A stretch of 64,000 nucleotides of DNA from a virus (Duplodnaviria > Caudoviricetes): positions 64,001 to 128,000 of IMG/VR virus record IMGVR_UViG_3300020576_004053; one strand, given 5' to 3'. This document shows, piece by piece, positions 1 to 64,000 of this stretch (positions are counted from its first letter, which is position 1; every line of letters begins with the position of its first letter). The notes beneath the pieces were generated by a model. The model worked only from the letters and a program-made list of their open reading frames with translations. It did no database searches and was not told where the DNA came from. The position numbers were made by a program, and so were the translations under genes.

Positions 1-3000
1 CGATCTTAATGAAGTTCAGTACCGGTGCACCGGGGTTGGACGAGATATGCATACCACTTGCAGTGATATTGATTCGATTTGCTTGAATATCAAGTCCACC
101 AGACGCCGGTATGAAACGAATGAAATCTTGAATCGTTCCAGAGGTATATCCCATTCTGATATTACCACCACCATCAGCATAGAAACCAGTACCAGATATC
201 AACGTCATGGTGGACGGTGTAGTACCGATCTTAATGGTATTTGCAATCCCAGTAGAACCAGACACACCGATAATAGAGATACCACCAGCCAATAAATTGA
301 TGCTAGACGCAATAACTTCCAATCCACTTGTTTTGCTGTATCGAATATAATCTGCGCCACTACCGGTTGAGGCATTACCTACGCGGAAATTACTATCTCC
401 GTCCATATACACACCAGCACCACTGGTTAATGTAATGGCCGTTGGGTTTGAACCGATCTTGATAACATTCGCAGATGGTGTAGTTGGATCAGATAGCAAC
501 TGCATACCACCCGCAGTAATATTCATGCGAGATGTTATGATATCCGTTCCATTAGACGGGCTAAATCTGAAATAATCTGTAGTTGTTCCAACTCGGAAAT
601 TACCGTCACCATCTACATAAAATCCAGTATTTGCAGCAAATGTAATGGCAGTTGGAGAATTACCAACTTTGATTGTATTAGCAGACGCTATAGATGGATC
701 GGACAACAACTGCATACCACCAGCCGTAATATTCATACGCTTCGTAAGAATATCCAAACCAACCGATGGTGAATATCGTACATAATCAGACAATGACGCA
801 GTATTTTCACCGACACGGAAGTTACCAGCCCCATCCATGTACACACCGGTACCAGATACGAACGAAATTAAACTCGGAGATCCACCAACTTTGATGTAGT
901 TATTAGCCGCAACGGTTCCTTCTGATACGATATTCATACCAGAAGCCGTAATAAACACTCGGGTCGTCTGAATATCAAGTCCACCAGACGCCGGTATGAA
1001 ACGAATGAAATCTTGAATCGTTCCAGAGGTATATCCCACACGGAAGTTACCCGCGCCATCGGCATAAAATCCTGTTCCGGAAATCAATGTCATGGTGGAC
1101 GGTGTGGTGCCTATCTTGATGAAATTACCAACACCTACCGTACCAGATACACCAGATAGTTGAATTCCACCGGCTATTAATGCAATACGAGACGTTTGTA
1201 GATCTAACCCAGTAGACGGACCATATCGTAAGAAATCTACACCACTCCCAGTTGTTGCTTGACCAACTCGTAGATTTCCACCACCATCTACATAGAATCC
1301 AGCACCATTTGTAAATGAAATGGCGGTAGGATTTGGACCAACTTTAATGGCGTTAGAAGTACCAATAGTGGTATCGGACAACAACTGCATACCACCAGCC
1401 GTAATATTCATACGCTTCGTAAGAATATCCAAACCGACCGAAGGTGAATATCTCAGATAGTCAGATAGCGATGCGGTTTCAGATCCAACGCGGAAATTAC
1501 CAGCACCATCAGCATAGAAACCGGTACCAGACACGAATGACATAGTCGCTGGTGACGTACCGATCTTAATGAAATTACTTGCAGGTACCGTACCTTCGGA
1601 CGCGATGTGCATACCGCTAGCAGTGATATTAATACGTGTTGTTTGAATATCCAATCCACCAGACATCGGAATGAATCGTAGATAATCTCGCAACAACGTT
1701 GACCCCGATGTATATCCCACACGGAAATTGCCATCCCCATCCGCATAAAACCCTGTTCCTGATATTAACGTTGAATTTGCAGCATTTGTGCCCAATTTAA
1801 TAACATTTAACGATCCAGACGCCGGATGTCCCAAGAGATACATCCCACCAACGTCCATGTTAAATTGGTATGAGGCAATACGTACCTGAGACGGTGACAC
1901 ATAGATATATGATCCAGATGGTGTACCGGCTCTGAATGTACCTCCACCATTCATGTACACACCAGATCCCGATGTTTCACTTAATACACCACCTAACATC
2001 ATGACGTTATTAGCGGCTGATGACGTAGCCGCTAATAGGAATCCAGATGCTGAAAGATATAATAGCTTAGAACGAACAACAAATGCGCCATTCGCCAATC
2101 CAACCATTTCAGAATATGGATCGTTTACATTTCCTGTATATGATGCAGAATTTGCAATTCGGAATTGACCGACCGCATTAATAAGCACCGGCCAATCATT
2201 CTGTGCCTTATTGTAAAAACCCATTGACGACGTTTCTAAATACAATCCGTTAATGAGTTTTGACGCATCTGCTACTTGTGGTCGCTGAATACGATTAAAT
2301 GCATCAAGAATAGATGCAGTTGTAATAGCTAATGCCGATGAGCCAGAGATGGACTGAATCTGTGCAGCAAGAGACGCAGAATACGCTGCTGCCTGTTGTG
2401 CTAATGAAGCAGAATTAGAAATATCAATAATTGCCAACGATGCAGACGCAGAAAACAGATTGGTCGTTGACTGTGCTAATGAAGCTGATGTTGCTACTGC
2501 AAATGCGGCTAGTGATGCAGAACCGGCTGATGCTTGTTGTGACAACGACGCGGAATAGCTTAGATCTTGGGCAACTAAGGATGCCGATGCGATAGAAATG
2601 CGAGACGCCAATGAAGCAGAATTGGAGATATCAATTGCCGCCAATGATGCTGATGCAGCAAACAAATTAGTCGTAGACTGTGCTAATGACGAAGATGTAG
2701 CTATCGCAAATGCCGCCAACGATGCAGAACCAGCAGATGCTTGTTGAGACAATGAGGCAGAATAGCTCAAATCCTGAGCAACTAAGGATGCCGACGCAAC
2801 AGAAATACGCTGTGCCAATGAAGCCGACGTAGATACATCATATAATGCCAATGAGGCAGAATATAGACTTGCTTGCTGTGACAATGATGCCGAATTCGAA
2901 ATATCAATTGCAGCCAAGGACGCAGATGCAGTGAATAAATTCGTCGTTGACTGTGCCAACGATGCCGATGTAGACACAGCAAATGCCGCAAGAGACGCCG

Positions 3001-5908
3001 ATCCTACTGATGCCTGTTGTGATAGTGATGCAGAATAGCTTATATCCTGCGCAATTAATGATGCGGATACCGCAGAAATGCGTGCAGCAAGAGACGATGT
3101 AATAGAGATCGCATATGCTGCTAGCGATGCTGAATTCAACGATGCTTGCTGTGCCAACGATGCAGAATTAGAAATATCGATAATTGCTAGCGATGCAGAT
3201 GCGGCATAGAAATTGTTCGTTGTTTGTGCAAGCGATGCAGAGGTAGATACCGCTAGAGCCGCTAATGATGCTGAAGTCAGTGCCGCTTGTTGTGCTAAGG
3301 ACGAAGAATAACTTACGTCTTGAGCAACCAATGATGCCGATGCTAGCGAAATACGCTGTGCTAATGATGCCGATGTAGCAATATCATACGCCGCCAACGA
3401 GGCAGAGTATGCTGATGCCTGTTGTGATAACGACGCAGAATTAGAAACTGCATCGGCAATAATAGAGGCCGACGCAATAAACAATATATATTGCTGATAT
3501 GCTAAGGATGCGGAATACGCTACTGCCTGAGCCGCTAATGACGCCGAATAAACTGACGCCTGTTGTGCAGCCGATGCAGATACCGCAACGTCGGCAATTA
3601 CCAACGATGCCGATGTTGCCGCGATGGTTTGAGACAATGACGCAGTTATAGATACTGCATATGCCGCTAATGACGCCGAATTTAACGACGCTTGCTGTGC
3701 TAACGAGGCAGATAACGATGCAGTATTAAATGCTTGAACACTACTTGATACCAATATCAGTTGTTGTGCCAATGATGCCGATGTCGCAACTGCATGTGCC
3801 GCCAATGATGCTGAATAAATTGACGCCTGTTGTGCTAGTGATGCGGAATATGATACCTGCTGCGCCAATAATATTGACGCAGAATAGTTCAAATTGAATG
3901 ATGAGCTAACCAATGCCGCCGTTGCGGTTTCAATAGAATATGCTTGATCGAATCCAGAGCCAGAGATAAGATCCAGCACATTAAACCACGTGCTACCTCC
4001 CCCCACTTGTACAGCGAAGGTTCCACTTACCACCACATCAAAGTTAGATCCAGAATAGCTACCAACCAGTTTATCACCAAGTGAAAAAATGCTACCTGAT
4101 GCGTCGGTATTTCCCAAATAGAATGGAGTATCGATGTTACCGGGATTGCCGCCGCCCGCATAAATAGCACCACCAGACGTTGGACTATTAGATGTAATAG
4201 TTAACCCAGATCCACTTGCTCCAACAGTCAGCGTTCCATCAATACGACTATCACCGCCCTTCAAAATCGTATTACCACCATCTATATACAATGGCGCACT
4301 TTCAATAGTAACGGGTACCATATTACTATTGACATCGAACAACTCAGCCTTAAACACCACTCGTTCGAATCGTCGTCCGGTTATTGGAGTAATGATTCGA
4401 ATTTCGTCTGGATTAAACCCCGTTTCTCGCGCAGATTTGAGCGTGATATCGGAAATATACCAATCACCACTATATACGACGAAATACAACTTAGCGGTGC
4501 CATCGCGTATGCCGACTACATTTTTGGTCGAATCTAAGAAGAATTGTTGTGTTTTACCAGCCGGGATAACATATGACGCAATTTTAGTACCTAATGGATT
4601 TTGCGATGCTGATGGAAACGCAGTACCAAATACATACACATCCATCCGAGCTTCAACCGTCGAATCCTGTTTAGTACCGTATAAAGATGCGCCAAATGTA
4701 TATTCCAATCCCTTGAAAAATGATAACTCTGGGATACTGCCAATATATGCCTGTGCAACCGATGATGCTGACGCAAATGCACCGGTCGGTTGACTGATAT
4801 ACATTGAGTCCAGTAACACATCGGCGTTATAGCTAGCCGTGACACCAGTTGTAAGACCATATTGCACCCCACCAGTAACAGTACCAGCCGTCCAGTATGA
4901 ATCGATGACAGATTGACTAGTAATCAATCCCATTCGAATCGACTGATCCCCTGTGACGGAGGATTGCGTCATCAATAAATCCGTCTCTTCTAATGAAACA
5001 TCGGTTAGAAGCTGATAATTTCCCGGCTGATCGACGCTGCGTATATACAGTTTGGCCCGTGCAATATCACCGGAAAACGTCTGTAATTTTGCAATATGCA
5101 CATTTGCAAAGGATCGGACTAAATTCGTTGAAATAAATGATGGGCTTGCCAAATACCGAACTGTATAGGATGGCAGCGTCACGTTCGCCAAATATCCACC
5201 CGTACTTGCGGTAGGGATTGTATTGAGCGTGATAGTGGACGTATTGATAACATCGGTAATGGATGCCGTGAATGGAGCGCCATTTAGTGTGGTCATAAAC
5301 GGCGCGTCGACCATATCACGATTGAAGGACGCACCGGACAATACCACGGTGGCGCTTCGACCAATTAACGTTGCCGTACCGCTCGTCTGATCAACGATGC
5401 TACCAGTTACCGCATCTCGGTAAGGTGCCAATAGCTCAACGGGAGTAATTACCGGTTGCGCATATAACCGTATAGGCGTCGTGTTAGCCTTATACGGATT
5501 AATTTGGATTTTGGTAGACCATTTTACGTTATATGCACCCTTAAACTCTTTGGGTGGCACATTGCCCTGTTCATCAGTTTTAAGCTGACCTAAAATGGTT
5601 ACGGTTGCCAGCCCCGGTGCGGTATCCTTATATACTTCAATTGACACCAGCCGAGCCAATCCTTCCGTGTAATTACGAATAGGTTGACTAAATACTACAT
5701 TACCAGCGGAATCTACGATTTCAACGAGTACATCGGTATCTGCTACCAACTCGGTTGAACCGTTTATAAGGAACGCATTTTTACCACTCGTCAATACGTC
5801 GGGGACTTGTGACAGTCGAAAGTATCGCGAGGTAGGGGCCGTATCTACTATCCAAACTCTATATTTTTCTAAATTTAGCGGAAATACTGATTTCTGTAGC
5901 TTTGGCAT
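1..5908 (-). CDS. Very long tail-fibre/virion protein (partial, runs off left edge)
   Basis: ATG at 5908 (MPKLQKSVFPLNLEKYRVWIVDTAP...). The frame was open wherever spot-checked down to base 2 (...NFIKI). It is absent from the ORF track, consistent with having no stop in the window. Contains an SASL-based 11-residue repeat block and about 70-75 aa repeats (N.IKIG..P.....G.GFY.DG.GNFRVG). Confidence 0.8.
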   Translation of the reverse strand, partial: MPKLQKSVFPLNLEKYRVWIVDTAPTSRYFRLSQVPDVLTSGKNAFLINGSTELVADTDVLVEIVDSAGNVVFSQPIRNYTEGLARLVSIEVYKDTAPGLATVTILGQLKTDEQGNVPPKEFKGAYNVKWSTKIQINPYKANTTPIRLYAQPVITPVELLAPYRDAVTGSIVDQTSGTATLIGRSATVVLSGASFNRDMVDAPFMTTLNGAPFTASITDVINTSTITLNTIPTASTGGYLANVTLPSYTVRYLASPSFISTNLVRSFANVHIAKLQTFSGDIARAKLYIRSVDQPGNYQLLTDVSLEETDLLMTQSSVTGDQSIRMGLITSQSVIDSYWTAGTVTGGVQYGLTTGVTASYNADVLLDSMYISQPTGAFASASSVAQAYIGSIPELSFFKGLEYTFGASLYGTKQDSTVEARMDVYVFGTAFPSASQNPLGTKIASYVIPAGKTQQFFLDSTKNVVGIRDGTAKLYFVVYSGDWYISDITLKSARETGFNPDEIRIITPITGRRFERVVFKAELFDVNSNMVPVTIESAPLYIDGGNTILKGGDSRIDGTLTVGASGSGLTITSNSPTSGGAIYAGGGNPGNIDTPFYLGNTDASGSIFSLGDKLVGSYSGSNFDVVVSGTFAVQVGGGSTWFNVLDLISGSGFDQAYSIETATAALVSSSFNLNYSASILLAQQVSYSASLAQQASIYSASLAAHAVATSASLAQQLILVSSSVQAFNTASLSASLAQQASLNSASLAAYAVSITASLSQTIAATSASLVIADVAVSASAAQQASVYSASLAAQAVAYSASLAYQQYILFIASASIIADAVSNSASLSQQASAYSASLAAYDIATSASLAQRISLASASLVAQDVSYSSSLAQQAALTSASLAALAVSTSASLAQTTNNFYAASASLAIIDISNSASLAQQASLNSASLAAYAISITSSLAARISAVSASLIAQDISYSASLSQQASVGSASLAAFAVSTSASLAQSTTNLFTASASLAAIDISNSASLSQQASLYSASLALYDVSTSASLAQRISVASASLVAQDLSYSASLSQQASAGSASLAAFAIATSSSLAQSTTNLFAASASLAAIDISNSASLASRISIASASLVAQDLSYSASLSQQASAGSASLAAFAVATSASLAQSTTNLFSASASLAIIDISNSASLAQQAAAYSASLAAQIQSISGSSALAITTASILDAFNRIQRPQVADASKLINGLYLETSSMGFYNKAQNDWPVLINAVGQFRIANSASYTGNVNDPYSEMVGLANGAFVVRSKLLYLSASGFLLAATSSAANNVMMLGGVLSETSGSGVYMNGGGTFRAGTPSGSYIYVSPSQVRIASYQFNMDVGGMYLLGHPASGSLNVIKLGTNAANSTLISGTGFYADGDGNFRVGYTSGSTLLRDYLRFIPMSGGLDIQTTRINITASGMHIASEGTVPASNFIKIGTSPATMSFVSGTGFYADGAGNFRVGSETASLSDYLRYSPSVGLDILTKRMNITAGGMQLLSDTTIGTSNAIKVGPNPTAISFTNGAGFYVDGGGNLRVGQATTGSGVDFLRYGPSTGLDLQTSRIALIAGGIQLSGVSGTVGVGNFIKIGTTPSTMTLISGTGFYADGAGNFRVGYTSGTIQDFIRFIPASGGLDIQTTRVFITASGMNIVSEGTVAANNYIKVGGSPSLISFVSGTGVYMDGAGNFRVGENTASLSDYVRYSPSVGLDILTKRMNITAGGMQLLSDPSIASANTIKVGNSPTAITFAANTGFYVDGDGNFRVGTTTDYFRFSPSNGTDIITSRMNITAGGMQLLSDPTTPSANVIKIGSNPTAITLTSGAGVYMDGDSNFRVGNASTGSGADYIRYSKTSGLEVIASSINLLAGGISIIGVSGSTGIANTIKIGTTPSTMTLISGTGFYADGGGNIRMGYTSGTIQDFIRFIPASGGLDIQANRINITASGMHISSNPGAPVLNFIKI
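84..153. repeat. 70-bp exact direct repeat (second copy 969..1038)
   Basis: tgaatatcaagtccacc...gaggtatatccca is identical at 84-153 and 969-1038. Confidence 0.9.
698..760. repeat. 63-bp exact direct repeat (second copy 1373..1435)
   Basis: atcggacaacaactgc...atatccaaacc is identical at 698-760 and 1373-1435. Confidence 0.9.
2350..3890 (-). repeat. Degenerate 33-bp coding repeat (hendecad S-A-S-L motif every 11 aa)
   Basis: Translation e.g. SASLAQQASLN SASLAAYAISI TSSLAARISAV SASLIAQDISY SASLSQQASVG. Confidence 0.85.
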
Positions 5909-5938
5909 TAAGATCCCTGTTAAACCTCACTATAAATA

Positions 5939-5971
5939 TTGAGTAGGGGCATAAATAATACCCCTACTCAA
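5939..5971. terminator. Hairpin downstream of sbcC-like gene
   Basis: ttgagtagggg / cccctactcaa perfect 11-bp inverted repeat. Confidence 0.55.
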
Positions 5972-5989
5972 CATTCAGTTCCTTTTGGC

Positions 5990-8698
5990 CTAATCTACAT
6001 AAATAGTACTATATCTATCGTCTCGTTTGATCTCTAGAATCGAATCCGTCACATCTCGTAGGCTGTCTAAGTGACTAATAATCAACAGGAAATCAAATTG
6101 AGTTTTGAGGAAGGAAAACAGCATATGCAACGAACTGCGGTTGTCGGTATCCAGCGCACCAAATCCCTCGTCAATGATAAGGAAATTGCTCTTAGGTAAT
6201 AGTGACACCCGCATAAGTGCCACACGAATGGCCAAACTGCTAATGAATTTTTCCATCCCAGATGCCAATTCCAACGGCCATACTTGATCTTCTGCATATA
6301 CAATTCGACCGTTGATATTTTTACCATCCACATCCAATAGAACGGCAAAGTCAACCAATTGTGAGAGGATATTATTCACATCAGTTTCCAACACCGGTAC
6401 CACCTCAGCCACCAACTGGTATGGTATTCCGTCTCGACATACCGCCGCCAAATACAATTCGTAGGCCATATGTTCAAATGCCAGCAATTTGGCCTTATTG
6501 ATCTTTTCCAGAATCGTATGTCGTTTGGACTCTAATACCGCCAACGATGACGTTTTAGACACCAACAGTGCATTGAGTGATGAATTTTCTGCACTATATT
6601 TAGACCGCAGCGTTTTTATCTCAACAATTTGATCCCCTATCCGTGCGTTAGTGAGAATGTCTGCCTCTTGCGTATGCTGCGTTGCAATATCGGCATCGAT
6701 GCTCACAATAGTATCGGCACAGCGTTCAATCTTTCGCTGCATGTCCAATACGTCATTTTTCATTACCTGAATCGCCTGTTCGGCATCTCGTACCACTTTG
6801 AGCTTTGTCGTTTCCGATTCTGCGATTTTCGTCTTTAATTTCTCCACCGCAAGAACTTGTTGAGATAACAATGTACGTGTATCAGTTAACATGGTCTGCT
6901 GTGCGGGTACATCCTTCAATGATTCTACCACCGCTTCCGCCTCAGCACATTCCGCGATAGCAGCTTGTAATTTATCCGTGACCTCTGGTAATCGTTCTTT
7001 CGACGCCATGGCTTTCTTTACAAACTCGTTATTACAACAGTACTTACAATTCGGATCATATTCATGCTTATCCAATACCTTGATCGTATCGGTGATGATC
7101 CGTAACTGTTCCGTAAGCGTTTTAACGGTATGTGCTAATTCCGTATGTGCTTTAATTGCATCAGTTCGAAGTGCACCACGTTGAGTAATGGCATCTTCAT
7201 TCGCTTCTATCCAGTCTTCATTCTTCTGAACTGCAGCAACGCCACGCTCCAACCGCTCCTTGGATAACGTAATAGCATCATCAAGATCAATAAGTTGCTG
7301 ACCAACTTGCGGACCCTTATCAATGAGTTGCTGTTTGGCGACAATGTCGGCTTGTAGCTTCTTAATAGCCTGTTTTTGTGCGTCTCGCTGTGCTTCTAGC
7401 TGCGGGATAGAATATGCACTAACCGTGATAGGAATTTTCTGCTCATACAACACCTGTAATTCGTCATTCAATCGATCATATTCAGATGTATTTAATGTCA
7501 CTTGGGCAGTCGTCTCAGCAATACATTGAGAGGTTTCATCCAGCTTTGCCTGAAGCTCTACCAATTCGTCGGTGAAATCTTCATTCTTGAATTGCTTTAA
7601 GGATGCCATTACTTCCTTAGATGCATCTTTAGCGGCATCATGAAGTCGATCAAAAATTTGCAACCCCATAAACTGACTGAGCACATCCTTTCGATCTGAC
7701 TGTCCACGGTCAATGAACAAGCTATTTTTGTCTTGTACTGAGAATGCAGTCAATAAGAAATCGTCAAAATCTCCCACATATTGACGGATATACTCGTTGG
7801 TAACACGACGTTCTTCACCGTTTAAACTGGTTTTGACACCCTTATCAGTTGACCAAAAGTCCACATCGATCTTGACCTCACCCTTCTTATTTCGTTTACC
7901 GGTGCGCTGTACGGTATATTCCACATCCCCAATCATGAATACGAACTCGCAGAAACATGAATCCTTTCTGGTATTCATGATATTCACGGCACGAATCGTC
8001 CGAGGGGTTTTGTCATAGAGCGCAAAACAAATAGCGTCTGGGATGCTACTTTTTCCTGATGCGTTGGGAGCAAACAATCCCACCGATCCTTGAAGCGTAT
8101 CGAAATTAATCCAATTCCCCTCACCATAGGTAAACAGATTATCAAACTTCAACGTCTTGGGAATCCAGACGATACGTTTAGCGGCGTCGTCTAGAGGTAG
8201 CGTCGAATTGATCTCTTTATTGATTTCCACCACTTTATCAATAAGATCTTGTTGAATATCAGGTTTTGCATTTTTGACATAATCTACTAATAGTTTATTT
8301 TGATAATTGACATCATTGACATCTAACAAATCAGATGTGTGGACATTTGCATTATTGAATCGTGAATTGAGCGGTCGAGTAATTGAACATTCAATGATAT
8401 TATGCTTTGCCTTTAACGTCGCCACATACTGCTTAATTTCACTTTCGTCCAAACCGCCAGTAAATAAACGAAGACGCACATTTCGTGGAAGGTTTGACGT
8501 ATCTGGGATTTCTTTCCCTGATATTTTGATGGTATAAAGACCATAATCATTCTCCAATTCATGAAATTTAAACGACCGTGATGCGACATCCCATTCACAA
8601 TATCCATGGCCTTTAACATTCTCACCATGATTTTGTTGGATAAGGGAACCGGCGTAAACTACGATAGGTTTTATGCGTTTAATGCGAATCTTTCCCAT
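5990..8698 (-). CDS. SbcC/Rad50 (gp46-like) ATPase fused to the C-terminal part of SbcD/Mre11
   Basis: Walker A APNASGKSS, long coiled coil, zinc-hook CKYC, ASGME signature, Walker B IIDEGFG, ISH. The N-terminus carries the SbcD motif YAGSLIQQNHGE. Confidence 0.9.
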   Translation of the reverse strand: MGKIRIKRIKPIVVYAGSLIQQNHGENVKGHGYCEWDVASRSFKFHELENDYGLYTIKISGKEIPDTSNLPRNVRLRLFTGGLDESEIKQYVATLKAKHNIIECSITRPLNSRFNNANVHTSDLLDVNDVNYQNKLLVDYVKNAKPDIQQDLIDKVVEINKEINSTLPLDDAAKRIVWIPKTLKFDNLFTYGEGNWINFDTLQGSVGLFAPNASGKSSIPDAICFALYDKTPRTIRAVNIMNTRKDSCFCEFVFMIGDVEYTVQRTGKRNKKGEVKIDVDFWSTDKGVKTSLNGEERRVTNEYIRQYVGDFDDFLLTAFSVQDKNSLFIDRGQSDRKDVLSQFMGLQIFDRLHDAAKDASKEVMASLKQFKNEDFTDELVELQAKLDETSQCIAETTAQVTLNTSEYDRLNDELQVLYEQKIPITVSAYSIPQLEAQRDAQKQAIKKLQADIVAKQQLIDKGPQVGQQLIDLDDAITLSKERLERGVAAVQKNEDWIEANEDAITQRGALRTDAIKAHTELAHTVKTLTEQLRIITDTIKVLDKHEYDPNCKYCCNNEFVKKAMASKERLPEVTDKLQAAIAECAEAEAVVESLKDVPAQQTMLTDTRTLLSQQVLAVEKLKTKIAESETTKLKVVRDAEQAIQVMKNDVLDMQRKIERCADTIVSIDADIATQHTQEADILTNARIGDQIVEIKTLRSKYSAENSSLNALLVSKTSSLAVLESKRHTILEKINKAKLLAFEHMAYELYLAAVCRDGIPYQLVAEVVPVLETDVNNILSQLVDFAVLLDVDGKNINGRIVYAEDQVWPLELASGMEKFISSLAIRVALMRVSLLPKSNFLIIDEGFGALDTDNRSSLHMLFSFLKTQFDFLLIISHLDSLRDVTDSILEIKRDDRYSTIYVD

Positions 8699-9507
8699 TT
8701 GTCCCTATTCTTCATAAAGTTAACACGAGGTACGTGATTATTAATACTACAATAATTTACAAGAGATTCTGTTTTGGCTAGCATTTCCTGCTCGTCTGCT
8801 ACCCACCCCTTTACCTCTTCTAAAATTGTGTTCGTGGTAGTGATAATATAAAAATCTGGTACATATCTACGGGTTTTAGAATTTAACTCGTATGGTATTA
8901 CGATACCATGTTTTTTAGTCCACGTCAATACAGTATCATCAGCGTCTAATTGTTGCATACGTTCCAACTCAAAAGACGACTGATAAAACTCATCGACAGA
9001 AGATTTGTTAGAGGTGTATTTACCTCTAATATAATTTCTATACCCACCACCAAATTCTGAACTTTGTGCTCGTAATGCGCTAGATATCGAAGATTTTTCT
9101 ATAGATTGAGGTGAATTTATAGGATAGAATCCGTGTATATCTTTATACTTTTCTCTCGCAGCTATATGCTTCTTCATTCTATCAGGATTTTCCCACGATT
9201 TTTTCACGGCAATCTTTTTCTTTCTGCATATATCTGTCGATTGAGATTTCCCTAATAATACATGGTTACCATAATTTGGATTACCATCTCCTTTAAACTT
9301 GGCAGCAAAATGTTTTTTGGCACATTCATATGAACAACATATTCTTGGTCGAGACGCACATTGCTCTATTTCAGATGAACATACTACACATAATGTTATA
9401 GTTCTTTTCCGTTGACCTAATGTAGAACACGTACGAGAACAATACTTTGACGCCATTCGGTATGTATTATACTCCAACGTACACACATTGCAAATTTTTT
9501 TAAGCAT
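8671..9507 (-). CDS. Free-standing homing endonuclease (Cys-rich N-terminus, TnsA-like PD-(D/E)xK C-terminus)
   Basis: Repeated CxxC and YCSxxC motifs, then YQSSFE...RRYVPDF...EEVKG. GGAG RBS precedes ATG 9507. AT-rich. Confidence 0.75.
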   Translation of the reverse strand: MLKKICNVCTLEYNTYRMASKYCSRTCSTLGQRKRTITLCVVCSSEIEQCASRPRICCSYECAKKHFAAKFKGDGNPNYGNHVLLGKSQSTDICRKKKIAVKKSWENPDRMKKHIAAREKYKDIHGFYPINSPQSIEKSSISSALRAQSSEFGGGYRNYIRGKYTSNKSSVDEFYQSSFELERMQQLDADDTVLTWTKKHGIVIPYELNSKTRRYVPDFYIITTTNTILEEVKGWVADEQEMLAKTESLVNYCSINNHVPRVNFMKNRDKWERFALNA

Positions 9508-9554
9508 ATGATCTCCATAAAGATACTTATGCTTATACATATCACCCAAGCACA

Positions 9555-10247
9555 CTATTTCACTCGCCACCCATCGGTTTCATACTTATGAAGATCGCTT
9601 TCATCGATTTCTAATTCTTCCGTAGAATACGACTGTAAAGTAGACATTTTGTGAATGTCCCCAAGCATGACCATATCGAACCCATCGAACATGGACAGTT
9701 CATGGTGCCGACTGGTAATCGTAAATCCGGCATCGGTTGTTGCCGAATAAATGGGACCATGGAACAGGGCCAGTTTTGGACTGCGAGTACAATCATCTGC
9801 AGACGGCCAATGTTGCTCACCATCAAGCAATGAATACACCGCTACATCCATCTGCCCAATCTGGTAGACGCCACTATCTTTCAAATAATGCAACCGTGGC
9901 AATTCTAATGCTTCGATGATCGGTGTTAACGCATCCAATCGACTAGCATTCTTTTCTAGAAAATCATGGTTACCGGCGATTACAAAGGTGTGGGCACGCT
10001 CTGACAATTTAAGAAACAGCGATGACACCAACCGAATCATTTCGGGTGATACATCTGTCTTAGTGTGAACAATATCACCTGCCACAATGATAATATCATC
10101 ATCCGTTAAATGCGCCAACTCGGCATACAACCGTTCAAATTGTGCCGCATATTCCTCTTGGCGTCGAAACAGACGAATGTGAATATCGGCTAAATGAAAG
10201 ATACGACGAATATTCGTATCTTCTAAAAAAACTTTTTGTACATTCAT
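9555..10247 (-). CDS. SbcD/Mre11-like metallophosphoesterase, N-terminal piece
   Basis: Motifs HLADIH, AGD, GNHD, FHG, GDIH. Confidence 0.9.
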   Translation of the reverse strand: MNVQKVFLEDTNIRRIFHLADIHIRLFRRQEEYAAQFERLYAELAHLTDDDIIIVAGDIVHTKTDVSPEMIRLVSSLFLKLSERAHTFVIAGNHDFLEKNASRLDALTPIIEALELPRLHYLKDSGVYQIGQMDVAVYSLLDGEQHWPSADDCTRSPKLALFHGPIYSATTDAGFTITSRHHELSMFDGFDMVMLGDIHKMSTLQSYSTEELEIDESDLHKYETDGWRVK

Positions 10248-11146
10248 ATAGTTTGTAATTTCAATGTTAAGGCATCTGAATATGATAGCGCCGATGCAGA
10301 TTGAACCAATTCTCGCATATGAGCAAATCCAATCTCTGACGGATCATGGCCATCTAATTTTACGTGAAATACTGGTATAGATTGTTTCAGCAGTTTCAAT
10401 GCAATATTAGCAGTCTTTCGTAAGGCATCGTCATCTAACGCGATGTAAACGGGTACTTGCTCTGCCAACAATCTATTATACAGTGCCGGTGACACAATAC
10501 TGCCAATGAGGGGAATAGCATTCCATCTCGTAGCAATTGCATCAAAAAACCCTTCAACGAGTATGACGGGATGGTTCCAGTTAATGAACAGTTCAAACCC
10601 AATGATATTTTTAGACGCTTCTGGATTTAGGTATTTAAGCCACGAACTATCCGTGTAATCTCGACCGGTAAAATAATTCAGCACACCCGCTGCATCGTAG
10701 CTAGGGAGAATGATCCGATTGGCAAATTGACCCGCTGCACAATATCCAATATTGTATCTCACCATGTCGCCTTCGGTGATTCCACGATTTAATGCATATC
10801 GTTTCGCACGTCGCCCCATCAGGGATGATGCGGACCATAATGGTTGCCATTCATCTGGTAATACCACTGGAGGAGCTATCTCAATGGTAGGAGATAGCTC
10901 AGCCGGTTTAATCAATGCACGAACCTCTTGATGCAGCGACTGTGGGACATTCAGTCGTCGTAACAAGGACATAATACTACGACCGGCTACCCCACATACC
11001 CAACAGTGCCATTGGCCGGTATGCACATTCACGGCCAATTTGGGTTTGTAATGGTGACAGAATTTACAGGTGTAGTAGTATTCTGAAGATCGGGTTCGTT
11101 TATGTGGTCCTAAAACGGAATCCAAAATGTAAACAAGATCGGTCAT
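10244..11146 (-). CDS. DNA primase (DnaG-type, Zn finger + Toprim)
   Basis: CxxC-H...WHCWVC zinc domain, RIILP, KYLN, VEGFFDAI, LDDDA. Confidence 0.9.
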   Translation of the reverse strand: MTDLVYILDSVLGPHKRTRSSEYYYTCKFCHHYKPKLAVNVHTGQWHCWVCGVAGRSIMSLLRRLNVPQSLHQEVRALIKPAELSPTIEIAPPVVLPDEWQPLWSASSLMGRRAKRYALNRGITEGDMVRYNIGYCAAGQFANRIILPSYDAAGVLNYFTGRDYTDSSWLKYLNPEASKNIIGFELFINWNHPVILVEGFFDAIATRWNAIPLIGSIVSPALYNRLLAEQVPVYIALDDDALRKTANIALKLLKQSIPVFHVKLDGHDPSEIGFAHMRELVQSASALSYSDALTLKLQTI

Positions 11147-11174
11147 ATAGGCACAATCTAATTAGTTGAAGCCT

Positions 11175-11672
11175 CTACCGCAATCCTCTCGCCAATCGAA
11201 CGCTGACATCCTGCTTCAGGTGCGGAGGTAACTTATCCAACCACGCCAACAACTCCACGAAATCGGATTCAATCAACGATCCCTTAATAGTGTTGGCAAA
11301 TTTTGAAATGACTTGTAAATTTTGTCGAGTCGATGGACCACCCTTTGAAATTGGATGGATGTGATCAAATACCATTGAATCCACCGTCAAGGTACGGCCC
11401 GTATATTTACATGCCGTGCCGTAGGCAGCATATGCCATTTCACGCAATTCTTCAACCGTAATGGTGCAGGGGACTCCCTGTTTTTTTGAGCGAGCTTCCA
11501 TTGTGGTTCGAATGGATGTGAGACGACGCATAATTCGTCCTGCTCGCATAGCTGCGGTGCGTTTGTGATATGGCATCATCTTTACTTCAAATTTCTTATG
11601 CCATACCGATGGTTCTCGACGTTTTACCGTCTTAGCACTTTTTTTAACGGCTCTTTTTCTACGCTTTCTCAT
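11175..11672 (-). CDS. HNH endonuclease-like protein
   Basis: CKYTG...DHIHPISKGG...NLQVIS..AN..K. Confidence 0.75.
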   Translation of the reverse strand: MRKRRKRAVKKSAKTVKRREPSVWHKKFEVKMMPYHKRTAAMRAGRIMRRLTSIRTTMEARSKKQGVPCTITVEELREMAYAAYGTACKYTGRTLTVDSMVFDHIHPISKGGPSTRQNLQVISKFANTIKGSLIESDFVELLAWLDKLPPHLKQDVSVRLARGLR

Positions 11673-11749
11673 ATAATTTCCATTGAACACAAAAACCGCC
11701 ACTAAAGACGGTTTTTGTTAGAATATCAATTGTTAATTGACAATTGGGA

Positions 11750-12049
11750 TTAACCCTGACCCTGACCGGGGTTGTAATATTTCTTAGATGGACCCCATTG
11801 ATTGAAGGTCGCACCCAATTCAACCGGAGAAAAGCCGTCCGGAATCATAATGGTACGCACCTCTTCATCATAATAATTCAACGATCTAGGTGTCCACTTC
11901 GTTGGGTCGCCAATTTTCTGCTGAGTCGTAAATCCTTCTTGAAACGTATTAGTGATATCCACATAATTTACCGCCAGATTTGGAATCTGCTTGGATAACA
12001 CCGGACGTGGCTTGTTGGAATTGTTAAACCGTTCTAACATATCAGACAT
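11750..12049 (-). CDS. Hypothetical protein
   Basis: 99 aa ORF with GGAG RBS, co-oriented with neighbours. Confidence 0.6.
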   Translation of the reverse strand: MSDMLERFNNSNKPRPVLSKQIPNLAVNYVDITNTFQEGFTTQQKIGDPTKWTPRSLNYYDEEVRTIMIPDGFSPVELGATFNQWGPSKKYYNPGQGQG

Positions 12050-12062
12050 AATACTTCTCCAA

Positions 12063-12896
12063 TTATATGTCCCATCGTACTATAATAGTTTGTTGGGTAT
12101 CTGTTGCCCGCTTCAATGAATTTGGAAATTTTGCAACTGCCACCATTTCACCGGCATCATTAAATAACCCAACGGATGTCATGTAAGGAGTCAACGTTCC
12201 ACTAACGAATTGATCCAAAATGACACGCGTCCCTGCTCTGCGAATAGACGGATTGATTGAATAGTTAAATTCATTTGGTTCCATCGTACACACAACCTGA
12301 TGTTCATAAATAGTATGGGTCGCATCAAACTCTACATCCACCTGTGATCCCGTTGTAAAAAATACTCCTCGGGCCGACACCACTGATGCCGTAAACGGGG
12401 CTGCACACTGACCCAAAACAATTATACCTAACCCATAAAATACATTACCAATCACACCAGTGGGTTCATCACTCGACACGATCCGACCATGTCCGTCATC
12501 GTATAAACTAGCCGTAGAGGATACACTCGTCAATCGCACAGAAGACGGACGAATCCCCTCCCCATACGCTAATTGCGATATATTCACCACATAAAATTGA
12601 GAACCGGTAGGCGAAAACCCCAATACCTGTGCTGACGCAGTTGTTGGGGTTATCGTTGTGTTATAGAACAAATGCTGGATTGATAAATACAGTGTGTGTT
12701 CATATAACCCATCTACATTTTGTGGTTCATTATCCGGCGTCCATATCCAATTTGACGAAACAGAGGAAGGATCTGTTGCTATATCAATACTTAGCTTTTC
12801 AGGATTACTTCCCCCTAAAAACGTATACGCGTAGTCTTGCGTCTTATGCGTAACAAATGGTCGAATTAAATAATTGTCACCAGTAAGTTGCTTCAT
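12063..12896 (-). CDS. Virion structural protein (paralog of 13760..14824)
   Basis: Shares the C-terminal pattern EFNYS.NPS...Y.T.(V/I)GLFND..E.VAVAK...P/S with 13760..14824. Confidence 0.6.
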   Translation of the reverse strand: MKQLTGDNYLIRPFVTHKTQDYAYTFLGGSNPEKLSIDIATDPSSVSSNWIWTPDNEPQNVDGLYEHTLYLSIQHLFYNTTITPTTASAQVLGFSPTGSQFYVVNISQLAYGEGIRPSSVRLTSVSSTASLYDDGHGRIVSSDEPTGVIGNVFYGLGIIVLGQCAAPFTASVVSARGVFFTTGSQVDVEFDATHTIYEHQVVCTMEPNEFNYSINPSIRRAGTRVILDQFVSGTLTPYMTSVGLFNDAGEMVAVAKFPNSLKRATDTQQTIIVRWDI

Positions 12897-13702
12897 GATA
12901 ACCGTGATAATAAAATGGAAGGATCTTTTTTCATTTCACTTTCCCACACTCTGATCACCTTATAACCATGGTCACTGGCAAATGTTGATTTTTTATCATC
13001 ATTATCTTTAGTAGACTCTACATTAGCATGATATTTCTTGACACCGGGGCCACCATGCCAATAATCTCCATCAGCTTCTAGTAACACATTGGTTCCTGTA
13101 ATATGAAAATCGTACGAATAACATGTGCCATCACGAGATAAAAAAAATTGATAAATGAATTCAATATTATTTGAATTTAGTACAGACGCTATAGATAATT
13201 CAAATTTATTTAATTTACGTTTGTCAAAAATTTTTTTAATTGCTTCTGGCGTATGAGTTTTACCTTGCATTGGATTTACATAATTAGGTAACTGTGCTCT
13301 AGCAAATGCTAAATTGGACATCTTACGTTTGGTTTCATTCGTATGTGGTACGCCGGGATGATTAAATTTTGCCTTCTTTGAATTTAATATTTGATCAGGT
13401 GTAAACTTATAACCCAATCCTCTTCCCGGTTTACCAGTCATAAATTCACGTCTCCACGCAGAATCACATTCACGGGAACAAAATGACCGTTCTTTTTTCT
13501 GACATTTGTATCTACGAGCAATTCCTACATTACAGTGATAACATCTTTCATATCCAAATTCTACAAAATCTTCAAAATACGTATCCACATAATCATAAAA
13601 TTTCATGGCATGTGTACGCAAATGATTAGTTAGGCTCTTTACTATAACGAATTTTTCACATATTCTACAAGTGATCGCAATTTGATTATTTTCAGTTTTC
13701 AT
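12893..13702 (-). CDS. Homing endonuclease (NUMOD3-like repeats + DUF559/Vsr-like nuclease)
   Basis: HTNETKRKMS and GKTHTPEAIKKI motifs; YDF...LEADGDYWHG...GYKVIRVWESE. Confidence 0.8.
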   Translation of the reverse strand: MKTENNQIAITCRICEKFVIVKSLTNHLRTHAMKFYDYVDTYFEDFVEFGYERCYHCNVGIARRYKCQKKERSFCSRECDSAWRREFMTGKPGRGLGYKFTPDQILNSKKAKFNHPGVPHTNETKRKMSNLAFARAQLPNYVNPMQGKTHTPEAIKKIFDKRKLNKFELSIASVLNSNNIEFIYQFFLSRDGTCYSYDFHITGTNVLLEADGDYWHGGPGVKKYHANVESTKDNDDKKSTFASDHGYKVIRVWESEMKKDPSILLSRLS

Positions 13703-13759
13703 AAAATTTGACATTGACGTTAGATATACATAGTCCAATCTAACGTCAAAAATCAGTTC

Positions 13760-14824
13760 TCAAAAATCAAGTCTTGCGGTCACATTGACTTCAGAAGAGA
13801 ACGATTTCGGTACAGGCTGGCTCAACTTGGCCACTGCCACACATTCGTTATTGTCATTGAACAGACCAATTGTCGTTACATACACACGAGGATCTTGAAT
13901 AAAATCATTGCTAATCAATGTACCATTTGACGAATCATAGAATGATGGATTGTTGGAATAGTTAAACTCTTTATTACGCAATCGCACAAAATAATGCGTA
14001 CTTGAGATGGTTTCTGCAGAACGTGCTTGGAAATCGCCGCCAAGTTTGATAGCATAGTATAAACCGGCGTGGTTATATTCAGTAGCCAGCGTTCCGGTAT
14101 TTGGCGCAAAGGGAGTCTTACCACCCACATTCGTTAAAATGGTTGCGTTCGCCATTCCAATAACACTCTTAATGGCGTTTGGATTGAGCACAATGATGCC
14201 AAGGCCGGGATAGACCAAGCCAAACCCACCAAATGCCGATGAAGTCGTTGCTGCCACTGTAAGGCCCGCAGAACCCGATAGTGAGCCAGATACAACGTTA
14301 TACACCGCCCCTGACCGACCATAGGTTTGGCCGAGGGTCTGACCGCTGTCGTCAACGAATGTGAATTTACCCGATGAACCGGATAACGTCAGCATCCAAT
14401 TACCGGGATCAAGCGTTTCACGTAATCGGGCACGGGCAACATTGATCACATAAATCTGATCCGAATTATACCCACCGTCAAACGTAAACTGCGAATCTTC
14501 CGGTTCTAGCAATAAATTACGATATTGCTGATAGGTAGCTAAGGTAGATAACGTAGCAGAATCGTCTACGGTCAAATTTTTGTTTCCACCCCCAGCAGAA
14601 TGGCCATACGCCACCGCAAACTGTACTTCTGCCGATGAATTGGAGTTTGCATCTAGGTTATAGACATTCCAATAATACTGCCCGCTGGTCGACGACGCCG
14701 CCTGAGAGCTTGCGGTATAAAACGCAGTCAAACTTCCGGTGTCACCAGTCCAGATTCCTGTGGTCACCTCTGTAGGATTTGCACTTACAATGTCGTCAGC
14801 GGCAAAACGTTTAAATGTACTCAT
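13760..14824 (-). CDS. Virion structural protein
   Basis: G/S/T-rich beta protein in the structural module; paralogous C-terminus with 12063..12896. Confidence 0.6.
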   Translation of the reverse strand: MSTFKRFAADDIVSANPTEVTTGIWTGDTGSLTAFYTASSQAASSTSGQYYWNVYNLDANSNSSAEVQFAVAYGHSAGGGNKNLTVDDSATLSTLATYQQYRNLLLEPEDSQFTFDGGYNSDQIYVINVARARLRETLDPGNWMLTLSGSSGKFTFVDDSGQTLGQTYGRSGAVYNVVSGSLSGSAGLTVAATTSSAFGGFGLVYPGLGIIVLNPNAIKSVIGMANATILTNVGGKTPFAPNTGTLATEYNHAGLYYAIKLGGDFQARSAETISSTHYFVRLRNKEFNYSNNPSFYDSSNGTLISNDFIQDPRVYVTTIGLFNDNNECVAVAKLSQPVPKSFSSEVNVTARLDF

Positions 14825-14840
14825 TGATTATAATCCTATG

Positions 14841-15476
14841 TTATACAGAGGGTTTTGGATTTACTGTTACAGGAATTGTAATAACAGCACCCGTCTGGTT
14901 TCCGATAATTGCAAGGGTAGTTGTTACAGTGGCCGGAACATCTTTTGGAGTTAGTGAAAATTCCATTCCTCTGGACACTACGGCATTTGCAGATTGTGCA
15001 TCGCCAATAAACGATGGGGTAGTCGCAGATGAATTTGCCGCTAAACCCGTACCCACCAGAACTGCCGCCGATGAATCGTACAATATAGCGGTATATCCTT
15101 GACCCGCCCCATTAAATCCAAGGGTGGTAGTTGGGCGAACGGGGAATGAATTGGTTTGTCCTGCCGTAAGAATGATCGACGGAAATCCGATTGAGATAAT
15201 AGGAATTTCCTTGGTACCACGTGGCAGTGTGACTAGCTTGTATCGCAAAACTTGAGTTTCATCTGGTGAGGCTTCTACTAATGGCATATTTTCAATAATA
15301 CTGCCGTAGAATGCACTGCCCAATGGATGATCGGTGCGCCACAACGTGTAATCAATTTCGTCGTCACCGACCGCAAACTGTGTAATGTTTAGACCGGCAC
15401 CTTTAGCCAATAGCTCTCGACCCTTTTTGGTCAAGATCGCATCGACTGTGATTGTACTGTTTGAAAGATATCCCAT
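14841..15476 (-). CDS. Virion structural protein
   Basis: N-terminal TVDAILTKKGRELLA...ITQFAVGDDEIDY motif typical of baseplate/tail-fibre-proximal proteins. Confidence 0.6.
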   Translation of the reverse strand: MGYLSNSTITVDAILTKKGRELLAKGAGLNITQFAVGDDEIDYTLWRTDHPLGSAFYGSIIENMPLVEASPDETQVLRYKLVTLPRGTKEIPIISIGFPSIILTAGQTNSFPVRPTTTLGFNGAGQGYTAILYDSSAAVLVGTGLAANSSATTPSFIGDAQSANAVVSRGMEFSLTPKDVPATVTTTLAIIGNQTGAVITIPVTVNPKPSV

Positions 15477-15530
15477 GTGTGTTTACCTATTGCATAGTGT
15501 CAGCATAACCATAAATAGCTTGCTTTGTTA

Positions 15531-16157
15531 TTATTGAACATGCTTCCATGATCGTCCATTTAATATAGCAGAAATCGTCGAAATACAGATCTTTACACCA
15601 GTTTTAGAAACCTCATCGGCTATACACTTTACCGCCACCCCTCTCAATCGCATATCTTTAATACGTTTAACCAAATCTACGGTCAATTTGGAATTTGATG
15701 CGGCGTCTCCACACTTAATTCTCTGTAGTTTTCTAGCACATTGTATTTTCAGTTTAGCGGATTCGGTGTGAGTTTTTCCATAAAAATGGTTATTACTCCC
15801 GGCATGGGTTTCAGACATACGTTTTTTGGTAGTGTCTGAAAATTTCAACCCAAATGTAGGAGATTTAACATTCACAGAAACATTATAACATTCAGAAGAT
15901 CCAACCCATGAAATTAAAATTTCATGTTCTATATTAAGCATATCTACTCGATTTACACATTCCTTTATAATAGTAAATACAAATGCCGATGGACCATATA
16001 AATTCCACGCAGACTGTAAATGTGGTGTATGATGTATATTTCTGTTCAATCTAGATTTATGCACAGCCCATCTACGATTTATATCGACCGACGATCCTAT
16101 ATAAAATTTATTATTATGCACATTTTCTATAACATATATTCCCATCAATTTTGCCAT
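15531..16157 (-). CDS. GIY-YIG homing endonuclease with NUMOD3 repeats
   Basis: GIYVI...FYIGSS...RW..H; FYGKTHTESAK. Confidence 0.9.
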   Translation of the reverse strand: MAKLMGIYVIENVHNNKFYIGSSVDINRRWAVHKSRLNRNIHHTPHLQSAWNLYGPSAFVFTIIKECVNRVDMLNIEHEILISWVGSSECYNVSVNVKSPTFGLKFSDTTKKRMSETHAGSNNHFYGKTHTESAKLKIQCARKLQRIKCGDAASNSKLTVDLVKRIKDMRLRGVAVKCIADEVSKTGVKICISTISAILNGRSWKHVQ

Positions 16158-16161
16158 ACTA

Positions 16162-19100
16162 TTATTCTACCGAGAGAATTGGACCTGAATTGTTGTTGAC
16201 CGGTTGAATTGGAGCACCGGGATCATTTACCACCAAAATATCACCCGCAGACGGTAATATCTCAACCACGGGATTGCCATCCGGAGTAGTATCATCAGTT
16301 TGTTTACAGCCTAGCCACTGGTGACGAATAATGCCAAGTCGATAATCGCGTGTAAATTTATAGTGCGTGGGAAGATACCCGACCACACCTGTATACGCAG
16401 ATCCCGTCGACACTATTGATACCGTGCCACCAATGGTTACTACCTTCTTAATTACCTGCCGCTCTTCTGTTACATATTGCATACTCTTCCAATTATCGGT
16501 GTCATATGCAGGAGAAATCAAACTGGTAAATACCGACGCGTTTGTAGTGCACACCCATTCGATAATGTTACCATTCGTATTAGCCGCCAGCACATAATCA
16601 TCGCGTGAATATGCCGATCCAGTTGCCCACGTCCCTCTATCAGTAAGACTAGATTCTTTACGTCGTACTTGTACATATGCCGTTTGCGCAATATGTCCTC
16701 TTGGATGCGTAAAATACGTATACGCCTCAATGTTATCAAAATTAGTTGAGGGGTAAATCATATTCGTCAATGCAGTACCGGTTGGTAATGCCTGTAGTGC
16801 TAATTCTTTCGCATGATCTAGAATATCACCAATGCTCACTGCATTTAAATTCTGGCTTGCTAGTAATGCGTTTTTATACTGAGTATATTGATTACCAGTA
16901 AGCTGACTCGTAGCCGTGACATTGAACCGTTCTAATAACGCTTGGCGGATTGCAATTTTATTGGTGAAATCATTGAATATTGCAATATTAGATGACGGTA
17001 ACACTACATCCTGTAGCTCCAACGCAGGAGATGCATATTGATTATACGTCATAACCGGTTGTAATACATCACTCGTATCTAACGTAGATCGGTAATTAGT
17101 ATACGACGCTATTGGTAATAATACATCAGAGGTATCAATGATAGTCGTCTTATCAGCATATGTTGCCACGGGCGCAATAATCTCAGATGTATCTAAGATG
17201 CCGGTCTGCTGATTAAATGACCCCAACGGCTCTACCATATCCCGAATTACGGCAGAATCTAAGTTCACACTCTGATTTATATACTTTCCATATCGTCCAG
17301 CGTACATCTTCATTGGACGTAATGGTGCCTTCGACCGTTCTAAAATATGCGGTTCATGTACAATGCCACCCAACAGTTTAGCCCGAACAGGTAACAATTT
17401 ACGTGCTTGTTTAAACAGTGGATCTAATAGATTCTTAACAAAGTCAATGAAGCTCGTAGTGTTATACGAGTATGCATACGATGTCCAGTAGATATCAGAC
17501 AGCGCAAACAAATCGGCATACTGGGACGTGAATTGATCAGCCGGATCACCAATGAGATTTTGTAAATCGATATTACCAATGGATCGAATGATATTATCAT
17601 TAATCGCATCGGTTAGTGAGAAATAAAACCCTACCGTATTGATTGCCTTCGGACGATTATCTTTATCTCGTAAGCTGACAATACTTTGCTTACGACTTAA
17701 CACCGGTACTTGCGCAGACGAACTTGCAAACGTCATGTACTTCAATACAGGCGGATCAGCAATCACCACCTTGTTAGTTGTAAACTGCGAACCACCGGCA
17801 TTAGGTGCAAATCGCTGCACTTCTCTAGTATTAACCGTCATATTATACGGGAATGCCGATACTGCTGCGAATCCAACTACCGGAATTGTTTGTACGATAG
17901 CTATTGGATTCGTTGTAATATAAGGAGTTTCATTTGGTAGTGACGATGTAACCGCTAAATTTGACGGAGTATTGAACGATAATCGCGTATACAAATAATC
18001 TCGCGCAGATGTCGACGTATTTCCATTATACATACCCGCATATCTAACGTGTAGATCGAATGTAGCAGAGGTAATCAATTCACCCCACGCTCGCACCTCA
18101 TCAATCTGACCGGACCAATCAGTGTATCCAAAAAATGATCCACTGCCACCAAGATATACAGTAGACGGGGTAGACCACTGAATAGCACCGGATGCCGCCA
18201 TCGTAACCGATTCATCGATCAAATCGTCTTGGTATGCCTTCTTAACGGCTAATGTGACACCAGTTGCATCATTACGAAGCATTGCCGTGTAAAAATCACC
18301 GCTGAACATCTCTAAGTATGAACTGGATACGACCGTAGCGTTTGACGAATTCTTAAGTTCTATACGCGCAAATGATCCGGTTAATGGAGTCATTACCACC
18401 GCCCATCTATTATTATGGGCGTTCAACAATACACTAGACGACGTTTGCGTTGTAGCAAATCGTACCTCTAATGTTTGCGGTGTCATAGAGCCAGTATACC
18501 ACGGTACCGCTACATATGATCCGGTATTGAATACTAATGAATTGGTCTGTTCTTCAAAAATTTCATATGAGCCGGTTAGATATGAAAAACCGGGAGTAGT
18601 GGCTTCACGAATCTGTAGCGTAGTCGGTAAAATGCCATATACATTACTCAATCCTCGTAACGCAGCTTTCGTACCCTTAGCCTTCATTAAGAAGATGTGA
18701 TTATGTAAAAATCGCTTCCAAGTTTCCGTTGCCGCTTCTCTATATACGGTAGGACTTACTACACCCACTTCACCAATCGTGTAGTCTACCAGATTCTTGA
18801 TTGCATACTGATTTGGAAGATCCACACCAAAAGAATCTGCCACATTCCATACCACATCTTGTGACATACCCTCTGTAGCACTATTGGATCGATCATACAT
18901 CAAACTCATCTGCTTAATGTATTGCTTAACTAAATCTACTTGATGTCCAACCATGTCCATGAATTTCAAGAACTCGGTTGAATTGCTGTCTTCACGCAAG
19001 TATTCAGGGAGATTATTCGCCAATCGATCCTGATTATATCGATCATATTCCCGTGCAATGGCCACCTGATCGGCAAACCATGATGCGGCAGATGCAACCG

Positions 19101-20616
19101 TTACATTTGTAGTACCAGTCTTCGGCCACGTCGCATCGGCATTATAGTACAACAAATCTTGATAATCGTTGGTGGTCAACGACGATGAATACGGGGTATC
19201 GGACGAATAATACAGGAATCGTTCATACCCATCAAATGATCGTAAGGTATCTAATCGCTGCGCTGCAATATTTTCTAGCGCAGTATATACGTTCGATCCC
19301 GTGATATGGGCAGATCCCGTTCCTGCTAATGATGCGGAATGTAATACGAGAATATCAGTTAGATTCTCAATAGTTGACATCTTTTGACGGAACGCATTCA
19401 ATCGCTCTTCTGCAGAACTGAAGAACACAAAGTTGCGATAATCTGAATAGTCAACATTCAACTCTGATGAATTTACATCAAAGGTAAACCATTCTTCCAA
19501 TACAGGATCAGACGGCATTATAATATCAAACAAACTAGATGAAAATAGGTTTTCACTAGTTACATTGGATATGCTATGGCCGGATCGACCTGTTACATCA
19601 ATGTTTTTATTTGGTGGACGCAAATACAATAACGTGGGTGCATCTGGAATAAATACAGTATGTACCCGATCAATAACAGTCGGTGTTATTTCTCTGGATA
19701 TCCACAATGTTTTCTTTTCAACTACATCTTCTGGTAGCGGACGATACAATTTTGCTAACACAGTAGCATTCGTTGCATCAGCCGGATCATATTTCCAATT
19801 GGTAATCACTGCCTGATAGTCATTACCAAAATTCAACATCGTTTTTAACGCACGATCTTCGTCATAGAACGATGCAACCTTTGACCCAATTTTATTTCGC
19901 AAATCTGCAATGATGCTATTCTTTGCTGGAATAGGAATGGGTACGCAAAATAACGACGTTGGAATTGATTCGGTGCGACCTTCTAGTAATGTTTTAGCAG
20001 GAAATACATTTACACGAACATTGATAGTCGCATCTTGATTTGCCGGTAATGCCCGCACACGAATATTGATCGTGATGTTAGAATTGGTGACCGGAGGAGT
20101 TGTAGGGGTTGGTGGAATCGGCGCAGTTGGATCAATTGGCGGATGTACCAACACAACCGGTTCATTTGTTCTATGACCGAATGGAATACATTTAAATCCA
20201 CGTCCGTCTACCCCATCACCAAATGGATACATCCCGTTCGGCGTATATACACCCCACTCGGTAGCCAAAAACACCCCAACAAATTCTGGACCGTCTGTGA
20301 TATCAAAATCACGAATACTTGGCTGTAATAACAACGTCATCGTATCCTTTGCAGCCGGATCGACTAGATAAATAAACCCGTTTCCGCCCAAGAATGGCAC
20401 ACCATTTTTTGGATCACCACTGCTACCAATATTACCATATGCAGAATCTAACGCCAACGATTGCATCAATGCCACCCGTTCTGGTGTCAATTGAATAAAA
20501 CGTGCCGCTAACGCAGGATCACTTTTCGCGAAATTAAACAACAGATCGCGAGTAGACTGCGGTAAATTTACGTAATCGGGATATCCGGAAACTTGAGAAG
20601 GAACTAGCGTGGCCAT
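16162..20616 (-). CDS. Large baseplate/virion protein with LamG-like domain
   Basis: 1484 aa; KAKGTKAALR baseplate-wedge-like segment and WSGQIDEVRAW LamG-like motif. Confidence 0.6.
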   Translation of the reverse strand: MATLVPSQVSGYPDYVNLPQSTRDLLFNFAKSDPALAARFIQLTPERVALMQSLALDSAYGNIGSSGDPKNGVPFLGGNGFIYLVDPAAKDTMTLLLQPSIRDFDITDGPEFVGVFLATEWGVYTPNGMYPFGDGVDGRGFKCIPFGHRTNEPVVLVHPPIDPTAPIPPTPTTPPVTNSNITINIRVRALPANQDATINVRVNVFPAKTLLEGRTESIPTSLFCVPIPIPAKNSIIADLRNKIGSKVASFYDEDRALKTMLNFGNDYQAVITNWKYDPADATNATVLAKLYRPLPEDVVEKKTLWISREITPTVIDRVHTVFIPDAPTLLYLRPPNKNIDVTGRSGHSISNVTSENLFSSSLFDIIMPSDPVLEEWFTFDVNSSELNVDYSDYRNFVFFSSAEERLNAFRQKMSTIENLTDILVLHSASLAGTGSAHITGSNVYTALENIAAQRLDTLRSFDGYERFLYYSSDTPYSSSLTTNDYQDLLYYNADATWPKTGTTNVTVASAASWFADQVAIAREYDRYNQDRLANNLPEYLREDSNSTEFLKFMDMVGHQVDLVKQYIKQMSLMYDRSNSATEGMSQDVVWNVADSFGVDLPNQYAIKNLVDYTIGEVGVVSPTVYREAATETWKRFLHNHIFLMKAKGTKAALRGLSNVYGILPTTLQIREATTPGFSYLTGSYEIFEEQTNSLVFNTGSYVAVPWYTGSMTPQTLEVRFATTQTSSSVLLNAHNNRWAVVMTPLTGSFARIELKNSSNATVVSSSYLEMFSGDFYTAMLRNDATGVTLAVKKAYQDDLIDESVTMAASGAIQWSTPSTVYLGGSGSFFGYTDWSGQIDEVRAWGELITSATFDLHVRYAGMYNGNTSTSARDYLYTRLSFNTPSNLAVTSSLPNETPYITTNPIAIVQTIPVVGFAAVSAFPYNMTVNTREVQRFAPNAGGSQFTTNKVVIADPPVLKYMTFASSSAQVPVLSRKQSIVSLRDKDNRPKAINTVGFYFSLTDAINDNIIRSIGNIDLQNLIGDPADQFTSQYADLFALSDIYWTSYAYSYNTTSFIDFVKNLLDPLFKQARKLLPVRAKLLGGIVHEPHILERSKAPLRPMKMYAGRYGKYINQSVNLDSAVIRDMVEPLGSFNQQTGILDTSEIIAPVATYADKTTIIDTSDVLLPIASYTNYRSTLDTSDVLQPVMTYNQYASPALELQDVVLPSSNIAIFNDFTNKIAIRQALLERFNVTATSQLTGNQYTQYKNALLASQNLNAVSIGDILDHAKELALQALPTGTALTNMIYPSTNFDNIEAYTYFTHPRGHIAQTAYVQVRRKESSLTDRGTWATGSAYSRDDYVLAANTNGNIIEWVCTTNASVFTSLISPAYDTDNWKSMQYVTEERQVIKKVVTIGGTVSIVSTGSAYTGVVGYLPTHYKFTRDYRLGIIRHQWLGCKQTDDTTPDGNPVVEILPSAGDILVVNDPGAPIQPVNNNSGPILSVE

Positions 20617-21143
20617 TCGGTTTCTTCAGAAATGTTTTTAACGCGAATTTTTATCACAATGTTATCAGGCACAAACGACCAGTGAGTATGAGATTCGGTA
20701 GGTGGGCGCTCTGTGGGTGGTACGGTAGGACGTTCATTTTGAGTAGATACATACACCGGACCATTCACCCCAAGCACCTTCCCAGTAAAGAATATCACAT
20801 CCTGCACTTGTAATTTTCGTGCAATGATGAGGTTCTTAATGCCACCATTGTTCACTGAACAGGTATACTGTACGGTTTGTTGTGGAGCAATGACAATTTT
20901 TGATGGCATGTTTGTCTGTAAATACGATGGAATACTCGGCACCAATTCAATACTATGTTGAATAGCATTATTCTTGATAGCGATGCCATAGGTAGCAGTA
21001 TATGGAGTGCCAATGACATACGTAATATCAAACCGTTGTGCGCTCGTAGTCATCGTATATACATCGGTAAATTTTGATGCGCGAAAGGATCGTTCTGGAT
21101 CTCGCCATGGAATCAATACGGCTCGTGACGGTTCAAGTGCCAT
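20604..21143 (-). CDS. Hypothetical virion protein (Ig-like)
   Basis: 179 aa, beta-rich, translationally coupled to the next gene. Confidence 0.5.
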   Translation of the reverse strand: MALEPSRAVLIPWRDPERSFRASKFTDVYTMTTSAQRFDITYVIGTPYTATYGIAIKNNAIQHSIELVPSIPSYLQTNMPSKIVIAPQQTVQYTCSVNNGGIKNLIIARKLQVQDVIFFTGKVLGVNGPVYVSTQNERPTVPPTERPPTESHTHWSFVPDNIVIKIRVKNISEETEWPR

Positions 21144-21145
21144 GA

Positions 21146-22504
21146 TTATACGCTAACCGATGGAGAATTTAATGTTACTACTGCCGTAATAGAGTTGAGT
21201 CCTTCTTGAAATTTATCAACTTCCACCACATCAAAACTTACCACCACCGATTTAGTAGTACCCGCCTTCAGTGCAAATGTCTGCGGAGTAAATACCACAC
21301 CCGCAACAGTTTTAATGGCAACCGTAGCGTCTACTGTTGATGATACATTTTTGAACAACAGCGTTTCCGGTTGAATTTGCATCATAGTAGACTTGTAATA
21401 CTCACGCTCAATCAATCGCGACGATACTTGAACAACATTATTGAGGTTGACCGGTGGCAGTGGTTGCGTCGGCGTCGTCGGAGTTGTAGGCGTAGTCGGA
21501 GTTGTAGGCGTCGTTGGTACCGTTGGTGTCGTTGGTACTGTCGGCGTCGTTGGATCGGGTGGACGGGGGATCTGGGGCGGCTGTGGCTGTGTCGGTGTTG
21601 GAGCCGCTGGTGGCATCTGAAACACGTCTACTGGTAAATCGCGCAATACTACGCCAGATGGTGAAAATTCGTTCAATCCACCAGTCAACGTACCATTGAT
21701 ATATTGCGCCACTACGTTTGGATAGTTCACGCCATCTACCCATACTACTCCACCCGACGTGGTACGAATAATTGTAGGAGTGATACCCGTCAATTTTTGC
21801 CACTGTGCCACGGTACCATTAGGATTGTCGGTATTCTGCAGAATTTCAGCATCCGTAAACACATACGAATTCGACAATCTAGGCAAATACTGTACGGATG
21901 GAACTTTAATGCGAGGATTGGTTTGTACTGGTAGTGGAGTAGTTGCCCCATTAGTCGACCCACCAGTATTACCGGGAGGTGTAGATGGTGTAGGCATATT
22001 CACTACCACCGGCACATCCTGTTGGTATACGTCGTTCGGCAATTGTCGTAGAAACACCCCTGCAGGAGCCGATTCGGACAATCCACCGGTATATTCACCG
22101 CTAATGTATTTTGCAATAACGTCGGGCCACTGTGGCAATACCCACACCGCGCCGCCAGAGGTTGTACGAATCAACACCGCATTTGGTGGTACATTACTTT
22201 GTGTGGCAATTTGACGCAACTCATCATCAGAATATACGTATGCATTCGGTGCACGTGGTATAAACGGCACATCCGGTAGCAAAATTAAATTAGCTTGCGG
22301 ATTATCCGGCAATAGACGAAGAAACACACCTCCCGGTGCTGCCTCTTCACCCGTTAACTGACCGCTCTGATACAGAGCAATAACATCCGGTCGAGTTGAA
22401 GATACCCAAACTGCCCCACCAGAAGTCGTACGAATCAGCACATAATCTGGTGGTATGTTATTTTGTTGGGCGACTTGTTGTAAATATGCGTCAGTGTATG
22501 CCAT
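21146..22504 (-). CDS. Protein with three IRTTSGG repeats, Pro/Thr linker and Ig-like C-terminus
   Basis: Three copies of TDA/SDD..L...IRTTSGG.VWV...P.V.A.Y..G..TG...P.GV.LR.LP, then a (PTT)n linker. Confidence 0.65.
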   Translation of the reverse strand: MAYTDAYLQQVAQQNNIPPDYVLIRTTSGGAVWVSSTRPDVIALYQSGQLTGEEAAPGGVFLRLLPDNPQANLILLPDVPFIPRAPNAYVYSDDELRQIATQSNVPPNAVLIRTTSGGAVWVLPQWPDVIAKYISGEYTGGLSESAPAGVFLRQLPNDVYQQDVPVVVNMPTPSTPPGNTGGSTNGATTPLPVQTNPRIKVPSVQYLPRLSNSYVFTDAEILQNTDNPNGTVAQWQKLTGITPTIIRTTSGGVVWVDGVNYPNVVAQYINGTLTGGLNEFSPSGVVLRDLPVDVFQMPPAAPTPTQPQPPQIPRPPDPTTPTVPTTPTVPTTPTTPTTPTTPTTPTQPLPPVNLNNVVQVSSRLIEREYYKSTMMQIQPETLLFKNVSSTVDATVAIKTVAGVVFTPQTFALKAGTTKSVVVSFDVVEVDKFQEGLNSITAVVTLNSPSVSV

Positions 22505-23331
22505 TATATTAGTTCAAAATGAGGGTCAATTTCACCAGCCGTTGTCATCTCAGCAATAATTTCTGTCAATGCGGCAATGACATAATTCTCTATTTCCGGT
22601 TGCTGAACATACAAATTCAACGTATCATCTGCCATTTTATCCAAAGCTCTAGCATATGCCCGATCAACCAGTATATTATAAATAGATTGCAATTCTACTT
22701 CTCTATCGGCATATCGCACTTTAGACATGGTAGGTTCGATGTGACGATCTAATTGTGTACGAAATGCCGACCACGTTAAAATTTCATCCGGCTCAGCATC
22801 CAGCGATTTATTGAAGGTCTGAGACAGTAATGCATTGGCATAAAATTTGGGTACAGACGGGGTTACAAATTCATAGATATCTTTGATAACCTGACCAGTT
22901 GCCTTAACCGGTCGAATTCTAACTTCCAGCCGATCCGTAGAAATATCCGAAATATACAGCTTGTACCCATCTTCAGACCCAACCTCATCTCTGAAGAAGT
23001 TTGCAACAATGGCATATCGCCCCGGTTGAATAGCCATCCGATTTAAGATGTCTACCATGTCCAAATTCAACAGTTCCTGTGGTCCCGGTTGATCAATGTA
23101 GGTAGTTAGACTGAGTGCGGGATCGGTAGGAGCTAAATTCATATGCCCAGAAATAGTACCATCACCGTTGTATATCCAGATTTCTACAATATCATTACCC
23201 GTGGTACCAAATAATACTTGCTTGGTACCAACTTGCATAATATTCAAGTCCAGTTTCGATAATCGCTCTGGACGTTGAAAATGCGTACTGATCAGTTTGT
23301 CTGGAAAATTAAGCTGGTTCGGCATTATCAC
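22504..23331 (-). CDS. Hypothetical protein (structural module)
   Basis: 275 aa ORF, abutting neighbours. Confidence 0.55.
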   Translation of the reverse strand: MIMPNQLNFPDKLISTHFQRPERLSKLDLNIMQVGTKQVLFGTTGNDIVEIWIYNGDGTISGHMNLAPTDPALSLTTYIDQPGPQELLNLDMVDILNRMAIQPGRYAIVANFFRDEVGSEDGYKLYISDISTDRLEVRIRPVKATGQVIKDIYEFVTPSVPKFYANALLSQTFNKSLDAEPDEILTWSAFRTQLDRHIEPTMSKVRYADREVELQSIYNILVDRAYARALDKMADDTLNLYVQQPEIENYVIAALTEIIAEMTTAGEIDPHFELI

Positions 23332-23635
23332 TCACCCCAAAGGATCGAAATTCCGTGTCAATCACACGCAAAAAATCTGATCGATTAATGACCCGAGCCG
23401 TGGTGGCAATCGGAAACACCAATTCACTTTTGGCGTTCAAATCTACCAACAAATAGTCTCCCAAATCTCGCGTGACGACAGGAACTGAATATACCTGTGG
23501 AGTAGCAGACATTGGATCAAATCGATCATCCGGATCAAATTTGATAGAATCTTCTAAATACGCATCTGTAAATACTTCCGTTGGATGACGGATTTGTGAA
23601 ACGGCATCTAACGGTAGACCTTCAAAATTAGCCAT
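23309..23635 (-). CDS. Hypothetical protein
   Basis: 108 aa ORF in operon. Confidence 0.55.
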   Translation of the reverse strand: MANFEGLPLDAVSQIRHPTEVFTDAYLEDSIKFDPDDRFDPMSATPQVYSVPVVTRDLGDYLLVDLNAKSELVFPIATTARVINRSDFLRVIDTEFRSFGVSDNAEPA

Positions 23636-23636
23636 A

Positions 23637-24593
23637 TTACTTCACCGAGAAAATGAAGTTGTTGTCAATAACTCGTTCATTACCCGACTCAACAATTTTA
23701 AATGCTAACCGATAAAATCTACGAGGACTCATATTATCAAGTCTGAATTGGCAATATGACCCAGACGGTCCTTGATGAATCGCTGTATATGGACTGAACG
23801 GAATAACGGCAAATCCAGTAGCATCATCGATAACACTGAAATATGACGATGATGGTAGATATAGGTTATTGGCAAATGGATTTAGGTAATTTGCAAATGT
23901 TTTTAACGGATATTTTTCTCGTACCGTTAAATCTACCGTGACCAATTCATTTTGACTATACGTCGTTTGTAATGAATGTGGAAACACATGCAACGTTTTA
24001 TTCAAGCTGGATGACAGTGATCCCGTCGCATAGACTTGATCGGTCCATCGCACTTCTAATATCGGCGCATAGATGGTATGGGTATTCTTAGAGAACACCT
24101 TAATGATGCCCTTGTTGTTGATATCCGACTCACTGGCCGATGGGAATTGTAATAGTAGCCCAGACGCTGAACCGGTCATAACTAAACTAGTCACATCAAG
24201 CTGCAGATCTGTCCATGGTTCAGGTGTCGTGAATGACGACGTTGGGCTAAATGAGGCCGATAAATCCGTCCACACTACTCCATTAGGGAGTTGATACAAG
24301 TCCTGATAGAAATACCCCGTACCTTCAGTCCACGAGCCGGTATACGCACACACCTCTATCTGCTGATCTAATTGGATGCGCTGTGCCAATGCGGTTTGTA
24401 AACGAAGGATGCACTCACCCCCGCTCGCTATCAATGATCGGACAGTTGCAAAATCAAACGCAATTATACTACGAATTGAATCTGCGCCATCTTCAGCCTT
24501 TCCGATTTCTAATATTTCATCGATGCCCGTATTTCGCGTTGGAAATTCACTGTATACGGATGCATCTTTTGTTGGAAGAAATTGACGAATCAT
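23637..24593 (-). CDS. Baseplate-associated protein (DNRLRE-like beta domain)
   Basis: KDASVYSEFP..NTG..E.LEIGK...RSIIAFD pattern. Confidence 0.5.
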   Translation of the reverse strand: MIRQFLPTKDASVYSEFPTRNTGIDEILEIGKAEDGADSIRSIIAFDFATVRSLIASGGECILRLQTALAQRIQLDQQIEVCAYTGSWTEGTGYFYQDLYQLPNGVVWTDLSASFSPTSSFTTPEPWTDLQLDVTSLVMTGSASGLLLQFPSASESDINNKGIIKVFSKNTHTIYAPILEVRWTDQVYATGSLSSSLNKTLHVFPHSLQTTYSQNELVTVDLTVREKYPLKTFANYLNPFANNLYLPSSSYFSVIDDATGFAVIPFSPYTAIHQGPSGSYCQFRLDNMSPRRFYRLAFKIVESGNERVIDNNFIFSVK

Positions 24594-26524
24594 TGTTTTG
24601 CATTCCCCACAATATCACGCTCTGGATATTTCAAGAAGAAAATACAAGGATCTAATGACGGATATACTACGCCATTTTCAGTGGCGGAATCGATGTCATA
24701 TAGATATTCTTCATAATCCAATCCGTGCAAATGTCTGTATTTGTTAACAATTTTTAACGACGTAACAGATTGCACTCCATCAACAGACGCCAATTCTAGA
24801 TACACATCATTTAGAATGATCGGCTGGTTAATTTGCCATCTATCAATGTCAAAAAATTGCTTGATGGAATCAATACAACGCGCCAACACTTCATTCATAT
24901 TCACATTTTTGAAGCAGATCACGGTAAATTCTACACCAATATTTACCGGGAAGGCGTCTAAAATACGCACTTCATCAGTTAACAATCTATACTGATCTAT
25001 ATACGTTCGTAAGTTTTTCTTTACTTCAGAGTTGAGACGCGTCAATTTTTTACGCTGATCAAATCCTAGTACATACAAATTAACTACGTTAGATCCAACG
25101 TTATCAATGACAAATTCACCATTGATGGGAGCTTGAGCATTGGTGTTACGTAGGATGCCATTAATCTGGTCATCCAGCGTCACAAATGCCTTAGCCACTC
25201 CACCAAACTTAGGCGGCATGGAATATGCACGCACAATGTAATCCTGTACATTCACCGCACGATTTTGTGAATTGAAGTATGCCAATGCATTTTGACGTAT
25301 TTCTTCAATAGAATCTCGCCCCTGACCACCGGTAGCGGGTGCAGGATTATTCACGGCTAACGATGCTACAACGTCGTCATACAACGCACGTTCTGTCGCG
25401 GCAAACGCATCTCTAGAATTTAAGGGTTCAATCGTATCAATTTTGGTGATGCTGTTGGACGGCACATTTGATTCTATACCACCACCCACTACGTAGGTTA
25501 TGGTCAATTCAGTATTCGATGGAGACAGTCCATATGAACGAGATGACAAGAAATCGGAGGGATCTAATGTAGTTGATGCTGAATTTGAATAGTATTCAGA
25601 GTTGGCAATTTTGGAGGGATCAAGATTTACCGTCGAATCTGTATCGTCCAATAAACCCGATCCGAAATGCAATTCTAGTAAAAATGCATCATTATATCGA
25701 GTGACAAAACGACGGGGTGTACGTTTGATACGGATCGTATATGCGGGTGGAACACCTTCACCAGCTACGACTGTCGCAGACGTATTCTCACGAGCATCAA
25801 ACACCACATCCTGTGCCAAATAATCTACTTCATACCATGTATTTCCACTAGTATCCGTTACCGATAGCACACCTAGCACATTGTCATCCGGCAACCGAAC
25901 CTTTGAAAATTTCTGTGGGTCGCCAAATGTAATCGTATAGGTTTTGATCTCTCCTGCGATGACCTGTACTTCTTTCTTAATCAAATACATCAATGGCTTA
26001 CTATTACCATCCACTGCATATACCGTAATCTCTCGGTTCGTCGGATCGGCAAAATCTACCAGATCTGCCGTTCGAAATGCAATTCCACCGTAATTTGGTG
26101 CCGTGACTATTGCATTGGGCGATACTTTGATAAAATATTGTTCGTCTGGTGCAAAATTACCAATCAGACTTTTTGCGGGACATAACTGATAAATGTCACA
26201 AATGGTAGATGCCGCCGTACTCGGCTTAGGCTTGTATCCAAACGCTTGAGAAATCGCAAGAATGTTATCTTCTTCTTGCGCATAAATCATTAAATTTTCT
26301 TTGAATTGCGTATCAATGTAATATCCCAGTACGTCTCCCAAATATGCCGCCATTTCAATGAACATCATTCCCGGCGATGCTTCATTAAAATCGGTATATG
26401 AATTTGGGAAATACACTTTTGCGTAATCAATAAAACTTTGCTTCCATTGCGGGAAGATTTTATTGAGATATTTGATATCGCGATTCACAGGAATGAATGA
26501 ACGATCTAATCTACGAATAGCCAT
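24590..26524 (-). CDS. Baseplate wedge subunit (T4 gp6 / baseplate J-like)
   Basis: YTDFNEASPGMMFIEMAAYLGDVL; ATGG.GRDSIEEIR..A...F.SQNRAV...DY. Confidence 0.85.
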   Translation of the reverse strand: MAIRRLDRSFIPVNRDIKYLNKIFPQWKQSFIDYAKVYFPNSYTDFNEASPGMMFIEMAAYLGDVLGYYIDTQFKENLMIYAQEEDNILAISQAFGYKPKPSTAASTICDIYQLCPAKSLIGNFAPDEQYFIKVSPNAIVTAPNYGGIAFRTADLVDFADPTNREITVYAVDGNSKPLMYLIKKEVQVIAGEIKTYTITFGDPQKFSKVRLPDDNVLGVLSVTDTSGNTWYEVDYLAQDVVFDARENTSATVVAGEGVPPAYTIRIKRTPRRFVTRYNDAFLLELHFGSGLLDDTDSTVNLDPSKIANSEYYSNSASTTLDPSDFLSSRSYGLSPSNTELTITYVVGGGIESNVPSNSITKIDTIEPLNSRDAFAATERALYDDVVASLAVNNPAPATGGQGRDSIEEIRQNALAYFNSQNRAVNVQDYIVRAYSMPPKFGGVAKAFVTLDDQINGILRNTNAQAPINGEFVIDNVGSNVVNLYVLGFDQRKKLTRLNSEVKKNLRTYIDQYRLLTDEVRILDAFPVNIGVEFTVICFKNVNMNEVLARCIDSIKQFFDIDRWQINQPIILNDVYLELASVDGVQSVTSLKIVNKYRHLHGLDYEEYLYDIDSATENGVVYPSLDPCIFFLKYPERDIVGNAKQ

Positions 26525-26898
26525 TAGTATACCAAAACAATAGAGTCTGTTATGCCTTCATTTGTCGATAGCCGAAATACAATCTTTACAAATACTTTAT
26601 TGACATCTTGCTGCAATGTCGTCGTAACTGAATCAACAATAATGAACGGCATCCATTCACGCACTGCAGATGCAATTGCAGCACGCACATCTGCCTGAGT
26701 ATTGTCAGTTTGTGCCTCAAACAATAAAGAGTGAACGTCGCATCCAAACGTCGGTTGCATCATCCGTTCACCCTTTTTCGTTAACAATAGATTCGTCAGG
26801 TTAGATCGCATTTGCTCCATAACCTGCGTAGTTGAGTTAAAATACCCACCATATCCTTTTTCTAATGGGAGAACTAATCCAAGAGTTTTAGTAGCCAT
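26524..26898 (-). CDS. Baseplate wedge protein gp25-like
   Basis: NLLLTKKGERMMQPTFGC..LLFE motif. Confidence 0.9.
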   Translation of the reverse strand: MATKTLGLVLPLEKGYGGYFNSTTQVMEQMRSNLTNLLLTKKGERMMQPTFGCDVHSLLFEAQTDNTQADVRAAIASAVREWMPFIIVDSVTTTLQQDVNKVFVKIVFRLSTNEGITDSIVLVY

Positions 26899-27346
26899 TG
26901 TTGCGGAAATTCGGTGCCAACGAGTTCACCGTCTTTAAATCTTGAGAGTAATTCTTGTTCATTGCTCTAATGATGAAATCCGGCACCGCTTCAGGTGGAA
27001 TAGGAATTTGATTACCGCTTTCCGTCAATGCCTTGGTTGGAATATTAAGGTTCTCCCGACCCGCTGCACCATGACTAGCACGGAAGTTTTGTGCAATCTC
27101 GTTACGCGTTATTGGCATGGTAGGATACGGTTCATACCCAGACGTACTTTCCATCAATGTTCTACGCTTATGAGAATTGTCTACAACATCGATGTCATCC
27201 GGTTCCATGGTTACATGGGATTCCATGATAATACCCGCCAAAGACTCTTTAATGAGTTTTGGTAGAATAGTTGGCAATACTCGCTTCATTTCTTTTCGTA
27301 CAATTGCTTCAACTAAACGTACTAGTTGATCATTTTTATTAGACAT
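26888..27346 (-). CDS. Hypothetical protein
   Basis: 152 aa ORF with GAGG RBS. Confidence 0.55.
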   Translation of the reverse strand: MSNKNDQLVRLVEAIVRKEMKRVLPTILPKLIKESLAGIIMESHVTMEPDDIDVVDNSHKRRTLMESTSGYEPYPTMPITRNEIAQNFRASHGAAGRENLNIPTKALTESGNQIPIPPEAVPDFIIRAMNKNYSQDLKTVNSLAPNFRNNGY

Positions 27347-27355
27347 GAACAGTCC

Positions 27356-28705
27356 TCATTTTTTAATGTATCCCACTGAACTATTAAACGATGCAAATTT
27401 ACCAGTCGCCACATCAACCTTTAACTTAGTCAATGCCTGAATAACTTTTGGAGATAATACCCCCGGTCCCATCGATGTAATTACGTGGGACGCCGCATTC
27501 GTTAAATGTGCATCGATAAACGCTTCTAGAAACTTTGCCAACGTAGCTCCTGCCGGAATTGGCTCAGTTTCATCTGACCGCATACCTACATATACTTTCG
27601 GTGAAATAAACGAATGCCGACTTCCAGCCGTCGATTCTACAAACCCCTTTGTATCAAAAATGGTATTACGACCGACCTTATACAACATATCACGCCCAAT
27701 AGTTACCTTAGTATCTCGTTCGATCTTAGATACGTAGTCTCGACCGGCGTCTACCGTGAAATCTACTACCGTTGTCCAGTGAATACCTTTCTTAGAAAAT
27801 CCAAAAATCTTATCGGTCTTAGTATTTACTACGAACCGATCCGTGTTTATAATTATCTGGTTTTTATCAAGTTTGGCAGGAAATTCATCAATTGACGCGC
27901 CATGGACCGAATTTCCTTTCGTCGCATAGGTTAATGGGACGATTTGGTCTTCAGTTAGATAGATCGATGACTTGTCTTCATTGATATCCTCTTTAACCAA
28001 CCCATATCTAGACGGACACGATCTAGGAGCCGACGCCCATGGCCCCACTCGTAGTAGTAAATTGGCCGCTTGGTCCTTTACAGACGATTTGAAGGTAGAT
28101 TTAGGTTCATTGGTCCATGCCGCCCCTAGTCGTATTGATGAGCCGGAACGACCTTCAAAAATGACATCCCCCTCATCGTGCCGTAACCGATATACACTTT
28201 CTTGATCGACGAAATACGATCCCAATCGATTGGCCGGATCGGACGCACCTACCTTTGTCGGATTGGACACAGACTGTTTAAACGACTGCGCCCGTGTAGA
28301 ATCATCCACGGGCGACTGTAATTCCGCCTCAATTCCAACCATCGGATGGGACGTTACCCGATTAGAGGTATTTATTTTGTGAGTATAATACGTTCTGTTT
28401 AACGACGGTATGATATGCACAATCTCATTGATCATCGGATATTCAGAATAATTTGTTTCCAATGGGAACGCCCAGTGTAATTGGGCATCATTCCGGTATG
28501 ACTGATGTTTCAATGCTCGGTATTTAATCACACCGATATTATAACCATCGACGCTATATTCTGGGTGGGAATCATTAACAATGACATCCAGTACCACCGC
28601 TTCTATAATCTGGTCCGTCTCAACTCTAGGACCAAGTACATCGGTAGGGCTGAATGGATTATGGGCACTCAATGGATTAATGATCCGTCGCCCATTATTT
28701 CCCAT
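27356..28705 (-). CDS. Baseplate hub/central spike protein (gp5-like)
   Basis: YPMINEIVHI OB-fold-like segment, EGDVIFEGRSGSSIRLG, beta-helix-like C-terminal repeats. Confidence 0.65.
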   Translation of the reverse strand: MGNNGRRIINPLSAHNPFSPTDVLGPRVETDQIIEAVVLDVIVNDSHPEYSVDGYNIGVIKYRALKHQSYRNDAQLHWAFPLETNYSEYPMINEIVHIIPSLNRTYYTHKINTSNRVTSHPMVGIEAELQSPVDDSTRAQSFKQSVSNPTKVGASDPANRLGSYFVDQESVYRLRHDEGDVIFEGRSGSSIRLGAAWTNEPKSTFKSSVKDQAANLLLRVGPWASAPRSCPSRYGLVKEDINEDKSSIYLTEDQIVPLTYATKGNSVHGASIDEFPAKLDKNQIIINTDRFVVNTKTDKIFGFSKKGIHWTTVVDFTVDAGRDYVSKIERDTKVTIGRDMLYKVGRNTIFDTKGFVESTAGSRHSFISPKVYVGMRSDETEPIPAGATLAKFLEAFIDAHLTNAASHVITSMGPGVLSPKVIQALTKLKVDVATGKFASFNSSVGYIKK

Positions 28706-29093
28706 CGGTCTTCTCCACTAATCTAGCCGGTTGCACGGATTCAATCTCCACCAACCCAGATTCTAAGTCAACCATAGCCGCCTTTAGCAGTGCCTGACGT
28801 TCTGCAGCACTAAGAATCTCGCTCACATCCCCAGAACCACCGGCAGATTCCGCTGCAATAATTCGCTGAACCACCGTCGCAATTTTAAGCAAGTGTTCGT
28901 CATTTCTACCAAGTACATCCAGATATTCTTTAAGCACTGGCGCAAGCATGACTGCGGTGTCTAGATCACAAATCATTTTACGGATTTGATCAATGACATC
29001 GGTTAAAATTGCCCGTCTGCTCTGTGAATGTGAATACACATCCTTCAATAGACCGGATAGATCTTTATCGTCAAATATTTTAGTGTCTTTCAT
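28695..29093 (-). CDS. Hypothetical protein
   Basis: 132 aa ORF preceded by TATTTAT motif. Confidence 0.6.
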   Translation of the reverse strand: MKDTKIFDDKDLSGLLKDVYSHSQSRRAILTDVIDQIRKMICDLDTAVMLAPVLKEYLDVLGRNDEHLLKIATVVQRIIAAESAGGSGDVSEILSAAERQALLKAAMVDLESGLVEIESVQPARLVEKTDGK

Positions 29094-29128
29094 AGAATAT
29101 ACCCCATTCTAATAAATAGGACTATACC

Positions 29129-29851
29129 CTATTTTGTACGATGTCCTACCGTACCATATTCCATAAATTCTTCATATTGGTATGCAGTGATATCTCGCAT
29201 CTTATTCACCACCCTCGTGATATACGACGTTTTGCAATTCGTTATCTCTCGGATCATGATATATAATGCCTTTTTATTGAAGTTTTCGATCCCATTGGCA
29301 TTCTTCATTAGCTCTACTACCGCCATGGCAATCTCGGCATCCCGCTGTTTTTTAAAGATACGGTTGACATTTTTCTGCCAATAATCGATTAACAGCGCCA
29401 CGAATTCAACCACATCATCACCACGTCGTTCATCCGGAGCTTCCAATGACAACATCTCTTCTATCGACACGTTAGACGAATCACAATCATATAGCGAAAT
29501 AGATCGCTTCTGTTGCGTATATGCGTTGTTATTGTGTAGGATGAGATAATTTTTGGCGATGACAGAAAAATATGAAAATGCTTTACCTTTATCCTGTGTG
29601 TATTTTGATAAATTGATAGCTAAGTACGAAATAACTTGTCGCTTTGTCTCTTCAAAGGATTGGGTCTGCTGTAAATATGGAAACTTAAAACGATTGATGA
29701 CGTTCTCAGCCAGCTTATTCAGCGGATATTGGATATGATCAATGTAGATCTTCTCACGTTCTACGGAATCAAACGACTCATTATATGCGATAATTGCTTT
29801 CTGGGTCTGCTCAGTAAAATATACTTTGTTGTTCGGTTCAGTTGTTGTCAT
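29129..29851 (-). CDS. Phage-encoded sigma factor (probably late)
   Basis: Region-2-like L.KY...KGKAFSYFSVIAKNYLI with a C-terminal helical domain; GAGG RBS. Confidence 0.7.
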   Translation of the reverse strand: MTTTEPNNKVYFTEQTQKAIIAYNESFDSVEREKIYIDHIQYPLNKLAENVINRFKFPYLQQTQSFEETKRQVISYLAINLSKYTQDKGKAFSYFSVIAKNYLILHNNNAYTQQKRSISLYDCDSSNVSIEEMLSLEAPDERRGDDVVEFVALLIDYWQKNVNRIFKKQRDAEIAMAVVELMKNANGIENFNKKALYIMIREITNCKTSYITRVVNKMRDITAYQYEEFMEYGTVGHRTK

Positions 29852-30128
29852 TATCTTCCTCAGTAAAAAATGCATTTAACGAATCTACTATCGCCAACAT
29901 CGTCTTAAACACTCCTCCTACTTCATCAGTAGCTTCAAATGCACCACGTAAATCGATTGCCCGCATACTCGCAACCGCAACAACAATCTTTTCATTAATA
30001 GCAGATAACATGTTGTCACGATCATATATCATCTTTTCCATTATTTCGTTTTTACGCAATAGATTGAAAATGATGAACCCAAATAATAGATACGATAGAA
30101 TTAGAATAACAGATAGTAGTATTATCAT
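29838..30128 (-). CDS. Small membrane protein
   Basis: N-terminal hydrophobic helix MIILLSVILILSYLLFGFIIF. Confidence 0.55.
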   Translation of the reverse strand: MIILLSVILILSYLLFGFIIFNLLRKNEIMEKMIYDRDNMLSAINEKIVVAVASMRAIDLRGAFEATDEVGGVFKTMLAIVDSLNAFFTEEDNDNN

Positions 30129-30868
30129 AATGTACTCATAGATGAATAGGATTGATTCTGTGCTCGCTGACGGACGAAGGTCTTCTGATGCCACAATGCA
30201 TATTCAAGTTCTGGTGGCAACACGCCTAAATTTTTGTATCCTGTCAATTGTTCATGCACAGCTTTTGACCACACGATGGCCGGATCTGCTTTATATAAAC
30301 GCACCTGATAATCTGGCCACGCTACGACCGGATCACGAATGACTATCTCAGAATCTGTTTCCGATTGTATCAACCCATAATTTACCCACAAGGCAACTTG
30401 ATCCATCGGCACCGGTTTATGATGCACGGACGAAATTTCTGGAAATGACGTAACGCTACAGCCCCATTCCTTCACATACCATAGCGGTAGTTCATCAATC
30501 AGATTGACGCGAGGAATGGCATATGCGTCGTAGTCAGGATTAGCATCGATCAAATCTTTGAAATAACAAAACAGATCCAATGAAATCGCCTCGTCAGCAT
30601 CTAAATTCAAAATCCATGGGGCCGACGCCAGTGATGACATATACGTTTTATGTGCACCAAAATTCCCATTTACGGCATGGGAAAATACATGTATTTTATC
30701 ACGATGCTTGTTAAATGCGTCTAATATACTAGGATGATCCGAGTGATCATCTACTACAATAATTTCAGATTCAAATGGTGCCGCCTCTGTGATGGCAACC
30801 AAATTATCCAGCAATGAAGGAATATATTCTACTTCATTGTGAGTGCCTACAATAACCGATACCTGCAT
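30125..30868 (-). CDS. Glycosyltransferase family 2
   Basis: SVIV..HNE, EIIVVDDHS, WILNLDADE (DxD), WPDYQVRL, VHEQL. Confidence 0.85.
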   Translation of the reverse strand: MQVSVIVGTHNEVEYIPSLLDNLVAITEAAPFESEIIVVDDHSDHPSILDAFNKHRDKIHVFSHAVNGNFGAHKTYMSSLASAPWILNLDADEAISLDLFCYFKDLIDANPDYDAYAIPRVNLIDELPLWYVKEWGCSVTSFPEISSVHHKPVPMDQVALWVNYGLIQSETDSEIVIRDPVVAWPDYQVRLYKADPAIVWSKAVHEQLTGYKNLGVLPPELEYALWHQKTFVRQRAQNQSYSSMSTL

Positions 30869-30870
30869 AG

Positions 30871-31788
30871 TTACTCTCCGATATTAATACCATACCGTTT
30901 ACGAAAGTTCAGTTCGTCCTCTGTCAATTGAGGTTCTTCTGGTGGTGGCTGAACTACGTCTGTTGGAGTATCAATCGCTTCTACAACAGGTAGGATCAGA
31001 TCTTCCGGTAATGGCGCTTCTGGTAATATATCCCGATTTATAGGGGTATTGATAGAGGTGTCGCGTAATGAATTATATGCAATCAATAGTGTTATCGATA
31101 GCGGATCAAATACTAATACGATAGACAGGATAAACCATCGCACAATAGTATCTAACGGTACGCCTAACATGTCTGCTACATAATAAAATGTACCGATTTT
31201 GGATGACGTGGAAATGGAGGATTTCAGGCGAGTTGCTTCAAACTGCAAACTATCATACGTAGTAGACACTGCCATAAGCTGAGATTGTAGCTTATCTACT
31301 TGCGTATTTTGTTGCTGCACAGTTTTCTGCTGTGTAATGAATCCAGACTTTCCCACCATCCCATCCAATCGATTTTCCTGTTGACGGAGCAATGCGGTTG
31401 ATTGGACTAACTGAGTGCTCAAACGATCTTTCGATGACAGCAATGATTGTTGTTGCGAGGAAATAGCTGCAATCTGCGCTTCAGTCGAGGTTATTCCTGA
31501 TGCAGATGCGGCATATGCAGATGACAGATACCCATATACGCCCACGCTCGTAATGCTCATCAGCACAATCGATGCTATGACATAGTATATACGTAACAGT
31601 TTGCTAATATGTTGCCACCGTCTATATAAAAACGAAACAACGACGAGCTTTCCAACTTCTAAAGCCGTCGCCATAATCATTGCCGATATAGTCGCACCCG
31701 TAAATAACTGACCTATTCCAGTTATTGAAAAATAACCAGCGCATGATGCAATTAGTAACGCAGTGAACAATACAATATATACAAACAT
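30871..31788 (-). CDS. Membrane protein with coiled coil
   Basis: Three N-terminal TM helices, Gln-rich coil, IVLVFDPLSITLLIA. Confidence 0.65.
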   Translation of the reverse strand: MFVYIVLFTALLIASCAGYFSITGIGQLFTGATISAMIMATALEVGKLVVVSFLYRRWQHISKLLRIYYVIASIVLMSITSVGVYGYLSSAYAASASGITSTEAQIAAISSQQQSLLSSKDRLSTQLVQSTALLRQQENRLDGMVGKSGFITQQKTVQQQNTQVDKLQSQLMAVSTTYDSLQFEATRLKSSISTSSKIGTFYYVADMLGVPLDTIVRWFILSIVLVFDPLSITLLIAYNSLRDTSINTPINRDILPEAPLPEDLILPVVEAIDTPTDVVQPPPEEPQLTEDELNFRKRYGINIGE

Positions 31789-31870
31789 GTGTTATCCTAA
31801 AAGAAACAGGGGATTTTCATCCCCTGTTTGTTTATAAGTCAAGAAGAAACCTTTGAAGGATCACCCCCGG

Positions 31871-31963
31871 TTAGGCAGCAAAAGGTTCTGGTTGACTATT
31901 AGAAGACGTTGGTTCGTCACATTGAGAACAGATTAACAGATTACAAAATGCACAACACGCCAT
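31871..31963 (-). CDS. Tiny Cys-rich peptide (30 aa)
   Basis: MACCAFCNLLICSQCDEP...; GGAG RBS and TATTTAT upstream; below ORF-track cutoff. Confidence 0.35.
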   Translation of the reverse strand: MACCAFCNLLICSQCDEPTSSNSQPEPFAA

Positions 31964-32019
31964 TGTACGCTCCGGTTAAAGTAAATCCCTACCCAAATAA
32001 ATAGGTTGGGGTATTTTTT

Positions 32020-32718
32020 TTACTCATCATCGCCCAAAAGCTGTAATACCTGATGTTTTTCAATAATGGTCGCCATATGATCCGCCCAATGCAAAATATA
32101 CGGTAACGCGGTACGAATCGGAAATGGGTCGTTGTTCATCAAGTATTTCTTGTTGGCATCATCATAATTACCATCTGCCAACTTGATACCCAACATCTCG
32201 TTAGTCGTATATGAGATCCCATACTGATTTAGCCACATCATGGTATTATCATAGACGGAGAAGAATGGCGCTTCATCATTCTTCTTGAACATTTCGCCTA
32301 ACGTCTTTTTATGCCAATCACTTGTCTGCTTGACATAATAGGGAGCTTCATCGTTTCCAAGCTTACCCAAATCATGATTCAACGCCGCAAATACCAGTTC
32401 TTCCTTGGTAAACGTGACATGTCCACCATTCTTTTTATACATCGATGCCATGGACACCGCCAACTTTGTCACGCGCAGAATATGCGAAACATATCCACCG
32501 GCATAGGCACTGTGAAAATATGAGCGGGTAGAGGCGGGTGATTGCACGATCCGATCTTTCAGATCCGTATATAGCAGCGTTAGTTTATCCGCTCGGTCTG
32601 GATCGGACGTACCAAACGTAGTTTTGACCAACTCCAACAATTCTGTGAAGTCCGCTTCGGCCTGTGCGGGATCTTCCAGTTGGGTCATACAGGCAGTTGC
32701 AAATGCGACAATTGACAT
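32020..32718 (-). CDS. HD-domain hydrolase (YhaM-like)
   Basis: PAS...HSAYAGG.V.H...AALNHDLGK...LHWAD. Confidence 0.8.
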   Translation of the reverse strand: MSIVAFATACMTQLEDPAQAEADFTELLELVKTTFGTSDPDRADKLTLLYTDLKDRIVQSPASTRSYFHSAYAGGYVSHILRVTKLAVSMASMYKKNGGHVTFTKEELVFAALNHDLGKLGNDEAPYYVKQTSDWHKKTLGEMFKKNDEAPFFSVYDNTMMWLNQYGISYTTNEMLGIKLADGNYDDANKKYLMNNDPFPIRTALPYILHWADHMATIIEKHQVLQLLGDDE

Positions 32719-32808
32719 AATACTCCTTGAAGGTGATGCACAAAACATACAAAATTTTGCACCCCTACGCAAGTAAAACGGGGACACCGTGTTGATGTCC
32801 CCGTTTAC

Positions 32809-33312
32809 TTATTTACGTTCCATGTGCATTCGATGTTGAATTTCATATGTCGTTGGAACCCGAGGTGGCGTCAACAACTTCATATTGGTATCTTCCAACA
32901 GGGAATTACCCTTCTTGTTGTTACATCGATTACATGCCGTAACCAAGTTCATCCACACGTCCTGACCACCCTTGTCTTGTGGATGAATATGATCTCTGGT
33001 CAACGATTCCTTATTTGACAGTTCGGTTTTGTGACGACCGCAGTACTGACAGGTGTAGTTATCGCGGAGAAACAGGTTACGATTGTTCACCATAGCGGGC
33101 ACGTGCTGATTTCCGGCCTTCACCATCTTCTTCAGCACGATCCGAACCGGCACTGGATAGATATCATCAAACGAGCGGAAACACAGCGTAGGATGCTCTT
33201 CTAGCAGCGTTGCCTTGCCCTTGATAACCAACTGCAGTGCCCGTCGAAATGAAACCGGCTTTAATCGCTCGTATGTTAAGTTTAGAACTTCACACCTGTG
33301 TCTCTCCCACAT
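32809..33312 (-). CDS. HNH endonuclease (McrA-like)
   Basis: VLN..YE.L...RDNYTCQYCG...TRDHIHP...GG...W.NLVTAC..CN..KG. Confidence 0.9.
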   Translation of the reverse strand: MWERHRCEVLNLTYERLKPVSFRRALQLVIKGKATLLEEHPTLCFRSFDDIYPVPVRIVLKKMVKAGNQHVPAMVNNRNLFLRDNYTCQYCGRHKTELSNKESLTRDHIHPQDKGGQDVWMNLVTACNRCNNKKGNSLLEDTNMKLLTPPRVPTTYEIQHRMHMERK

Positions 33313-33314
33313 AA

Positions 33315-33641
33315 CTACTCCCTATATTTCGTCTCTTCTATGAGGACTTGTGCTAAGTGTTTACGTAAGTATTTATCAGCCAACTGTGCATACTCGTACT
33401 GCTCTCTGCTTATGAACGACTCTTTCAAATACGAAAGTTTCATTGCATAGTCAGCGCGAACAATCTTTGCTACATTATCTGTATTCTTAATCACAAATAA
33501 TATAGTTTCATCCCAGTCAGATCGGATCGCTACCATCAACCGCTTTAGTATAAACACATCAAGGACTTCGACGTGAGTCTGCATAAAGCTCGGTAAACTC
33601 TCTAATGAGAAAGGATAAACGATAGGTTGTGTCACTTGCAT
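33315..33641 (-). CDS. Hypothetical protein
   Basis: 108 aa ORF in operon. Confidence 0.5.
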   Translation of the reverse strand: MQVTQPIVYPFSLESLPSFMQTHVEVLDVFILKRLMVAIRSDWDETILFVIKNTDNVAKIVRADYAMKLSYLKESFISREQYEYAQLADKYLRKHLAQVLIEETKYRE

Positions 33642-33970
33642 TGTTTCATTCCTGCTGAGGTTATTTTAGCCGACACCTTTGTAGTCACCGGATGTGATGC
33701 ATCAACCAGCACACCACTATGATATACCAGTCCTGATGGAGAAATGTACTCCTTTTTCTTCTGCCATCCTCTAGGACGTTTTTCCAACGGTTTCTTTTCT
33801 ACAACAGCGGGTGGATCTATCATCTGTGCAACGCATATCCAACATGTCACCGCTTTCACATACCCCGCCACATCATATACCATTCGACGGCATTCCGAAC
33901 ACGCCAGATCGATTCGTCCTGATGCAGATTCAGCTTCTTTTGCTGTGAGTTTGTGAACGCTACGTTTCAT
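33632..33970 (-). CDS. Zinc-ribbon protein
   Basis: CSEC...CWIC; RPRGW motif. Confidence 0.55.
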   Translation of the reverse strand: MKRSVHKLTAKEAESASGRIDLACSECRRMVYDVAGYVKAVTCWICVAQMIDPPAVVEKKPLEKRPRGWQKKKEYISPSGLVYHSGVLVDASHPVTTKVSAKITSAGMKQCK

Positions 33971-34221
33971 GGATTCATCCGCTTTAGCTGCCGTGCAATT
34001 ACCATATTGAGTTTCGGTACAATAATTTCACGCTGCTCAGACGATAAGGATCGTGTAAACAGAATAGCGTATTTTTGCGCCGAAATCAACTGCCCCACCG
34101 TATGCGTGCTACAAATAACCTTTATAACCTTCCCATAAATAGTCTGGATAGACATAGTTATTCTCCAAATAAAAAGCCACCCCATATTGAGGTGGCTTTC
34201 AGTTACTACGTCTATGCGGGA

Positions 34222-34554
34222 TTATTCCGTTAGCGTAGGAAAGGAAGTTGACACTGAATACGTTCCAGAGGGACGATCTGCCCCACCATAGTATTCTGCG
34301 GCCACATCAACGATGATTTGTGTAAACGCTTTGTCACGCTGTAGTTCATGTAGTTTCTTGAGAAGATTCGCAATATCTTCATCGATACTGTTAATCTGAT
34401 TTTGACCGTGGTCGTGCGCTCCTCGCAAAATATTCATACCAACTCGCACGTTATTTTGAGTTGATTGAACAGATGATCCCATCACAGGACCATCTTCAGC
34501 TACGTCAGCATCAACGACCGATGTTTTTCGAAGATTTAAAAGCGGTGTTGCCAC
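34222..34554 (-). CDS. Hypothetical coiled-coil protein
   Basis: 110 aa, GTG start. Confidence 0.5.
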   Translation of the reverse strand: MATPLLNLRKTSVVDADVAEDGPVMGSSVQSTQNNVRVGMNILRGAHDHGQNQINSIDEDIANLLKKLHELQRDKAFTQIIVDVAAEYYGGADRPSGTYSVSTSFPTLTE

Positions 34555-34566
34555 GATAAATTCCGG

Positions 34567-34800
34567 TTAAAGAGAACTGGAACGAAGTATGTTGCAGAAC
34601 GATACCATCTGGTCATGCGTCATCTTGTTTTTAGCATGGTTTGCAGCGATGCTAACAAACTGAATGTTATCCAACTCGTATCCGCGTGACGAATCTATCC
34701 GATCCAACGATGCTGTATATAACGGATCGGTCGTTCCTTTTTTATGATTTGGGTGGTATAGTTTAACGCCAGTGTACACACACTCACCACGTGGAGACTG
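34567..34800 (-). pseudogene. Truncated HNH-type endonuclease fragment downstream of tmRNA
   Basis: CVYTG...ASLDRIDSSRGY...NIQFV...N..KN with no good start outside the tmRNA. Confidence 0.5.
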
Positions 34801-34814
34801 CCGAAAATGAACAA

Positions 34815-35162
34815 TGGAGGTGTTGGGAGTCGAACCCAAGTCTCAGATATACTACAACAACATCCTTCTACGTGTGTAGTCGATTTTCAATTTTCTCGAC
34901 TTATCCAAATCGACAAATGGAGCCGAGAGTATGTTGCTTGGTCTTACTACACATTCTGCAACATATCCTGTGTAGGCGTCTTGATGTCATACATTCCTTA
35001 TCCCTCAAGCGGAGGCATCGGAACGTGCTTTACTGCAAATTACGCAGCGAGAGCAAGGCGAGTGTTAGTGCCAGTTAAGTTTTTTGATAGATTTTTACGA
35101 GTTTCCATCAACTCGACACGCCAAACGTCACTTCGCAACCTGATCGAAGCCAAGGCACCCCC
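34815..35162 (-). ncRNA. ssrA: tmRNA, tag (A)GTNTRLALAA*
   Basis: 5' GGGGGUG pairs with 3' CACCUCC-A (G3.U70 Ala determinant); T-arm GGGUUCGACUCCC; tag frame GGC ACT AAC ACT CGC CTT GCT CTC GCT GCG TAA at 35072-35040 after UUAACU; 348 nt. Confidence 0.95.
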
Positions 35163-35173
35163 GAAGGACCAAC

Positions 35174-35737
35174 TTACACCTTGACGAGCAAGTCGTCAAG
35201 GTGGTTCTGCATCCGAATCATCGCCCCGTAAAACGAATCGGGATCTTCAGTATCGGGTATATCCGTACGATACAACATCGATTTGAACTCTGCATGTTCT
35301 TTTCGATACATCTGCACCATCTTCCCACCACTCTCTACGTTGGCAATACGATCTGCCAACTTCAAGATAATGGCGTTATCCCCATATGCCACAATCCGAG
35401 GATACGTCTGTTCATGTCGCCACTTCCGATTCCCACCTTTCGGCTCGGTGACGGCTTCAACACAGTTGGCAACACCCTCACCAAAGAACGAAACAAGTTC
35501 TTCATATGTTGCGGTGGTATCTTCCCGCACATCATGTAACCACGCACAGATCCGCAGTGCCGTCACCAACTCACTTCGATATGAGAAAAATCGAAGGATC
35601 ACGCTATCTACTGCCTGAAGATGAATCGCATATGGAAATTCATCACCATACGTTTGTGTCCCATGCGCCTTGATGGCAAATGCTTTCGCACGCTGTAGAA
35701 GGGCATCGTTGTAGACAAGTGTGGTGGCGAGTTTCAT
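35174..35737 (-). CDS. Stand-alone RelA/SpoT-type HD hydrolase (Mesh1/SAH-like)
   Basis: A..FA..AH..Q...PY..HL..V...AWLHDVREDT...FG..VA..V..VT...LKLADR..N. Confidence 0.85.
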   Translation of the reverse strand: MKLATTLVYNDALLQRAKAFAIKAHGTQTYGDEFPYAIHLQAVDSVILRFFSYRSELVTALRICAWLHDVREDTTATYEELVSFFGEGVANCVEAVTEPKGGNRKWRHEQTYPRIVAYGDNAIILKLADRIANVESGGKMVQMYRKEHAEFKSMLYRTDIPDTEDPDSFYGAMIRMQNHLDDLLVKV

Positions 35738-35765
35738 ATCGTCTCCTAGTGAGTAGTTACCTAGA

Positions 35766-35794
35766 AGTATATACCAGCCTCAACTATCTGTCAA
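35766..35794 (-). promoter_or_regulatory. sigma70-type promoter
   Basis: TTGACA-17nt-TATACT upstream of the HD gene and tmRNA. Confidence 0.8.
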
Positions 35795-36246
35795 TGGGGT
35801 TTTTCTTCTAATACTCCACATTCTAACAATGCCCGAATTCCATCCTCAACCTGCTTCCGCGTACGAGTATATGAATTCCGAATGTTTTTTCGCTCTGCTG
35901 CCCAGATGGCTTCCAAAATTTCTTCAGCCGTCGACCATCGATAGTTAGGAATCGTGCGTAATAAATCGCCCCAATCAATCGACAATCGTCGTACCAATTC
36001 CTTCGTAATATCTGCCCGAATATGACCATTGGGCGTTCGAAAGTTTAATCGATAATACGGTTGTGTGACAATTCGTTCCGCCACCTTTACTTCTTCTGCC
36101 GTAAACGTCTTTGGAGTAGGAACCGCTGGCTTCTCCGATACCACTGGCTTCTCTGGTACCGGTGCCGGTTTTGGTGCAGGGGGTTTTGGTGGAGGAACCG
36201 ACCCTGTTGTATCTGTTACAATAACCGCATTAGTAGTTTCTGCCAT
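35791..36246 (-). CDS. Hypothetical protein with Pro-rich N-terminus
   Basis: GGAG RBS, TATTTAT upstream. Confidence 0.55.
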   Translation of the reverse strand: MAETTNAVIVTDTTGSVPPPKPPAPKPAPVPEKPVVSEKPAVPTPKTFTAEEVKVAERIVTQPYYRLNFRTPNGHIRADITKELVRRLSIDWGDLLRTIPNYRWSTAEEILEAIWAAERKNIRNSYTRTRKQVEDGIRALLECGVLEEKPH

Positions 36247-36331
36247 CACATAACTCCTTTATAGACAATACCATCATTGCTATAAATACATAGTACATAA
36301 GAAAATACCCCGCTATTCGCAGGGTAGATTC

Positions 36332-36982
36332 TTAGAAGTCCATCGTTTCGTCGATGTTGAGAATTCGATAGTTATATCCTCTCGCGGGGTAGTGCATGTG
36401 ACCGGCCACCGTGAGCGGATTCCCTAGTCGATTCCACAGCGTTTCGATCAACACCGAATTCGGATCAACCCAATCAATGGGAACGCCAAACCGCAGTTTA
36501 TTCATCGGATTTGACGTGGCATCGATGATGGATTTGGGTGGTACGTGCGTCACCAACAAATCAACCGACTCTACATGGTCAAGCCGACGCATCTCTTCGT
36601 CCGTGATGTTTTCGCCTTCCGACCAGTGCCACCCCATCTGAAGTCGCAGTGCCTTATCGATGGATGCAGCACCACCCATAAACGCGATCTTCCGACCATC
36701 CAACTCCGTCACAAATCCCCGAGGGACAAAGAACAGATTGGGATAGACTTCCGTCAACGTATCCGTGGCAAACTGGGCAAGGTAATCGTGATACTCGTGA
36801 TTACCGTCTATGGCGAGGACAGGGATTGGCGGTTTAAACTTTTTGAAAAAGCTGATGTTATTCGGGTTCCATCCCATATCACCAACTTGAATCAATGCCA
36901 CCGCGCCTTCACTAGCCGCCACATCAGCCGCTGCAATCAGGACACGATAGTTGCCGTGGATATCTCCGATAATTTTGATCAT
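36332..36982 (-). CDS. Metallophosphoesterase
   Basis: GDIHG, VGD.G, DGNHE, THVP, GHMH; start trimmed to MIKIIG, downstream of the tRNA. Confidence 0.85.
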   Translation of the reverse strand: MIKIIGDIHGNYRVLIAAADVAASEGAVALIQVGDMGWNPNNISFFKKFKPPIPVLAIDGNHEYHDYLAQFATDTLTEVYPNLFFVPRGFVTELDGRKIAFMGGAASIDKALRLQMGWHWSEGENITDEEMRRLDHVESVDLLVTHVPPKSIIDATSNPMNKLRFGVPIDWVDPNSVLIETLWNRLGNPLTVAGHMHYPARGYNYRILNIDETMDF

Positions 36983-37017
36983 ACTATAACGTAATGTGAT
37001 ACTACAAGTATCGCAAG

Positions 37018-37106
37018 CGGTACCTACAGGATTCGAACCTGTGGGACGATTGCTCGCCCGTTCGCTTTCCAAGCGAATGCCTTAAGCCGAACTCAGCCAA
37101 AGTACC
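37018..37106 (-). tRNA. tRNA-Ser(GGA)
   Basis: Cloverleaf with long variable arm; TTCGC-TTGGAAA-GCGAA; no encoded CCA. Confidence 0.9.
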
Positions 37107-37232
37107 TAAACGGGTGGACCTGACGCCATCTTCAACGAGAAGATTTCTAATAACGGTTCGTAACACGGTCCTAAGTGGGCTGTCTTCTGCACACACGCTC
37201 GGTTTGTTATTAGCCACCCAAGGTTTAAACGT

Positions 37233-37547
37233 TTACTTTCCGACTTCGGCTTCTGCCTTCAATGTTTCGAACGCTTCCGTTGTGGCAATCATACTAGCCA
37301 ACAACCAGATACAGCCAACTGCCACATCCTTGACTTCATCAGAAAAGGCGTTTGAACCATTATCACGGATCGCGGTAGTCATTTCGAATACCTCTTCCAT
37401 AATAATTCCAAAGCCTTCGTGTCGACTCACATATGCGCGGCGTCCATGTTTTTCAATCTTCGATCCAACATGTGATGTAATAACTTCTAATGCCGCCAAC
37501 AAATGTTTGTCATCTACTGCCACCACATTATGCGCTTCTACAGACAT
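37233..37547 (-). CDS. MazG-like all-alpha protein
   Basis: HEGFGIIMEEVFE...EVKDVA acidic pattern. Confidence 0.45.
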   Translation of the reverse strand: MSVEAHNVVAVDDKHLLAALEVITSHVGSKIEKHGRRAYVSRHEGFGIIMEEVFEMTTAIRDNGSNAFSDEVKDVAVGCIWLLASMIATTEAFETLKAEAEVGK

Positions 37548-37675
37548 TATAACCTCGTATATATTGATGTGTAATACAGCGTCCTTCCCATCAATATACC
37601 AAAGTTTATGGTAATATGGGAAGTGGGCCTATGCACATATACATAGGCCCACTCCACAATTATCAGACGGTGTTA

Positions 37676-38053
37676 TCAGGCAGAAAAATATTCCGGTTGC
37701 CTAGCCTCTTCTCGTTGCTGTGCTGCCTTTTTCTTGGATGCCGCTCGCAGTTCCAACATGACCCATGCAATTCGTGAGGCGGCAGAACGTGGATTTTCGT
37801 TGACAATCTTGCGAGTACGGTTTTTTGGCATCTTATTCAACTGCTTCTGATCTCGCACATCCTGTGAGATTTCAGCGTATGCAGCCTTCCACACTTCTTT
37901 CCATGCCAGATACTCATCCCGTGTGGTAAAGTTGAGATTTGCGGCAAGTACGTCTTCCAACATGACGACTGCACCACCACCTACAATGGCTTTACCCAGA
38001 AAACGGAACTGACGGGCGTGCTGCGACGTAATAGAATCGATAAAAAACGACAT
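37676..38053 (-). CDS. Hypothetical protein
   Basis: 125 aa, GGAG RBS. Confidence 0.55.
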   Translation of the reverse strand: MSFFIDSITSQHARQFRFLGKAIVGGGAVVMLEDVLAANLNFTTRDEYLAWKEVWKAAYAEISQDVRDQKQLNKMPKNRTRKIVNENPRSAASRIAWVMLELRAASKKKAAQQREEARQPEYFSA

Positions 38054-38067
38054 GATAATGCTCCGAG

Positions 38068-38477
38068 TTATCGCACTAAGGCGAAGTGTTTAGTTAGAAA
38101 CTTGATACGATCTCGTGTAATGGGACCGATACCAAGCGCAGTTATAACAGGAGAACCATCGAAGTGAGGTGGGTGAATGTGACCACTATCTGTGATCAGT
38201 GCACACGGAATATTGTGAAACTGTGCTTGTTCATACGCCCACAACAACTTATCCAGTGTTGGAGCCACCAGTGCGATTTTGGTTCCATGACCATCTCCCA
38301 AATATGCGTTAGCTATGGGAGGGTCACGCTCATGACACTGTAAAAACGCGTCAAGGAATGCATGTCCTGCTTGTGCTGCTAACTTGCCCGAAGACATTTC
38401 CAGATCACCACGTAAGATTGCGTATAAACGTAGTGTCGGATCGTTTTTGTCACATCTACAACATCGGTATGCTCCAT
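38068..38477 (-). CDS. Peptidyl-tRNA hydrolase Pth2-like (true start uncertain, possibly recoded)
   Basis: LYAILRGDLEMSSGKLAAQAGHA...KIAL...ITDSG...TALGIGP; the conserved first strand lies upstream of the first in-frame ATG (38397). Confidence 0.8.
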
Positions 38478-38596
38478 GAAAAGATGAACCTGCGTACTAC
38501 CCAACAAGGCGAGAGGGCGAAAAATGGAAGCAGCCACCTAAGTGTGACTGGAATGACCCCATTCAGTAAATCTCACGAGTTTACTACTCTCACCTA

Positions 38597-38670
38597 AGAT
38601 CACGACGGGAATTGAACCCGCAACCGGTCGGGATTAGAGGCCCGCTGCTCTACCGTTGAGCTACATGATC
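38597..38670 (-). tRNA. Atypical tRNA with 8-nt anticodon loop CCUCUAAU (amber-suppressor-like, CUA)
   Basis: GATCATG/CGTGATC acceptor, normal D and T arms, CGGG-CCTCTAAT-CCCG anticodon arm. Confidence 0.75.
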
Positions 38671-38684
38671 GTTGTTCCACATAC

Positions 38685-38713
38685 AACCTATCATATCATG
38701 AACCTGCTGTCAA
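38685..38713 (-). promoter_or_regulatory. sigma70-type promoter
   Basis: TTGACA-17nt-TAGGTT directly upstream of the suppressor-like tRNA. Confidence 0.65.
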
Positions 38714-39120
38714 CCCTTGAAAATCAAGTTATAGTCGGTGGGGTCGGTGATGTTTTGTAGACCATTATATACCTGTCTATAGATAGTCGTATTACCAGAA
38801 AACTTCGCTCGGTATGGAATATTATAGACATCTGATATTGCCTTAGCTACGCCCACGGATCGACTTACACCCATATGACAGTGTATCAAAATACCATCAT
38901 ATTTTTCTTCCATGAATCGCTGGATAGTCTTGACTACCCGTACCAGATCATCTTCATCGAAACCGGAATTATCATCCGGAACATAAAATAGGGCGATAGA
39001 TTTCCACCCGTCTTTATGGTTAGGAAAGTCGGAACCGGGATCGTTTATACTGATCATACCCCAGTTTGATAGTGGGTACTGCGTTTCAGCTTCATGACGA
39101 CTACATGTTTTTAATCTCAT
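38710..39120 (-). CDS. Cys-dependent (protein-tyrosine/dual-specificity-like) phosphatase
   Basis: HCHMGVSRS (CX5R) motif. Confidence 0.8.
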   Translation of the reverse strand: MRLKTCSRHEAETQYPLSNWGMISINDPGSDFPNHKDGWKSIALFYVPDDNSGFDEDDLVRVVKTIQRFMEEKYDGILIHCHMGVSRSVGVAKAISDVYNIPYRAKFSGNTTIYRQVYNGLQNITDPTDYNLIFKG

Positions 39121-39123
39121 AAG

Positions 39124-39198
39124 CACCTCTGACGGGAGTCGAACCCGCATAATCCAATTACACTGAAATCGTTTAGGAAACGATGGTGATACAGAGGT
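39124..39198 (-). tRNA. D-armless tRNA-like RNA, anticodon CCT (Arg)
   Basis: ACCTCTG/CAGAGGT acceptor, only 7 nt in place of the D arm, ATCGT-TTCCTAA-ACGAT, long variable hairpin, canonical T arm. Confidence 0.65.
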
Positions 39199-39324
39199 AT
39201 AACTATATTCACACGACGTATGAATATAGTTTGATGACCAGTCCGAGTACAAGCACGATGATGAAGGGTGCAATGATATCCGCACCCTCTTCGATCCAAT
39301 CTGTGATCGTTTCCTTCAACCGGC

Positions 39325-39543
39325 TCATTTGAGTTTCCTCACGAGAGATTCTTTTTCAGGCTTCATCGGAAGGGTGCACGTATTACCACGTCCCTGCCCC
39401 GGCTTTGGCTTCTGTGTCAACAATTCAGACGGCGCATCGGTCAACCACTTACCCTGTCCTTTTGCACCCTGTGGAATGATTTTGTTGACATCTCCGTTGG
39501 CCTGTGCGATTGCCTTTTTCCAGCGTACACTGCGACGACTCAT
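39325..39543 (-). CDS. Small basic hypothetical protein
   Basis: MSRRSVRWKK..., GAGG RBS. Confidence 0.5.
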   Translation of the reverse strand: MSRRSVRWKKAIAQANGDVNKIIPQGAKGQGKWLTDAPSELLTQKPKPGQGRGNTCTLPMKPEKESLVRKLK

Positions 39544-39567
39544 GTTACCCTCGTAAAAAATGAAAAA

Positions 39568-39639
39568 CGCCCCCAAAGGGAATTGAACCCATATTACTAC
39601 TATACCAAAGTAGCGTCCTAGCCGTTAAACGATAGGGGC
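39568..39639 (-). tRNA. tRNA, anticodon GGT (Thr), Glu-like D arm
   Basis: GCCCCTA/TGGGGGC acceptor; CTACT-TTGGTAT-AGTAG. Confidence 0.75.
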
Positions 39640-40230
39640 TGGATTGACCAACGTATAGTGATCTTCCATCATCTCCAACTGCACACGTGGAAAGATCGAC
39701 ACTCCAAAAATTCCATGAAACATCTGTTTGGCACACGTCTCATGGGGTACTCTACCCGCCCCGGTACCCATTCCAGAGAACACGACCGATTCGATTCCAT
39801 GCATACGCGCCCATCGCATCGCAGCACGTGTAGCAAGAAACGGATTGACGGTATCAGACGGCAATTCCATCGGTACCCGCATGGTTGGTGCACAGATCAA
39901 GCGAGGAATATTCGGATGATCGGTCGTAACATCAAACGCCTGACCAATCAGAAGTTCGCCGCCATACTGTGACACGATCCGACCCCGTACCTTCTGTTCG
40001 ACCGATTCTCCAAAATATTCCAACAATGCCGCATCGATGCCACCCCGCATAAACCCAAAACTATTAGCAGGACTAACGATGGCTTCCGCACTGAAGGTAG
40101 GATCTTCCAACACCGATCCATGAAAAATTGTCACCCGATCATCCGATTTGGACGGCATGGTTTCTGCTGTAAATACAGATTTCCACGCGTCCACCATCTT
40201 GATGTTTCGATCCGCTAGAATGATATGCAT
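39625..40230 (-). CDS. Macrodomain (ADP-ribose / Appr-1''-p processing) protein
   Basis: AIVSPANSFGFMRGGIDAA...APTMRVP...GMGTGAG. Confidence 0.9.
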   Translation of the reverse strand: MHIILADRNIKMVDAWKSVFTAETMPSKSDDRVTIFHGSVLEDPTFSAEAIVSPANSFGFMRGGIDAALLEYFGESVEQKVRGRIVSQYGGELLIGQAFDVTTDHPNIPRLICAPTMRVPMELPSDTVNPFLATRAAMRWARMHGIESVVFSGMGTGAGRVPHETCAKQMFHGIFGVSIFPRVQLEMMEDHYTLVNPAPIV

Positions 40231-40232
40231 AG

Positions 40233-40307
40233 TACCAGCAGTGGGCATCGAACCCACTTTATATTGTTTATGAGACAATCCCCGATGCCAAACCGGTCCC
40301 TACTGGC
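40233..40307 (-). tRNA. tRNA-Met/Ile2 (CAT)
   Basis: ATTGT-CTCATAA-ACAAT; atypical D arm. Confidence 0.75.
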
Positions 40308-40315
40308 ATAATACT

Positions 40316-40344
40316 ATAGTACATCCATCCCGCTCATCTGTCAA
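40316..40344 (-). promoter_or_regulatory. sigma70-type promoter
   Basis: TTGACA-17nt-TACTAT. Confidence 0.65.
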
Positions 40345-40412
40345 GGGTCTAATGATGCATCCACAAGGGAATTGACAGCATCAATACCCACCATATCAAT
40401 CGCTTCATTGGA

Positions 40413-40485
40413 TATCCGTAATAGGATTTGAACCTATGGCCCCTACCATGTCAAGGTAGTGCTCTAACCACTGAGCTATACGGAT
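40413..40485 (-). tRNA. tRNA-Val(GAC)
   Basis: CTACC-TTGACAT-GGTAG, canonical cloverleaf. Confidence 0.9.
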
Positions 40486-40510
40486 CACATCGCATAGCTC
40501 AGAGATCTAC

Positions 40511-41614
40511 TTACTCAGCCCATGCGTGGAAGTGATGCCGAGGTGTGAAATATCGTATCCATACATCTGCACTCTTCTCTACATACTTATGCAACGCTTT
40601 TTTATTCACATTTAACCATGGTAGATATTTCTTCCACGCCAACGCAAACAACATCTTATTGACGATTTGCTGTGTCTCTGTCATATCAGCTTTAAACCAA
40701 TGCGGCATCCACTTGATTTCATCCGATACTACCACCGGCACATCCATATCTACAAAGTCAGCCGTGACGATATTAAACGTTTCAGAAAAACTGACCTGCA
40801 TCCCAATATCCATCGTGGCGACCAGCTTTTTGAAATCCGTGTGTGACATCCACTCATGTTCAACTAACTGATAATCATCGCCTAGATCACGAAAATACGC
40901 TCGTACATTCTTTAACGGTTTATCCCCACCACCTTCACGACGTGACGCATTAATGTGGAATCGTAACTTCTTATCCAATGATTGCGCCAATTGTACGGCA
41001 GCGAACGCTTGGATCAAATGATTTTTCATCGGGCGTACGGCACCAAAACATCCGACATCGATGGTATCCTTGCCATCCAACCGAAATGGGGTTTTATGTA
41101 ACGTGATAGGATAATAATTCGGTAAATAGATGATAGACTTTTCGATGTCACGTTTATTTCTCTCAGGAAACCGAATTGCCAACCACTTACGAAAATCATC
41201 TACGACTTGTGTAGAATTAGATGCCACGATCACATTCGGATATTCAATGTATCGCTGCGTCCAATCCATCGCAATACCTTCGTTTGCAAGAAATGGAATT
41301 TCACTATGACCCCGCACAATCCATTTCACATTCGGATGGCGCGCAGTTAATACTTCAAACTTCTCTGGTACAACCCAATATGCTTCAATGATCACATGCG
41401 TCGGACGATATGCGGTAACTTCTCTATCGATGTCATTATTGTCGCGTACTTCAACGAGCTTTGCATCTAAGTTGGAGCGAATCAACATATTACATACAAA
41501 CATAGCAGAATTCAATAACCCAGATGACATCTGATACGCATATGGTAGATCATTTGCCGGATCACCATATGGGATGAATCTTTTTTTCAAAATAAATAAG
41601 ATTTTAGGGCGCAT
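40511..41614 (-). CDS. Glycosyltransferase (GT-B/GT4-like)
   Basis: FGAVRPMKNHL.Q..A; SFSETFNIVTAD...VPVVVS. Confidence 0.75.
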   Translation of the reverse strand: MRPKILFILKKRFIPYGDPANDLPYAYQMSSGLLNSAMFVCNMLIRSNLDAKLVEVRDNNDIDREVTAYRPTHVIIEAYWVVPEKFEVLTARHPNVKWIVRGHSEIPFLANEGIAMDWTQRYIEYPNVIVASNSTQVVDDFRKWLAIRFPERNKRDIEKSIIYLPNYYPITLHKTPFRLDGKDTIDVGCFGAVRPMKNHLIQAFAAVQLAQSLDKKLRFHINASRREGGGDKPLKNVRAYFRDLGDDYQLVEHEWMSHTDFKKLVATMDIGMQVSFSETFNIVTADFVDMDVPVVVSDEIKWMPHWFKADMTETQQIVNKMLFALAWKKYLPWLNVNKKALHKYVEKSADVWIRYFTPRHHFHAWAE

Positions 41615-41688
41615 GAATTCAAACTCAATATTGGGTGGATGTACAACTATAAGTATCGTATCACCCTATATTTAATTTGTACTCTATG

Positions 41689-42000
41689 TCACCGTTTCAT
41701 CGCTCGCATCTTACTATAATTTCGATAATAGCACGTCTTACACATATTACGTGAAAAATATGGGTTGCCACATGCACAGGGTGGATATTTCTTTTCACGT
41801 TCCGCCAATCGACACGGCATACATTTTCCAGCTTTGAAAATTTCCGTACCACACCCACAATAATGCGGTTGTAATTCGTCGGTCACATCAGTATCTGGAA
41901 AATTCTGCGTCCGTTCCCAGATTAAATATTCTGTGCGGGCTTCTGCCATTAATATTGCATATTCGGCAGTACGTTTGATAACGTGTGTGTCGGTTGCCAT
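41689..42000 (-). CDS. Cys-rich hypothetical protein
   Basis: CGCG, CMPC, CACG, CKTC. Confidence 0.5.
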   Translation of the reverse strand: MATDTHVIKRTAEYAILMAEARTEYLIWERTQNFPDTDVTDELQPHYCGCGTEIFKAGKCMPCRLAEREKKYPPCACGNPYFSRNMCKTCYYRNYSKMRAMKR

Positions 42001-42114
42001 ATGTCACAAAGAAAAAGGTGAGCGAGATCTGAATGTAAGATCGCTCACCGTTCCCGTTTTGTCAACATTACTATTAAGTTATACACATTTCTAAATCATG
42101 GCGACCAATTGTAA

Positions 42115-42187
42115 AGAACGGGACAGGAATCGAACCTGCAAAAGCGAGGGTTGCAATCTCGTGCCTTGACCATTCAGCCACCCGTTC
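42115..42187 (-). tRNA. tRNA-Cys(GCA)
   Basis: GAACGGG/CCCGTTC acceptor, U73, loop TTGCAAC. Confidence 0.9.
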
Positions 42188-42659
42188 GTTGATTCTTACT
42201 CTTAAGTAACGTCCATCCCCAAGTTTCGGTTTGTTGATGGCAGTTAGGACATATCCATCTCAAATTCTCTAGCCGGTTATCATCACATATCCCATTTATA
42301 TGATCTATGTGTAGCTTAAGAGATTGTCCCAACCAACTATCTACCAAACAAATATCACATCTATACACCGGATTAATTAGTATGTATCTTTTTCTAAGTT
42401 TTGTTCCGGTTAATCTGCTTTTAACGCAAAATATATCGTCATCAGAGTTACGTCGCAGTTCTACTCTACATAGACCTTTGGCCCATTTCTGACCAAGAAA
42501 ATGGGCCGTATCTATACCATAATCCTGTAACTTTTTACGTACCCATCGATGCGAACTTCCACCAGATCGTATCGCTCCTAATTTTTTACATACCTCGTTT
42601 ATGGATCTAGACTCTGCCGCTAACTGAGCTAGTAATTCTTTAGAATACTTCGATTTCAT
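42174..42659 (-). CDS. HNH homing endonuclease
   Basis: CDIC...LHIDHING...NRLENLRWICPNCH.QT. Confidence 0.9.
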   Translation of the reverse strand: MKSKYSKELLAQLAAESRSINEVCKKLGAIRSGGSSHRWVRKKLQDYGIDTAHFLGQKWAKGLCRVELRRNSDDDIFCVKSRLTGTKLRKRYILINPVYRCDICLVDSWLGQSLKLHIDHINGICDDNRLENLRWICPNCHQQTETWGWTLLKSKNQRTGG

Positions 42660-42662
42660 ACG

Positions 42663-43031
42663 TTATGCGAACGCTGCGGACCCTGCTGCTACGACGCCAA
42701 TCTGCCCAACTACGGTAATCGATGTCCGTGCTGCCTGAACCACTGACGAGCTAAACTGCAGAGCATCATATGGTGCATGAGTAATATATGCACTATTGCC
42801 CGCAGTGACCGTTACCACATTTCCTGCAGGACTCTTTACCGTTGCCCAGTTCGCTGACGATGATACCGCATCAACTGCAATGCCACGCAGTGTTGCGGTA
42901 CCAGTCAAATTACCAGACGGTATAAACGACAGTGCTGCATACTTGGCATATACCGATTGACTTAAACTCTGTGTCGCGACGTTCTGACCCGCTAGGATAG
43001 TCAACGTTCCGATAACTTCAACAAATGCCAT
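42663..43031 (-). CDS. Small beta-rich hypothetical protein
   Basis: 122 aa, GAGG RBS. Confidence 0.55.
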   Translation of the reverse strand: MAFVEVIGTLTILAGQNVATQSLSQSVYAKYAALSFIPSGNLTGTATLRGIAVDAVSSSANWATVKSPAGNVVTVTAGNSAYITHAPYDALQFSSSVVQAARTSITVVGQIGVVAAGSAAFA

Positions 43032-43058
43032 AGTATATCCTCAGGTAAAAACTACGTA

Positions 43059-43133
43059 TGGCGGGGGTGGGAATTGAACCCACAAATTCACAGCTTATGA
43101 GACTGGCTAGCTATCCGTCGCTACCCTCCCGCT
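43059..43133 (-). tRNA. tRNA-Met(CAT), initiator-like
   Basis: A1.C72 mismatch, loop CTCATAA, canonical T arm. Confidence 0.7.
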
Positions 43134-43149
43134 CCATGCATATAACTAT

Positions 43150-43773
43150 CTAGATCTTTGAAAACTGATCGTTTGCCATCCGCTGCATCACACCAGACAT
43201 GGATCGGAAAATCCAAATAAAGATCTTTCGCACCGGATTATTCAACAGCGTCCACGTGATCGACACCGGCCAGAACGTCATCCATCGCAACACCAGATCC
43301 ATGTTACCATTTACACGTGGCGGAGTAAATGTGATCACATAGTCAGGGTTACCATCTTCCACAGCTACTTCTACCGATCTCCATACCTTCGATAGAATGT
43401 TACTACGAAACTGAAGTTTATCCATCGATTTAACAGCGATGCTATAACTCGTCTTGTAGTTTTCCAGTCGAGTGCGAATATACTCCGTCAGATCACCAAG
43501 GTATAAACGCCACTTGGTCACTCCCCACACCGCCCCGATCACGAAATACGCCGCCACTGCAACCAGAAGCGTGACCACATTGGATCGGACCCATGCCAAG
43601 ATCGATGCGACATCCGGTTCGATGACGAAATACCACGCTGCCAACGTTACGAGAAATACGGCAGTCGCTTTATATCCCCCGTTTTTCGTAGTATAGTCAT
43701 ATTCGTCTAGGGTATAATCAACCAGAAACCCCATGACCAACAACGGGATGATGAACACCAAGTAGAGAAACAT
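43150..43773 (-). CDS. Membrane protein
   Basis: Several TM segments; W..FWP.S..W.L motif. Confidence 0.65.
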   Translation of the reverse strand: MFLYLVFIIPLLVMGFLVDYTLDEYDYTTKNGGYKATAVFLVTLAAWYFVIEPDVASILAWVRSNVVTLLVAVAAYFVIGAVWGVTKWRLYLGDLTEYIRTRLENYKTSYSIAVKSMDKLQFRSNILSKVWRSVEVAVEDGNPDYVITFTPPRVNGNMDLVLRWMTFWPVSITWTLLNNPVRKIFIWIFRSMSGVMQRMANDQFSKI

Positions 43774-43774
43774 A

Positions 43775-43848
43775 TGCTCTTGATAGGAGTCGAACCTACG
43801 AATGCTACATTACGAGTGTAGTGCTGTTGCCATCTGAGCCACAAGAGC
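43775..43848 (-). tRNA. tRNA-Thr(CGT)
   Basis: CTACA-CTCGTAA-TGTAG. Confidence 0.9.
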
Positions 43849-43906
43849 GATGTTGACGTTCATCCACATAATAGTCGTGTGGATGAACGTCAACATCCAC
43901 ATGACT

Positions 43907-44389
43907 TCACGCAGTCGTCAGTTTACGCGTACGGGCGAATGCATACGGATGACCGGATGCCGATGCCCAACTTGCCTTCGCCTGACCCCGCGTGACGTTC
44001 GAATACTGCAACGTCGGACCAATACCACCAGCCCCACGCACTTCGTAATCTGCGCAGACGTTGTCGTGATCGATGATCATTTTAATCATCGTATCCACCA
44101 GATTATCATCCAGTGTCGCCACGTCATCAGTCACATCATCGTCGTCTGTATCGACAGCCTGAATCGGAGCGAGTAGTGAATATGACCGGTAGGTGCCATT
44201 ATCGTTCGTCGTGATATCCGCGTCCTCTGTCACCACTTCCTGCATGAAATCGCGGACCTGACTCTGCTTGGCCCAGAATCCTTTCGACCGCAGTACATTC
44301 TTGATGTCCAGATTGGTCGTGGTTCCGTTGAGCGTCATCAGTGCACGAGCAATCTCACGCACTTCCCGTTTCGTAGCGATCTGTTGCAT
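43907..44389 (-). CDS. Hypothetical protein coupled to PARP (possible winged-helix N-terminus)
   Basis: TGA/ATG overlap with the PARP stop. Confidence 0.6.
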   Translation of the reverse strand: MQQIATKREVREIARALMTLNGTTTNLDIKNVLRSKGFWAKQSQVRDFMQEVVTEDADITTNDNGTYRSYSLLAPIQAVDTDDDDVTDDVATLDDNLVDTMIKMIIDHDNVCADYEVRGAGGIGPTLQYSNVTRGQAKASWASASGHPYAFARTRKLTTA

Positions 44390-45621
44390 CAGGTTCCTAC
44401 CTCGACAAGATATTTGATGGTGGACTGCTTATCTGAATATACGATGTATTCGTTGTTAATCAAGTCCGCACCACCCTTGGCGAAGACCGAATCGTAGTTG
44501 CCTTTCTTCCGCAAAACCTGTTCCGAGTAGGAATAACACTCTGAACTATGATGCAGGATAGAAAACTGCTTCCCGACATGCACATCCATCATGGCAAGAA
44601 ACGCCGTTGACGATCCACCACCGGTCCATCGCGCCCCACGTAGAGACGTATACCCTGCCGACTTCCGATACTTATCCGCGAAGTAGATCCCGTGTCCAAA
44701 CATCGATCCAGACAACACCGCATTGGACGGACGGATCTTGAGTCCAGATTCCAGAATAGAAATCCAGTTTTCGTTTCGTGACCCGTGCCAGAACAGTTCC
44801 GTCTTTGGCACTGCTGCCGTCGCCACATGGCCTTCATACTTATTACGCGTCATCGGATGTGTCACCACATAGACCGATCTCAACTCTCGCGCATCACCGG
44901 CCATATGCTTGCGCACGATATCGATATCTTGCGGAGACGCCAACGTGACGAGAAGACCAAGCGCATCCAAGATCGTTTTGATCGGTGCGTCATCATCTTC
45001 GTCTACATCAGCACCAGCCAGTTTTACCTGACCGGCCATAACGTCCAACGTCTTCTGTTCCCCATCGATAATCGTACGGAATTCTTGCAGCACCGCATCG
45101 CTGACCACGGAATTCTTCAACAAATGATCCTGTACCTTGGCCATCCGACGTGGAATCACCATATACAGTTCGACCAACAACTTATTGATCGGATCTTTGT
45201 CCGTGCCGAGTGCAGCCAACGCGGTAAGCTGATCGACAAACCCCTGCGCCTCGTTGACCTGTGCAGCGGTAACGGCATCAGAGGAAATCGTATAGTTTTC
45301 CGTTACTGACCGTCGCGCATAGGTCAACAGCGTATTGAACAGTTTGTCGACCGCTGGCTCTGGGATAGGCTGATATCCGGACTTTTTGGTCGTCGCCTTC
45401 ACCAGATGAGTGACATCTTTATACCCCTTCTTAACTTTTTCCCGATAAATGCTGTCCCACTTTGACATCGGATATGATTTCGTAGCCAAAGGACCACCCA
45501 CTCGTCCCCATTCTGCTAGAAACTCCCCGTTACCGGAAGGCGTCATTGAATACACCTTATTATTGTTTTCCGTCGTCACCATAATGAGACGGACCGGCGA
45601 AGTTACGGTAGAAGTAGACAT
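44389..45621 (-). CDS. WGR-PARP regulatory-PARP catalytic domain ADP-ribosyltransferase
   Basis: NNNKVY...EWGRVG (WGR); LYMVIPR (regulatory); WHGS, MFGHGIYFAD, NEYIVY (H-Y-E triad). Confidence 0.9.
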   Translation of the reverse strand: MSTSTVTSPVRLIMVTTENNNKVYSMTPSGNGEFLAEWGRVGGPLATKSYPMSKWDSIYREKVKKGYKDVTHLVKATTKKSGYQPIPEPAVDKLFNTLLTYARRSVTENYTISSDAVTAAQVNEAQGFVDQLTALAALGTDKDPINKLLVELYMVIPRRMAKVQDHLLKNSVVSDAVLQEFRTIIDGEQKTLDVMAGQVKLAGADVDEDDDAPIKTILDALGLLVTLASPQDIDIVRKHMAGDARELRSVYVVTHPMTRNKYEGHVATAAVPKTELFWHGSRNENWISILESGLKIRPSNAVLSGSMFGHGIYFADKYRKSAGYTSLRGARWTGGGSSTAFLAMMDVHVGKQFSILHHSSECYSYSEQVLRKKGNYDSVFAKGGADLINNEYIVYSDKQSTIKYLVEVGT

Positions 45622-45627
45622 AATATG

Positions 45628-45656
45628 AGTTTAATCGTCTGATTCTTTACTGTCAA
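45628..45656 (-). promoter_or_regulatory. sigma70-type promoter; PARP mRNA probably leaderless
   Basis: TTGACA-17nt-TAAACT followed by only 6 nt before the ATG. Confidence 0.7.
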
Positions 45657-45711
45657 CCCCTAGGTACCGGAATGTCGGGGATCTAAATAAACATATACAT
45701 AATATTTCATA

Positions 45712-45784
45712 AGCACGTGGCGAGATTCGAACTCGCAGTCTCCACCTTGGCAAGGTGGCACATTAACCGTTATGTTACACGTGC
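45712..45784 (-). tRNA. tRNA-Gly(GCC)
   Basis: CCACC-TTGCCAA-GGTGG. Confidence 0.9.
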
Positions 45785-45787
45785 GAA

Positions 45788-45922
45788 AACTACGAGCAAA
45801 TTTAAATGCGCACCGAATGTAACCACCATCCTTCTAGATGATTACGTTCACAGAATTGTTACATTCTGTGATTGGGGTCGAACCAATTATATCCGTTAAC
45901 GATACACGTTCGTCTCGTAGCT
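45788..45922 (-). ncRNA. YrlA-type Y RNA (Ro stem + T arm + loop-closed acceptor stem + D-like arm)
   Basis: 5' AGCUACGAG-A-CGAA pairs with 3' UUUG-CUCGUAGUU; ATTGG-TTCGACC-CCAAT T arm; CACAGAAT-gtaaca-ATTCTGTG; lies 450 nt from the Ro60 gene. Confidence 0.75.
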
Positions 45923-45932
45923 AATATAAATA

Positions 45933-46248
45933 TAGGGGATCATGATAAAAAGGTGTCATGCGGATTTTTGTATGCAGTATATTGTGACGTACTGCATCGC
46001 AACGTCTCGCGACGATTTGTATGGTAGTAAGCTTATAATACCGCGAATATTATTTCTTACGAATCCATACCCTGCCCTCTGCAATAATCCGTACTCACGG
46101 TGTTGGTATACACATGCAAATGGGTGGAGTCTAACCACCGACCATCCTGTTTATACGGCAACGTCTTTCGACTTGGTGTTGCATTGCCACCCCTGTTCAT
46201 CGCTAATTAGACTTAGATAACGCATAACGGCGTATCTATGATCCCCTA
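45933..46248 (-). ncRNA. Candidate 316-nt structured RNA
   Basis: Terminal TAGGGGATCAT/ATGATCCCCTA; internal GTC-GAAA-GAC, GTC-GCGA-GAC and TGCAGTA..TACTGCA hairpins; no credible ORF. Confidence 0.5.
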
Positions 46249-46263
46249 AATTGTCAAAAAGCA

Positions 46264-46373
46264 AAAACTGTGTAGGGTGGACGCGGCACAAGATATTGCT
46301 ACCCGTGCGTATTACTGCGAATAATACGCCAACGTACCACAGCTACGCCCCCACATCCACCCTACCCAGTTTT
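46264..46373 (-). ncRNA. Candidate structured RNA/3' element right after the Ro60 stop
   Basis: AAAACTG.GTAGGGTGGA / TCCACCCTAC.CAGTTTT closing stem with two internal hairpins. Confidence 0.45.
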
Positions 46374-48066
46374 AGAAATCTCCACGGATGAAATCGGACA
46401 TAATGGATGGTGCAGCCGAATCGAACCCGACCACATCCATCATTCCAAAGTCGTTAGGATCTGCGATAGTAAAACCGTTAGAAACTAAACCAACAACTAC
46501 CGACTTTGCTGGAATGCCCATTTCCTTCCGATACTTGTTCAACGCCTGTACTGGCTGCATCCGACCCGCATACGTCTCGTTGTCAGTATACACCACAAAC
46601 GCGTCAAGCTCAACCTTGTTCTTCAATGCCCACAGGAACGGCAGTGAGCAATCCGTACCACCGAAATCCAACCCTTCGGTCAAGTTCACCACATCGTCCA
46701 ACCGCTGACGGTGTGAGAACGGCAATTCGGTAATACCATCACCTGACCGTGCTGACGTGAACCCAGACCGCTTACCGCCACGGTTAAACGAATATCCACC
46801 ACTCGTGAAACCTGCGATCACATAATCCTTTTCCGTGCGCATCGTCATCATTGCCATCGCCGCCGACGCCATGCGCGGAGACAACCCGATCACGCCACCC
46901 ACCTCACCACCCGTCATTGAACCGGACACGTCTAGGAACAGGCCGATACGCTTTCCCGTAGGAATCACGTTCTGGAATGCCACATAGAACAGTTCGTCCA
47001 ATGCATCGATGATGGACGGGGTTGGGGTCCACACGTTGTTACCACGCTGACCACGACCGGCACGATACGTCAAGAGCGCCGTCAACACCTGAATTGGGTG
47101 AATACGATCCTTCTTCACCTTCTCCACATCGCCCAACTTCGCGATGACATCCTTCGCACCTGACGACATCGGCCCGATCAAACCAACCCGAGTCATCGTC
47201 GCCAAGTTACGAACCAGTGCCGTCGTGCCCATGTGTGGCAGCAACGATTCCCAAACTGCCTTCGTGTTCAGCAACTCCGTAGGAATCACTTCACGTGGCA
47301 ACTTGTGGGCTTCGATCAACTTCACCGCAGCCGTCACATCCTTTTCCGTCAACTTCTTGATTTCATCCACTGCCGCAATGAAATCTGCCACGTCGGTATC
47401 GATGACCAATTCCTTGGCACCCTTACCCGTCACGTCTGCAAACAGCGCATCGTGCGTATCCGTTGCGGGCTTGACGTGCGCCAACCGCAATACGTCCTTG
47501 TGCGTCCAGCCATCACGGTTGGCATACTTCACCAACTGATGAGCCAACTGCATCGGCGTCTTCTCGTTGTACCAAGCCGCAAAGGCACGACGGATACCAC
47601 GTCCCCACGTCGCCATGCCGTTGATGTAGTCGGCAAGGTGGAGCACATGCGTTCCGATACGAGCGACCTTCGGAAGCGCAATATATGCCGCTCGCTTGGC
47701 CTCGTCCGTACCATGCGCCATCACCATCGCCAACGCAAACAATGCAGGATCGTTCTTCGGCGCACGACCGGCTTCCGACAGTTCAACGATGCGGTTTACC
47801 ACACGCACGCCATCTGCCGCGATTGCACGCATCACTGCCGCTGCGTTTTCCTTGGTCAACTTCTGTTCAGAAGCGTAATACGATCCACCTTCTGAACCAA
47901 GAATCAGGAATCGATCCAGTCGTGAAAAATCCGACACCGAGAAGACCACGCCACCAGCCGAGTTCTTCACCATATCCTTCTCACGACCCTTGATTGCCTG
48001 AGTCTGCGGGGTTACTGCATTGGCACGAACTCGCGTCTGTGCCGTCTTCGAATACGTCTTTGCCAT
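46372..48066 (-). CDS. rsr: Ro60/Rsr RNA-binding protein (TROVE + vWA)
   Basis: NSAGG.VF, RLDRFLILGSEGGSYY, KYANRDGWTHKDVLRLAH, MIDAS DVSGSM, GGTDCSLP, YTDNET, VVGFD; GGAGG RBS before ATG 48066. Confidence 0.95.
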   Translation of the reverse strand: MAKTYSKTAQTRVRANAVTPQTQAIKGREKDMVKNSAGGVVFSVSDFSRLDRFLILGSEGGSYYASEQKLTKENAAAVMRAIAADGVRVVNRIVELSEAGRAPKNDPALFALAMVMAHGTDEAKRAAYIALPKVARIGTHVLHLADYINGMATWGRGIRRAFAAWYNEKTPMQLAHQLVKYANRDGWTHKDVLRLAHVKPATDTHDALFADVTGKGAKELVIDTDVADFIAAVDEIKKLTEKDVTAAVKLIEAHKLPREVIPTELLNTKAVWESLLPHMGTTALVRNLATMTRVGLIGPMSSGAKDVIAKLGDVEKVKKDRIHPIQVLTALLTYRAGRGQRGNNVWTPTPSIIDALDELFYVAFQNVIPTGKRIGLFLDVSGSMTGGEVGGVIGLSPRMASAAMAMMTMRTEKDYVIAGFTSGGYSFNRGGKRSGFTSARSGDGITELPFSHRQRLDDVVNLTEGLDFGGTDCSLPFLWALKNKVELDAFVVYTDNETYAGRMQPVQALNKYRKEMGIPAKSVVVGLVSNGFTIADPNDFGMMDVVGFDSAAPSIMSDFIRGDF

Positions 48067-48120
48067 TGTTACGTACCTCCCAATCAAGGGGGTAAAGGGT
48101 TTGTACTACGTTGATACTGC

Positions 48121-48149
48121 AACCTACACACTATTATGTAATCTGTCAA
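48121..48149 (-). promoter_or_regulatory. sigma70-type promoter of rsr
   Basis: TTGACA-17nt-TAGGTT. Confidence 0.65.
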
Positions 48150-48150
48150 G

Positions 48151-48269
48151 TGGAGATGATGGGAATCGAACCCAAAGCAGTCTTTTGTTCAGAAAGATAA
48201 CGCTCCAAAAGTCGTACCGTTGCCGGTCAAGTTATATTAGAACGGTTTTACCGCGTAACCTACATCCCC
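48151..48269 (-). ncRNA. tRNA-Y hybrid RNA 1 (Ala-like acceptor)
   Basis: GGGGATG/CATCTCC-A (G3.U70), D and T arms; anticodon region replaced by CGTTCTAA..CTTGACCG-GCAA-CGGTACGA..TTGGAGCG-TTATC. Confidence 0.75.
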
Positions 48270-48286
48270 TTGATTTTCCTACGATA

Positions 48287-48751
48287 CTACTCCGCCGATC
48301 CTGCACGATAATTGTTCGGATTGCACCATGTCAAGGTCTGCGTGTGACAATTAGGACAAAGCCATCGCAGATTTTCTTTTCGGTTATCGCGATAATTACC
48401 GTTTATATGATCAAGCTGTAGCTTCAATTCCATCCCGCGATGTTCACCTTTGTTTTCACACCATGCACAACAGTACGGAATCGCACGTTTTGCAAAAATG
48501 CGCAAAGTAGCCTGTGCTACACGCTTCGAATCTGTAAACACATCCTCATCGGATAGCCTCTGCCGTCTTTGCCCACGTGTCAAAAAATGGCTCGTATCTA
48601 TCCCCAATATAGCGATGCGCTCTTTTACTCGCCGGTAATTACTTGTACCATCAGAAAGACCGAGTGCATACAACACGTCTCTGACGGTTTTCTGTCCGTC
48701 GACTGCACTAATCAGTTGTTCGTCTGACCACTTTCTCTTTGAACCTCGCAT
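48287..48751 (-). CDS. HNH homing endonuclease
   Basis: CAWC...LQLDHINGN..DNRKENLRWLCPNCH.QT. Confidence 0.9.
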   Translation of the reverse strand: MRGSKRKWSDEQLISAVDGQKTVRDVLYALGLSDGTSNYRRVKERIAILGIDTSHFLTRGQRRQRLSDEDVFTDSKRVAQATLRIFAKRAIPYCCAWCENKGEHRGMELKLQLDHINGNYRDNRKENLRWLCPNCHTQTLTWCNPNNYRAGSAE

Positions 48752-48832
48752 TTATTCTCTCCTTAAAATAGTGAGAATAAATAGTACGATTCAAATTCAA
48801 ACGACAAGTTAGTTCGAACCTATGCCCGTTTT

Positions 48833-49084
48833 TTACCACGACTTTAAATTCGAAAACTCTTCCACCGTCATATCACCCACTAACACCTCAAACGCGGCAT
48901 AATCAAACTGCTCTCGTAGAAATGCATACAACGATCTACCCGAGTCTTCCGTGAACTCTTCCTTTGTCGCTTCCATCACCAGCTTAAACACTTTTTCTAT
49001 GTTTGTGGTATGGAACCATCCTTGGCGAACTATCCGCTTAAAGATATAACGCAACACCCAGATTTGAAATTTTGATATCATCAT
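48833..49084 (-). CDS. Hypothetical protein
   Basis: 83 aa ORF coupled to the upstream gene. Confidence 0.5.
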   Translation of the reverse strand: MMISKFQIWVLRYIFKRIVRQGWFHTTNIEKVFKLVMEATKEEFTEDSGRSLYAFLREQFDYAAFEVLVGDMTVEEFSNLKSW

Positions 49085-49563
49085 AGTTGGATCGATGCGA
49101 CCGGTGTTGCAGTATCAGGATAAAAGATAGCTTGTTTATAGCCTCGCACAAGCCCCCGTTTTACTCTATACTTTCGAATGAGGAAATCCGCCCGACGAAG
49201 TACATTCAACTCTTGGTCGTCGCTCCACCATGCATATAATTGGGAAAGTGAATCAAACCCAAATACCGTCGTTTGCCATGCCATCGGATGGTTATATACC
49301 CATTCTCTGAGCAATGGATCTGCCGCTATTCCCGGTCGTTTCCACTTAAATCCAGCATGTACCCTTTTGTTATGTTTAGACGGCAACTGATTGAACGGTT
49401 CATGGGTTATTGTAATATCCATGAATTTCCGAGCATCATCTGAATCTATCGTCGATGCAAACGTACAATTCGTTGCCCATGCATACGGACCCACTTTCAC
49501 ACACGTATGCCGTAACTGAATCATACGATGTTCTACCCGATATACACTTCCAGATTCTAACAT
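49081..49563 (-). CDS. Hypothetical protein
   Basis: VYRVEH...GPY...FGFDSLSQL..W; start trimmed to after the RNA gene. Confidence 0.55.
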   Translation of the reverse strand: MLESGSVYRVEHRMIQLRHTCVKVGPYAWATNCTFASTIDSDDARKFMDITITHEPFNQLPSKHNKRVHAGFKWKRPGIAADPLLREWVYNHPMAWQTTVFGFDSLSQLYAWWSDDQELNVLRRADFLIRKYRVKRGLVRGYKQAIFYPDTATPVASIQL

Positions 49564-49565
49564 AG

Positions 49566-49693
49566 TGCCAGCGGAGGGAATTGAACCCCCGACCACCCCT
49601 GTTTGATAGGATAACGAATCTCAGGGCGTACCGTTGCCGGTCAAGGTTGTAGAAATTCGGTTTTTAGGTGCTCTACCACTGAGCTACACTGGC
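49566..49693 (-). ncRNA. tRNA-Y hybrid RNA 2
   Basis: Textbook GCCAGTG-TA-GCTCAGTGGTAGAGC...GGGGGTTCAATTCCCTC-CGCTGGC-A; anticodon arm holds CGAATTTC..CTTGACCG-GCAA-CGGTACG..GAGATTCG-TTATC. Confidence 0.8.
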
Positions 49694-49801
49694 GTTGAAC
49701 TACATATATAGCGACCATCTTTCCCAAACGATCACCCTACTCCCCATCCACATATATTGTCATGTTCGGATGGACGTTCGCATGGGACAAACTTTCCTTC
49801 A

Positions 49802-49960
49802 TCAGCACGCTTCACAGTCGTAGGCTTGCTTCACCTGTTTTGTTTCGACCGGACAATCATCATCGCGATATTTGCACCCATGCCATACGCAACAATGGGT
49901 CACATGGACGCCGATCTCATACGGATAATCGTCCTCTACATCTTTCTGTTCGTCTGACAT
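49802..49960 (-). CDS. Small Cys/His-rich protein (52 aa)
   Basis: H.THCC.WHGCKY....CPV...CEAC; below ORF-track cutoff. Confidence 0.45.
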   Translation of the reverse strand: MSDEQKDVEDDYPYEIGVHVTHCCVWHGCKYRDDDCPVETKQVKQAYDCEAC

Positions 49961-49963
49961 AAG

Positions 49964-50091
49964 TTGGTCGGGTAGGAGTCGAACCTACAACGGGCCTGTT
50001 TGAGTTAACGATAATCTACGTCTCAGGTTACCCCGAGCAAAGGATCGATCACCATTGGAGACAGGTGTGTTTACCATTTCACCACCGACCA
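49964..50091 (-). ncRNA. tRNA-Y hybrid RNA 3 (tRNA-Trp(CCA) with 54-nt insert at 37/38)
   Basis: TGGTCGG/CCGACCA acceptor; CCTGT-CTCCAA-[insert with TTTGCTC-GGG-GTAA-CCT-GAGACG]-A-ACAGG. Confidence 0.8.
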
Positions 50092-50095
50092 TCAG

Positions 50096-50161
50096 TGCGG
50101 TCAAAGAGATAACCAAGGGGGTTTTATCTTAAAAGGATAACCCTCAGTTGTTCGTACCGCA
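50096..50161 (-). ncRNA. Minimal (66-nt) Y RNA, canonical topology
   Basis: 5' UGCGGU-A-CGAA pairs with 3' UUUGACCGCA; GUUAUC occurs twice inside. Confidence 0.7.
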
Positions 50162-50233
50162 GAACAACAATCTACAACAACTTTGGTTACAGCGCAAGTA
50201 CCGGAGACGAGAAAGTGCAGACTTAGATATGTG

Positions 50234-50938
50234 TTAGTTTGACACAACGTCTTTTACACTCGGCCACTTACCCGTATCATAATAGAGCCGACGCTGTTTC
50301 GCACGAGTGGAATTCTTGTTTCGACTCTTATATGTATCCGTTTGAGAATGACAGTTCGGACACAACAATCTCAAATTATCAGGATGGTTGTTGTCAGAGT
50401 TGCCATCTACGTGATCTAACTGTAAAGTCAAAGGTTTGTGATTGTGCACAGATCCCTGAGAACACCATGCACATGCGTTTCCACGACAATCTATCAACGC
50501 CGCCTTCAACACAGACAGAGAATTTGGATTAAGAGTTCCTGCTAAAAATCGTTCAATTCTAACACGTCTATTATTTGCACCACGACACTTTTTAGAACAA
50601 TACCGCATATAACGACTACAGCTATTCCCACACTCTAAACATCTAACGGGATCACGACTAGCATCACCGGTACGATTATTAGCTTTACCACATTTCAATG
50701 AGCAGCACTTTTTATGTTTATTATTACGAAATATATGTTCTTTAACATATTGATCAAACGAAACGCCACATCGTATGCAATTTAAAACTACGTGAATTAA
50801 CGGCTTAGTTTTCGTTTGTCTATGTTTTTCAATAGTTGCGTTTCTTTTTGGATTTTTGACACAATTAGTAACATGTGCACCAAACGCACGTTTAACATCA
50901 AATTCAAACTCACCATCACAATGTTTACATATTTGCAT
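50234..50938 (-). CDS. HNH homing endonuclease
   Basis: Cys-rich N-terminus; LQLDHVDGNSDNN..DNLRLLCPNCHSQT. Confidence 0.9.
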   Translation of the reverse strand: MQICKHCDGEFEFDVKRAFGAHVTNCVKNPKRNATIEKHRQTKTKPLIHVVLNCIRCGVSFDQYVKEHIFRNNKHKKCCSLKCGKANNRTGDASRDPVRCLECGNSCSRYMRYCSKKCRGANNRRVRIERFLAGTLNPNSLSVLKAALIDCRGNACAWCSQGSVHNHKPLTLQLDHVDGNSDNNHPDNLRLLCPNCHSQTDTYKSRNKNSTRAKQRRLYYDTGKWPSVKDVVSN

Positions 50939-51012
50939 AAAAATACCCCCGTTACAAATAAGTAGGGAGGTATGGAGCGAAAAACGAGATTTGATGTAAA
51001 AGGTACTAATTA

Positions 51013-51086
51013 AGTGGATGACGGGAGTCGAACCCGCAAGAATTCAGTTTGGAAAACTGACGCTTTACCGTATAAGCTTCATCCAC
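51013..51086 (-). tRNA. tRNA-Gly(TCC)
   Basis: TCAGT-TTTCCAA-ACTGA. Confidence 0.9.
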
Positions 51087-51270
51087 ATTGAGCCTAGCTG
51101 TACATTGTTCTTTTATATCCCGCTTTTCCATTAGCGGCCCAATCAAACGGCTTGTCTAACCTCTAGGCTCATCCCCATCAAAAATTCCATAGGGTTCTGG
51201 CGACTCTACCGTTCACTTAATATATAGCGACGATCTGCTATTTTATCAACCTTGACTTCCGATAAAGTGT

Positions 51271-51425
51271 TAGATACGAGTTGTGAGCTTTCCACCCACA
51301 CGCTGGTTTGCCTACACTGCGTAGTAGTCGCCGCACTGTTGCCAGTCAGGTAGCCACAGACCATCGATATAGTGTCTTAACCATCAAGGGATTCGGGCAC
51401 TATATCTGTTGTTGTCTCGTATCTA
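51271..51425 (-). ncRNA. Candidate multi-stem RNA with internal Ro-type hairpin
   Basis: TAGATACGAG/CTCGTATCTA closing stem; GATATAGTG/CACTATATC; CTGACTG-GCAA-CAGTGCG. Confidence 0.55.
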
Positions 51426-51501
51426 TGCGTAAGGTGGGAGTCGAACCCACAAACCACTGATTTTGAGTCAGCGAGGTATTTCCAGTTCCCGTCACTCACG
51501 C
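51426..51501 (-). tRNA. tRNA-Leu(CAA), short variable arm
   Basis: GCTGA-CTCAAAA-TCAGT; 5-nt variable region. Confidence 0.8.
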
Positions 51502-51959
51502 GTACTTTTGGGAAAGCCTAACCGTAACTTATCCCGTTCCATCTGTAACTTATCAGCCTCACTATACAGTGTCAAGTGAGCGATCTCATCAGCGTTCTGC
51601 TTGTCCACATACTCGTATATCACCTCTTTCCGACTCTGACTATAGACATTCCATCCAGTAGTAAAATACCACGTTGGATGGCTGATCAGTTTAAATGGAA
51701 TAAACGTGATAACATCTACTATCCACGCAGCACCGGTACGTATTAATATAGCTATGATTACAAACCACCAGAACAGTATTACCGTTAACACCGATCCTTC
51801 AACGGTATATGTCATGTTCGGTACATAATCTCCATGATCAGACCATCCTAACACACGACGTTCACCATCTATTTCTACAACCGGCATACGCTTCCACCAT
51901 ATCACAAAAAACGTCATCGCACATACTAAATACGCTAAAACCCCGGCTGCGAGTTTCAC
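51492..51959 (-). CDS. Membrane protein
   Basis: Two hydrophobic segments; GTG start. Confidence 0.55.
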   Translation of the reverse strand: MKLAAGVLAYLVCAMTFFVIWWKRMPVVEIDGERRVLGWSDHGDYVPNMTYTVEGSVLTVILFWWFVIIAILIRTGAAWIVDVITFIPFKLISHPTWYFTTGWNVYSQSRKEVIYEYVDKQNADEIAHLTLYSEADKLQMERDKLRLGFPKSTRE

Positions 51960-52411
51960 CAGTCCGATCCTCCCCCGCCACCGCTGAATCCACTATCTGA
52001 TCCACCAAAATCCGTAGAGGATGACGACGAATCTGATGGGGATGACGGTGCACTGAAATCAATAAACGGAATAACGGTGTTGATATCCGTTAAAGGTGAC
52101 CGTCGTGTGATATCATCGTCATCATTCTTCTTAGATGACGGTAGATCGCTCACAATATCATCATCCTGTGGTTTTGTTGGACGCGATACCGTTGGAGTAG
52201 ATGTTTTCGTCGGTGCCGCAGGACGTACGGTACGAACCGGGGCCGTGAACGAACGATTCATCTCGGCCATCCGCTTCTCATAATCTTCCCGACGACGTAA
52301 TTCTGCCCGTCGTTCCCGTTCAGCATCTCGGATCTCTATGATATGTTGAACTGCGATCATAATACATCCGAAGATCAACACAACTAATGCGGCGGCTAGA
52401 AGGTAGTTCAC
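51956..52411 (-). CDS. Membrane-anchored protein with Gly/Ser tail
   Basis: N-terminal TM; C-terminal DFGGSDSGFSGGGGGSDW. Confidence 0.65.
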   Translation of the reverse strand: MNYLLAAALVVLIFGCIMIAVQHIIEIRDAERERRAELRRREDYEKRMAEMNRSFTAPVRTVRPAAPTKTSTPTVSRPTKPQDDDIVSDLPSSKKNDDDDITRRSPLTDINTVIPFIDFSAPSSPSDSSSSSTDFGGSDSGFSGGGGGSDW

Positions 52412-52423
52412 GGTCGAGATCGG

Positions 52424-52624
52424 TTAGAAGATACGGATGGCAGTCGATGTCGGTACGTTCTGTGCGTTCAAAGCATTCATCAGGTTGCGCTTTGCTATGT
52501 TAAGTGGATTAACAAAACTATATCGATCAAACGTAGATAAATTGCGATAGATAGCGTATAGATTTTTCGATTTCCACACCCGATGATAGAAATCGTGTTC
52601 GGTGTACATCTTTTGCTTTTTCAT
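52424..52624 (-). CDS. Hypothetical protein
   Basis: 66 aa ORF. Confidence 0.4.
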   Translation of the reverse strand: MKKQKMYTEHDFYHRVWKSKNLYAIYRNLSTFDRYSFVNPLNIAKRNLMNALNAQNVPTSTAIRIF

Positions 52625-52626
52625 AG

Positions 52627-52710
52627 TGCTCCGAGCCGGAATCGAACCGGCACCCCCTTACGAGGACAAAATTTTAAGTTTTGCGTGGCTGCCAATTACA
52701 CCATCGGAGC
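52627..52710 (-). tRNA. tRNA-Leu(TAA)
   Basis: CAAAA-CTTAAAA-TTTTG, long variable arm. Confidence 0.9.
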
Positions 52711-52718
52711 GGTGTTGT

Positions 52719-52747
52719 AACTTAGTATCTACCAGCCGATCTGTCAA
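52719..52747 (-). promoter_or_regulatory. sigma70-type promoter
   Basis: TTGACA-17nt-TAAGTT. Confidence 0.65.
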
Positions 52748-53277
52748 GGCACCAAATTAACATGTTTATTAGCTACCGTTGTCCATGACACTAACGGTAA
52801 AGTGTTTGGAAGTCCTAGTTGATTCCAACTGCGCAATACATCTCGTGGAATAGACAGCATCTTTCCATATCTATAATTTCTAGACGGTGCGGTTTTTATC
52901 TGTTGATTGGTTGCCCATCCAGATACTCGCGCATATCTATTATCGCGAATTGCAACTAAAATGTAATAATCAACGGATATAATTTTATCAGGAAATTCTT
53001 TAATATCTGGTGATGTCCACCACGTAACACCTTTAACATCATACGTCACACCGTTATGAATAAAATCATATCCATCATCACCCATTTCACTTAACGTAGT
53101 ATTCATGGGTAATCCGGTGTAAATAGAAACGCACATTTCTGCACAACATCCTACGAAATGAGTAGAATTATCAATAGACCAGTTCTTGGTAGATTGATAA
53201 TTCTTTTTTTGGCTATCTCGTTGAGAGGATATACGGGAAATTTCTTGTAAATATGGATATAAATCAAGCCATCTCAT
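52744..53277 (-). CDS. Putative PD-(D/E)xK nuclease
   Basis: G..AE...GDDGYDF......DVKG pattern. Confidence 0.5.
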   Translation of the reverse strand: MRWLDLYPYLQEISRISSQRDSQKKNYQSTKNWSIDNSTHFVGCCAEMCVSIYTGLPMNTTLSEMGDDGYDFIHNGVTYDVKGVTWWTSPDIKEFPDKIISVDYYILVAIRDNRYARVSGWATNQQIKTAPSRNYRYGKMLSIPRDVLRSWNQLGLPNTLPLVSWTTVANKHVNLVP

Positions 53278-53451
53278 TTTGTTTGTCAGCCATCTCAGTT
53301 TGTTTGACATCGGTAGGTTTGACGCGTGGGTTACAGGGATATTGCAAATTACCAAATCCGCCGATTTCATCTGTTGCGCCACAGAGCGTACAGATTTCAT
53401 CGAACGTGGACGCATCCGAAAATCGTGTCTTATGACTAGGATGTATACCCA

Positions 53452-53682
53452 TTATAACAGTGCCTTGGCGATCTTGCCTTCCATCTCGGTATGGGACGCC
53501 ACATCTAGCGGTGCACCCTTTGCGATGATCGTTGCAATAACATCCAACGTCAACTCTTTGTTATCAAACCGAAATACCATCGGGCTTGGCGATGCTTCTA
53601 GATCAACAATCACCGTTGTTTTTCCGGTCGGTCGAATGAGATTATTTACATCGACCTTTTTCGCCTTCGATACTTTTGCCAC
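53452..53682 (-). CDS. Hypothetical protein
   Basis: GAGG RBS before GTG (MAKVSKAKK...). Confidence 0.5.
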   Translation of the reverse strand: MAKVSKAKKVDVNNLIRPTGKTTVIVDLEASPSPMVFRFDNKELTLDVIATIIAKGAPLDVASHTEMEGKIAKALL

Positions 53683-53684
53683 GG

Positions 53685-53810
53685 TCACCTCTTCGAACAA
53701 GAATATGTTTTGGTCTGACTATGACAGTTTGGACACAACCAACGTAAATTCTCCAACCGATGATCTATGTTATCACCGTTAATATGATCCATATGTAATG
53801 TTAACGGAGA
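53685..53810 (-). pseudogene. HNH endonuclease remnant
   Basis: PLTLHMDHINGDNIDHRLENLRWLCPNCHSQTKTY preceded in frame by TAA TGA. Confidence 0.7.
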
Positions 53811-53890
53811 ATGTTGTCATTAAATACTCCATATGATGTTACCTATACATATGGAGTACTGAATGAATCCGTGCACTAATGCGTCTGCTA

Positions 53891-53972
53891 TACTCTCGGT
53901 CGGAGTCGAACCGACAATGTCGTTAAACGTCGCAGCCTAAATGCGATGGGTCTGCCTTTCCCCCACGAGAGC
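53891..53972 (-). tRNA. tRNA-Leu(TAG)
   Basis: TCGCA-TTTAGGC-TGCGA. Confidence 0.85.
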
Positions 53973-54066
53973 AAATACCGGTTCTTTTCTGAGTGAACCG
54001 GCAAGATCTCAGACTCTCTTCCCAAGGGGTCTATCCCTCAAGACAAGAATCTAAAAGTTAACACTC

Positions 54067-54333
54067 TTAGGACGACTTCGCAACCTTCCAACGACGGATC
54101 ATTCGTCCTCGTGCCGCTTCCCGTTCCGACTGCACAAACCCAACCGGCTTGAACAGTGGCTCCTGAAGGACAGAACGAACAACGCTAATCCGGTCATTCG
54201 AATTGGCCGTATATCCTTCACGGTCCAAATACGTATGCACGTCATCAGCGGTTACCTGCTTGTTGGTTCGACGGCCACCTACACGACGTAGATAGGTCGT
54301 TGCACCCGATACTACCTGATCCTTGTTGCTCAT
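54067..54333 (-). CDS. Small basic (winged-helix-like) protein
   Basis: 88 aa, GGAG RBS. Confidence 0.55.
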   Translation of the reverse strand: MSNKDQVVSGATTYLRRVGGRRTNKQVTADDVHTYLDREGYTANSNDRISVVRSVLQEPLFKPVGFVQSEREAARGRMIRRWKVAKSS

Positions 54334-54409
54334 AAAACTCTCCCATTAAATAAAGGAATATTGTGGACCCGCGACATTAAAATACTCCAGTTTGCGCGGG
54401 TCTGTCAAG

Positions 54410-54498
54410 CGGTACGTACAGGATTCGAACCTGTAATAGCATGTTTCCATACTATGGCACATTAGCAGTGTGCTGGTTTACCGTTCACCCAACGTACC
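54410..54498 (-). tRNA. tRNA-Ser(GCT)
   Basis: GCACA-CTGCTAA-TGTGC, long variable arm. Confidence 0.9.
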
Positions 54499-54505
54499 AT
54501 GTTAC

Positions 54506-54736
54506 TTATTCATCATCCGGATATACTATCGTCGTCACCTTCGCGGGAGCTAAATCCAACTTTTCAAAGGGCCGATGATATTGTTGCCGCCATCCTGCCA
54601 CTCCTTGTTTACTTCCAGTACTCTTTCCGAGCGAACGAAATCGAACTGGATATGGTGTTACTACCGATTCAATTTCTTTCTTCTGCGTAATATTCTTCTT
54701 TTGTCCAAACCGCAACGAAAATTCTTTACGTTTCAT
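54506..54736 (-). CDS. Hypothetical protein
   Basis: 76 aa, GAGG RBS. Confidence 0.45.
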   Translation of the reverse strand: MKRKEFSLRFGQKKNITQKKEIESVVTPYPVRFRSLGKSTGSKQGVAGWRQQYHRPFEKLDLAPAKVTTIVYPDDE

Positions 54737-54767
54737 TATAACCTCGTGATATTAGTATCAACGAATA

Positions 54768-55256
54768 TTAGTATTCCGTACCATGAATCAGATTAAACTG
54801 ATCGTCCTCGGCCATCAACGGTTCACGTTTTTGTATCACAGAATCATGCCGCTGTTTTGCCAATTGGTCTAACTCCACAGTCAATTCCAGTGCATATTCC
54901 TTTGGATCAACCGTCTCTGGGTTAGGATGTCTGGAGAGATATTTGTCACGTCTAGCTTGTAAATAGGTATTATGATCTACCCGATTGACCACCACTTCCA
55001 TCGTTGGACGCTGCCGGTGCCAATGGGTAATACGCAACCGCTCCCACCGTTCCACTAAGCAGATATCACAGATCGCAAATTCAATCCGTTGTCCATCAAA
55101 CGAATCAAACACCGTCGATCCATAATTCCCATAGCTCACACACGCCACCCCATCGTTCGGCTGATTGGTGATTTCGGGTTCATCATGAAATCGACCGAAT
55201 GCATGAGATAACTCTTTACCACAGATGATGCATGGAACCGGATTATCTTTATCCAC
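54768..55256 (-). CDS. Zinc-binding hypothetical protein
   Basis: CIICG...GNYGSTVFD...ICDIC. Confidence 0.55.
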   Translation of the reverse strand: MDKDNPVPCIICGKELSHAFGRFHDEPEITNQPNDGVACVSYGNYGSTVFDSFDGQRIEFAICDICLVERWERLRITHWHRQRPTMEVVVNRVDHNTYLQARRDKYLSRHPNPETVDPKEYALELTVELDQLAKQRHDSVIQKREPLMAEDDQFNLIHGTEY

Positions 55257-55260
55257 GATA

Positions 55261-55945
55261 TTATTTCGTTGAAGGGGGCCAGTCGCCTTTCAAATATGTC
55301 GAAAGATCCCATTTTTGTCCAGAGGCATGATCGATGACGATATTATCCTGAAACCGAATGGTCCGAATTTTATCTCCACGTTCCCCTGACCCAATTTGAT
55401 CCCGTCGAATATTGTTATATCCTGCATGTACCCCGGTTTGCTGTTGTGCTAATAATCGGGTTGCTAATAACTCTAGCGCAGAATATTTGTTCTGATGTTG
55501 GGATCGACTTGTTTCACAGCGTACCATCATCTTTGTCGGAATATGACGGACAATCACCGCACTATCGGTCTTATTGCGATGTTGACCACCGGCCCCAGAT
55601 CCTCGGGTTGTCATAAACTCTAGATCTTCAGGCTTTATATTTACCTGTACACGCTCTGGAACGGGTAAGACCGCAACCGTGATAGTGGAAGTATGGACGC
55701 GACCACGTTTTTCATGTGGGGGAATAGTCTGCCAGCGATGACCACCACTTTCTCCCATAAATAAAATACGTGCAGACTTACCGGTTACCTGCAACACGGT
55801 CAGCCCTGCACGTTCATCGATTACGGAAACCTCAAAGACCGTTCCGGTTCCCCCGACGCACGTACAAGTTGGCCTGTTCACTAACGAGTCGCTTGGCATC
55901 CGCCCCACCTTCGGCAGCACGGATTTCTACTAAGAGCGTTTGCAT
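55261..55945 (-). CDS. Class-I release factor homolog lacking domain 1, expressed by +1 frameshift at CTT-TGA (55837-55832)
   Basis: ORF1 MQTLLVEIRAAEGGADA...GL* joins in +1 to EVSVIDER...GESGGHRWQTIPPHEKRGRVHTS...GAGGQHRNKTDSAV...SQHQNK...RGDKIRT; about 227 aa. Confidence 0.9.
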
Positions 55946-55977
55946 AATTGGTACCTGTTTAAACGTTGATGAAGATA

Positions 55978-56120
55978 GTTGTAGAGTGCGCTGAGGTAGC
56001 ACGCAAGGCTGATCAGTTCCTGTTCTATTCCTCACACTCAAGCGTCTGAAGTCTTTTACGAACGTATTGACGGTAGCTACTTCCATCGCATCCCGTAAAG
56101 CTTCCACGCAACTCTACAAC
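55978..56120 (-). ncRNA. Candidate structured RNA / leader of the release-factor gene
   Basis: GTTGTAGAGT-T-GCG / CGCACTCTACAAC closing stem; TTTACGGG/TTCGTAAA internal stem. Confidence 0.45.
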
Positions 56121-56125
56121 CACAG

Positions 56126-56201
56126 TACCCCGTAGGGGATTCGAACCCCTCTCTGCTGAGTGAAAATCAGCGATCCTCAATTCCGAATAGACGAACAGGG
56201 C
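56126..56201 (-). tRNA. tRNA-Glu(TTC)
   Basis: GCTGA-TTTTCAC-TCAGC. Confidence 0.9.
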
Positions 56202-56287
56202 AAAATGACGGTTTTATAAGTAAGTCCGTCAAACTCCGTCAGTCCGAGTTTTTTTGGAAGTCGTCTCTCCTGACCGTGCATTCGACT

Positions 56288-56857
56288 TCAAAACAACGTA
56301 TATCCTGCAAACAGCTTCATGTACTCTGTGATGTGTGTACCGTTGGCATCGGACATCTTCCCAATATAGCGATCTGGGTAGAAGAATGCAAGTACCCCCG
56401 TTGAACCAGAAAAGTGCGCTCCTGCCAAGATTCCTGATTCTGTGATACGTACGCCGTTGACCACCTTTCCCGCAAACTGTCGAATGACCGGTTGTAGTTC
56501 CTGTCGATTCGCTTTAAGGTATGTCACCATCACCTTATCTTGTAACGCCGGATCGGATAAGAACTGACTTTTGGTCACATTATATCCGAGTACTTTGACC
56601 GTTGATGGATGAAATTGATATTTCCCCATCATACCAAACTTATTCACAGCGGTTGGTGTATTATCACTTTCCCGCATCGCCATCTTGTGTAAGAACGCTC
56701 GTAGATCCTTTTTGGGTAGAGCTTTCTTTTTTGGTGTAACCTTTTTTGGTGTGACCGCTGGAATATGTTTCGGAATCGGTTCGACATCAACCTTCGAAGA
56801 AACAAGTGACATAATCGCCACTACTGCCAACAGACACGATATGAATAATCTTTTCAT
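56288..56857 (-). CDS. Secreted lysozyme/transglycosylase-like protein
   Basis: Signal peptide; RES......N..G..GKYQF motif. Confidence 0.7.
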   Translation of the reverse strand: MKRLFISCLLAVVAIMSLVSSKVDVEPIPKHIPAVTPKKVTPKKKALPKKDLRAFLHKMAMRESDNTPTAVNKFGMMGKYQFHPSTVKVLGYNVTKSQFLSDPALQDKVMVTYLKANRQELQPVIRQFAGKVVNGVRITESGILAGAHFSGSTGVLAFFYPDRYIGKMSDANGTHITEYMKLFAGYTLF

Positions 56858-56918
56858 AACGCTCCCATAAATAGTGTGTATATCAACTTATTTTATACCT
56901 CTAATCGTCTAGATATAA

Positions 56919-56991
56919 TACTTCTCCACGGAATCGAACCGTGCCCGTCTCCGTGTAAAGGAGTTATGCATACCCAACACACCCGAGAAGT
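56919..56991 (-). tRNA. tRNA-Val(TAC)
   Basis: CTCC-TTTACAC-GGAG; ACTTCTC/GAGAAGT acceptor. Confidence 0.8.
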
Positions 56992-57003
56992 ATATCCATA
57001 ATC

Positions 57004-57342
57004 CTAACTAACGTGCCAAACGCCGTTAGGATGCTTTTCTGCAAACGACACCAACCGCTTAATGGCTTTGACCGCATTACCGGGAGTAGGTGCCCAATAA
57101 TCATCATACGGCTTTGCGTGCGGCCAACGATCCACGAATTCCTTCAACGACTTTAGTGAGTCGATTCCGTACTGTCCGTGCAAATCCTTCACCAGCGTCC
57201 CATACACTTCGCTGTAGTTGTACGTAATATTCAACGTACATTCTGTTGTCCCACCCATCGCGTACGTACCACCCTCTTGGAAAGATTCTTCCGTGGTCAG
57301 TACGTTTCCATCAGCGTCTCTCAAATCGACATCATAGCTCAT
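57004..57342 (-). CDS. Conserved phage hypothetical protein
   Basis: MSYDV.L...NITYNYS...YW..T.GN...HP.GVW. Confidence 0.6.
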   Translation of the reverse strand: MSYDVDLRDADGNVLTTEESFQEGGTYAMGGTTECTLNITYNYSEVYGTLVKDLHGQYGIDSLKSLKEFVDRWPHAKPYDDYWAPTPGNAVKAIKRLVSFAEKHPNGVWHVS

Positions 57343-57704
57343 GAAATGTGGGCCGTCCATTCAAACGGTTGCAACAACAGGTTTATTGATGGTAGTTCCA
57401 ACCGACGTGATTGCGCTACCCGATACAGATCCAACATGAGTTTTTTATCATGTTGTGCAACTGATTCGGAATTGTACCACGCTTGCCGGTTAGAAAGGTG
57501 CTTGATGATGTTGACCAAATGTCCATCTTCCAAATCGCGCACCTTGATCTGACGACCATCTGCCGTTGTCCAGATCTTATCCAGAATCGGATCTTCGACC
57601 GGTGGAGTAACTACAACATCGGTGGTGGACGACGGCATCACATCGCTTACTGCCGCAATGCCAAACGCCGCCATAATTGATGAGAGAAATGTCCGTCGCA
57701 ACAT
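57339..57704 (-). CDS. Hypothetical protein with twin-arginine-like N-terminus
   Basis: MLRRTFLSSIMAAFG; WTTADG..I.V.DL...HL.N. Confidence 0.5.
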   Translation of the reverse strand: MLRRTFLSSIMAAFGIAAVSDVMPSSTTDVVVTPPVEDPILDKIWTTADGRQIKVRDLEDGHLVNIIKHLSNRQAWYNSESVAQHDKKLMLDLYRVAQSRRLELPSINLLLQPFEWTAHIS

Positions 57705-57709
57705 AGGTG

Positions 57710-58525
57710 TTATAGAATAGGGAATCGATGTTTGATATCGCGGACCAACGAGACTGCCTCTGGTAAAGCTAACACATCTGGCTGCCAGCACAAGCCCCGT
57801 TCGATTAAATCTATGGAATCCATAATCCGCGCACCGGGAATAACCGACCCATCCGGATTCCGTTCCCGTCCCATCAACCAGATCGTATCAGCGGCGGAAA
57901 CAGCGGCTGAGACATCATGTGTCACAACGACGACCGTGGTTTCTTCATGGGTAGTGGTGACACGTTGAATAAGTGCGATCACCTTATTCAACGAATTCAC
58001 GTCCAGCCCAGAGAACGGTTCATCCATGACGATATAATGCTCACTACACAACAACTGCTGTGCAATAGCGACTCGCTGTTTCTGCCCACCGGATAGTTGA
58101 ATCGGATACTTGTCAGCATGTTGGGTCAGATCGAATTCTGCCAACATCGCCTTACTCCGTTCCACCACATCAGATTGGTTGGATTGGGTTGCCGCTTTAA
58201 TCAGGTTGCCCAAGACCGTACGATGCGGCATAAGGGGATAATGCTGCGCCACGACCCCTACCATGCCCGGAGCCGTTAATTTGGCGTCAGCACCCACGTA
58301 GACCGCTCCAGTGTCCGGTTTCTTTAGACCGGCCAACACACGGAATAGCGTCGTCTTCCCAATACCCGATGGTCCCAACAATCCAACCACCTGTCCTTGT
58401 AGCATATTCGGACGGACGACGTTGCGAATCTCGGCAGACATATTACGCAAGATCGGGACGCCATCATATGCAACCGAGACGTTATCAATCTTGAGTAGAA
58501 TTTCTTTCCGCTCGTATTCAAACAT
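57710..58525 (-). CDS. ABC transporter ATPase (NitT/TauB-like)
   Basis: GPSGIGKT, LSGGQKQRVAIA, MDEPFSGLD, VTHD. Confidence 0.95.
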   Translation of the reverse strand: MFEYERKEILLKIDNVSVAYDGVPILRNMSAEIRNVVRPNMLQGQVVGLLGPSGIGKTTLFRVLAGLKKPDTGAVYVGADAKLTAPGMVGVVAQHYPLMPHRTVLGNLIKAATQSNQSDVVERSKAMLAEFDLTQHADKYPIQLSGGQKQRVAIAQQLLCSEHYIVMDEPFSGLDVNSLNKVIALIQRVTTTHEETTVVVVTHDVSAAVSAADTIWLMGRERNPDGSVIPGARIMDSIDLIERGLCWQPDVLALPEAVSLVRDIKHRFPIL

Positions 58526-58668
58526 CAGACGAAGGTGTTGTGGGATGTAGGAGTGCCCGAATATCATCGAACGTCAACCATGTACCATCGATACAGACCG
58601 ATGATGTATTCTTTGGAAAACTATTCGATGACTTTTCAGAATGGGTTCTCTGCGTGTCCGTTTCTTTG

Positions 58669-59448
58669 TCATTTCTTGGCCTGTGAAAGTTCAGCGTGTG
58701 GCGCAACCATCGGTTTGATCCATCGGAATATCACATCTTGTGCGACACCGACCATCAAGAATACCGACTGAATGGCGATGATAGCCGCGAGACTGAAATG
58801 TTTTTCCTGATCCAACAGCATCTTACCAATGCCCCCTTCACTACGAGACACCCCTTCCACCATCACCAGCATCAACCAGCCCATCGCGGCATTCTGACGA
58901 AGAATATCCATAGCCGATCCGATGGTGGCCAACACGCGCATCTCCCACCACACTTCCCATTCGGTCATCCGGAGCGTTCGTGCATAGTCCAGATCCGATG
59001 ATGGTACTTGATCCACTACATCGATCATGGACGTGACGAAGAATACCGTCATACCAAACGTCAACATGGTGAGTTTCAGCATATGACCACCGCCCAATAA
59101 CACGGTGATAATAAATCCGATACCAACCAGTGAGATAAACCGTCCCTTTCCGATAGCGTTGGTGATCGGCTTGAAAAACGGAATCGCAGATGCATAGGAA
59201 ATGATCAACGCCAACACCGTGCTCAATACGATAGCCTCCACATTGAGCACCAAGCTTACCCACAACTCACCGAGCAACCCACCATGCATCACCAGATTAA
59301 CCAATTCTCGCCACACAACCAAGGGTGACGGAATAATCGATGGTAGTAGCGTCCACAACAGTAACCCTACAACAATCTGTCCAACCATCAGCGCCGTATA
59401 TACGCTGCTGGTCACGATAGAGTTAGGTCGAAATAGCTGACGCCACAT
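58669..59448 (-). CDS. ABC transporter permease (NitT/TauC-like)
   Basis: PSP..V, six TM segments, EAA-like DYARTL, W..LV..E...GGIG. Confidence 0.85.
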   Translation of the reverse strand: MWRQLFRPNSIVTSSVYTALMVGQIVVGLLLWTLLPSIIPSPLVVWRELVNLVMHGGLLGELWVSLVLNVEAIVLSTVLALIISYASAIPFFKPITNAIGKGRFISLVGIGFIITVLLGGGHMLKLTMLTFGMTVFFVTSMIDVVDQVPSSDLDYARTLRMTEWEVWWEMRVLATIGSAMDILRQNAAMGWLMLVMVEGVSRSEGGIGKMLLDQEKHFSLAAIIAIQSVFLMVGVAQDVIFRWIKPMVAPHAELSQAKK

Positions 59449-59449
59449 G

Positions 59450-59701
59450 TTAGACGGGTGTAGTAGAAGTTGTCGTACCAACCGGACACTCTAGATATTC
59501 TAACACCGTGACCACCGGTACCACAATGGTTTCGAAGAAAATAATACCAACCACCACATTCCGAGTAGATGTTTTATACACCAACTTCGGATTACGCGTG
59601 CTGTTAGTGCCTACACACGGATACATTTTTCCGTTGACTTCCGCCTCGGTACGGCATCCCGTGAGTAGCACCATCACGGTGAGTATTAAGAGGATGCGCA
59701 T
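59450..59701 (-). CDS. Small lipoprotein
   Basis: Lipobox LLTGC. Confidence 0.6.
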   Translation of the reverse strand: MRILLILTVMVLLTGCRTEAEVNGKMYPCVGTNSTRNPKLVYKTSTRNVVVGIIFFETIVVPVVTVLEYLECPVGTTTSTTPV

Positions 59702-59812
59702 AATAATATGAAGTGAGAAGGGATAATGGGGATGACATGATATCATCCCCCATTTACTGGTCAGATTCGACCCGTTTAGCTATGATCCGCGTTTACGGGT
59801 CAGATCCGAACC

Positions 59813-61639
59813 TTATTGCCCGATGATGATTTCGACACGACGGTTCTTGGCACGTCCATCTGCGGTAGCATTCGTCGCAATCGGAGAATCTGATCCATGA
59901 CCCGTCACCCGAATACGACCGGACGGAAAGTCTGTGGGATTCTTGTTCTGCAACCATGCCTTGATTGCCAACGCTCGCTCTTCCGACAACTGCTTGTTCG
60001 TCAACGGATCACCCACATTATCCGTGTGCCCATGCACTTCAATGGTCAGGTTGTTGATCGACAAGGTGCGATACAACTCTTCCATCTGAAACTCACCCTG
60101 TTGTGTCAACGTGGACTTACCGGTCGCGAATGTAATCTGCACATTTCGCGTACCGACCACTCGTGACATCCGCGTACCACCGGAATATTCGATCTTTTCT
60201 GCCACACCAGCATCCTTGGTCTTCGCTGCCAACGTCCGAAGATATGACAGATCCACCACTTCCTCTGCCCCATCAACTGCCGGTACCAAATCCGGATACA
60301 TCTCGTGCACCAAGTTGGCAAAGACGGTGTAAGTCGCCGTGAATCGTGACGCTTCAGGTTTCGTGTTGGGGGCCAATCCGAATAGCACCAGATTATCCGC
60401 CAAGTTATTCGCCTTCGATCCACCCAACTCGACCTTCATCCCCGTCTTATCCTCTTCCGTCACCCCGATGTAATACCGCTTCCAATACGCAGCATCAGCA
60501 CCTTTCTCGTTATAGATCTGTGCCGAAATTTCTGCGGCCCGATCCAACGCCTGTGGATGATTGAGTACCTGATCCCCACCCTGTGTGAAGGCATCCAACA
60601 TCTTCACCACGACATCCTTGTGCGTCTGGTTCCACTTCCGAATGCCGATGATCACGTTAGGCATCTGGTTGGCGTATTCCTTGGTAGAAATCACCGTCAC
60701 CACACCACCCCGTTCCTTCGCCATGATCACGTCACCGGGAGTCCATGTCACCGCGCCTTCAACACACACATTCTTCGTTTCACCCGTGGGCTTACCGTTA
60801 TTCACGACCTTACGATCTTCACACGCACCGGCCACGAATTTCTGTGCGGCATCGATGTAATCCTTTGTGTTCATGAAGTTGAGCAGATTCGGATCATACG
60901 TCTTTTCATCCGGATTGATGCCCACATCATTATCACCGGCATATCGCACCGCAATATTCCAGTCACCGTCACGAATCACACCAGCCACCAGCGCGCCCTT
61001 GAGCGTTTTCGGATTGGTCGCCCACTTTTCCGGTCCCATCAGTTTGTCTTCACCACGCGAATATCCACATGATCCGATAATCTCGGCGCGATAGTCCTCA
61101 CCATACGCGTCGACCAGTGTGGTATTCAGAGCCGACAGAAACGCACCCGATCCGTCACCCATGATGGCGATGAAATGCGAGCCTTCCGTGGGATCAGTAT
61201 TTCCACCTTTCATCGCCTTGGCCAGTGCCGTCAGTTCCGCCATCAACTGGTTATTGTCGTCCTGACGTTCGATGTACATCTTGATGCCCTGCTTTTCCAT
61301 CAGACTGCCCTGCGTCGTCACAGGACCACCGTTGGAAAGCAGACACCCCATCTGTGCGTTCCATGCCCAGAACTTCACACGCACTTCGGGAGCACCGGAC
61401 AGATTCGCTACCTTGGTCGTCGGCAACCCTGCGAATGCGACGTTGGTTTCACCCGACGTATTGAATCGGGAATCCGTGACCTGATCATCCAGCTTCACCT
61501 TGGGGACCATGAACGCCGGGAGATATTTCTGTCCCAATCCGGTTCCTGCGGCATACTTCAATCCGAATACACCGCCGATGATCACCAACAGTCCGATAAA
61601 ACGAGAGATTGTTTTCTTGCCCTTCGCTGTGAGAGCCAT
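59813..61639 (-). CDS. Periplasmic substrate-binding (NMT1/TauA-like) + OmpA_C fusion
   Basis: N-terminal anchor; SRGED and TWTP motifs; C-terminal GHTD.VG...N..LS..RA...NRRVEI. Confidence 0.85.
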   Translation of the reverse strand: MALTAKGKKTISRFIGLLVIIGGVFGLKYAAGTGLGQKYLPAFMVPKVKLDDQVTDSRFNTSGETNVAFAGLPTTKVANLSGAPEVRVKFWAWNAQMGCLLSNGGPVTTQGSLMEKQGIKMYIERQDDNNQLMAELTALAKAMKGGNTDPTEGSHFIAIMGDGSGAFLSALNTTLVDAYGEDYRAEIIGSCGYSRGEDKLMGPEKWATNPKTLKGALVAGVIRDGDWNIAVRYAGDNDVGINPDEKTYDPNLLNFMNTKDYIDAAQKFVAGACEDRKVVNNGKPTGETKNVCVEGAVTWTPGDVIMAKERGGVVTVISTKEYANQMPNVIIGIRKWNQTHKDVVVKMLDAFTQGGDQVLNHPQALDRAAEISAQIYNEKGADAAYWKRYYIGVTEEDKTGMKVELGGSKANNLADNLVLFGLAPNTKPEASRFTATYTVFANLVHEMYPDLVPAVDGAEEVVDLSYLRTLAAKTKDAGVAEKIEYSGGTRMSRVVGTRNVQITFATGKSTLTQQGEFQMEELYRTLSINNLTIEVHGHTDNVGDPLTNKQLSEERALAIKAWLQNKNPTDFPSGRIRVTGHGSDSPIATNATADGRAKNRRVEIIIGQ

Positions 61640-61656
61640 GTTCCTGTACGTAAAGG

Positions 61657-62646
61657 TTAGTTTTTCTTGTTGAGTTTCCGGAGAACCACAGATTCCGGTG
61701 CGGACGTGGATAATGGAATTAATACCGGCGCAGCCCCACTTGTCAACTGTTGCACCGGTTCAGCACCCGACAATTTTGCTCGTAGTTCTGCCAGCCGCTT
61801 TTTTCCCTCCGACTGGAATACTGCGCGGTTCAAATCAATCTCGGCATCGATCCCCTTAGCCGATTCGATATACCCGTCCAACTCCCCAAGCGCCGATGAA
61901 TACCGCTCCCGAATGCGATCTGCCGCCATATTCCGTACTGCGAAGAGATCCGTATCCCCGAAGATGGCTGACGCTGCCTTGGTGGCCTTGCGCGTTTCCT
62001 TGGCGATCTGATTCTGCCGTGTCAACTCGCGCACTTCATCTTCCGATGTCAGGATATGATAATCTGCCCGACTCTTGACCTTCTGCAACGCATCCCGTAC
62101 TTCCGTGACATCGGACAACGCCTGTTTATACCGAGACATAGTTTCTGCCCGACGACCCGCGATTTCCGTCTGTGCATTCATCGCGTCTTCATCGTTCCGG
62201 TTACTCGCAGCATCAGCAACCTTCAACGCCTGATCCAGTTCCTTTTGTGCCCGTTCGATTTCCCCTGACAACGTGCGCATCACCCCGAGAATAGAATTCA
62301 GGCTTTCCACCACCTGTTCCCGTCGTTTCTTCATCTGTTCCGTGAAGCTATTCAGAATAGCCACCGGATCGATATCGACGAAATTGGACGTGATGGCGCG
62401 AGAGATCATCGCGAATGCATAGAAGACCAACGTGCGCACTCGTTCGGATGTGACGATCATGTAAAAGAGTGCCAGACCCACACCCAACACGCCGAGATAC
62501 AGCATATTCTCAGCCAGTGTGATCAGAAATGGCAATACTTTATACAACGCGAACAACCCAACGCCACTCAACAAGGCAACGATTACCTTGCCAGTAGTAC
62601 CTTCAGGACGCTGCCAAAAATTGTCAGTCGGTGATGTGGTAGACAT
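61657..62646 (-). CDS. Membrane-anchored coiled-coil (PspA-like) protein
   Basis: Two TM helices, DPVAIL, long coil. Confidence 0.6.
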   Translation of the reverse strand: MSTTSPTDNFWQRPEGTTGKVIVALLSGVGLFALYKVLPFLITLAENMLYLGVLGVGLALFYMIVTSERVRTLVFYAFAMISRAITSNFVDIDPVAILNSFTEQMKKRREQVVESLNSILGVMRTLSGEIERAQKELDQALKVADAASNRNDEDAMNAQTEIAGRRAETMSRYKQALSDVTEVRDALQKVKSRADYHILTSEDEVRELTRQNQIAKETRKATKAASAIFGDTDLFAVRNMAADRIRERYSSALGELDGYIESAKGIDAEIDLNRAVFQSEGKKRLAELRAKLSGAEPVQQLTSGAAPVLIPLSTSAPESVVLRKLNKKN

Positions 62647-62649
62647 GAA

Positions 62650-63285
62650 TTAGACGGAAAATGGAGTAATGGTGGCTTGGTGGGTCGTGAGTTCCGAACG
62701 AATCGTATTGACGGTCGCGGTAAAATCCAACCGAGCCGCGTCAACCTGTGCCTGTTTTACAGACAATTCAGATGATACACGGGCATGTTCGGATTCCATC
62801 TGAACAATTTCGGCCCGATGCGCTGCGATCTTATCCGTCAACGATTTCACCTGTGCGGTCAACTGATCGGTTACCGACGATAGATGTTGACGCAACTGTT
62901 CGTTGGACTCCTGTTCTTCCTTGGCTAGCAGGGCCAGTCGTTCCTGCAGCGATTCCAAGACCATTTTGGGCGTAATACTATGTGCCGCTTGAATGGCCTG
63001 AAGTGCAGCGGTGAATCGCATGGGTTCAGGAATACCCTGCATTGCACCGACCATCGTGAGATATTCCGCATATCCCCTTTTCGTGGCCGATGCTGCCAAC
63101 GATGCTTGCAACACCTTGACATCTTCTTGATCCACCACGCCCGATTGCGATGATGAAATCGGCTTATATGTCGGTACAGCGGATGGCATCACAGGAGCGG
63201 GCGTCACGGGTACCGGATGTGTTGCGGTTTCTTCCATGAACCCACCGTCGACTGCTGCCTTTTTCAATGAATCCAACAGACCCAT
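62650..63285 (-). CDS. Coiled-coil hypothetical protein
   Basis: 211 aa, first gene of the envelope operon; AGGA RBS. Confidence 0.6.
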   Translation of the reverse strand: MGLLDSLKKAAVDGGFMEETATHPVPVTPAPVMPSAVPTYKPISSSQSGVVDQEDVKVLQASLAASATKRGYAEYLTMVGAMQGIPEPMRFTAALQAIQAAHSITPKMVLESLQERLALLAKEEQESNEQLRQHLSSVTDQLTAQVKSLTDKIAAHRAEIVQMESEHARVSSELSVKQAQVDAARLDFTATVNTIRSELTTHQATITPFSV

Positions 63286-63362
63286 GTACGTGTCCTAGTG
63301 AAAGGTGATACATGGAGTCTAACATTATTGGGTATATTGTCAATACCCAAGTTATCCACATA

Positions 63363-63620
63363 CTATCTGCGGCGACGTTTGTACATCGGCTTACCGTTCC
63401 ATAGATCTAATATGAATATCGTTATACCCGCCACCACCAATGCGACGAGATATACCAATAGAACTATCATAAAGACCGCAAACACCCAATAGAACGGCAG
63501 CAACACCCACCACCATGACCAATCGATGACATGGGCAAGTTTCAGACCGATGAAGAGTACCCCGAGCAAACCAAACACAGAGACGCCACCGGATACAGTT
63601 GTTGAGTTAGACGCTGTCAT
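63363..63620 (-). CDS. Small membrane protein
   Basis: GLL..LFIGLKL..VIDWSWWWVLLP.W motif common in phages. Confidence 0.7.
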   Translation of the reverse strand: MTASNSTTVSGGVSVFGLLGVLFIGLKLAHVIDWSWWWVLLPFYWVFAVFMIVLLVYLVALVVAGITIFILDLWNGKPMYKRRRR

Positions 63621-64000
63621 ATAGGTCGAATGCCTTAAATCGTATGGTGGTTACGGTCGGTCTAAATATATGCATCAGTGATGGTACACGAAGGTCAATG
63701 CGATCCCATAACGGATGAATATAATGGTCTTTCATGAGTTTAACGTATATTGGGAGTCGTATACTCACGATAACACCACTCATATACGGACGCGTGTCAT
63801 ATGGATACTTGGACGGTATACTCTGTTGTTTGCGCATCAGCCCCGCTCAATCATCTGCATGAATCGCGGTGCGAATACATGAAACATACTCGTTGTGTAT
63901 GGATCGTATATCGCAGCCCATATACGATCCAATGCAGTATGCGTGTGCAGGATGATCAGTCTCCTATATATGCCATCTCCACCCACCATATCCCCCGTCC

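What the first reader, a model, noticed from the sequence alone, without database searches (positions are those of the whole stretch)
48151..50091. tRNA-Y hybrids: tRNAs whose anticodon arm carries a Ro60-binding helix
Seen: three genes upstream of the Ro60/Rsr gene (48151-48269, 49566-49693, 49964-50091) have open acceptor stems with discriminator A, plus D and T arms. The anticodon position holds a 50-65 nt hairpin ending in UUG-ACC-G-GCAA-C-GGU-A-CG (copies 1 and 2 share an identical 19-mer) or UUG-CUC-GGG-GUAA-CCU-GAG-A-CG (copy 3, compensatory changes). Established: Ro60 binds a bulged helix formed by 5' GGUCCGA and 3' UUGAC(C/U) strands. Bacterial YrlA RNAs are circularly permuted tRNA mimics whose acceptor stem is closed by a loop. 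Inference: these RNAs are the opposite permutation, with the Ro helix loop-closed and the acceptor stem free. They could be matured like tRNA, receive CCA and possibly be aminoacylated (copy 1 has the G3.U70 alanine determinant). That would tether Ro60 to synthetases, EF-Tu or the ribosome, or let them act as decoys for anticodon nucleases. I am not aware of this topology being described; it may be a missing link between tRNA and YrlA.
Basis: partly seen in the sequence, partly recalled or inferred. Interest (0 to 1): 0.95.

Follow-up and report, generated by a model that had tools for sequence, protein, structure and literature searches.

The report
tRNA-shaped Y RNAs beside phage Ro60
Next to its own Ro60 gene this large phage encodes three RNAs built like normal tRNAs with an open acceptor end, each carrying an extra arm that is a loop-closed copy of the Ro60-docking helix of Y RNAs. 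They are an unpermuted counterpart of the known YrlA RNAs, I found them widely beside Ro60 genes, and I found no paper describing them.

Summary
Three minus-strand genes (48151-48269, 49566-49693, 49964-50091) upstream of a TROVE+vWA Ro60 gene have 7-bp open acceptor stems, D and T arms and discriminator A. Each carries a 40-48 nt arm ending in UUG-helix-GNRA-helix-A-CG, the Y RNA Ro60-binding helix with its two strands joined by a loop.

One correction: copies 1 and 2 also keep a 5-bp anticodon-like stem with a 7-nt loop. Their Y arm sits on the 5' side of that stem. Only copy 3 has the arm inside the anticodon loop.

A covariance model found 91 such RNAs in 55 Ro60 loci:
- 93% of base-pair cells are paired, against 38-49% in slid controls.
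- All 127 long matches lie on the Ro60 strand, and 88% lie within 1 kb of Ro60.
- In genomes picked by the RNA motif alone, 13 of 13 assessable loci hold Ro60.

Lineage-specific helix variants are shared with ordinary Y RNAs of the same genome.

These RNAs hold the modules of YrlA in tRNA order, a topology absent from the papers I could read. Ro60 binding, tRNA-like maturation and charging are inferred, not shown. This scan has noted similar hybrids in other genomes.

Verdict: new variant of a known kind; interest 0.8.

The parts
46372..48087 (-). Ro60/Rsr gene. The ORF runs from TTG at 48087; the database protein of 564 aa would start at the ATG at 48066.
   Evidence: Pfam TROVE 2.7e-38 and vWA_Ro60 6.9e-56. 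Thousands of homologues, the closest at 93% identity.
48151..48269 (-). Hybrid copy 1 (119 nt). In order: acceptor GGGGAUG/CAUCUCC with G3.U70 and A73, D arm, Y arm, anticodon-like arm, T arm.
   Evidence: R1 65.5 bits. Rfam tmRNA-end match 27.7 bits. Sequence read.
48203..48242 (-). Y arm of copy 1. Second stem UUCUAA/UUGGAG, an internal loop, then the Ro helix UUG-ACCG-GCAA-CGGU-A-CG at 48213-48230.
   Evidence: Read from the sequence. The same helix is in the family alignment.
48181..48197 (-). Anticodon-like arm of copy 1: UCUUU-CUGAACA-AAAGA.
   Evidence: Parser result.
49566..49693 (-). Hybrid copy 2 (128 nt), the best match to the family model.
   Evidence: Rfam tRNA 47.9 bits. R1 95 bits. 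Ortholog in L010 at 4134-4262.
49615..49659 (-). Y arm of copy 2. Second stem CGAAUUUC/GAGAUUCG, with the Ro helix hairpin at 49627-49644.
   Evidence: Minimum-energy fold, alignment A2, pair counts.
49598..49610 (-). Anticodon-like hairpin of copy 2: CCU-AUCAAAC-AGG. The flanking CC/GG completes a 5-bp stem.
   Evidence: The L010 ortholog has AUCAUAC, so the triplet is not conserved.
49964..50091 (-). Hybrid copy 3 (128 nt). The anticodon stem CCUGU/ACAGG is intact and the Y arm sits inside its loop.
   Evidence: Rfam tRNA 46.5 bits. R1 50.3 bits. Orthologs in L010, L011 and L013.
50008..50055 (-). Y arm of copy 3. Second stem AUGGUGAUC/GAUUAUCGU, with the Ro helix UUG-CUCGGG-GUAA-CCUGAG-A-CG at 50019-50040.
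   Evidence: Centroid fold. Covarying stems in L011 and L013.
50096..50161 (-). Ordinary-topology small Y RNA. Its ends pair as GCGGU-A-CGAA/UUUGACCGC, and it has an internal GGGUUAUC hairpin.
   Evidence: Fold -21.5 kcal/mol, z = -3.2. Conserved in L010 and L011. It carries the same GGU-A-CGA variant as the hybrids.

Best explanation
The three genes encode Y RNAs in tRNA topology: partner RNAs of the phage's own Ro60.

Anatomy. Each is a complete tRNA-shaped body with a 7-bp open acceptor stem, D arm and T arm. Copies 1 and 2 also have an anticodon-like arm. An added arm consists of a second stem, an internal loop and the conserved bulged Ro60-binding helix. In ordinary Y RNAs the two strands of that helix are the RNA's 5' and 3' ends; here a GNRA loop joins them.

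Proposed steps:
1. The RNAs are transcribed with the tRNA array and the Ro60 gene (inferred).
2. They are cut out by the host's tRNA-processing enzymes, RNase P at the 5' end and host 3'-end trimming enzymes, and receive CCA from the host enzyme (inferred).
3. Ro60 docks on the loop-closed helix (inferred from sequence evidence).
4. The tRNA body serves, as proposed for YrlA, as the handle for a tRNA-recognising partner. It thereby ties Ro60, and any exonuclease working with it, to tRNA metabolism during infection, or competes with tRNAs for host enzymes such as anticodon nucleases (speculative).

They are not decoding tRNAs.
For: Shown by tools:
- tRNA body and insertion.
- A family of 91 members in 55 Ro60 loci, with 93.2% of cells paired against 38-49% when partners are slid. 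The covariation score is 0.652 against 0.198 shuffled. All 8 pairs of the second stem and all 7 acceptor pairs show double changes.
- All 127 long matches lie on the Ro60 strand and 88% lie within 1 kb of Ro60, against 31% of plain tRNA-size matches.
- In prokaryote genomes picked by the RNA motif alone, 18 of 80 loci hold hybrids. Thirteen of these have Ro60 in the 8-kb locus and the other five hybrids lie at a locus edge. Ro60 is in 1 of the 62 motif-only loci.
- Acceptor strands pair within a unit (6.9 of 7; 117 of 128 perfect) better than between neighbouring units (5.3 of 7).
- Lineage-specific helix variants are shared by ordinary Y RNAs and hybrids of the same genome: GGU-A-CGA in the window, L010, L011 and L013; GGGC-UGA in L150; GGGC-CGA elsewhere.
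- The helix and GUUAUC motifs match the consensus of Rfam's Y RNA and stem-bulge RNA models.
- No terminator-like site lies in 46200-51700.

From papers:
- M. smegmatis YrlA is cut by RNase P and receives CCA in vivo (PMC4201824).
- A decoy role of the YrlA tRNA-like domain against an anticodon nuclease has been proposed (PMC7790460).
Against: - No transcript, binding or processing data exist for any member.
- The alignment used for the pair counts was fitted to the model, which favours the model's structure.
- The bulged base is A here, not the usual C.
- CCA is not encoded in the three copies. In locus L150 the plain tRNAs encode CCA (10 of 11) but its four hybrids do not, so tRNA-like 3' ends are not assured.
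- No CCA-adding enzyme or RtcB gene was found in the 143-kb record, which is about 79% complete.
- About half of the Ro60 loci sampled show no hybrid.
Confidence: 0.75

Rival explanations
1. They are intron-containing tRNA genes. The Y-like arm is removed by cleavage and ligation to give ordinary decoding tRNAs, and perhaps a released Y-like hairpin.
For:
- In 62 of 130 family members, removing the arm would leave an exact 5-bp anticodon stem and a 7-nt loop. U33 is present in 90% and a purine at position 37 in 90%.
- Copy 3 could be read as CU-CCA-A or CU...CUC-AA.
Against: - The insertion point varies: 26/27, 27/28, 28/29, inside the loop, or replacing the whole arm.
- About half of the members have no anticodon arm to restore.
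- Triplets differ between close orthologs. Copy 2 has CAA where L010 has CAU, and the candidate anticodons of copy 3 are lost in L010.
- Serine-type triplets occur on bodies with short variable loops.
- The arm itself is conserved and covaries like a functional RNA.
- The host is bacterial, since the phage encodes a tmRNA. From general knowledge, short protein-spliced tRNA introns are not known in bacteria.
- No RtcB gene is in the record.
Confidence: 0.06
2. They are ordinary permuted YrlA RNAs read in the wrong register. The real transcripts would run from the Ro strand of one unit to the Ro strand of the next.
For: - Rfam's YrlA model weakly matches junctions of tandem units in other loci (36.3 and 31 bits against a cut-off of 69).
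- Acceptor strands of neighbouring units are often complementary (12 of 54 pairs at 7 of 7).
Against: - In the window, copies 1 and 2 are about 1.3 kb apart with three ORFs between them.
- The Ro helix is closed by loops of only 4 nt.
- Pairing within a unit is far better than between units.
- Several loci hold a single unit.
- Rfam's YrlA model finds nothing in the window region even at E up to 5.
Confidence: 0.04
3. They are decaying tRNA pseudogenes that picked up a Y RNA fragment and have no function of their own.
For: - Homing-endonuclease-like genes sit among them.
- Copy 1 differs strongly from its positional counterpart in the 93% relative L010.
Against: - Acceptor, D, T and Y-arm helices are kept by compensatory changes across 91 members from phages and several bacterial phyla.
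- Position and strand relative to Ro60 are fixed.
Confidence: 0.03

Closest known systems
YrlA (Y RNA-like A; Rfam RF02553; Chen et al. 2014, PMC4201824; Wang et al. 2018, 10.1101/312249)
   Same: - Encoded beside Ro60/Rsr.
- Same modules: the Ro helix strands, a second stem, GUUAYC, a small 'V' hairpin, a 2-bp stub, an A-rich linker, tRNA-like D and T arms and an acceptor stem.
   Different: - Circular order. YrlA has its ends in the Ro helix, its T arm 5' of its D arm, and a loop-closed acceptor stem.
- Here the ends are in the acceptor stem and the Ro helix is loop-closed.
- Rfam's YrlA model does not match.
[quoted passage not shown]
   Same: A Ro60-bound tRNA-like RNA with an opened 7-bp acceptor stem and a CCA end.
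   Different: That form is a two-piece RNA made from a permuted precursor. The RNAs here are one continuous chain in tRNA order.
Animal Y RNAs and nematode stem-bulge RNAs (Rfam RF00019, RF01656)
   Same: The bulged helix GGU-N-CGA/UUGACC and the downstream GUUAUC motif (consensus printed). The window lineage even keeps GGU.../...ACC.
   Different: - Those RNAs have their ends in the helix and no tRNA body.
- The bulged base is C there and A here.
D. radiodurans Yrn1 (PMC4201824)
   Same: A Y RNA with tRNA-like features, in which the D-like element precedes the T arm.
   Different: In Yrn1 the Ro helix takes the acceptor position and an anticodon-like arm lies between the D-like element and the T arm. 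Here the acceptor is a true open tRNA acceptor.
Thermus phage phiLo Yrl1/Yrl2 with phage Ro60 (PMC12135203)
   Same: Phage-encoded Ro60 with phage-encoded partner RNAs upstream. Binding and a complex with PNPase were shown there.
   Different: Yrl1 and Yrl2 have the ordinary 5'-3' stem topology and no tRNA body.
tmRNA
   Same: Copy 1 shares the GGGG... acceptor with G3.U70 and A73 and the T arm.
   Different: Copy 1 has no mRNA-like part and no pseudoknots. The phage has a separate true tmRNA at 34812-35162.

Membership tests
YrlA (RF02553) | Encoded within a few kb of a Ro60/Rsr gene | tested here: met
   The copies lie 63 nt to 2 kb upstream of Ro60 on the same strand.
YrlA (RF02553) | Ro60-binding helix with a conserved CGA-containing strand (GNCGAA motif) | tested here: met
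   GGU-A-CG(A) pairs with UUGACC. It matches the genome's own ordinary Y RNA. Binding itself was not tested.
YrlA (RF02553) | tRNA-like D and T arms with tRNA tertiary signature bases | tested here: met
   Rfam tRNA matches. U8, G18G19 and the T loop were read from the sequence.
YrlA (RF02553) | Ends in the Ro helix, T arm 5' of D arm, acceptor stem closed by a loop | tested here: not met
   The order is acceptor 5' strand, D arm, Y arm, T arm, acceptor 3' strand. The Ro helix is closed by GCAA or GUAA.
YrlA (RF02553) | Match to the Rfam model at its gathering score | tested here: not met
   No RF02553 match at E up to 5 in 45500-52000.
tRNA (RF00005) | Cloverleaf with a 7-bp acceptor stem, D and T arms; Rfam gathering score | tested here: met
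   Copies 2 and 3 score 47.9 and 46.5 bits against a cut-off of 29. Copy 1 matches only through the tmRNA model.
tRNA (RF00005) | Uninterrupted anticodon arm and an anticodon conserved among orthologs | tested here: not met
   The arm is interrupted or replaced by a 40-48 nt Y arm. Copy 2 has CAA where L010 has CAU, and the candidate triplets of copy 3 are lost in L010.
tRNA (RF00005) | Aminoacylation and use in decoding | not testable with these tools
   Needs charging assays. G3.U70 with A73 is present in copy 1 only, and G3.U70 occurs in 16 of 91 family members.
Y RNA / stem-bulge RNA (RF00019, RF01656) | The 5' and 3' ends pair to form the bulged Ro-binding stem | tested here: not met
   The strands are joined by a tetraloop. 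There are no Rfam matches for the three copies. The neighbouring RNA at 50096-50161 does have this topology.
Intron-containing tRNA | Insert at a fixed position whose removal restores a functional, conserved anticodon arm | tested here: not met
   Insert positions vary, and about half of the family members have no arm to restore.

The most novel reading that the evidence does not exclude
These are CCA-ended Y RNAs that can be charged. Because they are true tRNA-topology molecules, many with an anticodon-like loop, they would let a phage Ro60 particle plug directly into the tRNA world. They could be handled by RNase P, the CCA enzyme, a synthetase (AlaRS for copy 1) or EF-Tu. Alternatively they could act as baits or sensors for host anticodon nucleases.

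They would also be the ancestral form from which permuted YrlA arose, by tandem duplication of a hybrid followed by loss of the outer halves.
Probability: 0.25. Interest if true: 0.9.

Novelty: new variant of a known kind. Interest (0 to 1): 0.8.

Why it matters
What the tRNA-like half of bacterial Y RNAs is for has been open since 2014.

- **New candidate partners.** A natural version with a free acceptor end, and in half the family a full anticodon-like arm, makes partners testable that the closed, permuted YrlA seemed to exclude: RNase P, the CCA enzyme, synthetases, EF-Tu and anticodon nucleases.
- **Origin of YrlA.** It offers a concrete route to YrlA. A tandem pair of such hybrids already contains a YrlA in its middle, and Rfam's YrlA model weakly recognises natural tandem junctions.
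- **Annotation.** tRNA finders skip these genes or call them intron-containing tRNAs with arbitrary anticodons. The family is common beside Ro60 in large phages and in several bacterial phyla.

Tried and rejected
- **Exact 18-mer of the hairpin in IMG/VR:** four matches, all chance hits in coding sequence reading LTGNGT.
- **BLAST against GenBank phages:** the locus, copy 2 and a consensus-like hybrid gave no relative, only a tRNA-Thr fragment. I found no cultured phage with a clear hybrid. Bxz1 and Cece have ordinary YrlA. Weak long matches in Streptomyces and Gordonia phages were not resolved.
- **Encoded CCA in hybrids versus plain tRNAs of the same locus:** inconclusive. My parser was imprecise, r = 0.64 rests on two atypical loci, and L150 argues against a link.
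- **Promoter scan:** not above chance.
- **Genome-wide motif scan:** the number of matches is close to chance expectation. Only 18 of 80 loci were real hybrids, and the rest were set aside.
- **Six Ro60 loci without hybrids:** no Rfam match at all, so their partner RNAs remain unknown.
- **Papers not held:** Sim et al. 2020, Sim and Wolin 2018, Burroughs and Aravind 2016. A description there cannot be excluded.
- **Rejected readings:** intron-containing tRNA, mis-registered YrlA and pseudogene; see the rival explanations.
Full report
**Setting.** The window is bases 64001-128000 of a 143-kb IMG/VR virus record. Its minus strand carries a tmRNA, at least 16 ordinary tRNA genes and an ORF at 46372-48087. 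That ORF has TROVE and Ro60-type vWA domains, so it is a phage Ro60/Rsr. A PARP-domain ORF lies one tRNA gene beyond it.

**The observation.**
- Rfam's tRNA model matches 49566-49693 and 49964-50091 over its full length, with insertions of 69 and 56 nt. 48148-48269 matches the tRNA-like ends of the tmRNA model.
- Read on the minus strand, all three have fully paired 7-bp acceptor stems, U8, G18G19, UUCRAnY T loops and discriminator A.
- Copy 1 has G3.U70.
- The 19-mer CUUGACCGGCAACGGUACG is shared by copies 1 and 2.
- Copy 3 has UUG-CUCGGG-GUAA-CCUGAG-A-CG.

**What the insert is.**
- The hairpin is the Y RNA Ro-binding helix with its strands joined. The consensus of Rfam's Y RNA and stem-bulge RNA models, printed, reads 5' ...GGUCCGGAG...UGGGUUAUC... 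and 3' ...ACUUGACCG.
- Here CUUGACCG is linked by GCAA to CGGU-A-CG, followed by a stem strand and CGUUAUC. The insert is thus a circularly permuted Y RNA stem: a second stem, an internal loop and a bulged helix.
- An ordinary Y RNA with the same unusual A bulge lies at 50096-50161(-), 4 nt upstream of copy 3. Its ends pair as GCGGU-A-CGAA with UUUGACCGC, and it folds with z = -3.2.

**Anatomy, refined.**
- Copy 3 has an intact anticodon stem (CCUGU/ACAGG) with the Y arm inside its loop.
- Copies 1 and 2 keep a whole anticodon-like arm 3' of the Y arm. In copy 1 it is UCUUU-CUGAACA-AAAGA. In copy 2 it is CC|CCU-AUCAAAC-AGG|GG.
- In copy 1 the Y arm is inserted between the D arm and the anticodon stem. 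In copy 2 it sits in the 5' strand of that stem.
- Across the family, 62 of 130 units have such a 5-bp stem plus 7-nt loop. U33 is present in 90%, a purine at position 37 in 90%, and A or C at position 38 in 97%.
- In shuffled controls such an arm is found in 9% of units, with U33 in 24% of those.
- The triplets are diverse (28 kinds) and differ between close orthologs. The loop mimics an anticodon loop but does not specify a codon.

**Relatives.**
- The Ro60 protein has close homologues (93%, 69%, about 60% identity). Their contigs are large tRNA-rich phages that carry one to four such RNAs just upstream of Ro60.
- I built model R1 from 34 members and searched about 170 Ro60 loci from IMG/VR and metagenomes.
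- On 91 members from 55 loci, 93.2% of pair cells are standard pairs, against 38-49% when partners are slid by 1-3 columns. The covariation score is 0.652 against 0.198 in shuffles.
- Every acceptor pair and every pair of the second stem shows double changes. The Ro helix is mostly conserved, with some compensatory change.
- Caveat: the alignment was fitted to the model.

**Linkage to Ro60.**
- All 127 long matches are on the Ro60 strand. 88% lie within 1 kb of the gene, mostly upstream, against 31% of plain tRNA-size matches. At least 53 of 110 loci with 1-kb flanks hold one.
- As a test not selected on the protein, I scanned one genome per prokaryote species for TTGCCCG..CGGGCCGA..GGTTA.
- Of the 80 loci returned, 18 hold R1 hybrids. 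They come from metagenome-assembled genomes of Chloroflexota, Myxococcota, Gemmatimonadota and Armatimonadota.
- Thirteen of the 18 have Ro60 within the 8-kb locus. In the other five the hybrid lies at the locus edge, so Ro60 could not be assessed. Only 1 of the 62 remaining loci has Ro60.
- In the window's own genome the only strong long matches are the three copies.

**Evidence that Ro60 is the partner (inferred).** Variants of the helix follow the genome, not the RNA class:
- GGU-A-CGA in both the ordinary Y RNAs and the hybrids of the window, L010, L011 and L013. L011 also shares a UUU-for-UUG change in both classes.
- GGGC-UGA in both classes in L150.
- GGGC-CGA in both classes in L245, L193 and L216, and in the ordinary Y RNAs of L007, which has a permuted YrlA instead of hybrids.

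This is the pattern expected if both RNA classes co-evolve with one protein.

**Relation to YrlA.**
- True YrlA RNAs in L007, Bxz1 and Microbacterium phage Cece contain the same modules in the order: Ro 5' strand, second stem, UUAYC, small hairpin, stub, variable loop, T arm, closed acceptor, D arm, stub, A-rich linker, second stem, Ro 3' strand.
- The hybrids are the same circle opened at the acceptor instead of at the Ro helix.
- The literature I could read describes YrlA as a circularly permuted tRNA with a closed acceptor stem, possibly derived from a dimeric tRNA transcript (10.1101/312249).
- That literature notes that only the M. smegmatis RNA is opened, by RNase P, and then given CCA (PMC4201824).
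- I found no description of a one-piece, tRNA-order form.
- Natural tandem hybrids are weakly recognised by Rfam's YrlA model across their junctions (36.3 bits). Neighbouring units often have mutually complementary acceptor strands. This makes a duplication route from hybrid to YrlA plausible, but no direction was established.

**Rivals.**
- *Intron-containing tRNA.* This is contradicted by the variable insertion points, by members with no anticodon arm, by non-conserved triplets and by the covarying arm.
- *Mis-registered YrlA.* This is excluded in the window by the 4-nt closing loops, by the ORFs between copies and by the stronger pairing within units.
- *Pseudogene.* This is contradicted by the covariation and the fixed synteny.

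**Function.**
- No data exist. I commit to Ro60 binding through the loop-closed helix (about 0.8) and excision by the tRNA-processing machinery from an array transcript (about 0.7; no terminator-like site lies in 46200-51700).
- The tRNA body would be a handle or decoy for a tRNA-recognising factor. That idea has been voiced for YrlA (PMC7790460).
- Charging is possible for copy 1 (G3.U70 with A73) but is not a family trait (16 of 91).
- The record encodes neither a CCA enzyme nor RtcB.

**Earlier notes of this scan.** Notes from other genomes describe tRNA-Y hybrids in a crAss-like phage, a giant virus, another phage and a huge phage. They agree with this reading but are not independent evidence.

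Noticed in passing
window 50096-50161 (-): An ordinary-topology small Y RNA lies directly 5' of hybrid copy 3. It carries the same A-bulged Ro helix and a GGGUUAUC hairpin. It is conserved in L010 and L011.
   Followed up: yes
window 51276-51425 (-): A structured region of about 150 nt between tRNA-Leu(CAA) and tRNA-Gly(UCC), closed by the 10-bp pairing UAGAUACGAG/CUCGUAUCUA. It contains a Ro-like hairpin, CUGACUG-GCAA-CAGU-G-CGG, but no GUUAUC motif and no tRNA body. Its fold is not better than shuffles (z = -0.8).
   Followed up: partly
window 44389-45621 (-): A PARP catalytic-domain protein (Pfam 4.7e-23) sits one tRNA gene away from Ro60. L011 also carries a PARP-domain gene, and L010 has an unassigned 414-aa gene beyond Ro60 and tRNA-Gly in the same position as the window's PARP ORF. 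In addition, L011 carries Macro, NADAR, RF-1, PTH2 and RNase T genes, and L013 carries a Tpt1-like gene, PTH2 and RNase T.
   Followed up: no
window 48287-48751, 48833-49596 and 50234-50938 (-): An HNH endonuclease-like ORF and three unassigned ORFs, one of them cysteine-rich, are interspersed among the hybrids. This suggests that homing elements shuffle this array.
   Followed up: no
window 38597-38670 (-): A tRNA gene (Rfam 50.9 bits) for which ARAGORN cannot assign an anticodon. Its anticodon loop has an abnormal length and is reported as '(ct)'.
   Followed up: no
G000:C1:136617-136765 (-), outside the window (locus L304): A 149-nt tRNA-shaped RNA with acceptor GCUCUUG/CAAGAGC, a good T arm and a different insert of about 75 nt that contains CCGG...CCGGUCGAA. 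It matches R1 weakly (22.5 bits).
   Followed up: partly
L101, L111, L125, L150, L196, L243 (related loci): Arrays of three to five hybrids, sometimes only 1-10 nt apart. They often lie beside small ordinary Y RNAs that match Rfam's nematode stem-bulge RNA model.
   Followed up: partly
L016, L019, L020, L023, L024, L026: Ro60 loci with no hybrid and no Rfam match of any kind. Their partner RNAs are unknown.
   Followed up: partly

What the first reader, a model, noticed from the sequence alone, without database searches (positions are those of the whole stretch)
49964..50091. tRNA-Trp(CCA) with a Y-RNA hairpin at the canonical 37/38 intron position
Seen: deleting 54 nt (TGGTGATC...AACTCA) restores a 74-nt tRNA with CCTGT-CTCCAAA-ACAGG. 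The insert folds as a hairpin (AATGGTGATC/GATTATCGTT) topped by the Ro motif. Established: 37/38 is the archaeal/eukaryotic protein-spliced intron site, and bacterial Rsr is often encoded with the RNA ligase RtcB. Inference: either an intron whose removal gives tRNA-Trp plus a free or circular Y RNA, or a snapshot of how the hybrids arose (copies 1 and 2 have lost the anticodon). No RtcB or splicing endonuclease is recognisable in this window.
Basis: partly seen in the sequence, partly recalled or inferred. Interest (0 to 1): 0.78.

Follow-up and report, generated by a model that had tools for sequence, protein, structure and literature searches.

The report
tRNA-shaped Y RNA, not an intron
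This phage gene encodes a tRNA-shaped RNA whose anticodon end carries the docking hairpin for the phage's Ro60 protein; it is most likely a permanent Ro60 partner RNA of a widespread, apparently undescribed layout, and nothing found here supports a tryptophan tRNA with a removable intron.

Summary
The sequence is as described. Window 49964-50091 (minus strand) is a 128-nt tRNA-like gene, and removing 54 nt leaves a 74-nt cloverleaf with CCUGU-CUCCAAA-ACAGG.

The intron reading finds no support:
- There is no bulge-helix-bulge motif at the proposed cuts.
- The 143-kb phage record has no RtcB, splicing endonuclease, Rnl2-type ligase or Tpt1.
- An intact tRNA-Trp(CCA) lies elsewhere in the record.
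- The body shows no special likeness to tRNA-Trp, and the discriminator is A.
- The cut position is ambiguous.

What it is instead:
- It is one of three tRNA-shaped Y RNAs just upstream of the phage Ro60/Rsr gene.
- A covariance model found about 90 more such RNAs beside 53 of 160 other Rsr genes.
- They carry the Y-RNA Ro60-site motifs (CUUGCC ... GGGCCGAAGG ... GGUUAUC) as a closed hairpin on an open-ended tRNA. This is the reverse wiring of published YrlA.
- In copies 1 and 2 the hairpin sits before a separate anticodon-like arm. In copy 3 the anticodon stem encloses it, as in 13 others.
- Its hairpin matches an end-paired Y RNA downstream of rsr, with compensatory changes.

This scan has already reported the same class on other DNA. 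I found no paper describing it. No RNA data were available, and no orthologue of copy 3 could be fetched.

The parts
49964..50091 (-). Copy 3 (c3), the finding itself: a 128-nt tRNA-shaped Y RNA in which the anticodon stem encloses the Ro60-type hairpin ('type B')
   Evidence: RF00005 46.5 bits with a 56-nt insert. Model R1 60.2 bits, but c3 was in the seed. The cloverleaf-constrained fold is -39.0 kcal/mol against an MFE of -39.4.
50085..50091 (-). c3 acceptor stem, 5' strand UGGUCGG. It pairs with CCGACCA at 49965-49971. The discriminator A is at 49964, and no CCA is encoded.
   Evidence: cmscan alignment and sequence
50067..50082 (-). c3 D arm (GUGA-AAUGGUAA-ACAC; G18 and G19 present; the 13-22 pair is A.A)
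50061..50065 (-). c3 anticodon-stem 5' strand CCUGU, pairing with ACAGG at 49995-49999
   Evidence: The equivalent stem covaries across 14 type B RNAs.
50055..50060 (-).
   Evidence: Sequence. In other type B RNAs the linker is 3-9 nt, begins with CU in 6 of 14, and does not read as an anticodon elsewhere.
50009..50054 (-). Ro60-type module: helix H (UGGUGAUC at 50047-50054 with GAUUAUCG at 50009-50016), internal loop GAUCCUUUG / ACGUA, and a capping hairpin CUCGGG-GUAA-CCUGAG (50022-50037)
   Evidence: Folds. Helix H is 8/8 paired in c1, c2, c3 and yB with different sequences. Family covariation.
50000..50008 (-). 3' linker UUAACUCAA, containing the family's conserved UUAYC motif and ending in AA (the R37 A38 frame)
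   Evidence: compare UUAUCUCAA in L065
49972..49988 (-). c3 T arm GUAGG-UUCGACU-CCUAC
50096..50161 (-). yA: an end-paired (canonical topology) Y RNA of the c1/c2 subtype (GGUACG ... GGGUUAUC ... CUUUGACCGC). It ends 4 nt before the 5' end of c3.
Evidence: Fold -21.5 kcal/mol, z -3.5, 0 of 200 shuffles as good. Motifs.
49566..49693 (-). Copy 2 (c2): a tRNA-shaped Y RNA of type A, with the module between the D arm and a local anticodon-like arm
   Evidence: RF00005 47.9 bits, R1 89.9 bits (seed member), MFE fold, classification
48148..48269 (-). Copy 1 (c1): a tRNA-shaped Y RNA of type A, 60 nt upstream of rsr. It shares the 19-mer CUUGACCGGCAACGGUACG with c2.
46372..48087 (-). rsr: Ro60 orthologue, 571 aa, with TROVE and Ro60 vWA domains
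   Evidence: Pfam PF05731 2.7e-38 and PF25045 6.9e-56. Homologues.
45788..45922 (-). yB: an end-paired, YrlA-like Y RNA of the c3 subtype (GAGACG ... UAUCGUUAAC ... UUUGCUCG) with an internal T-arm-like hairpin. It ends 3 nt before tRNA-Gly(GCC) at 45712-45784.
   Evidence: Fold -44 kcal/mol, z -4.5, 0 of 200 shuffles. Shared motifs and two compensatory pair changes against c3.

Best explanation
c3 is a Y RNA, meaning a partner RNA of the phage's Ro60/Rsr protein, built on a tRNA frame. It has a normal open acceptor stem, D arm, T arm and a 5-bp anticodon stem. Where the anticodon loop should be, it carries a closed hairpin holding the Ro60-binding helix.

Inferred mechanism (none of these steps was observed):
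1. The RNA is transcribed with the minus-strand tRNA array.
2. Host RNase P cuts at its 5' end. This also trims the end-paired Y RNA yA, which lies 4 nt upstream.
3. Its 3' end is trimmed and given CCA by host enzymes, as for the phage's other tRNAs, none of which encode CCA.
4. The full 128-nt RNA persists. Rsr binds the hairpin while the tRNA-like elbow and acceptor end are offered to tRNA-binding factors, as proposed for YrlA.

The hairpin is not removed. The CUCCAA 'Trp' reading is a linker that happens to look like the 5' half of an anticodon loop, or at most a relic of one.
For: 1. Context. Rsr (TROVE plus Ro60 vWA) lies on the same strand, 1.9 kb downstream, with two more tRNA-shaped hairpin carriers between them.

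2. Family.
- ARAGORN with introns found 119 long-insert 'tRNAs' in 166 Rsr loci, 118 of them on the Rsr strand.
- A covariance model found 94 distinct RNAs of 100 nt or more, in 53 of 160 loci. Of these, 80 lie upstream of rsr at a median of 332 nt.
- All 32 pairs covary.

3. Motifs. The consensus CUUGCCCG-loop-CGGGCCGAAGG ... GGUUAUC matches the consensus printed for Rfam RF01656 (GGUCCGGAG ... GGGUUAUC ... AACUUGACCG). RF01656 itself scores an end-paired RNA next to a hybrid in L023 at 38.5 bits against a threshold of 38. By my own knowledge RF01656 is a nematode Y-RNA-like (sbRNA) family, and the same words occur in human Y1.

4. Same layout elsewhere. Fourteen RNAs including c3 have a perfect 5-bp stem at tRNA positions 27-31/39-43 enclosing the module. 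The stems all differ in sequence. The 3' linker is UUAYC...RA in 11 of 14.

5. The c3 module matches the end-paired Y RNA yB. GAGACG, UAUCGUUAAC and UUUGCUCG are identical, and helix H is 8/8 paired in both with two double compensatory changes.

6. Both end-paired Y RNAs stop 3-4 nt before a tRNA-type 5' end: yA before c3 and yB before tRNA-Gly. This suggests the c3 frame is used as a real tRNA processing signal.

7. Evidence against excision:
- No BHB motif at the proposed cuts.
- No RtcB, EndA, Rnl2 or Tpt1 in the record.
- A separate tRNA-Trp exists.
Against: - There is no RNA-level evidence of any kind. The only RNA-labelled run laid is probably DNA and consists of contigs.
- Binding to Rsr is inferred from motifs and linkage only.
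- The Ro-site words in this phage deviate from the consensus (GAG-A-CGUAG instead of GGG-C-CGAAGG).
- Rfam YrlA (RF02553) does not score c3 even at E up to 10.
- c3's D arm (GUGA/ACAC) departs from the family's near-invariant GCUC/GAGC.
- c3 was in the seed of my model, so its model score is by construction.
- The CUCCAA|A match to real tRNA-Trp loops is striking.
Confidence: 0.8

Rival explanations
1. Evolutionary relic. c3 arose when a yB-type Ro60 stem was grafted into the anticodon loop of a real tRNA, possibly tRNA-Trp. CU...CCA...AA is what remains of that loop. The RNA now works as a Y RNA, so this concerns origin and is compatible with the best explanation.
For: The c3 module is the same subtype as the end-paired yB in the same locus. 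Type B RNAs keep C32-U33 (6 of 14) and R37-A38 (11 of 14) around the module, and type A RNAs keep canonical anticodon-loop positions (C32 27/35, U33 27/35, R37 27/35). This suggests descent from real tRNAs. CCUGU-CUCCAAA-ACAGG resembles bacterial tRNA-Trp anticodon arms (my own knowledge of E. coli and B. subtilis tRNA-Trp).
Against: With the anticodon loop left out, the c3 body ranks tRNA-Trp no higher than 10th of 431 tRNAs, and its nearest neighbour is the phage's tRNA-Thr(CGU). It is unrelated to the phage's own tRNA-Trp. The discriminator is A, whereas bacterial tRNA-Trp has G73 (my own knowledge). Among 14 type B linkers one anticodon-like reading is not unexpected by chance.
Confidence: 0.2
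2. True intron. The 54-nt hairpin is excised by an endonuclease and the halves are joined, for example by host RtcB. This would give a working tRNA-Trp(CCA) plus a free or circular Y-type hairpin.
For: Precise deletion gives a well-formed 74-nt cloverleaf with a canonical CUCCAAA loop. In Salmonella, Rsr is encoded in the same operon as RtcB (PMC7790460). [quoted passage not shown]
Against: - There is no bulge-helix-bulge at the junctions, and A36/A37 pair within the hairpin helix.
- The phage record has no RtcB, EndA, Rnl2-type ligase or Tpt1.
- The insert is too short for a group I intron, and Rfam reported no intron family at E up to 10.
- tRNA-Trp is already supplied.
- The same hairpin sits at a different place (between the D and anticodon arms) in c1, c2 and most relatives, where excision would not restore anything.
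- An end-paired Y RNA of the same subtype is separately encoded.
Confidence: 0.03
3. Decaying or non-functional copy. c3 is a degenerate paralogue of c1/c2, or a tRNA disrupted by a stray Y-module insertion, kept only as an RNase P site for the upstream yA or not at all.
For: c3 has the lowest model score of the three (60 against 68 and 90 bits), a D arm unlike the family consensus, an A.A at 13-22, and a diverged Ro site.
Against: All helices are intact: acceptor 7/7, anticodon stem 5/5, H 8/8, cap 6/6, T 5/5. Helix H differs from yB by compensatory double changes, which implies selection for pairing. G18, G19 and the UUCGA T loop are kept.
Confidence: 0.05

Closest known systems
YrlA (Y RNA-like A; Rfam RF02553; Chen et al. 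2014, PMC4201824; structure preprint 10.1101/312249)
   Same: Both are encoded next to rsr on the same strand. Both join a Ro60-binding helix to a tRNA-like D arm/T arm elbow. The conserved words are shared: GNCGAA-type 3' side, CUUG 5' side and UUAYC. The family's D stem GCUC/GAGC and the T loop are the ones conserved in YrlA.
   Different: The wiring is reversed. Published YrlA has its 5' and 3' ends in the Ro60 stem, a closed 'acceptor' hairpin, and the T arm 5' of the D arm. Here the acceptor stem is open, the D arm precedes the T arm as in a tRNA, and the Ro60 stem is sealed by a loop. RF02553 gives no hit on c1-c3 at E up to 10, while it does respond, below threshold, in phages ET08 and Cashline. 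c3 additionally keeps a 5-bp anticodon stem.
[quoted passage not shown] 2014, PMC4201824)
   Same: A Y RNA whose tRNA-like domain acquires free acceptor-type ends and CCA, showing that tRNA-processing enzymes act on Y RNAs.
   Different: There the open acceptor arises by cutting a closed loop and yields a two-piece RNA whose Ro60 stem also has free ends. Here the gene itself is laid out as a one-piece tRNA with a sealed Ro60 stem.
End-paired Y RNAs (metazoan Y RNAs, nematode sbRNAs RF01656, D. radiodurans Yrn1)
   Same: The Ro60-site words match: GGUCCGAAGG ... GUUAUC on one strand and CUUGAC on the other (consensus shown). The window holds two such end-paired RNAs, yA and yB.
   Different: In c3 the two strands come in the opposite order and are joined by a GUAA-capped hairpin. 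The 'effector' end is a whole tRNA frame.
Archaeal/eukaryal protein-spliced tRNA introns (bulge-helix-bulge, mostly at 37/38) and permuted tRNA genes
   Same: An insert interrupts the anticodon loop of a cloverleaf, and one reading puts it at 37/38.
   Different: There is no BHB, no endonuclease or ligase in the record, and the setting is bacterial/phage, where such endonucleases are unreported. The insert is a conserved protein-binding module that occurs at another position in most relatives.
Bacterial group I introns in tRNA anticodon loops
   Same: They interrupt a bacterial-type tRNA anticodon loop.
   Different: The insert is 54 nt, against roughly 200 nt or more for group I introns (my own knowledge). 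Rfam reported no intron family at E up to 10.

Membership tests
YrlA (RF02553) | Encoded adjacent to rsr/Ro60 on the same strand | tested here: met
   rsr is at 46372-48087 (-). c1, c2 and c3 lie 60 nt, 1.5 kb and 1.9 kb upstream on the same strand.
YrlA (RF02553) | Ro60-binding helix with the GNCGAAN0-1G motif and its CUUG partner strand | tested here: inconclusive
   c3 has GAGACGUAG / CUUUGCUCG, a diverged form. The wider tRNA-shaped family has the canonical GGGCCGAAGG / CUUGCCCG. Binding was not tested.
YrlA (RF02553) | tRNA-like D and T arms able to form the elbow | tested here: met
   RF00005 46.5 bits over the full model. G18, G19 and the UUCGA T loop are present.
YrlA (RF02553) | Topology: RNA ends in the Ro60 stem, closed acceptor-like hairpin, T arm 5' of D arm | tested here: not met
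   c3 has open acceptor ends, the D arm 5' of the T arm, and a Ro60 stem closed by a GUAA hairpin. The published topology is described.
YrlA (RF02553) | Scores with the Rfam covariance model (gathering 69 bits) | tested here: not met
   No RF02553 hit at E up to 10 on 47000-52000 or on 49950-50105. Positive controls: 42.2 bits in Cashline and 37.4 bits in ET08.
   c3 scores 60.2 bits but was a seed member. About 70 non-seed RNAs match, and 13 others share c3's enclosing anticodon stem.
Protein-spliced tRNA intron (BHB type) | Both cut sites lie in 3-nt bulges separated by a 4-bp helix | tested here: not met
   The scan of c3 found no such motif at 36/37-37/38. The required partner GGAG or UGGA is absent from UCGUUAACUCAA.
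Protein-spliced tRNA intron (BHB type) | Splicing endonuclease and ligase available | tested here: not met
   PF01974, PF01139, PF09414 and PF01885 are all absent from the 143-kb record, which is 79% complete. The host is unknown, and bacteria are not known to have the endonuclease.
Protein-spliced tRNA intron (BHB type) | Spliced product detected, and exon junction conserved in homologues | not testable with these tools
tRNA-Trp | CCA anticodon presented in a 7-nt loop | tested here: not met
   In the gene as encoded, CCA lies directly 5' of helix H, and A36 pairs into the helix in the best cloverleaf fold.
tRNA-Trp | Body and discriminator of tRNA-Trp type | tested here: not met
   The best tRNA-Trp ranks 10th of 431 tRNAs and the nearest tRNA is Thr(CGU). 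c3 is unlike the phage's own tRNA-Trp. The discriminator is A, whereas bacterial tRNA-Trp has G73 (my own knowledge).
Group I intron | Catalytic core (P3-P8), typically 200 nt or more | tested here: not met
   The insert is 54 nt, and Rfam reported no intron family at E up to 10.

The most novel reading that the evidence does not exclude
The Ro60 hairpin of c3 is a removable cassette. An unrecognised bacterial or phage nuclease, plus a host ligase such as RtcB, would excise it without a bulge-helix-bulge, giving a decoding tRNA-Trp and a free or circular Y-type RNA. That would be the first protein-spliced tRNA intron in the bacterial world, and it would link Ro60 to tRNA splicing or repair.

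A tamer and likelier reading is also not excluded, at roughly 0.4. The two matched module subtypes, each present in both end-paired and tRNA-embedded form, would show that tRNA-mimic Y RNAs arise by grafting a Ro60 stem onto tRNAs, and not from dimeric tRNA transcripts as proposed.
Probability: 0.03. Interest if true: 0.92.

Novelty: new variant of a known kind. Interest (0 to 1): 0.58.

Why it matters
Ro60 and its Y RNAs are conserved from bacteria to humans. What the tRNA-like end of bacterial Y RNAs does is still unknown.

The published picture is that YrlA is a circularly permuted tRNA mimic with a closed acceptor end. Here, and beside about a third of the 160 other Rsr genes sampled, the same Ro60-binding module rides on RNAs wired as real tRNAs. 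They have free acceptor ends (often with encoded CCA in relatives) and usually an anticodon-like loop. Such RNAs could be processed, CCA-tailed and perhaps recognised by synthetases or anticodon nucleases.

This changes which partners are plausible, and it bears on how Y RNAs evolved from tRNAs. For this particular gene the practical message is negative: it should not be annotated as an intron-containing tRNA-Trp.

Tried and rejected
1. Close relatives of c3.
- A megablast of 46000-52000 against 50,697 phage records found nothing.
- Exact-pattern scans of IMG/VR for the c1/c2 19-mer hit only unrelated coding DNA.
- The c3 T-arm/acceptor 24-mer gave 0 hits.
- A 19-mer across CUCCAA scanned in 596 Gb of genomes gave 7 hits, all 19-20-nt chance matches.

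2. RNA evidence. Run X5 is labelled RNA-Seq but is flagged as probably DNA, and all laid runs are contigs. No contig joins across the c3 insert. The middle of c3 (about 49984-50047) is not covered by the pieces listed for the roughly 90%-identical relative in X5. The variant table was cut before reaching c3. None of this counts for or against splicing.

3. Joints. The joints between c2/c3 flanks that carry ordinary anticodon arms (X4, X5, table 5c) are short-sided matches to generic tRNA arms at 80% likeness. I set them aside as other organisms' tRNAs.

4. Promoter and terminator scan of 46200-51300: no more sites than in shuffles.

5. A possible sixth module at 46216-46236 (GAUACG ... GCGUUAUC), with a T-arm-like hairpin nearby, did not fold better than shuffles.

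6. A phage CCA-adding enzyme (PF01743) is absent.

7. Scoring an in-silico permuted c3 with RF02553 was not possible. There is no reference for a rearranged sequence, and Infernal is not in the script box.

Full report
**Setting.** The window is bases 64001-128000 of a 143-kb IMG/VR phage record, estimated 79% complete. The phage is a myovirus only distantly related to cultured phages. A baseplate protein is 44% identical to Microcystis phage Mel-JY01 and 38% to Flavobacterium phages, and there is no nucleotide-level relative among 50,697 phage records. Genes in this part run on the minus strand. The record carries a tmRNA and 30 ordinary tRNA genes.

**The observation.**
- Rfam's tRNA model matches 49964-50091 (minus) end to end at 46.5 bits, with 56 nt looped out of the anticodon loop.
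- The cut can be slid by one base with the same result.
- ARAGORN, allowed introns, reads the gene as Glu(CUC) with an intron at position 35. The '37/38' position is therefore a choice, not a measurement.
- With the cloverleaf frame enforced the RNA folds at -39.0 kcal/mol, against an unconstrained optimum of -39.4. In that fold the insert is a 10-bp helix that uses A36 and A37, topped by an internal loop and a 6-bp GUAA-capped hairpin.

**The locus.**
- The 571-aa ORF at 46372-48087 (minus) is a Ro60/Rsr orthologue with TROVE and Ro60 vWA domains.
- Two more tRNA-like genes with long inserts lie between it and c3: c1 at 48148-48269 and c2 at 49566-49693.
- Following a first-reader note on this window (e1-5755137), I checked two further RNAs.
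  - yA (50096-50161) folds as an end-paired hairpin with z = -3.5 and ends 4 nt before the first base of c3.
  - yB (45788-45922) folds with z = -4.5 and ends 3 nt before tRNA-Gly(GCC).
  - No shuffle of 200 folded as well for either.
- Both carry Y-RNA words. yA has the c1/c2 subtype (GGUACG ... GUUAUC ... UUGACCG). yB has the c3 subtype (GAGACG ... UAUCGUUAAC ... UUUGCUCG).
- Helix H is fully paired (8/8) in c1, c2, c3 and yB with different sequences.
- Between c3 and yB two pairs have changed on both sides, C-G to A-U and G.U to U-A. This is direct evidence that the c3 hairpin is a selected structure, homologous to the stem of a free-standing Y RNA in the same locus.

**A family, not a one-off.**
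- I collected 160 other Rsr loci from metagenomes and IMG/VR.
- ARAGORN with introns called 119 long-insert 'tRNAs' in them, 118 on the Rsr strand.
- I aligned 24 of these RNAs, including c1-c3, and built a covariance model. It found 94 distinct RNAs of 100 nt or more.
- They occur in 53 of the 160 loci. Eighty lie upstream of rsr at a median distance of 332 nt, and 11 lie downstream.
- All 32 modelled pairs show double changes. 91% of cells pair, against 65% after shuffling and 38-48% when partners are slid.
- The consensus runs: acceptor stem, D arm (GCUCAGUGGUAGAGC), an A-rich linker, helix H, CUUGCCCG-loop-CGGGCCGAAGG, helix H, GGUUAUC, then the rest of a tRNA, often with encoded CCA.
- The same words appear in the printed consensus of Rfam RF01656 (GGUCCGGAG ... 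GGGUUAUC ... AACUUGACCG). RF01656 scores an end-paired RNA beside a hybrid in L023 above threshold. I know RF01656 as a nematode Y-RNA-like family.
- In the tRNA-shaped RNAs the two strands come in the opposite order and are joined by a loop.
- Published YrlA has its ends in the Ro60 stem and a closed acceptor-like hairpin, with the T arm before the D arm. These RNAs are the reverse wiring.
- Rfam YrlA (RF02553) does not see c1-c3 even at E up to 10. It does respond in mycobacteriophage ET08 and Gordonia phage Cashline.

**Two sub-layouts.**
- Type A has about 48 members, including c1 and c2. The module sits between the D arm and a separate local hairpin that looks like an anticodon arm. Among the 35 with 7-nt loops, position 32 is C in 27, position 33 is U in 27, and position 37 is a purine in 27.
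- Type B has 14 clear members, including c3. A perfect 5-bp stem at tRNA positions 27-31/39-43 encloses the module. The 14 stems all differ in sequence.
- In type B the 5' linker is 3-9 nt (or holds an extra GNRA hairpin) and starts with CU in 6 of 14. The 3' linker is UUAYC plus a few bases, ending in purine-A in 11 of 14.
- c3's 3' linker UUAACUCAA is nearly that of L065 (UUAUCUCAA).
- Seen against these relatives, c3 reads as C32 U33 [linker-module-linker] A37 A38, with CCA falling in the variable linker. No other type B linker reads as an anticodon.

**Is it tRNA-Trp?**
- The record has an intact tRNA-Trp(CCA) at C1:135799-135875, outside the window, with an unrelated body.
- With the anticodon loop left out, c3's nearest tRNA among 431 from this phage and the Rsr loci is the phage's tRNA-Thr(CGU). 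The best tRNA-Trp ranks 10th.
- The discriminator is A. Bacterial tRNA-Trp has G73 (my own knowledge).

**Is it an intron?**
- A bulge-helix-bulge would need the anticodon side (CUCC or UCCA) to pair with the four bases just before the 3' cut. The sequence there is UUAACUCA, and a scan of the whole RNA found no such motif at the proposed junctions.
- The record has no RtcB, tRNA-intron endonuclease, Rnl2-type ligase or Tpt1. The YrlA structure paper notes that such endonucleases are unreported in bacteria.
- At 54 nt the insert is far too short for a group I intron, and Rfam reported no intron family.
- In most relatives the same module sits where excision would restore nothing. A free Y RNA of the c3 subtype is separately encoded.

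**What could not be done.**
Conservation of CCA is therefore untested.
- Public runs hold the phage and a roughly 90% relative (wastewater, river and sludge metagenomes). They are contigs, the one 'RNA' run is probably DNA, and nothing bears on splicing or RNA ends.

**Verdict.**
- c3 is best explained as a Ro60 partner RNA in tRNA wiring, sub-layout B. It is probably processed like a tRNA and probably also serves as the RNase P signal that trims yA. All of these steps are inferred.
- The intron idea is not excluded by experiment, but nothing found here supports it.
- The class appears undescribed in the papers I could search. Subscription journals are largely missing from that library.
- Earlier reports of this scan found the same class on other phage DNA. 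My own count here, 53 of 160 loci, and the split into types A and B are independent of them.

Noticed in passing
window 50096-50161 (-) and 45788-45922 (-): Two end-paired Y RNAs (yA, yB) each stop 3-4 nt before a tRNA-type 5' end: yA before c3 and yB before tRNA-Gly(GCC) at 45712-45784. RNase P cleavage of the downstream tRNA would therefore set their 3' ends. yB also contains a T-arm-like hairpin (UUGG-UUCGACC-CCAA), as in published YrlA.
   Followed up: partly
window 48287-48751 (-): The HNH endonuclease ORF between c1 and c2 is missing from a roughly 90%-identical relative in public run X5. Its contig skips 552 nt and has 138 other letters there. This fits a mobile homing-endonuclease gene. 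A second HNH ORF lies at 50234-50938 (-).
   Followed up: partly
window 44389-45621 (-): A 410-aa ORF with a PARP catalytic domain (PF00644, 4.7e-23) lies just downstream of rsr, yB and tRNA-Gly. It is an ADP-ribosyltransferase next to an RNA-quality-control locus.
   Followed up: no
window 46115-46260 (-): Between rsr and yB there is a GAUACG...GCGUUAUC word and a T-arm-like GGUGG-UUAGACU-CCACC hairpin. This may be a sixth, degenerate Y/tRNA-like element. The folds were not better than shuffles.
   Followed up: partly
loci L077, L054, L017, L024, L038, L085, L150, L158, L093, L129 and others: In most tRNA-shaped Y RNAs of other Rsr loci, the hairpin after GGUUAUC is a canonical-looking anticodon arm (CU-NNN-RA) with many different 'anticodons': UUU x4, GCU x3, ACG, CUU, CAU and more. 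These RNAs are therefore complete tRNAs with an extra arm at position 26/27. Whether they are charged or decoded is unknown.
   Followed up: partly
L168 (Gordonia phage Cashline) 3704-3886: The tRNA-wired model (3704-3842) and Rfam YrlA (3790-3886) overlap on one shared T arm. In tandem arrays the same DNA can therefore be read in either topology. Some published YrlA calls may deserve a second look.
   Followed up: no
L023 7801-7864: Rfam's nematode family RF01656 (ceN72-3_ceN74-2) scores a metagenomic RNA directly 3' of a tRNA-shaped Y RNA and just upstream of Rsr at 38.5 bits (threshold 38). A eukaryotic Y-like model thus cross-detects an end-paired Y RNA in an uncultured microbe or phage.
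   Followed up: no
window 38597-38670 (-): ARAGORN calls a tRNA with an irregular anticodon loop ('tRNA-???', anticodon 'ct'). An earlier report of this scan treats it as a four-base decoder.
   Followed up: no
window 57710-58567 (-) and 59813-61639 (-): Within or beside the tRNA array there is an ABC-transporter ATPase-like ORF (PF00005, 1e-25) and a 608-aa ORF ending in an OmpA domain (PF00691, 5e-20).
   Followed up: no
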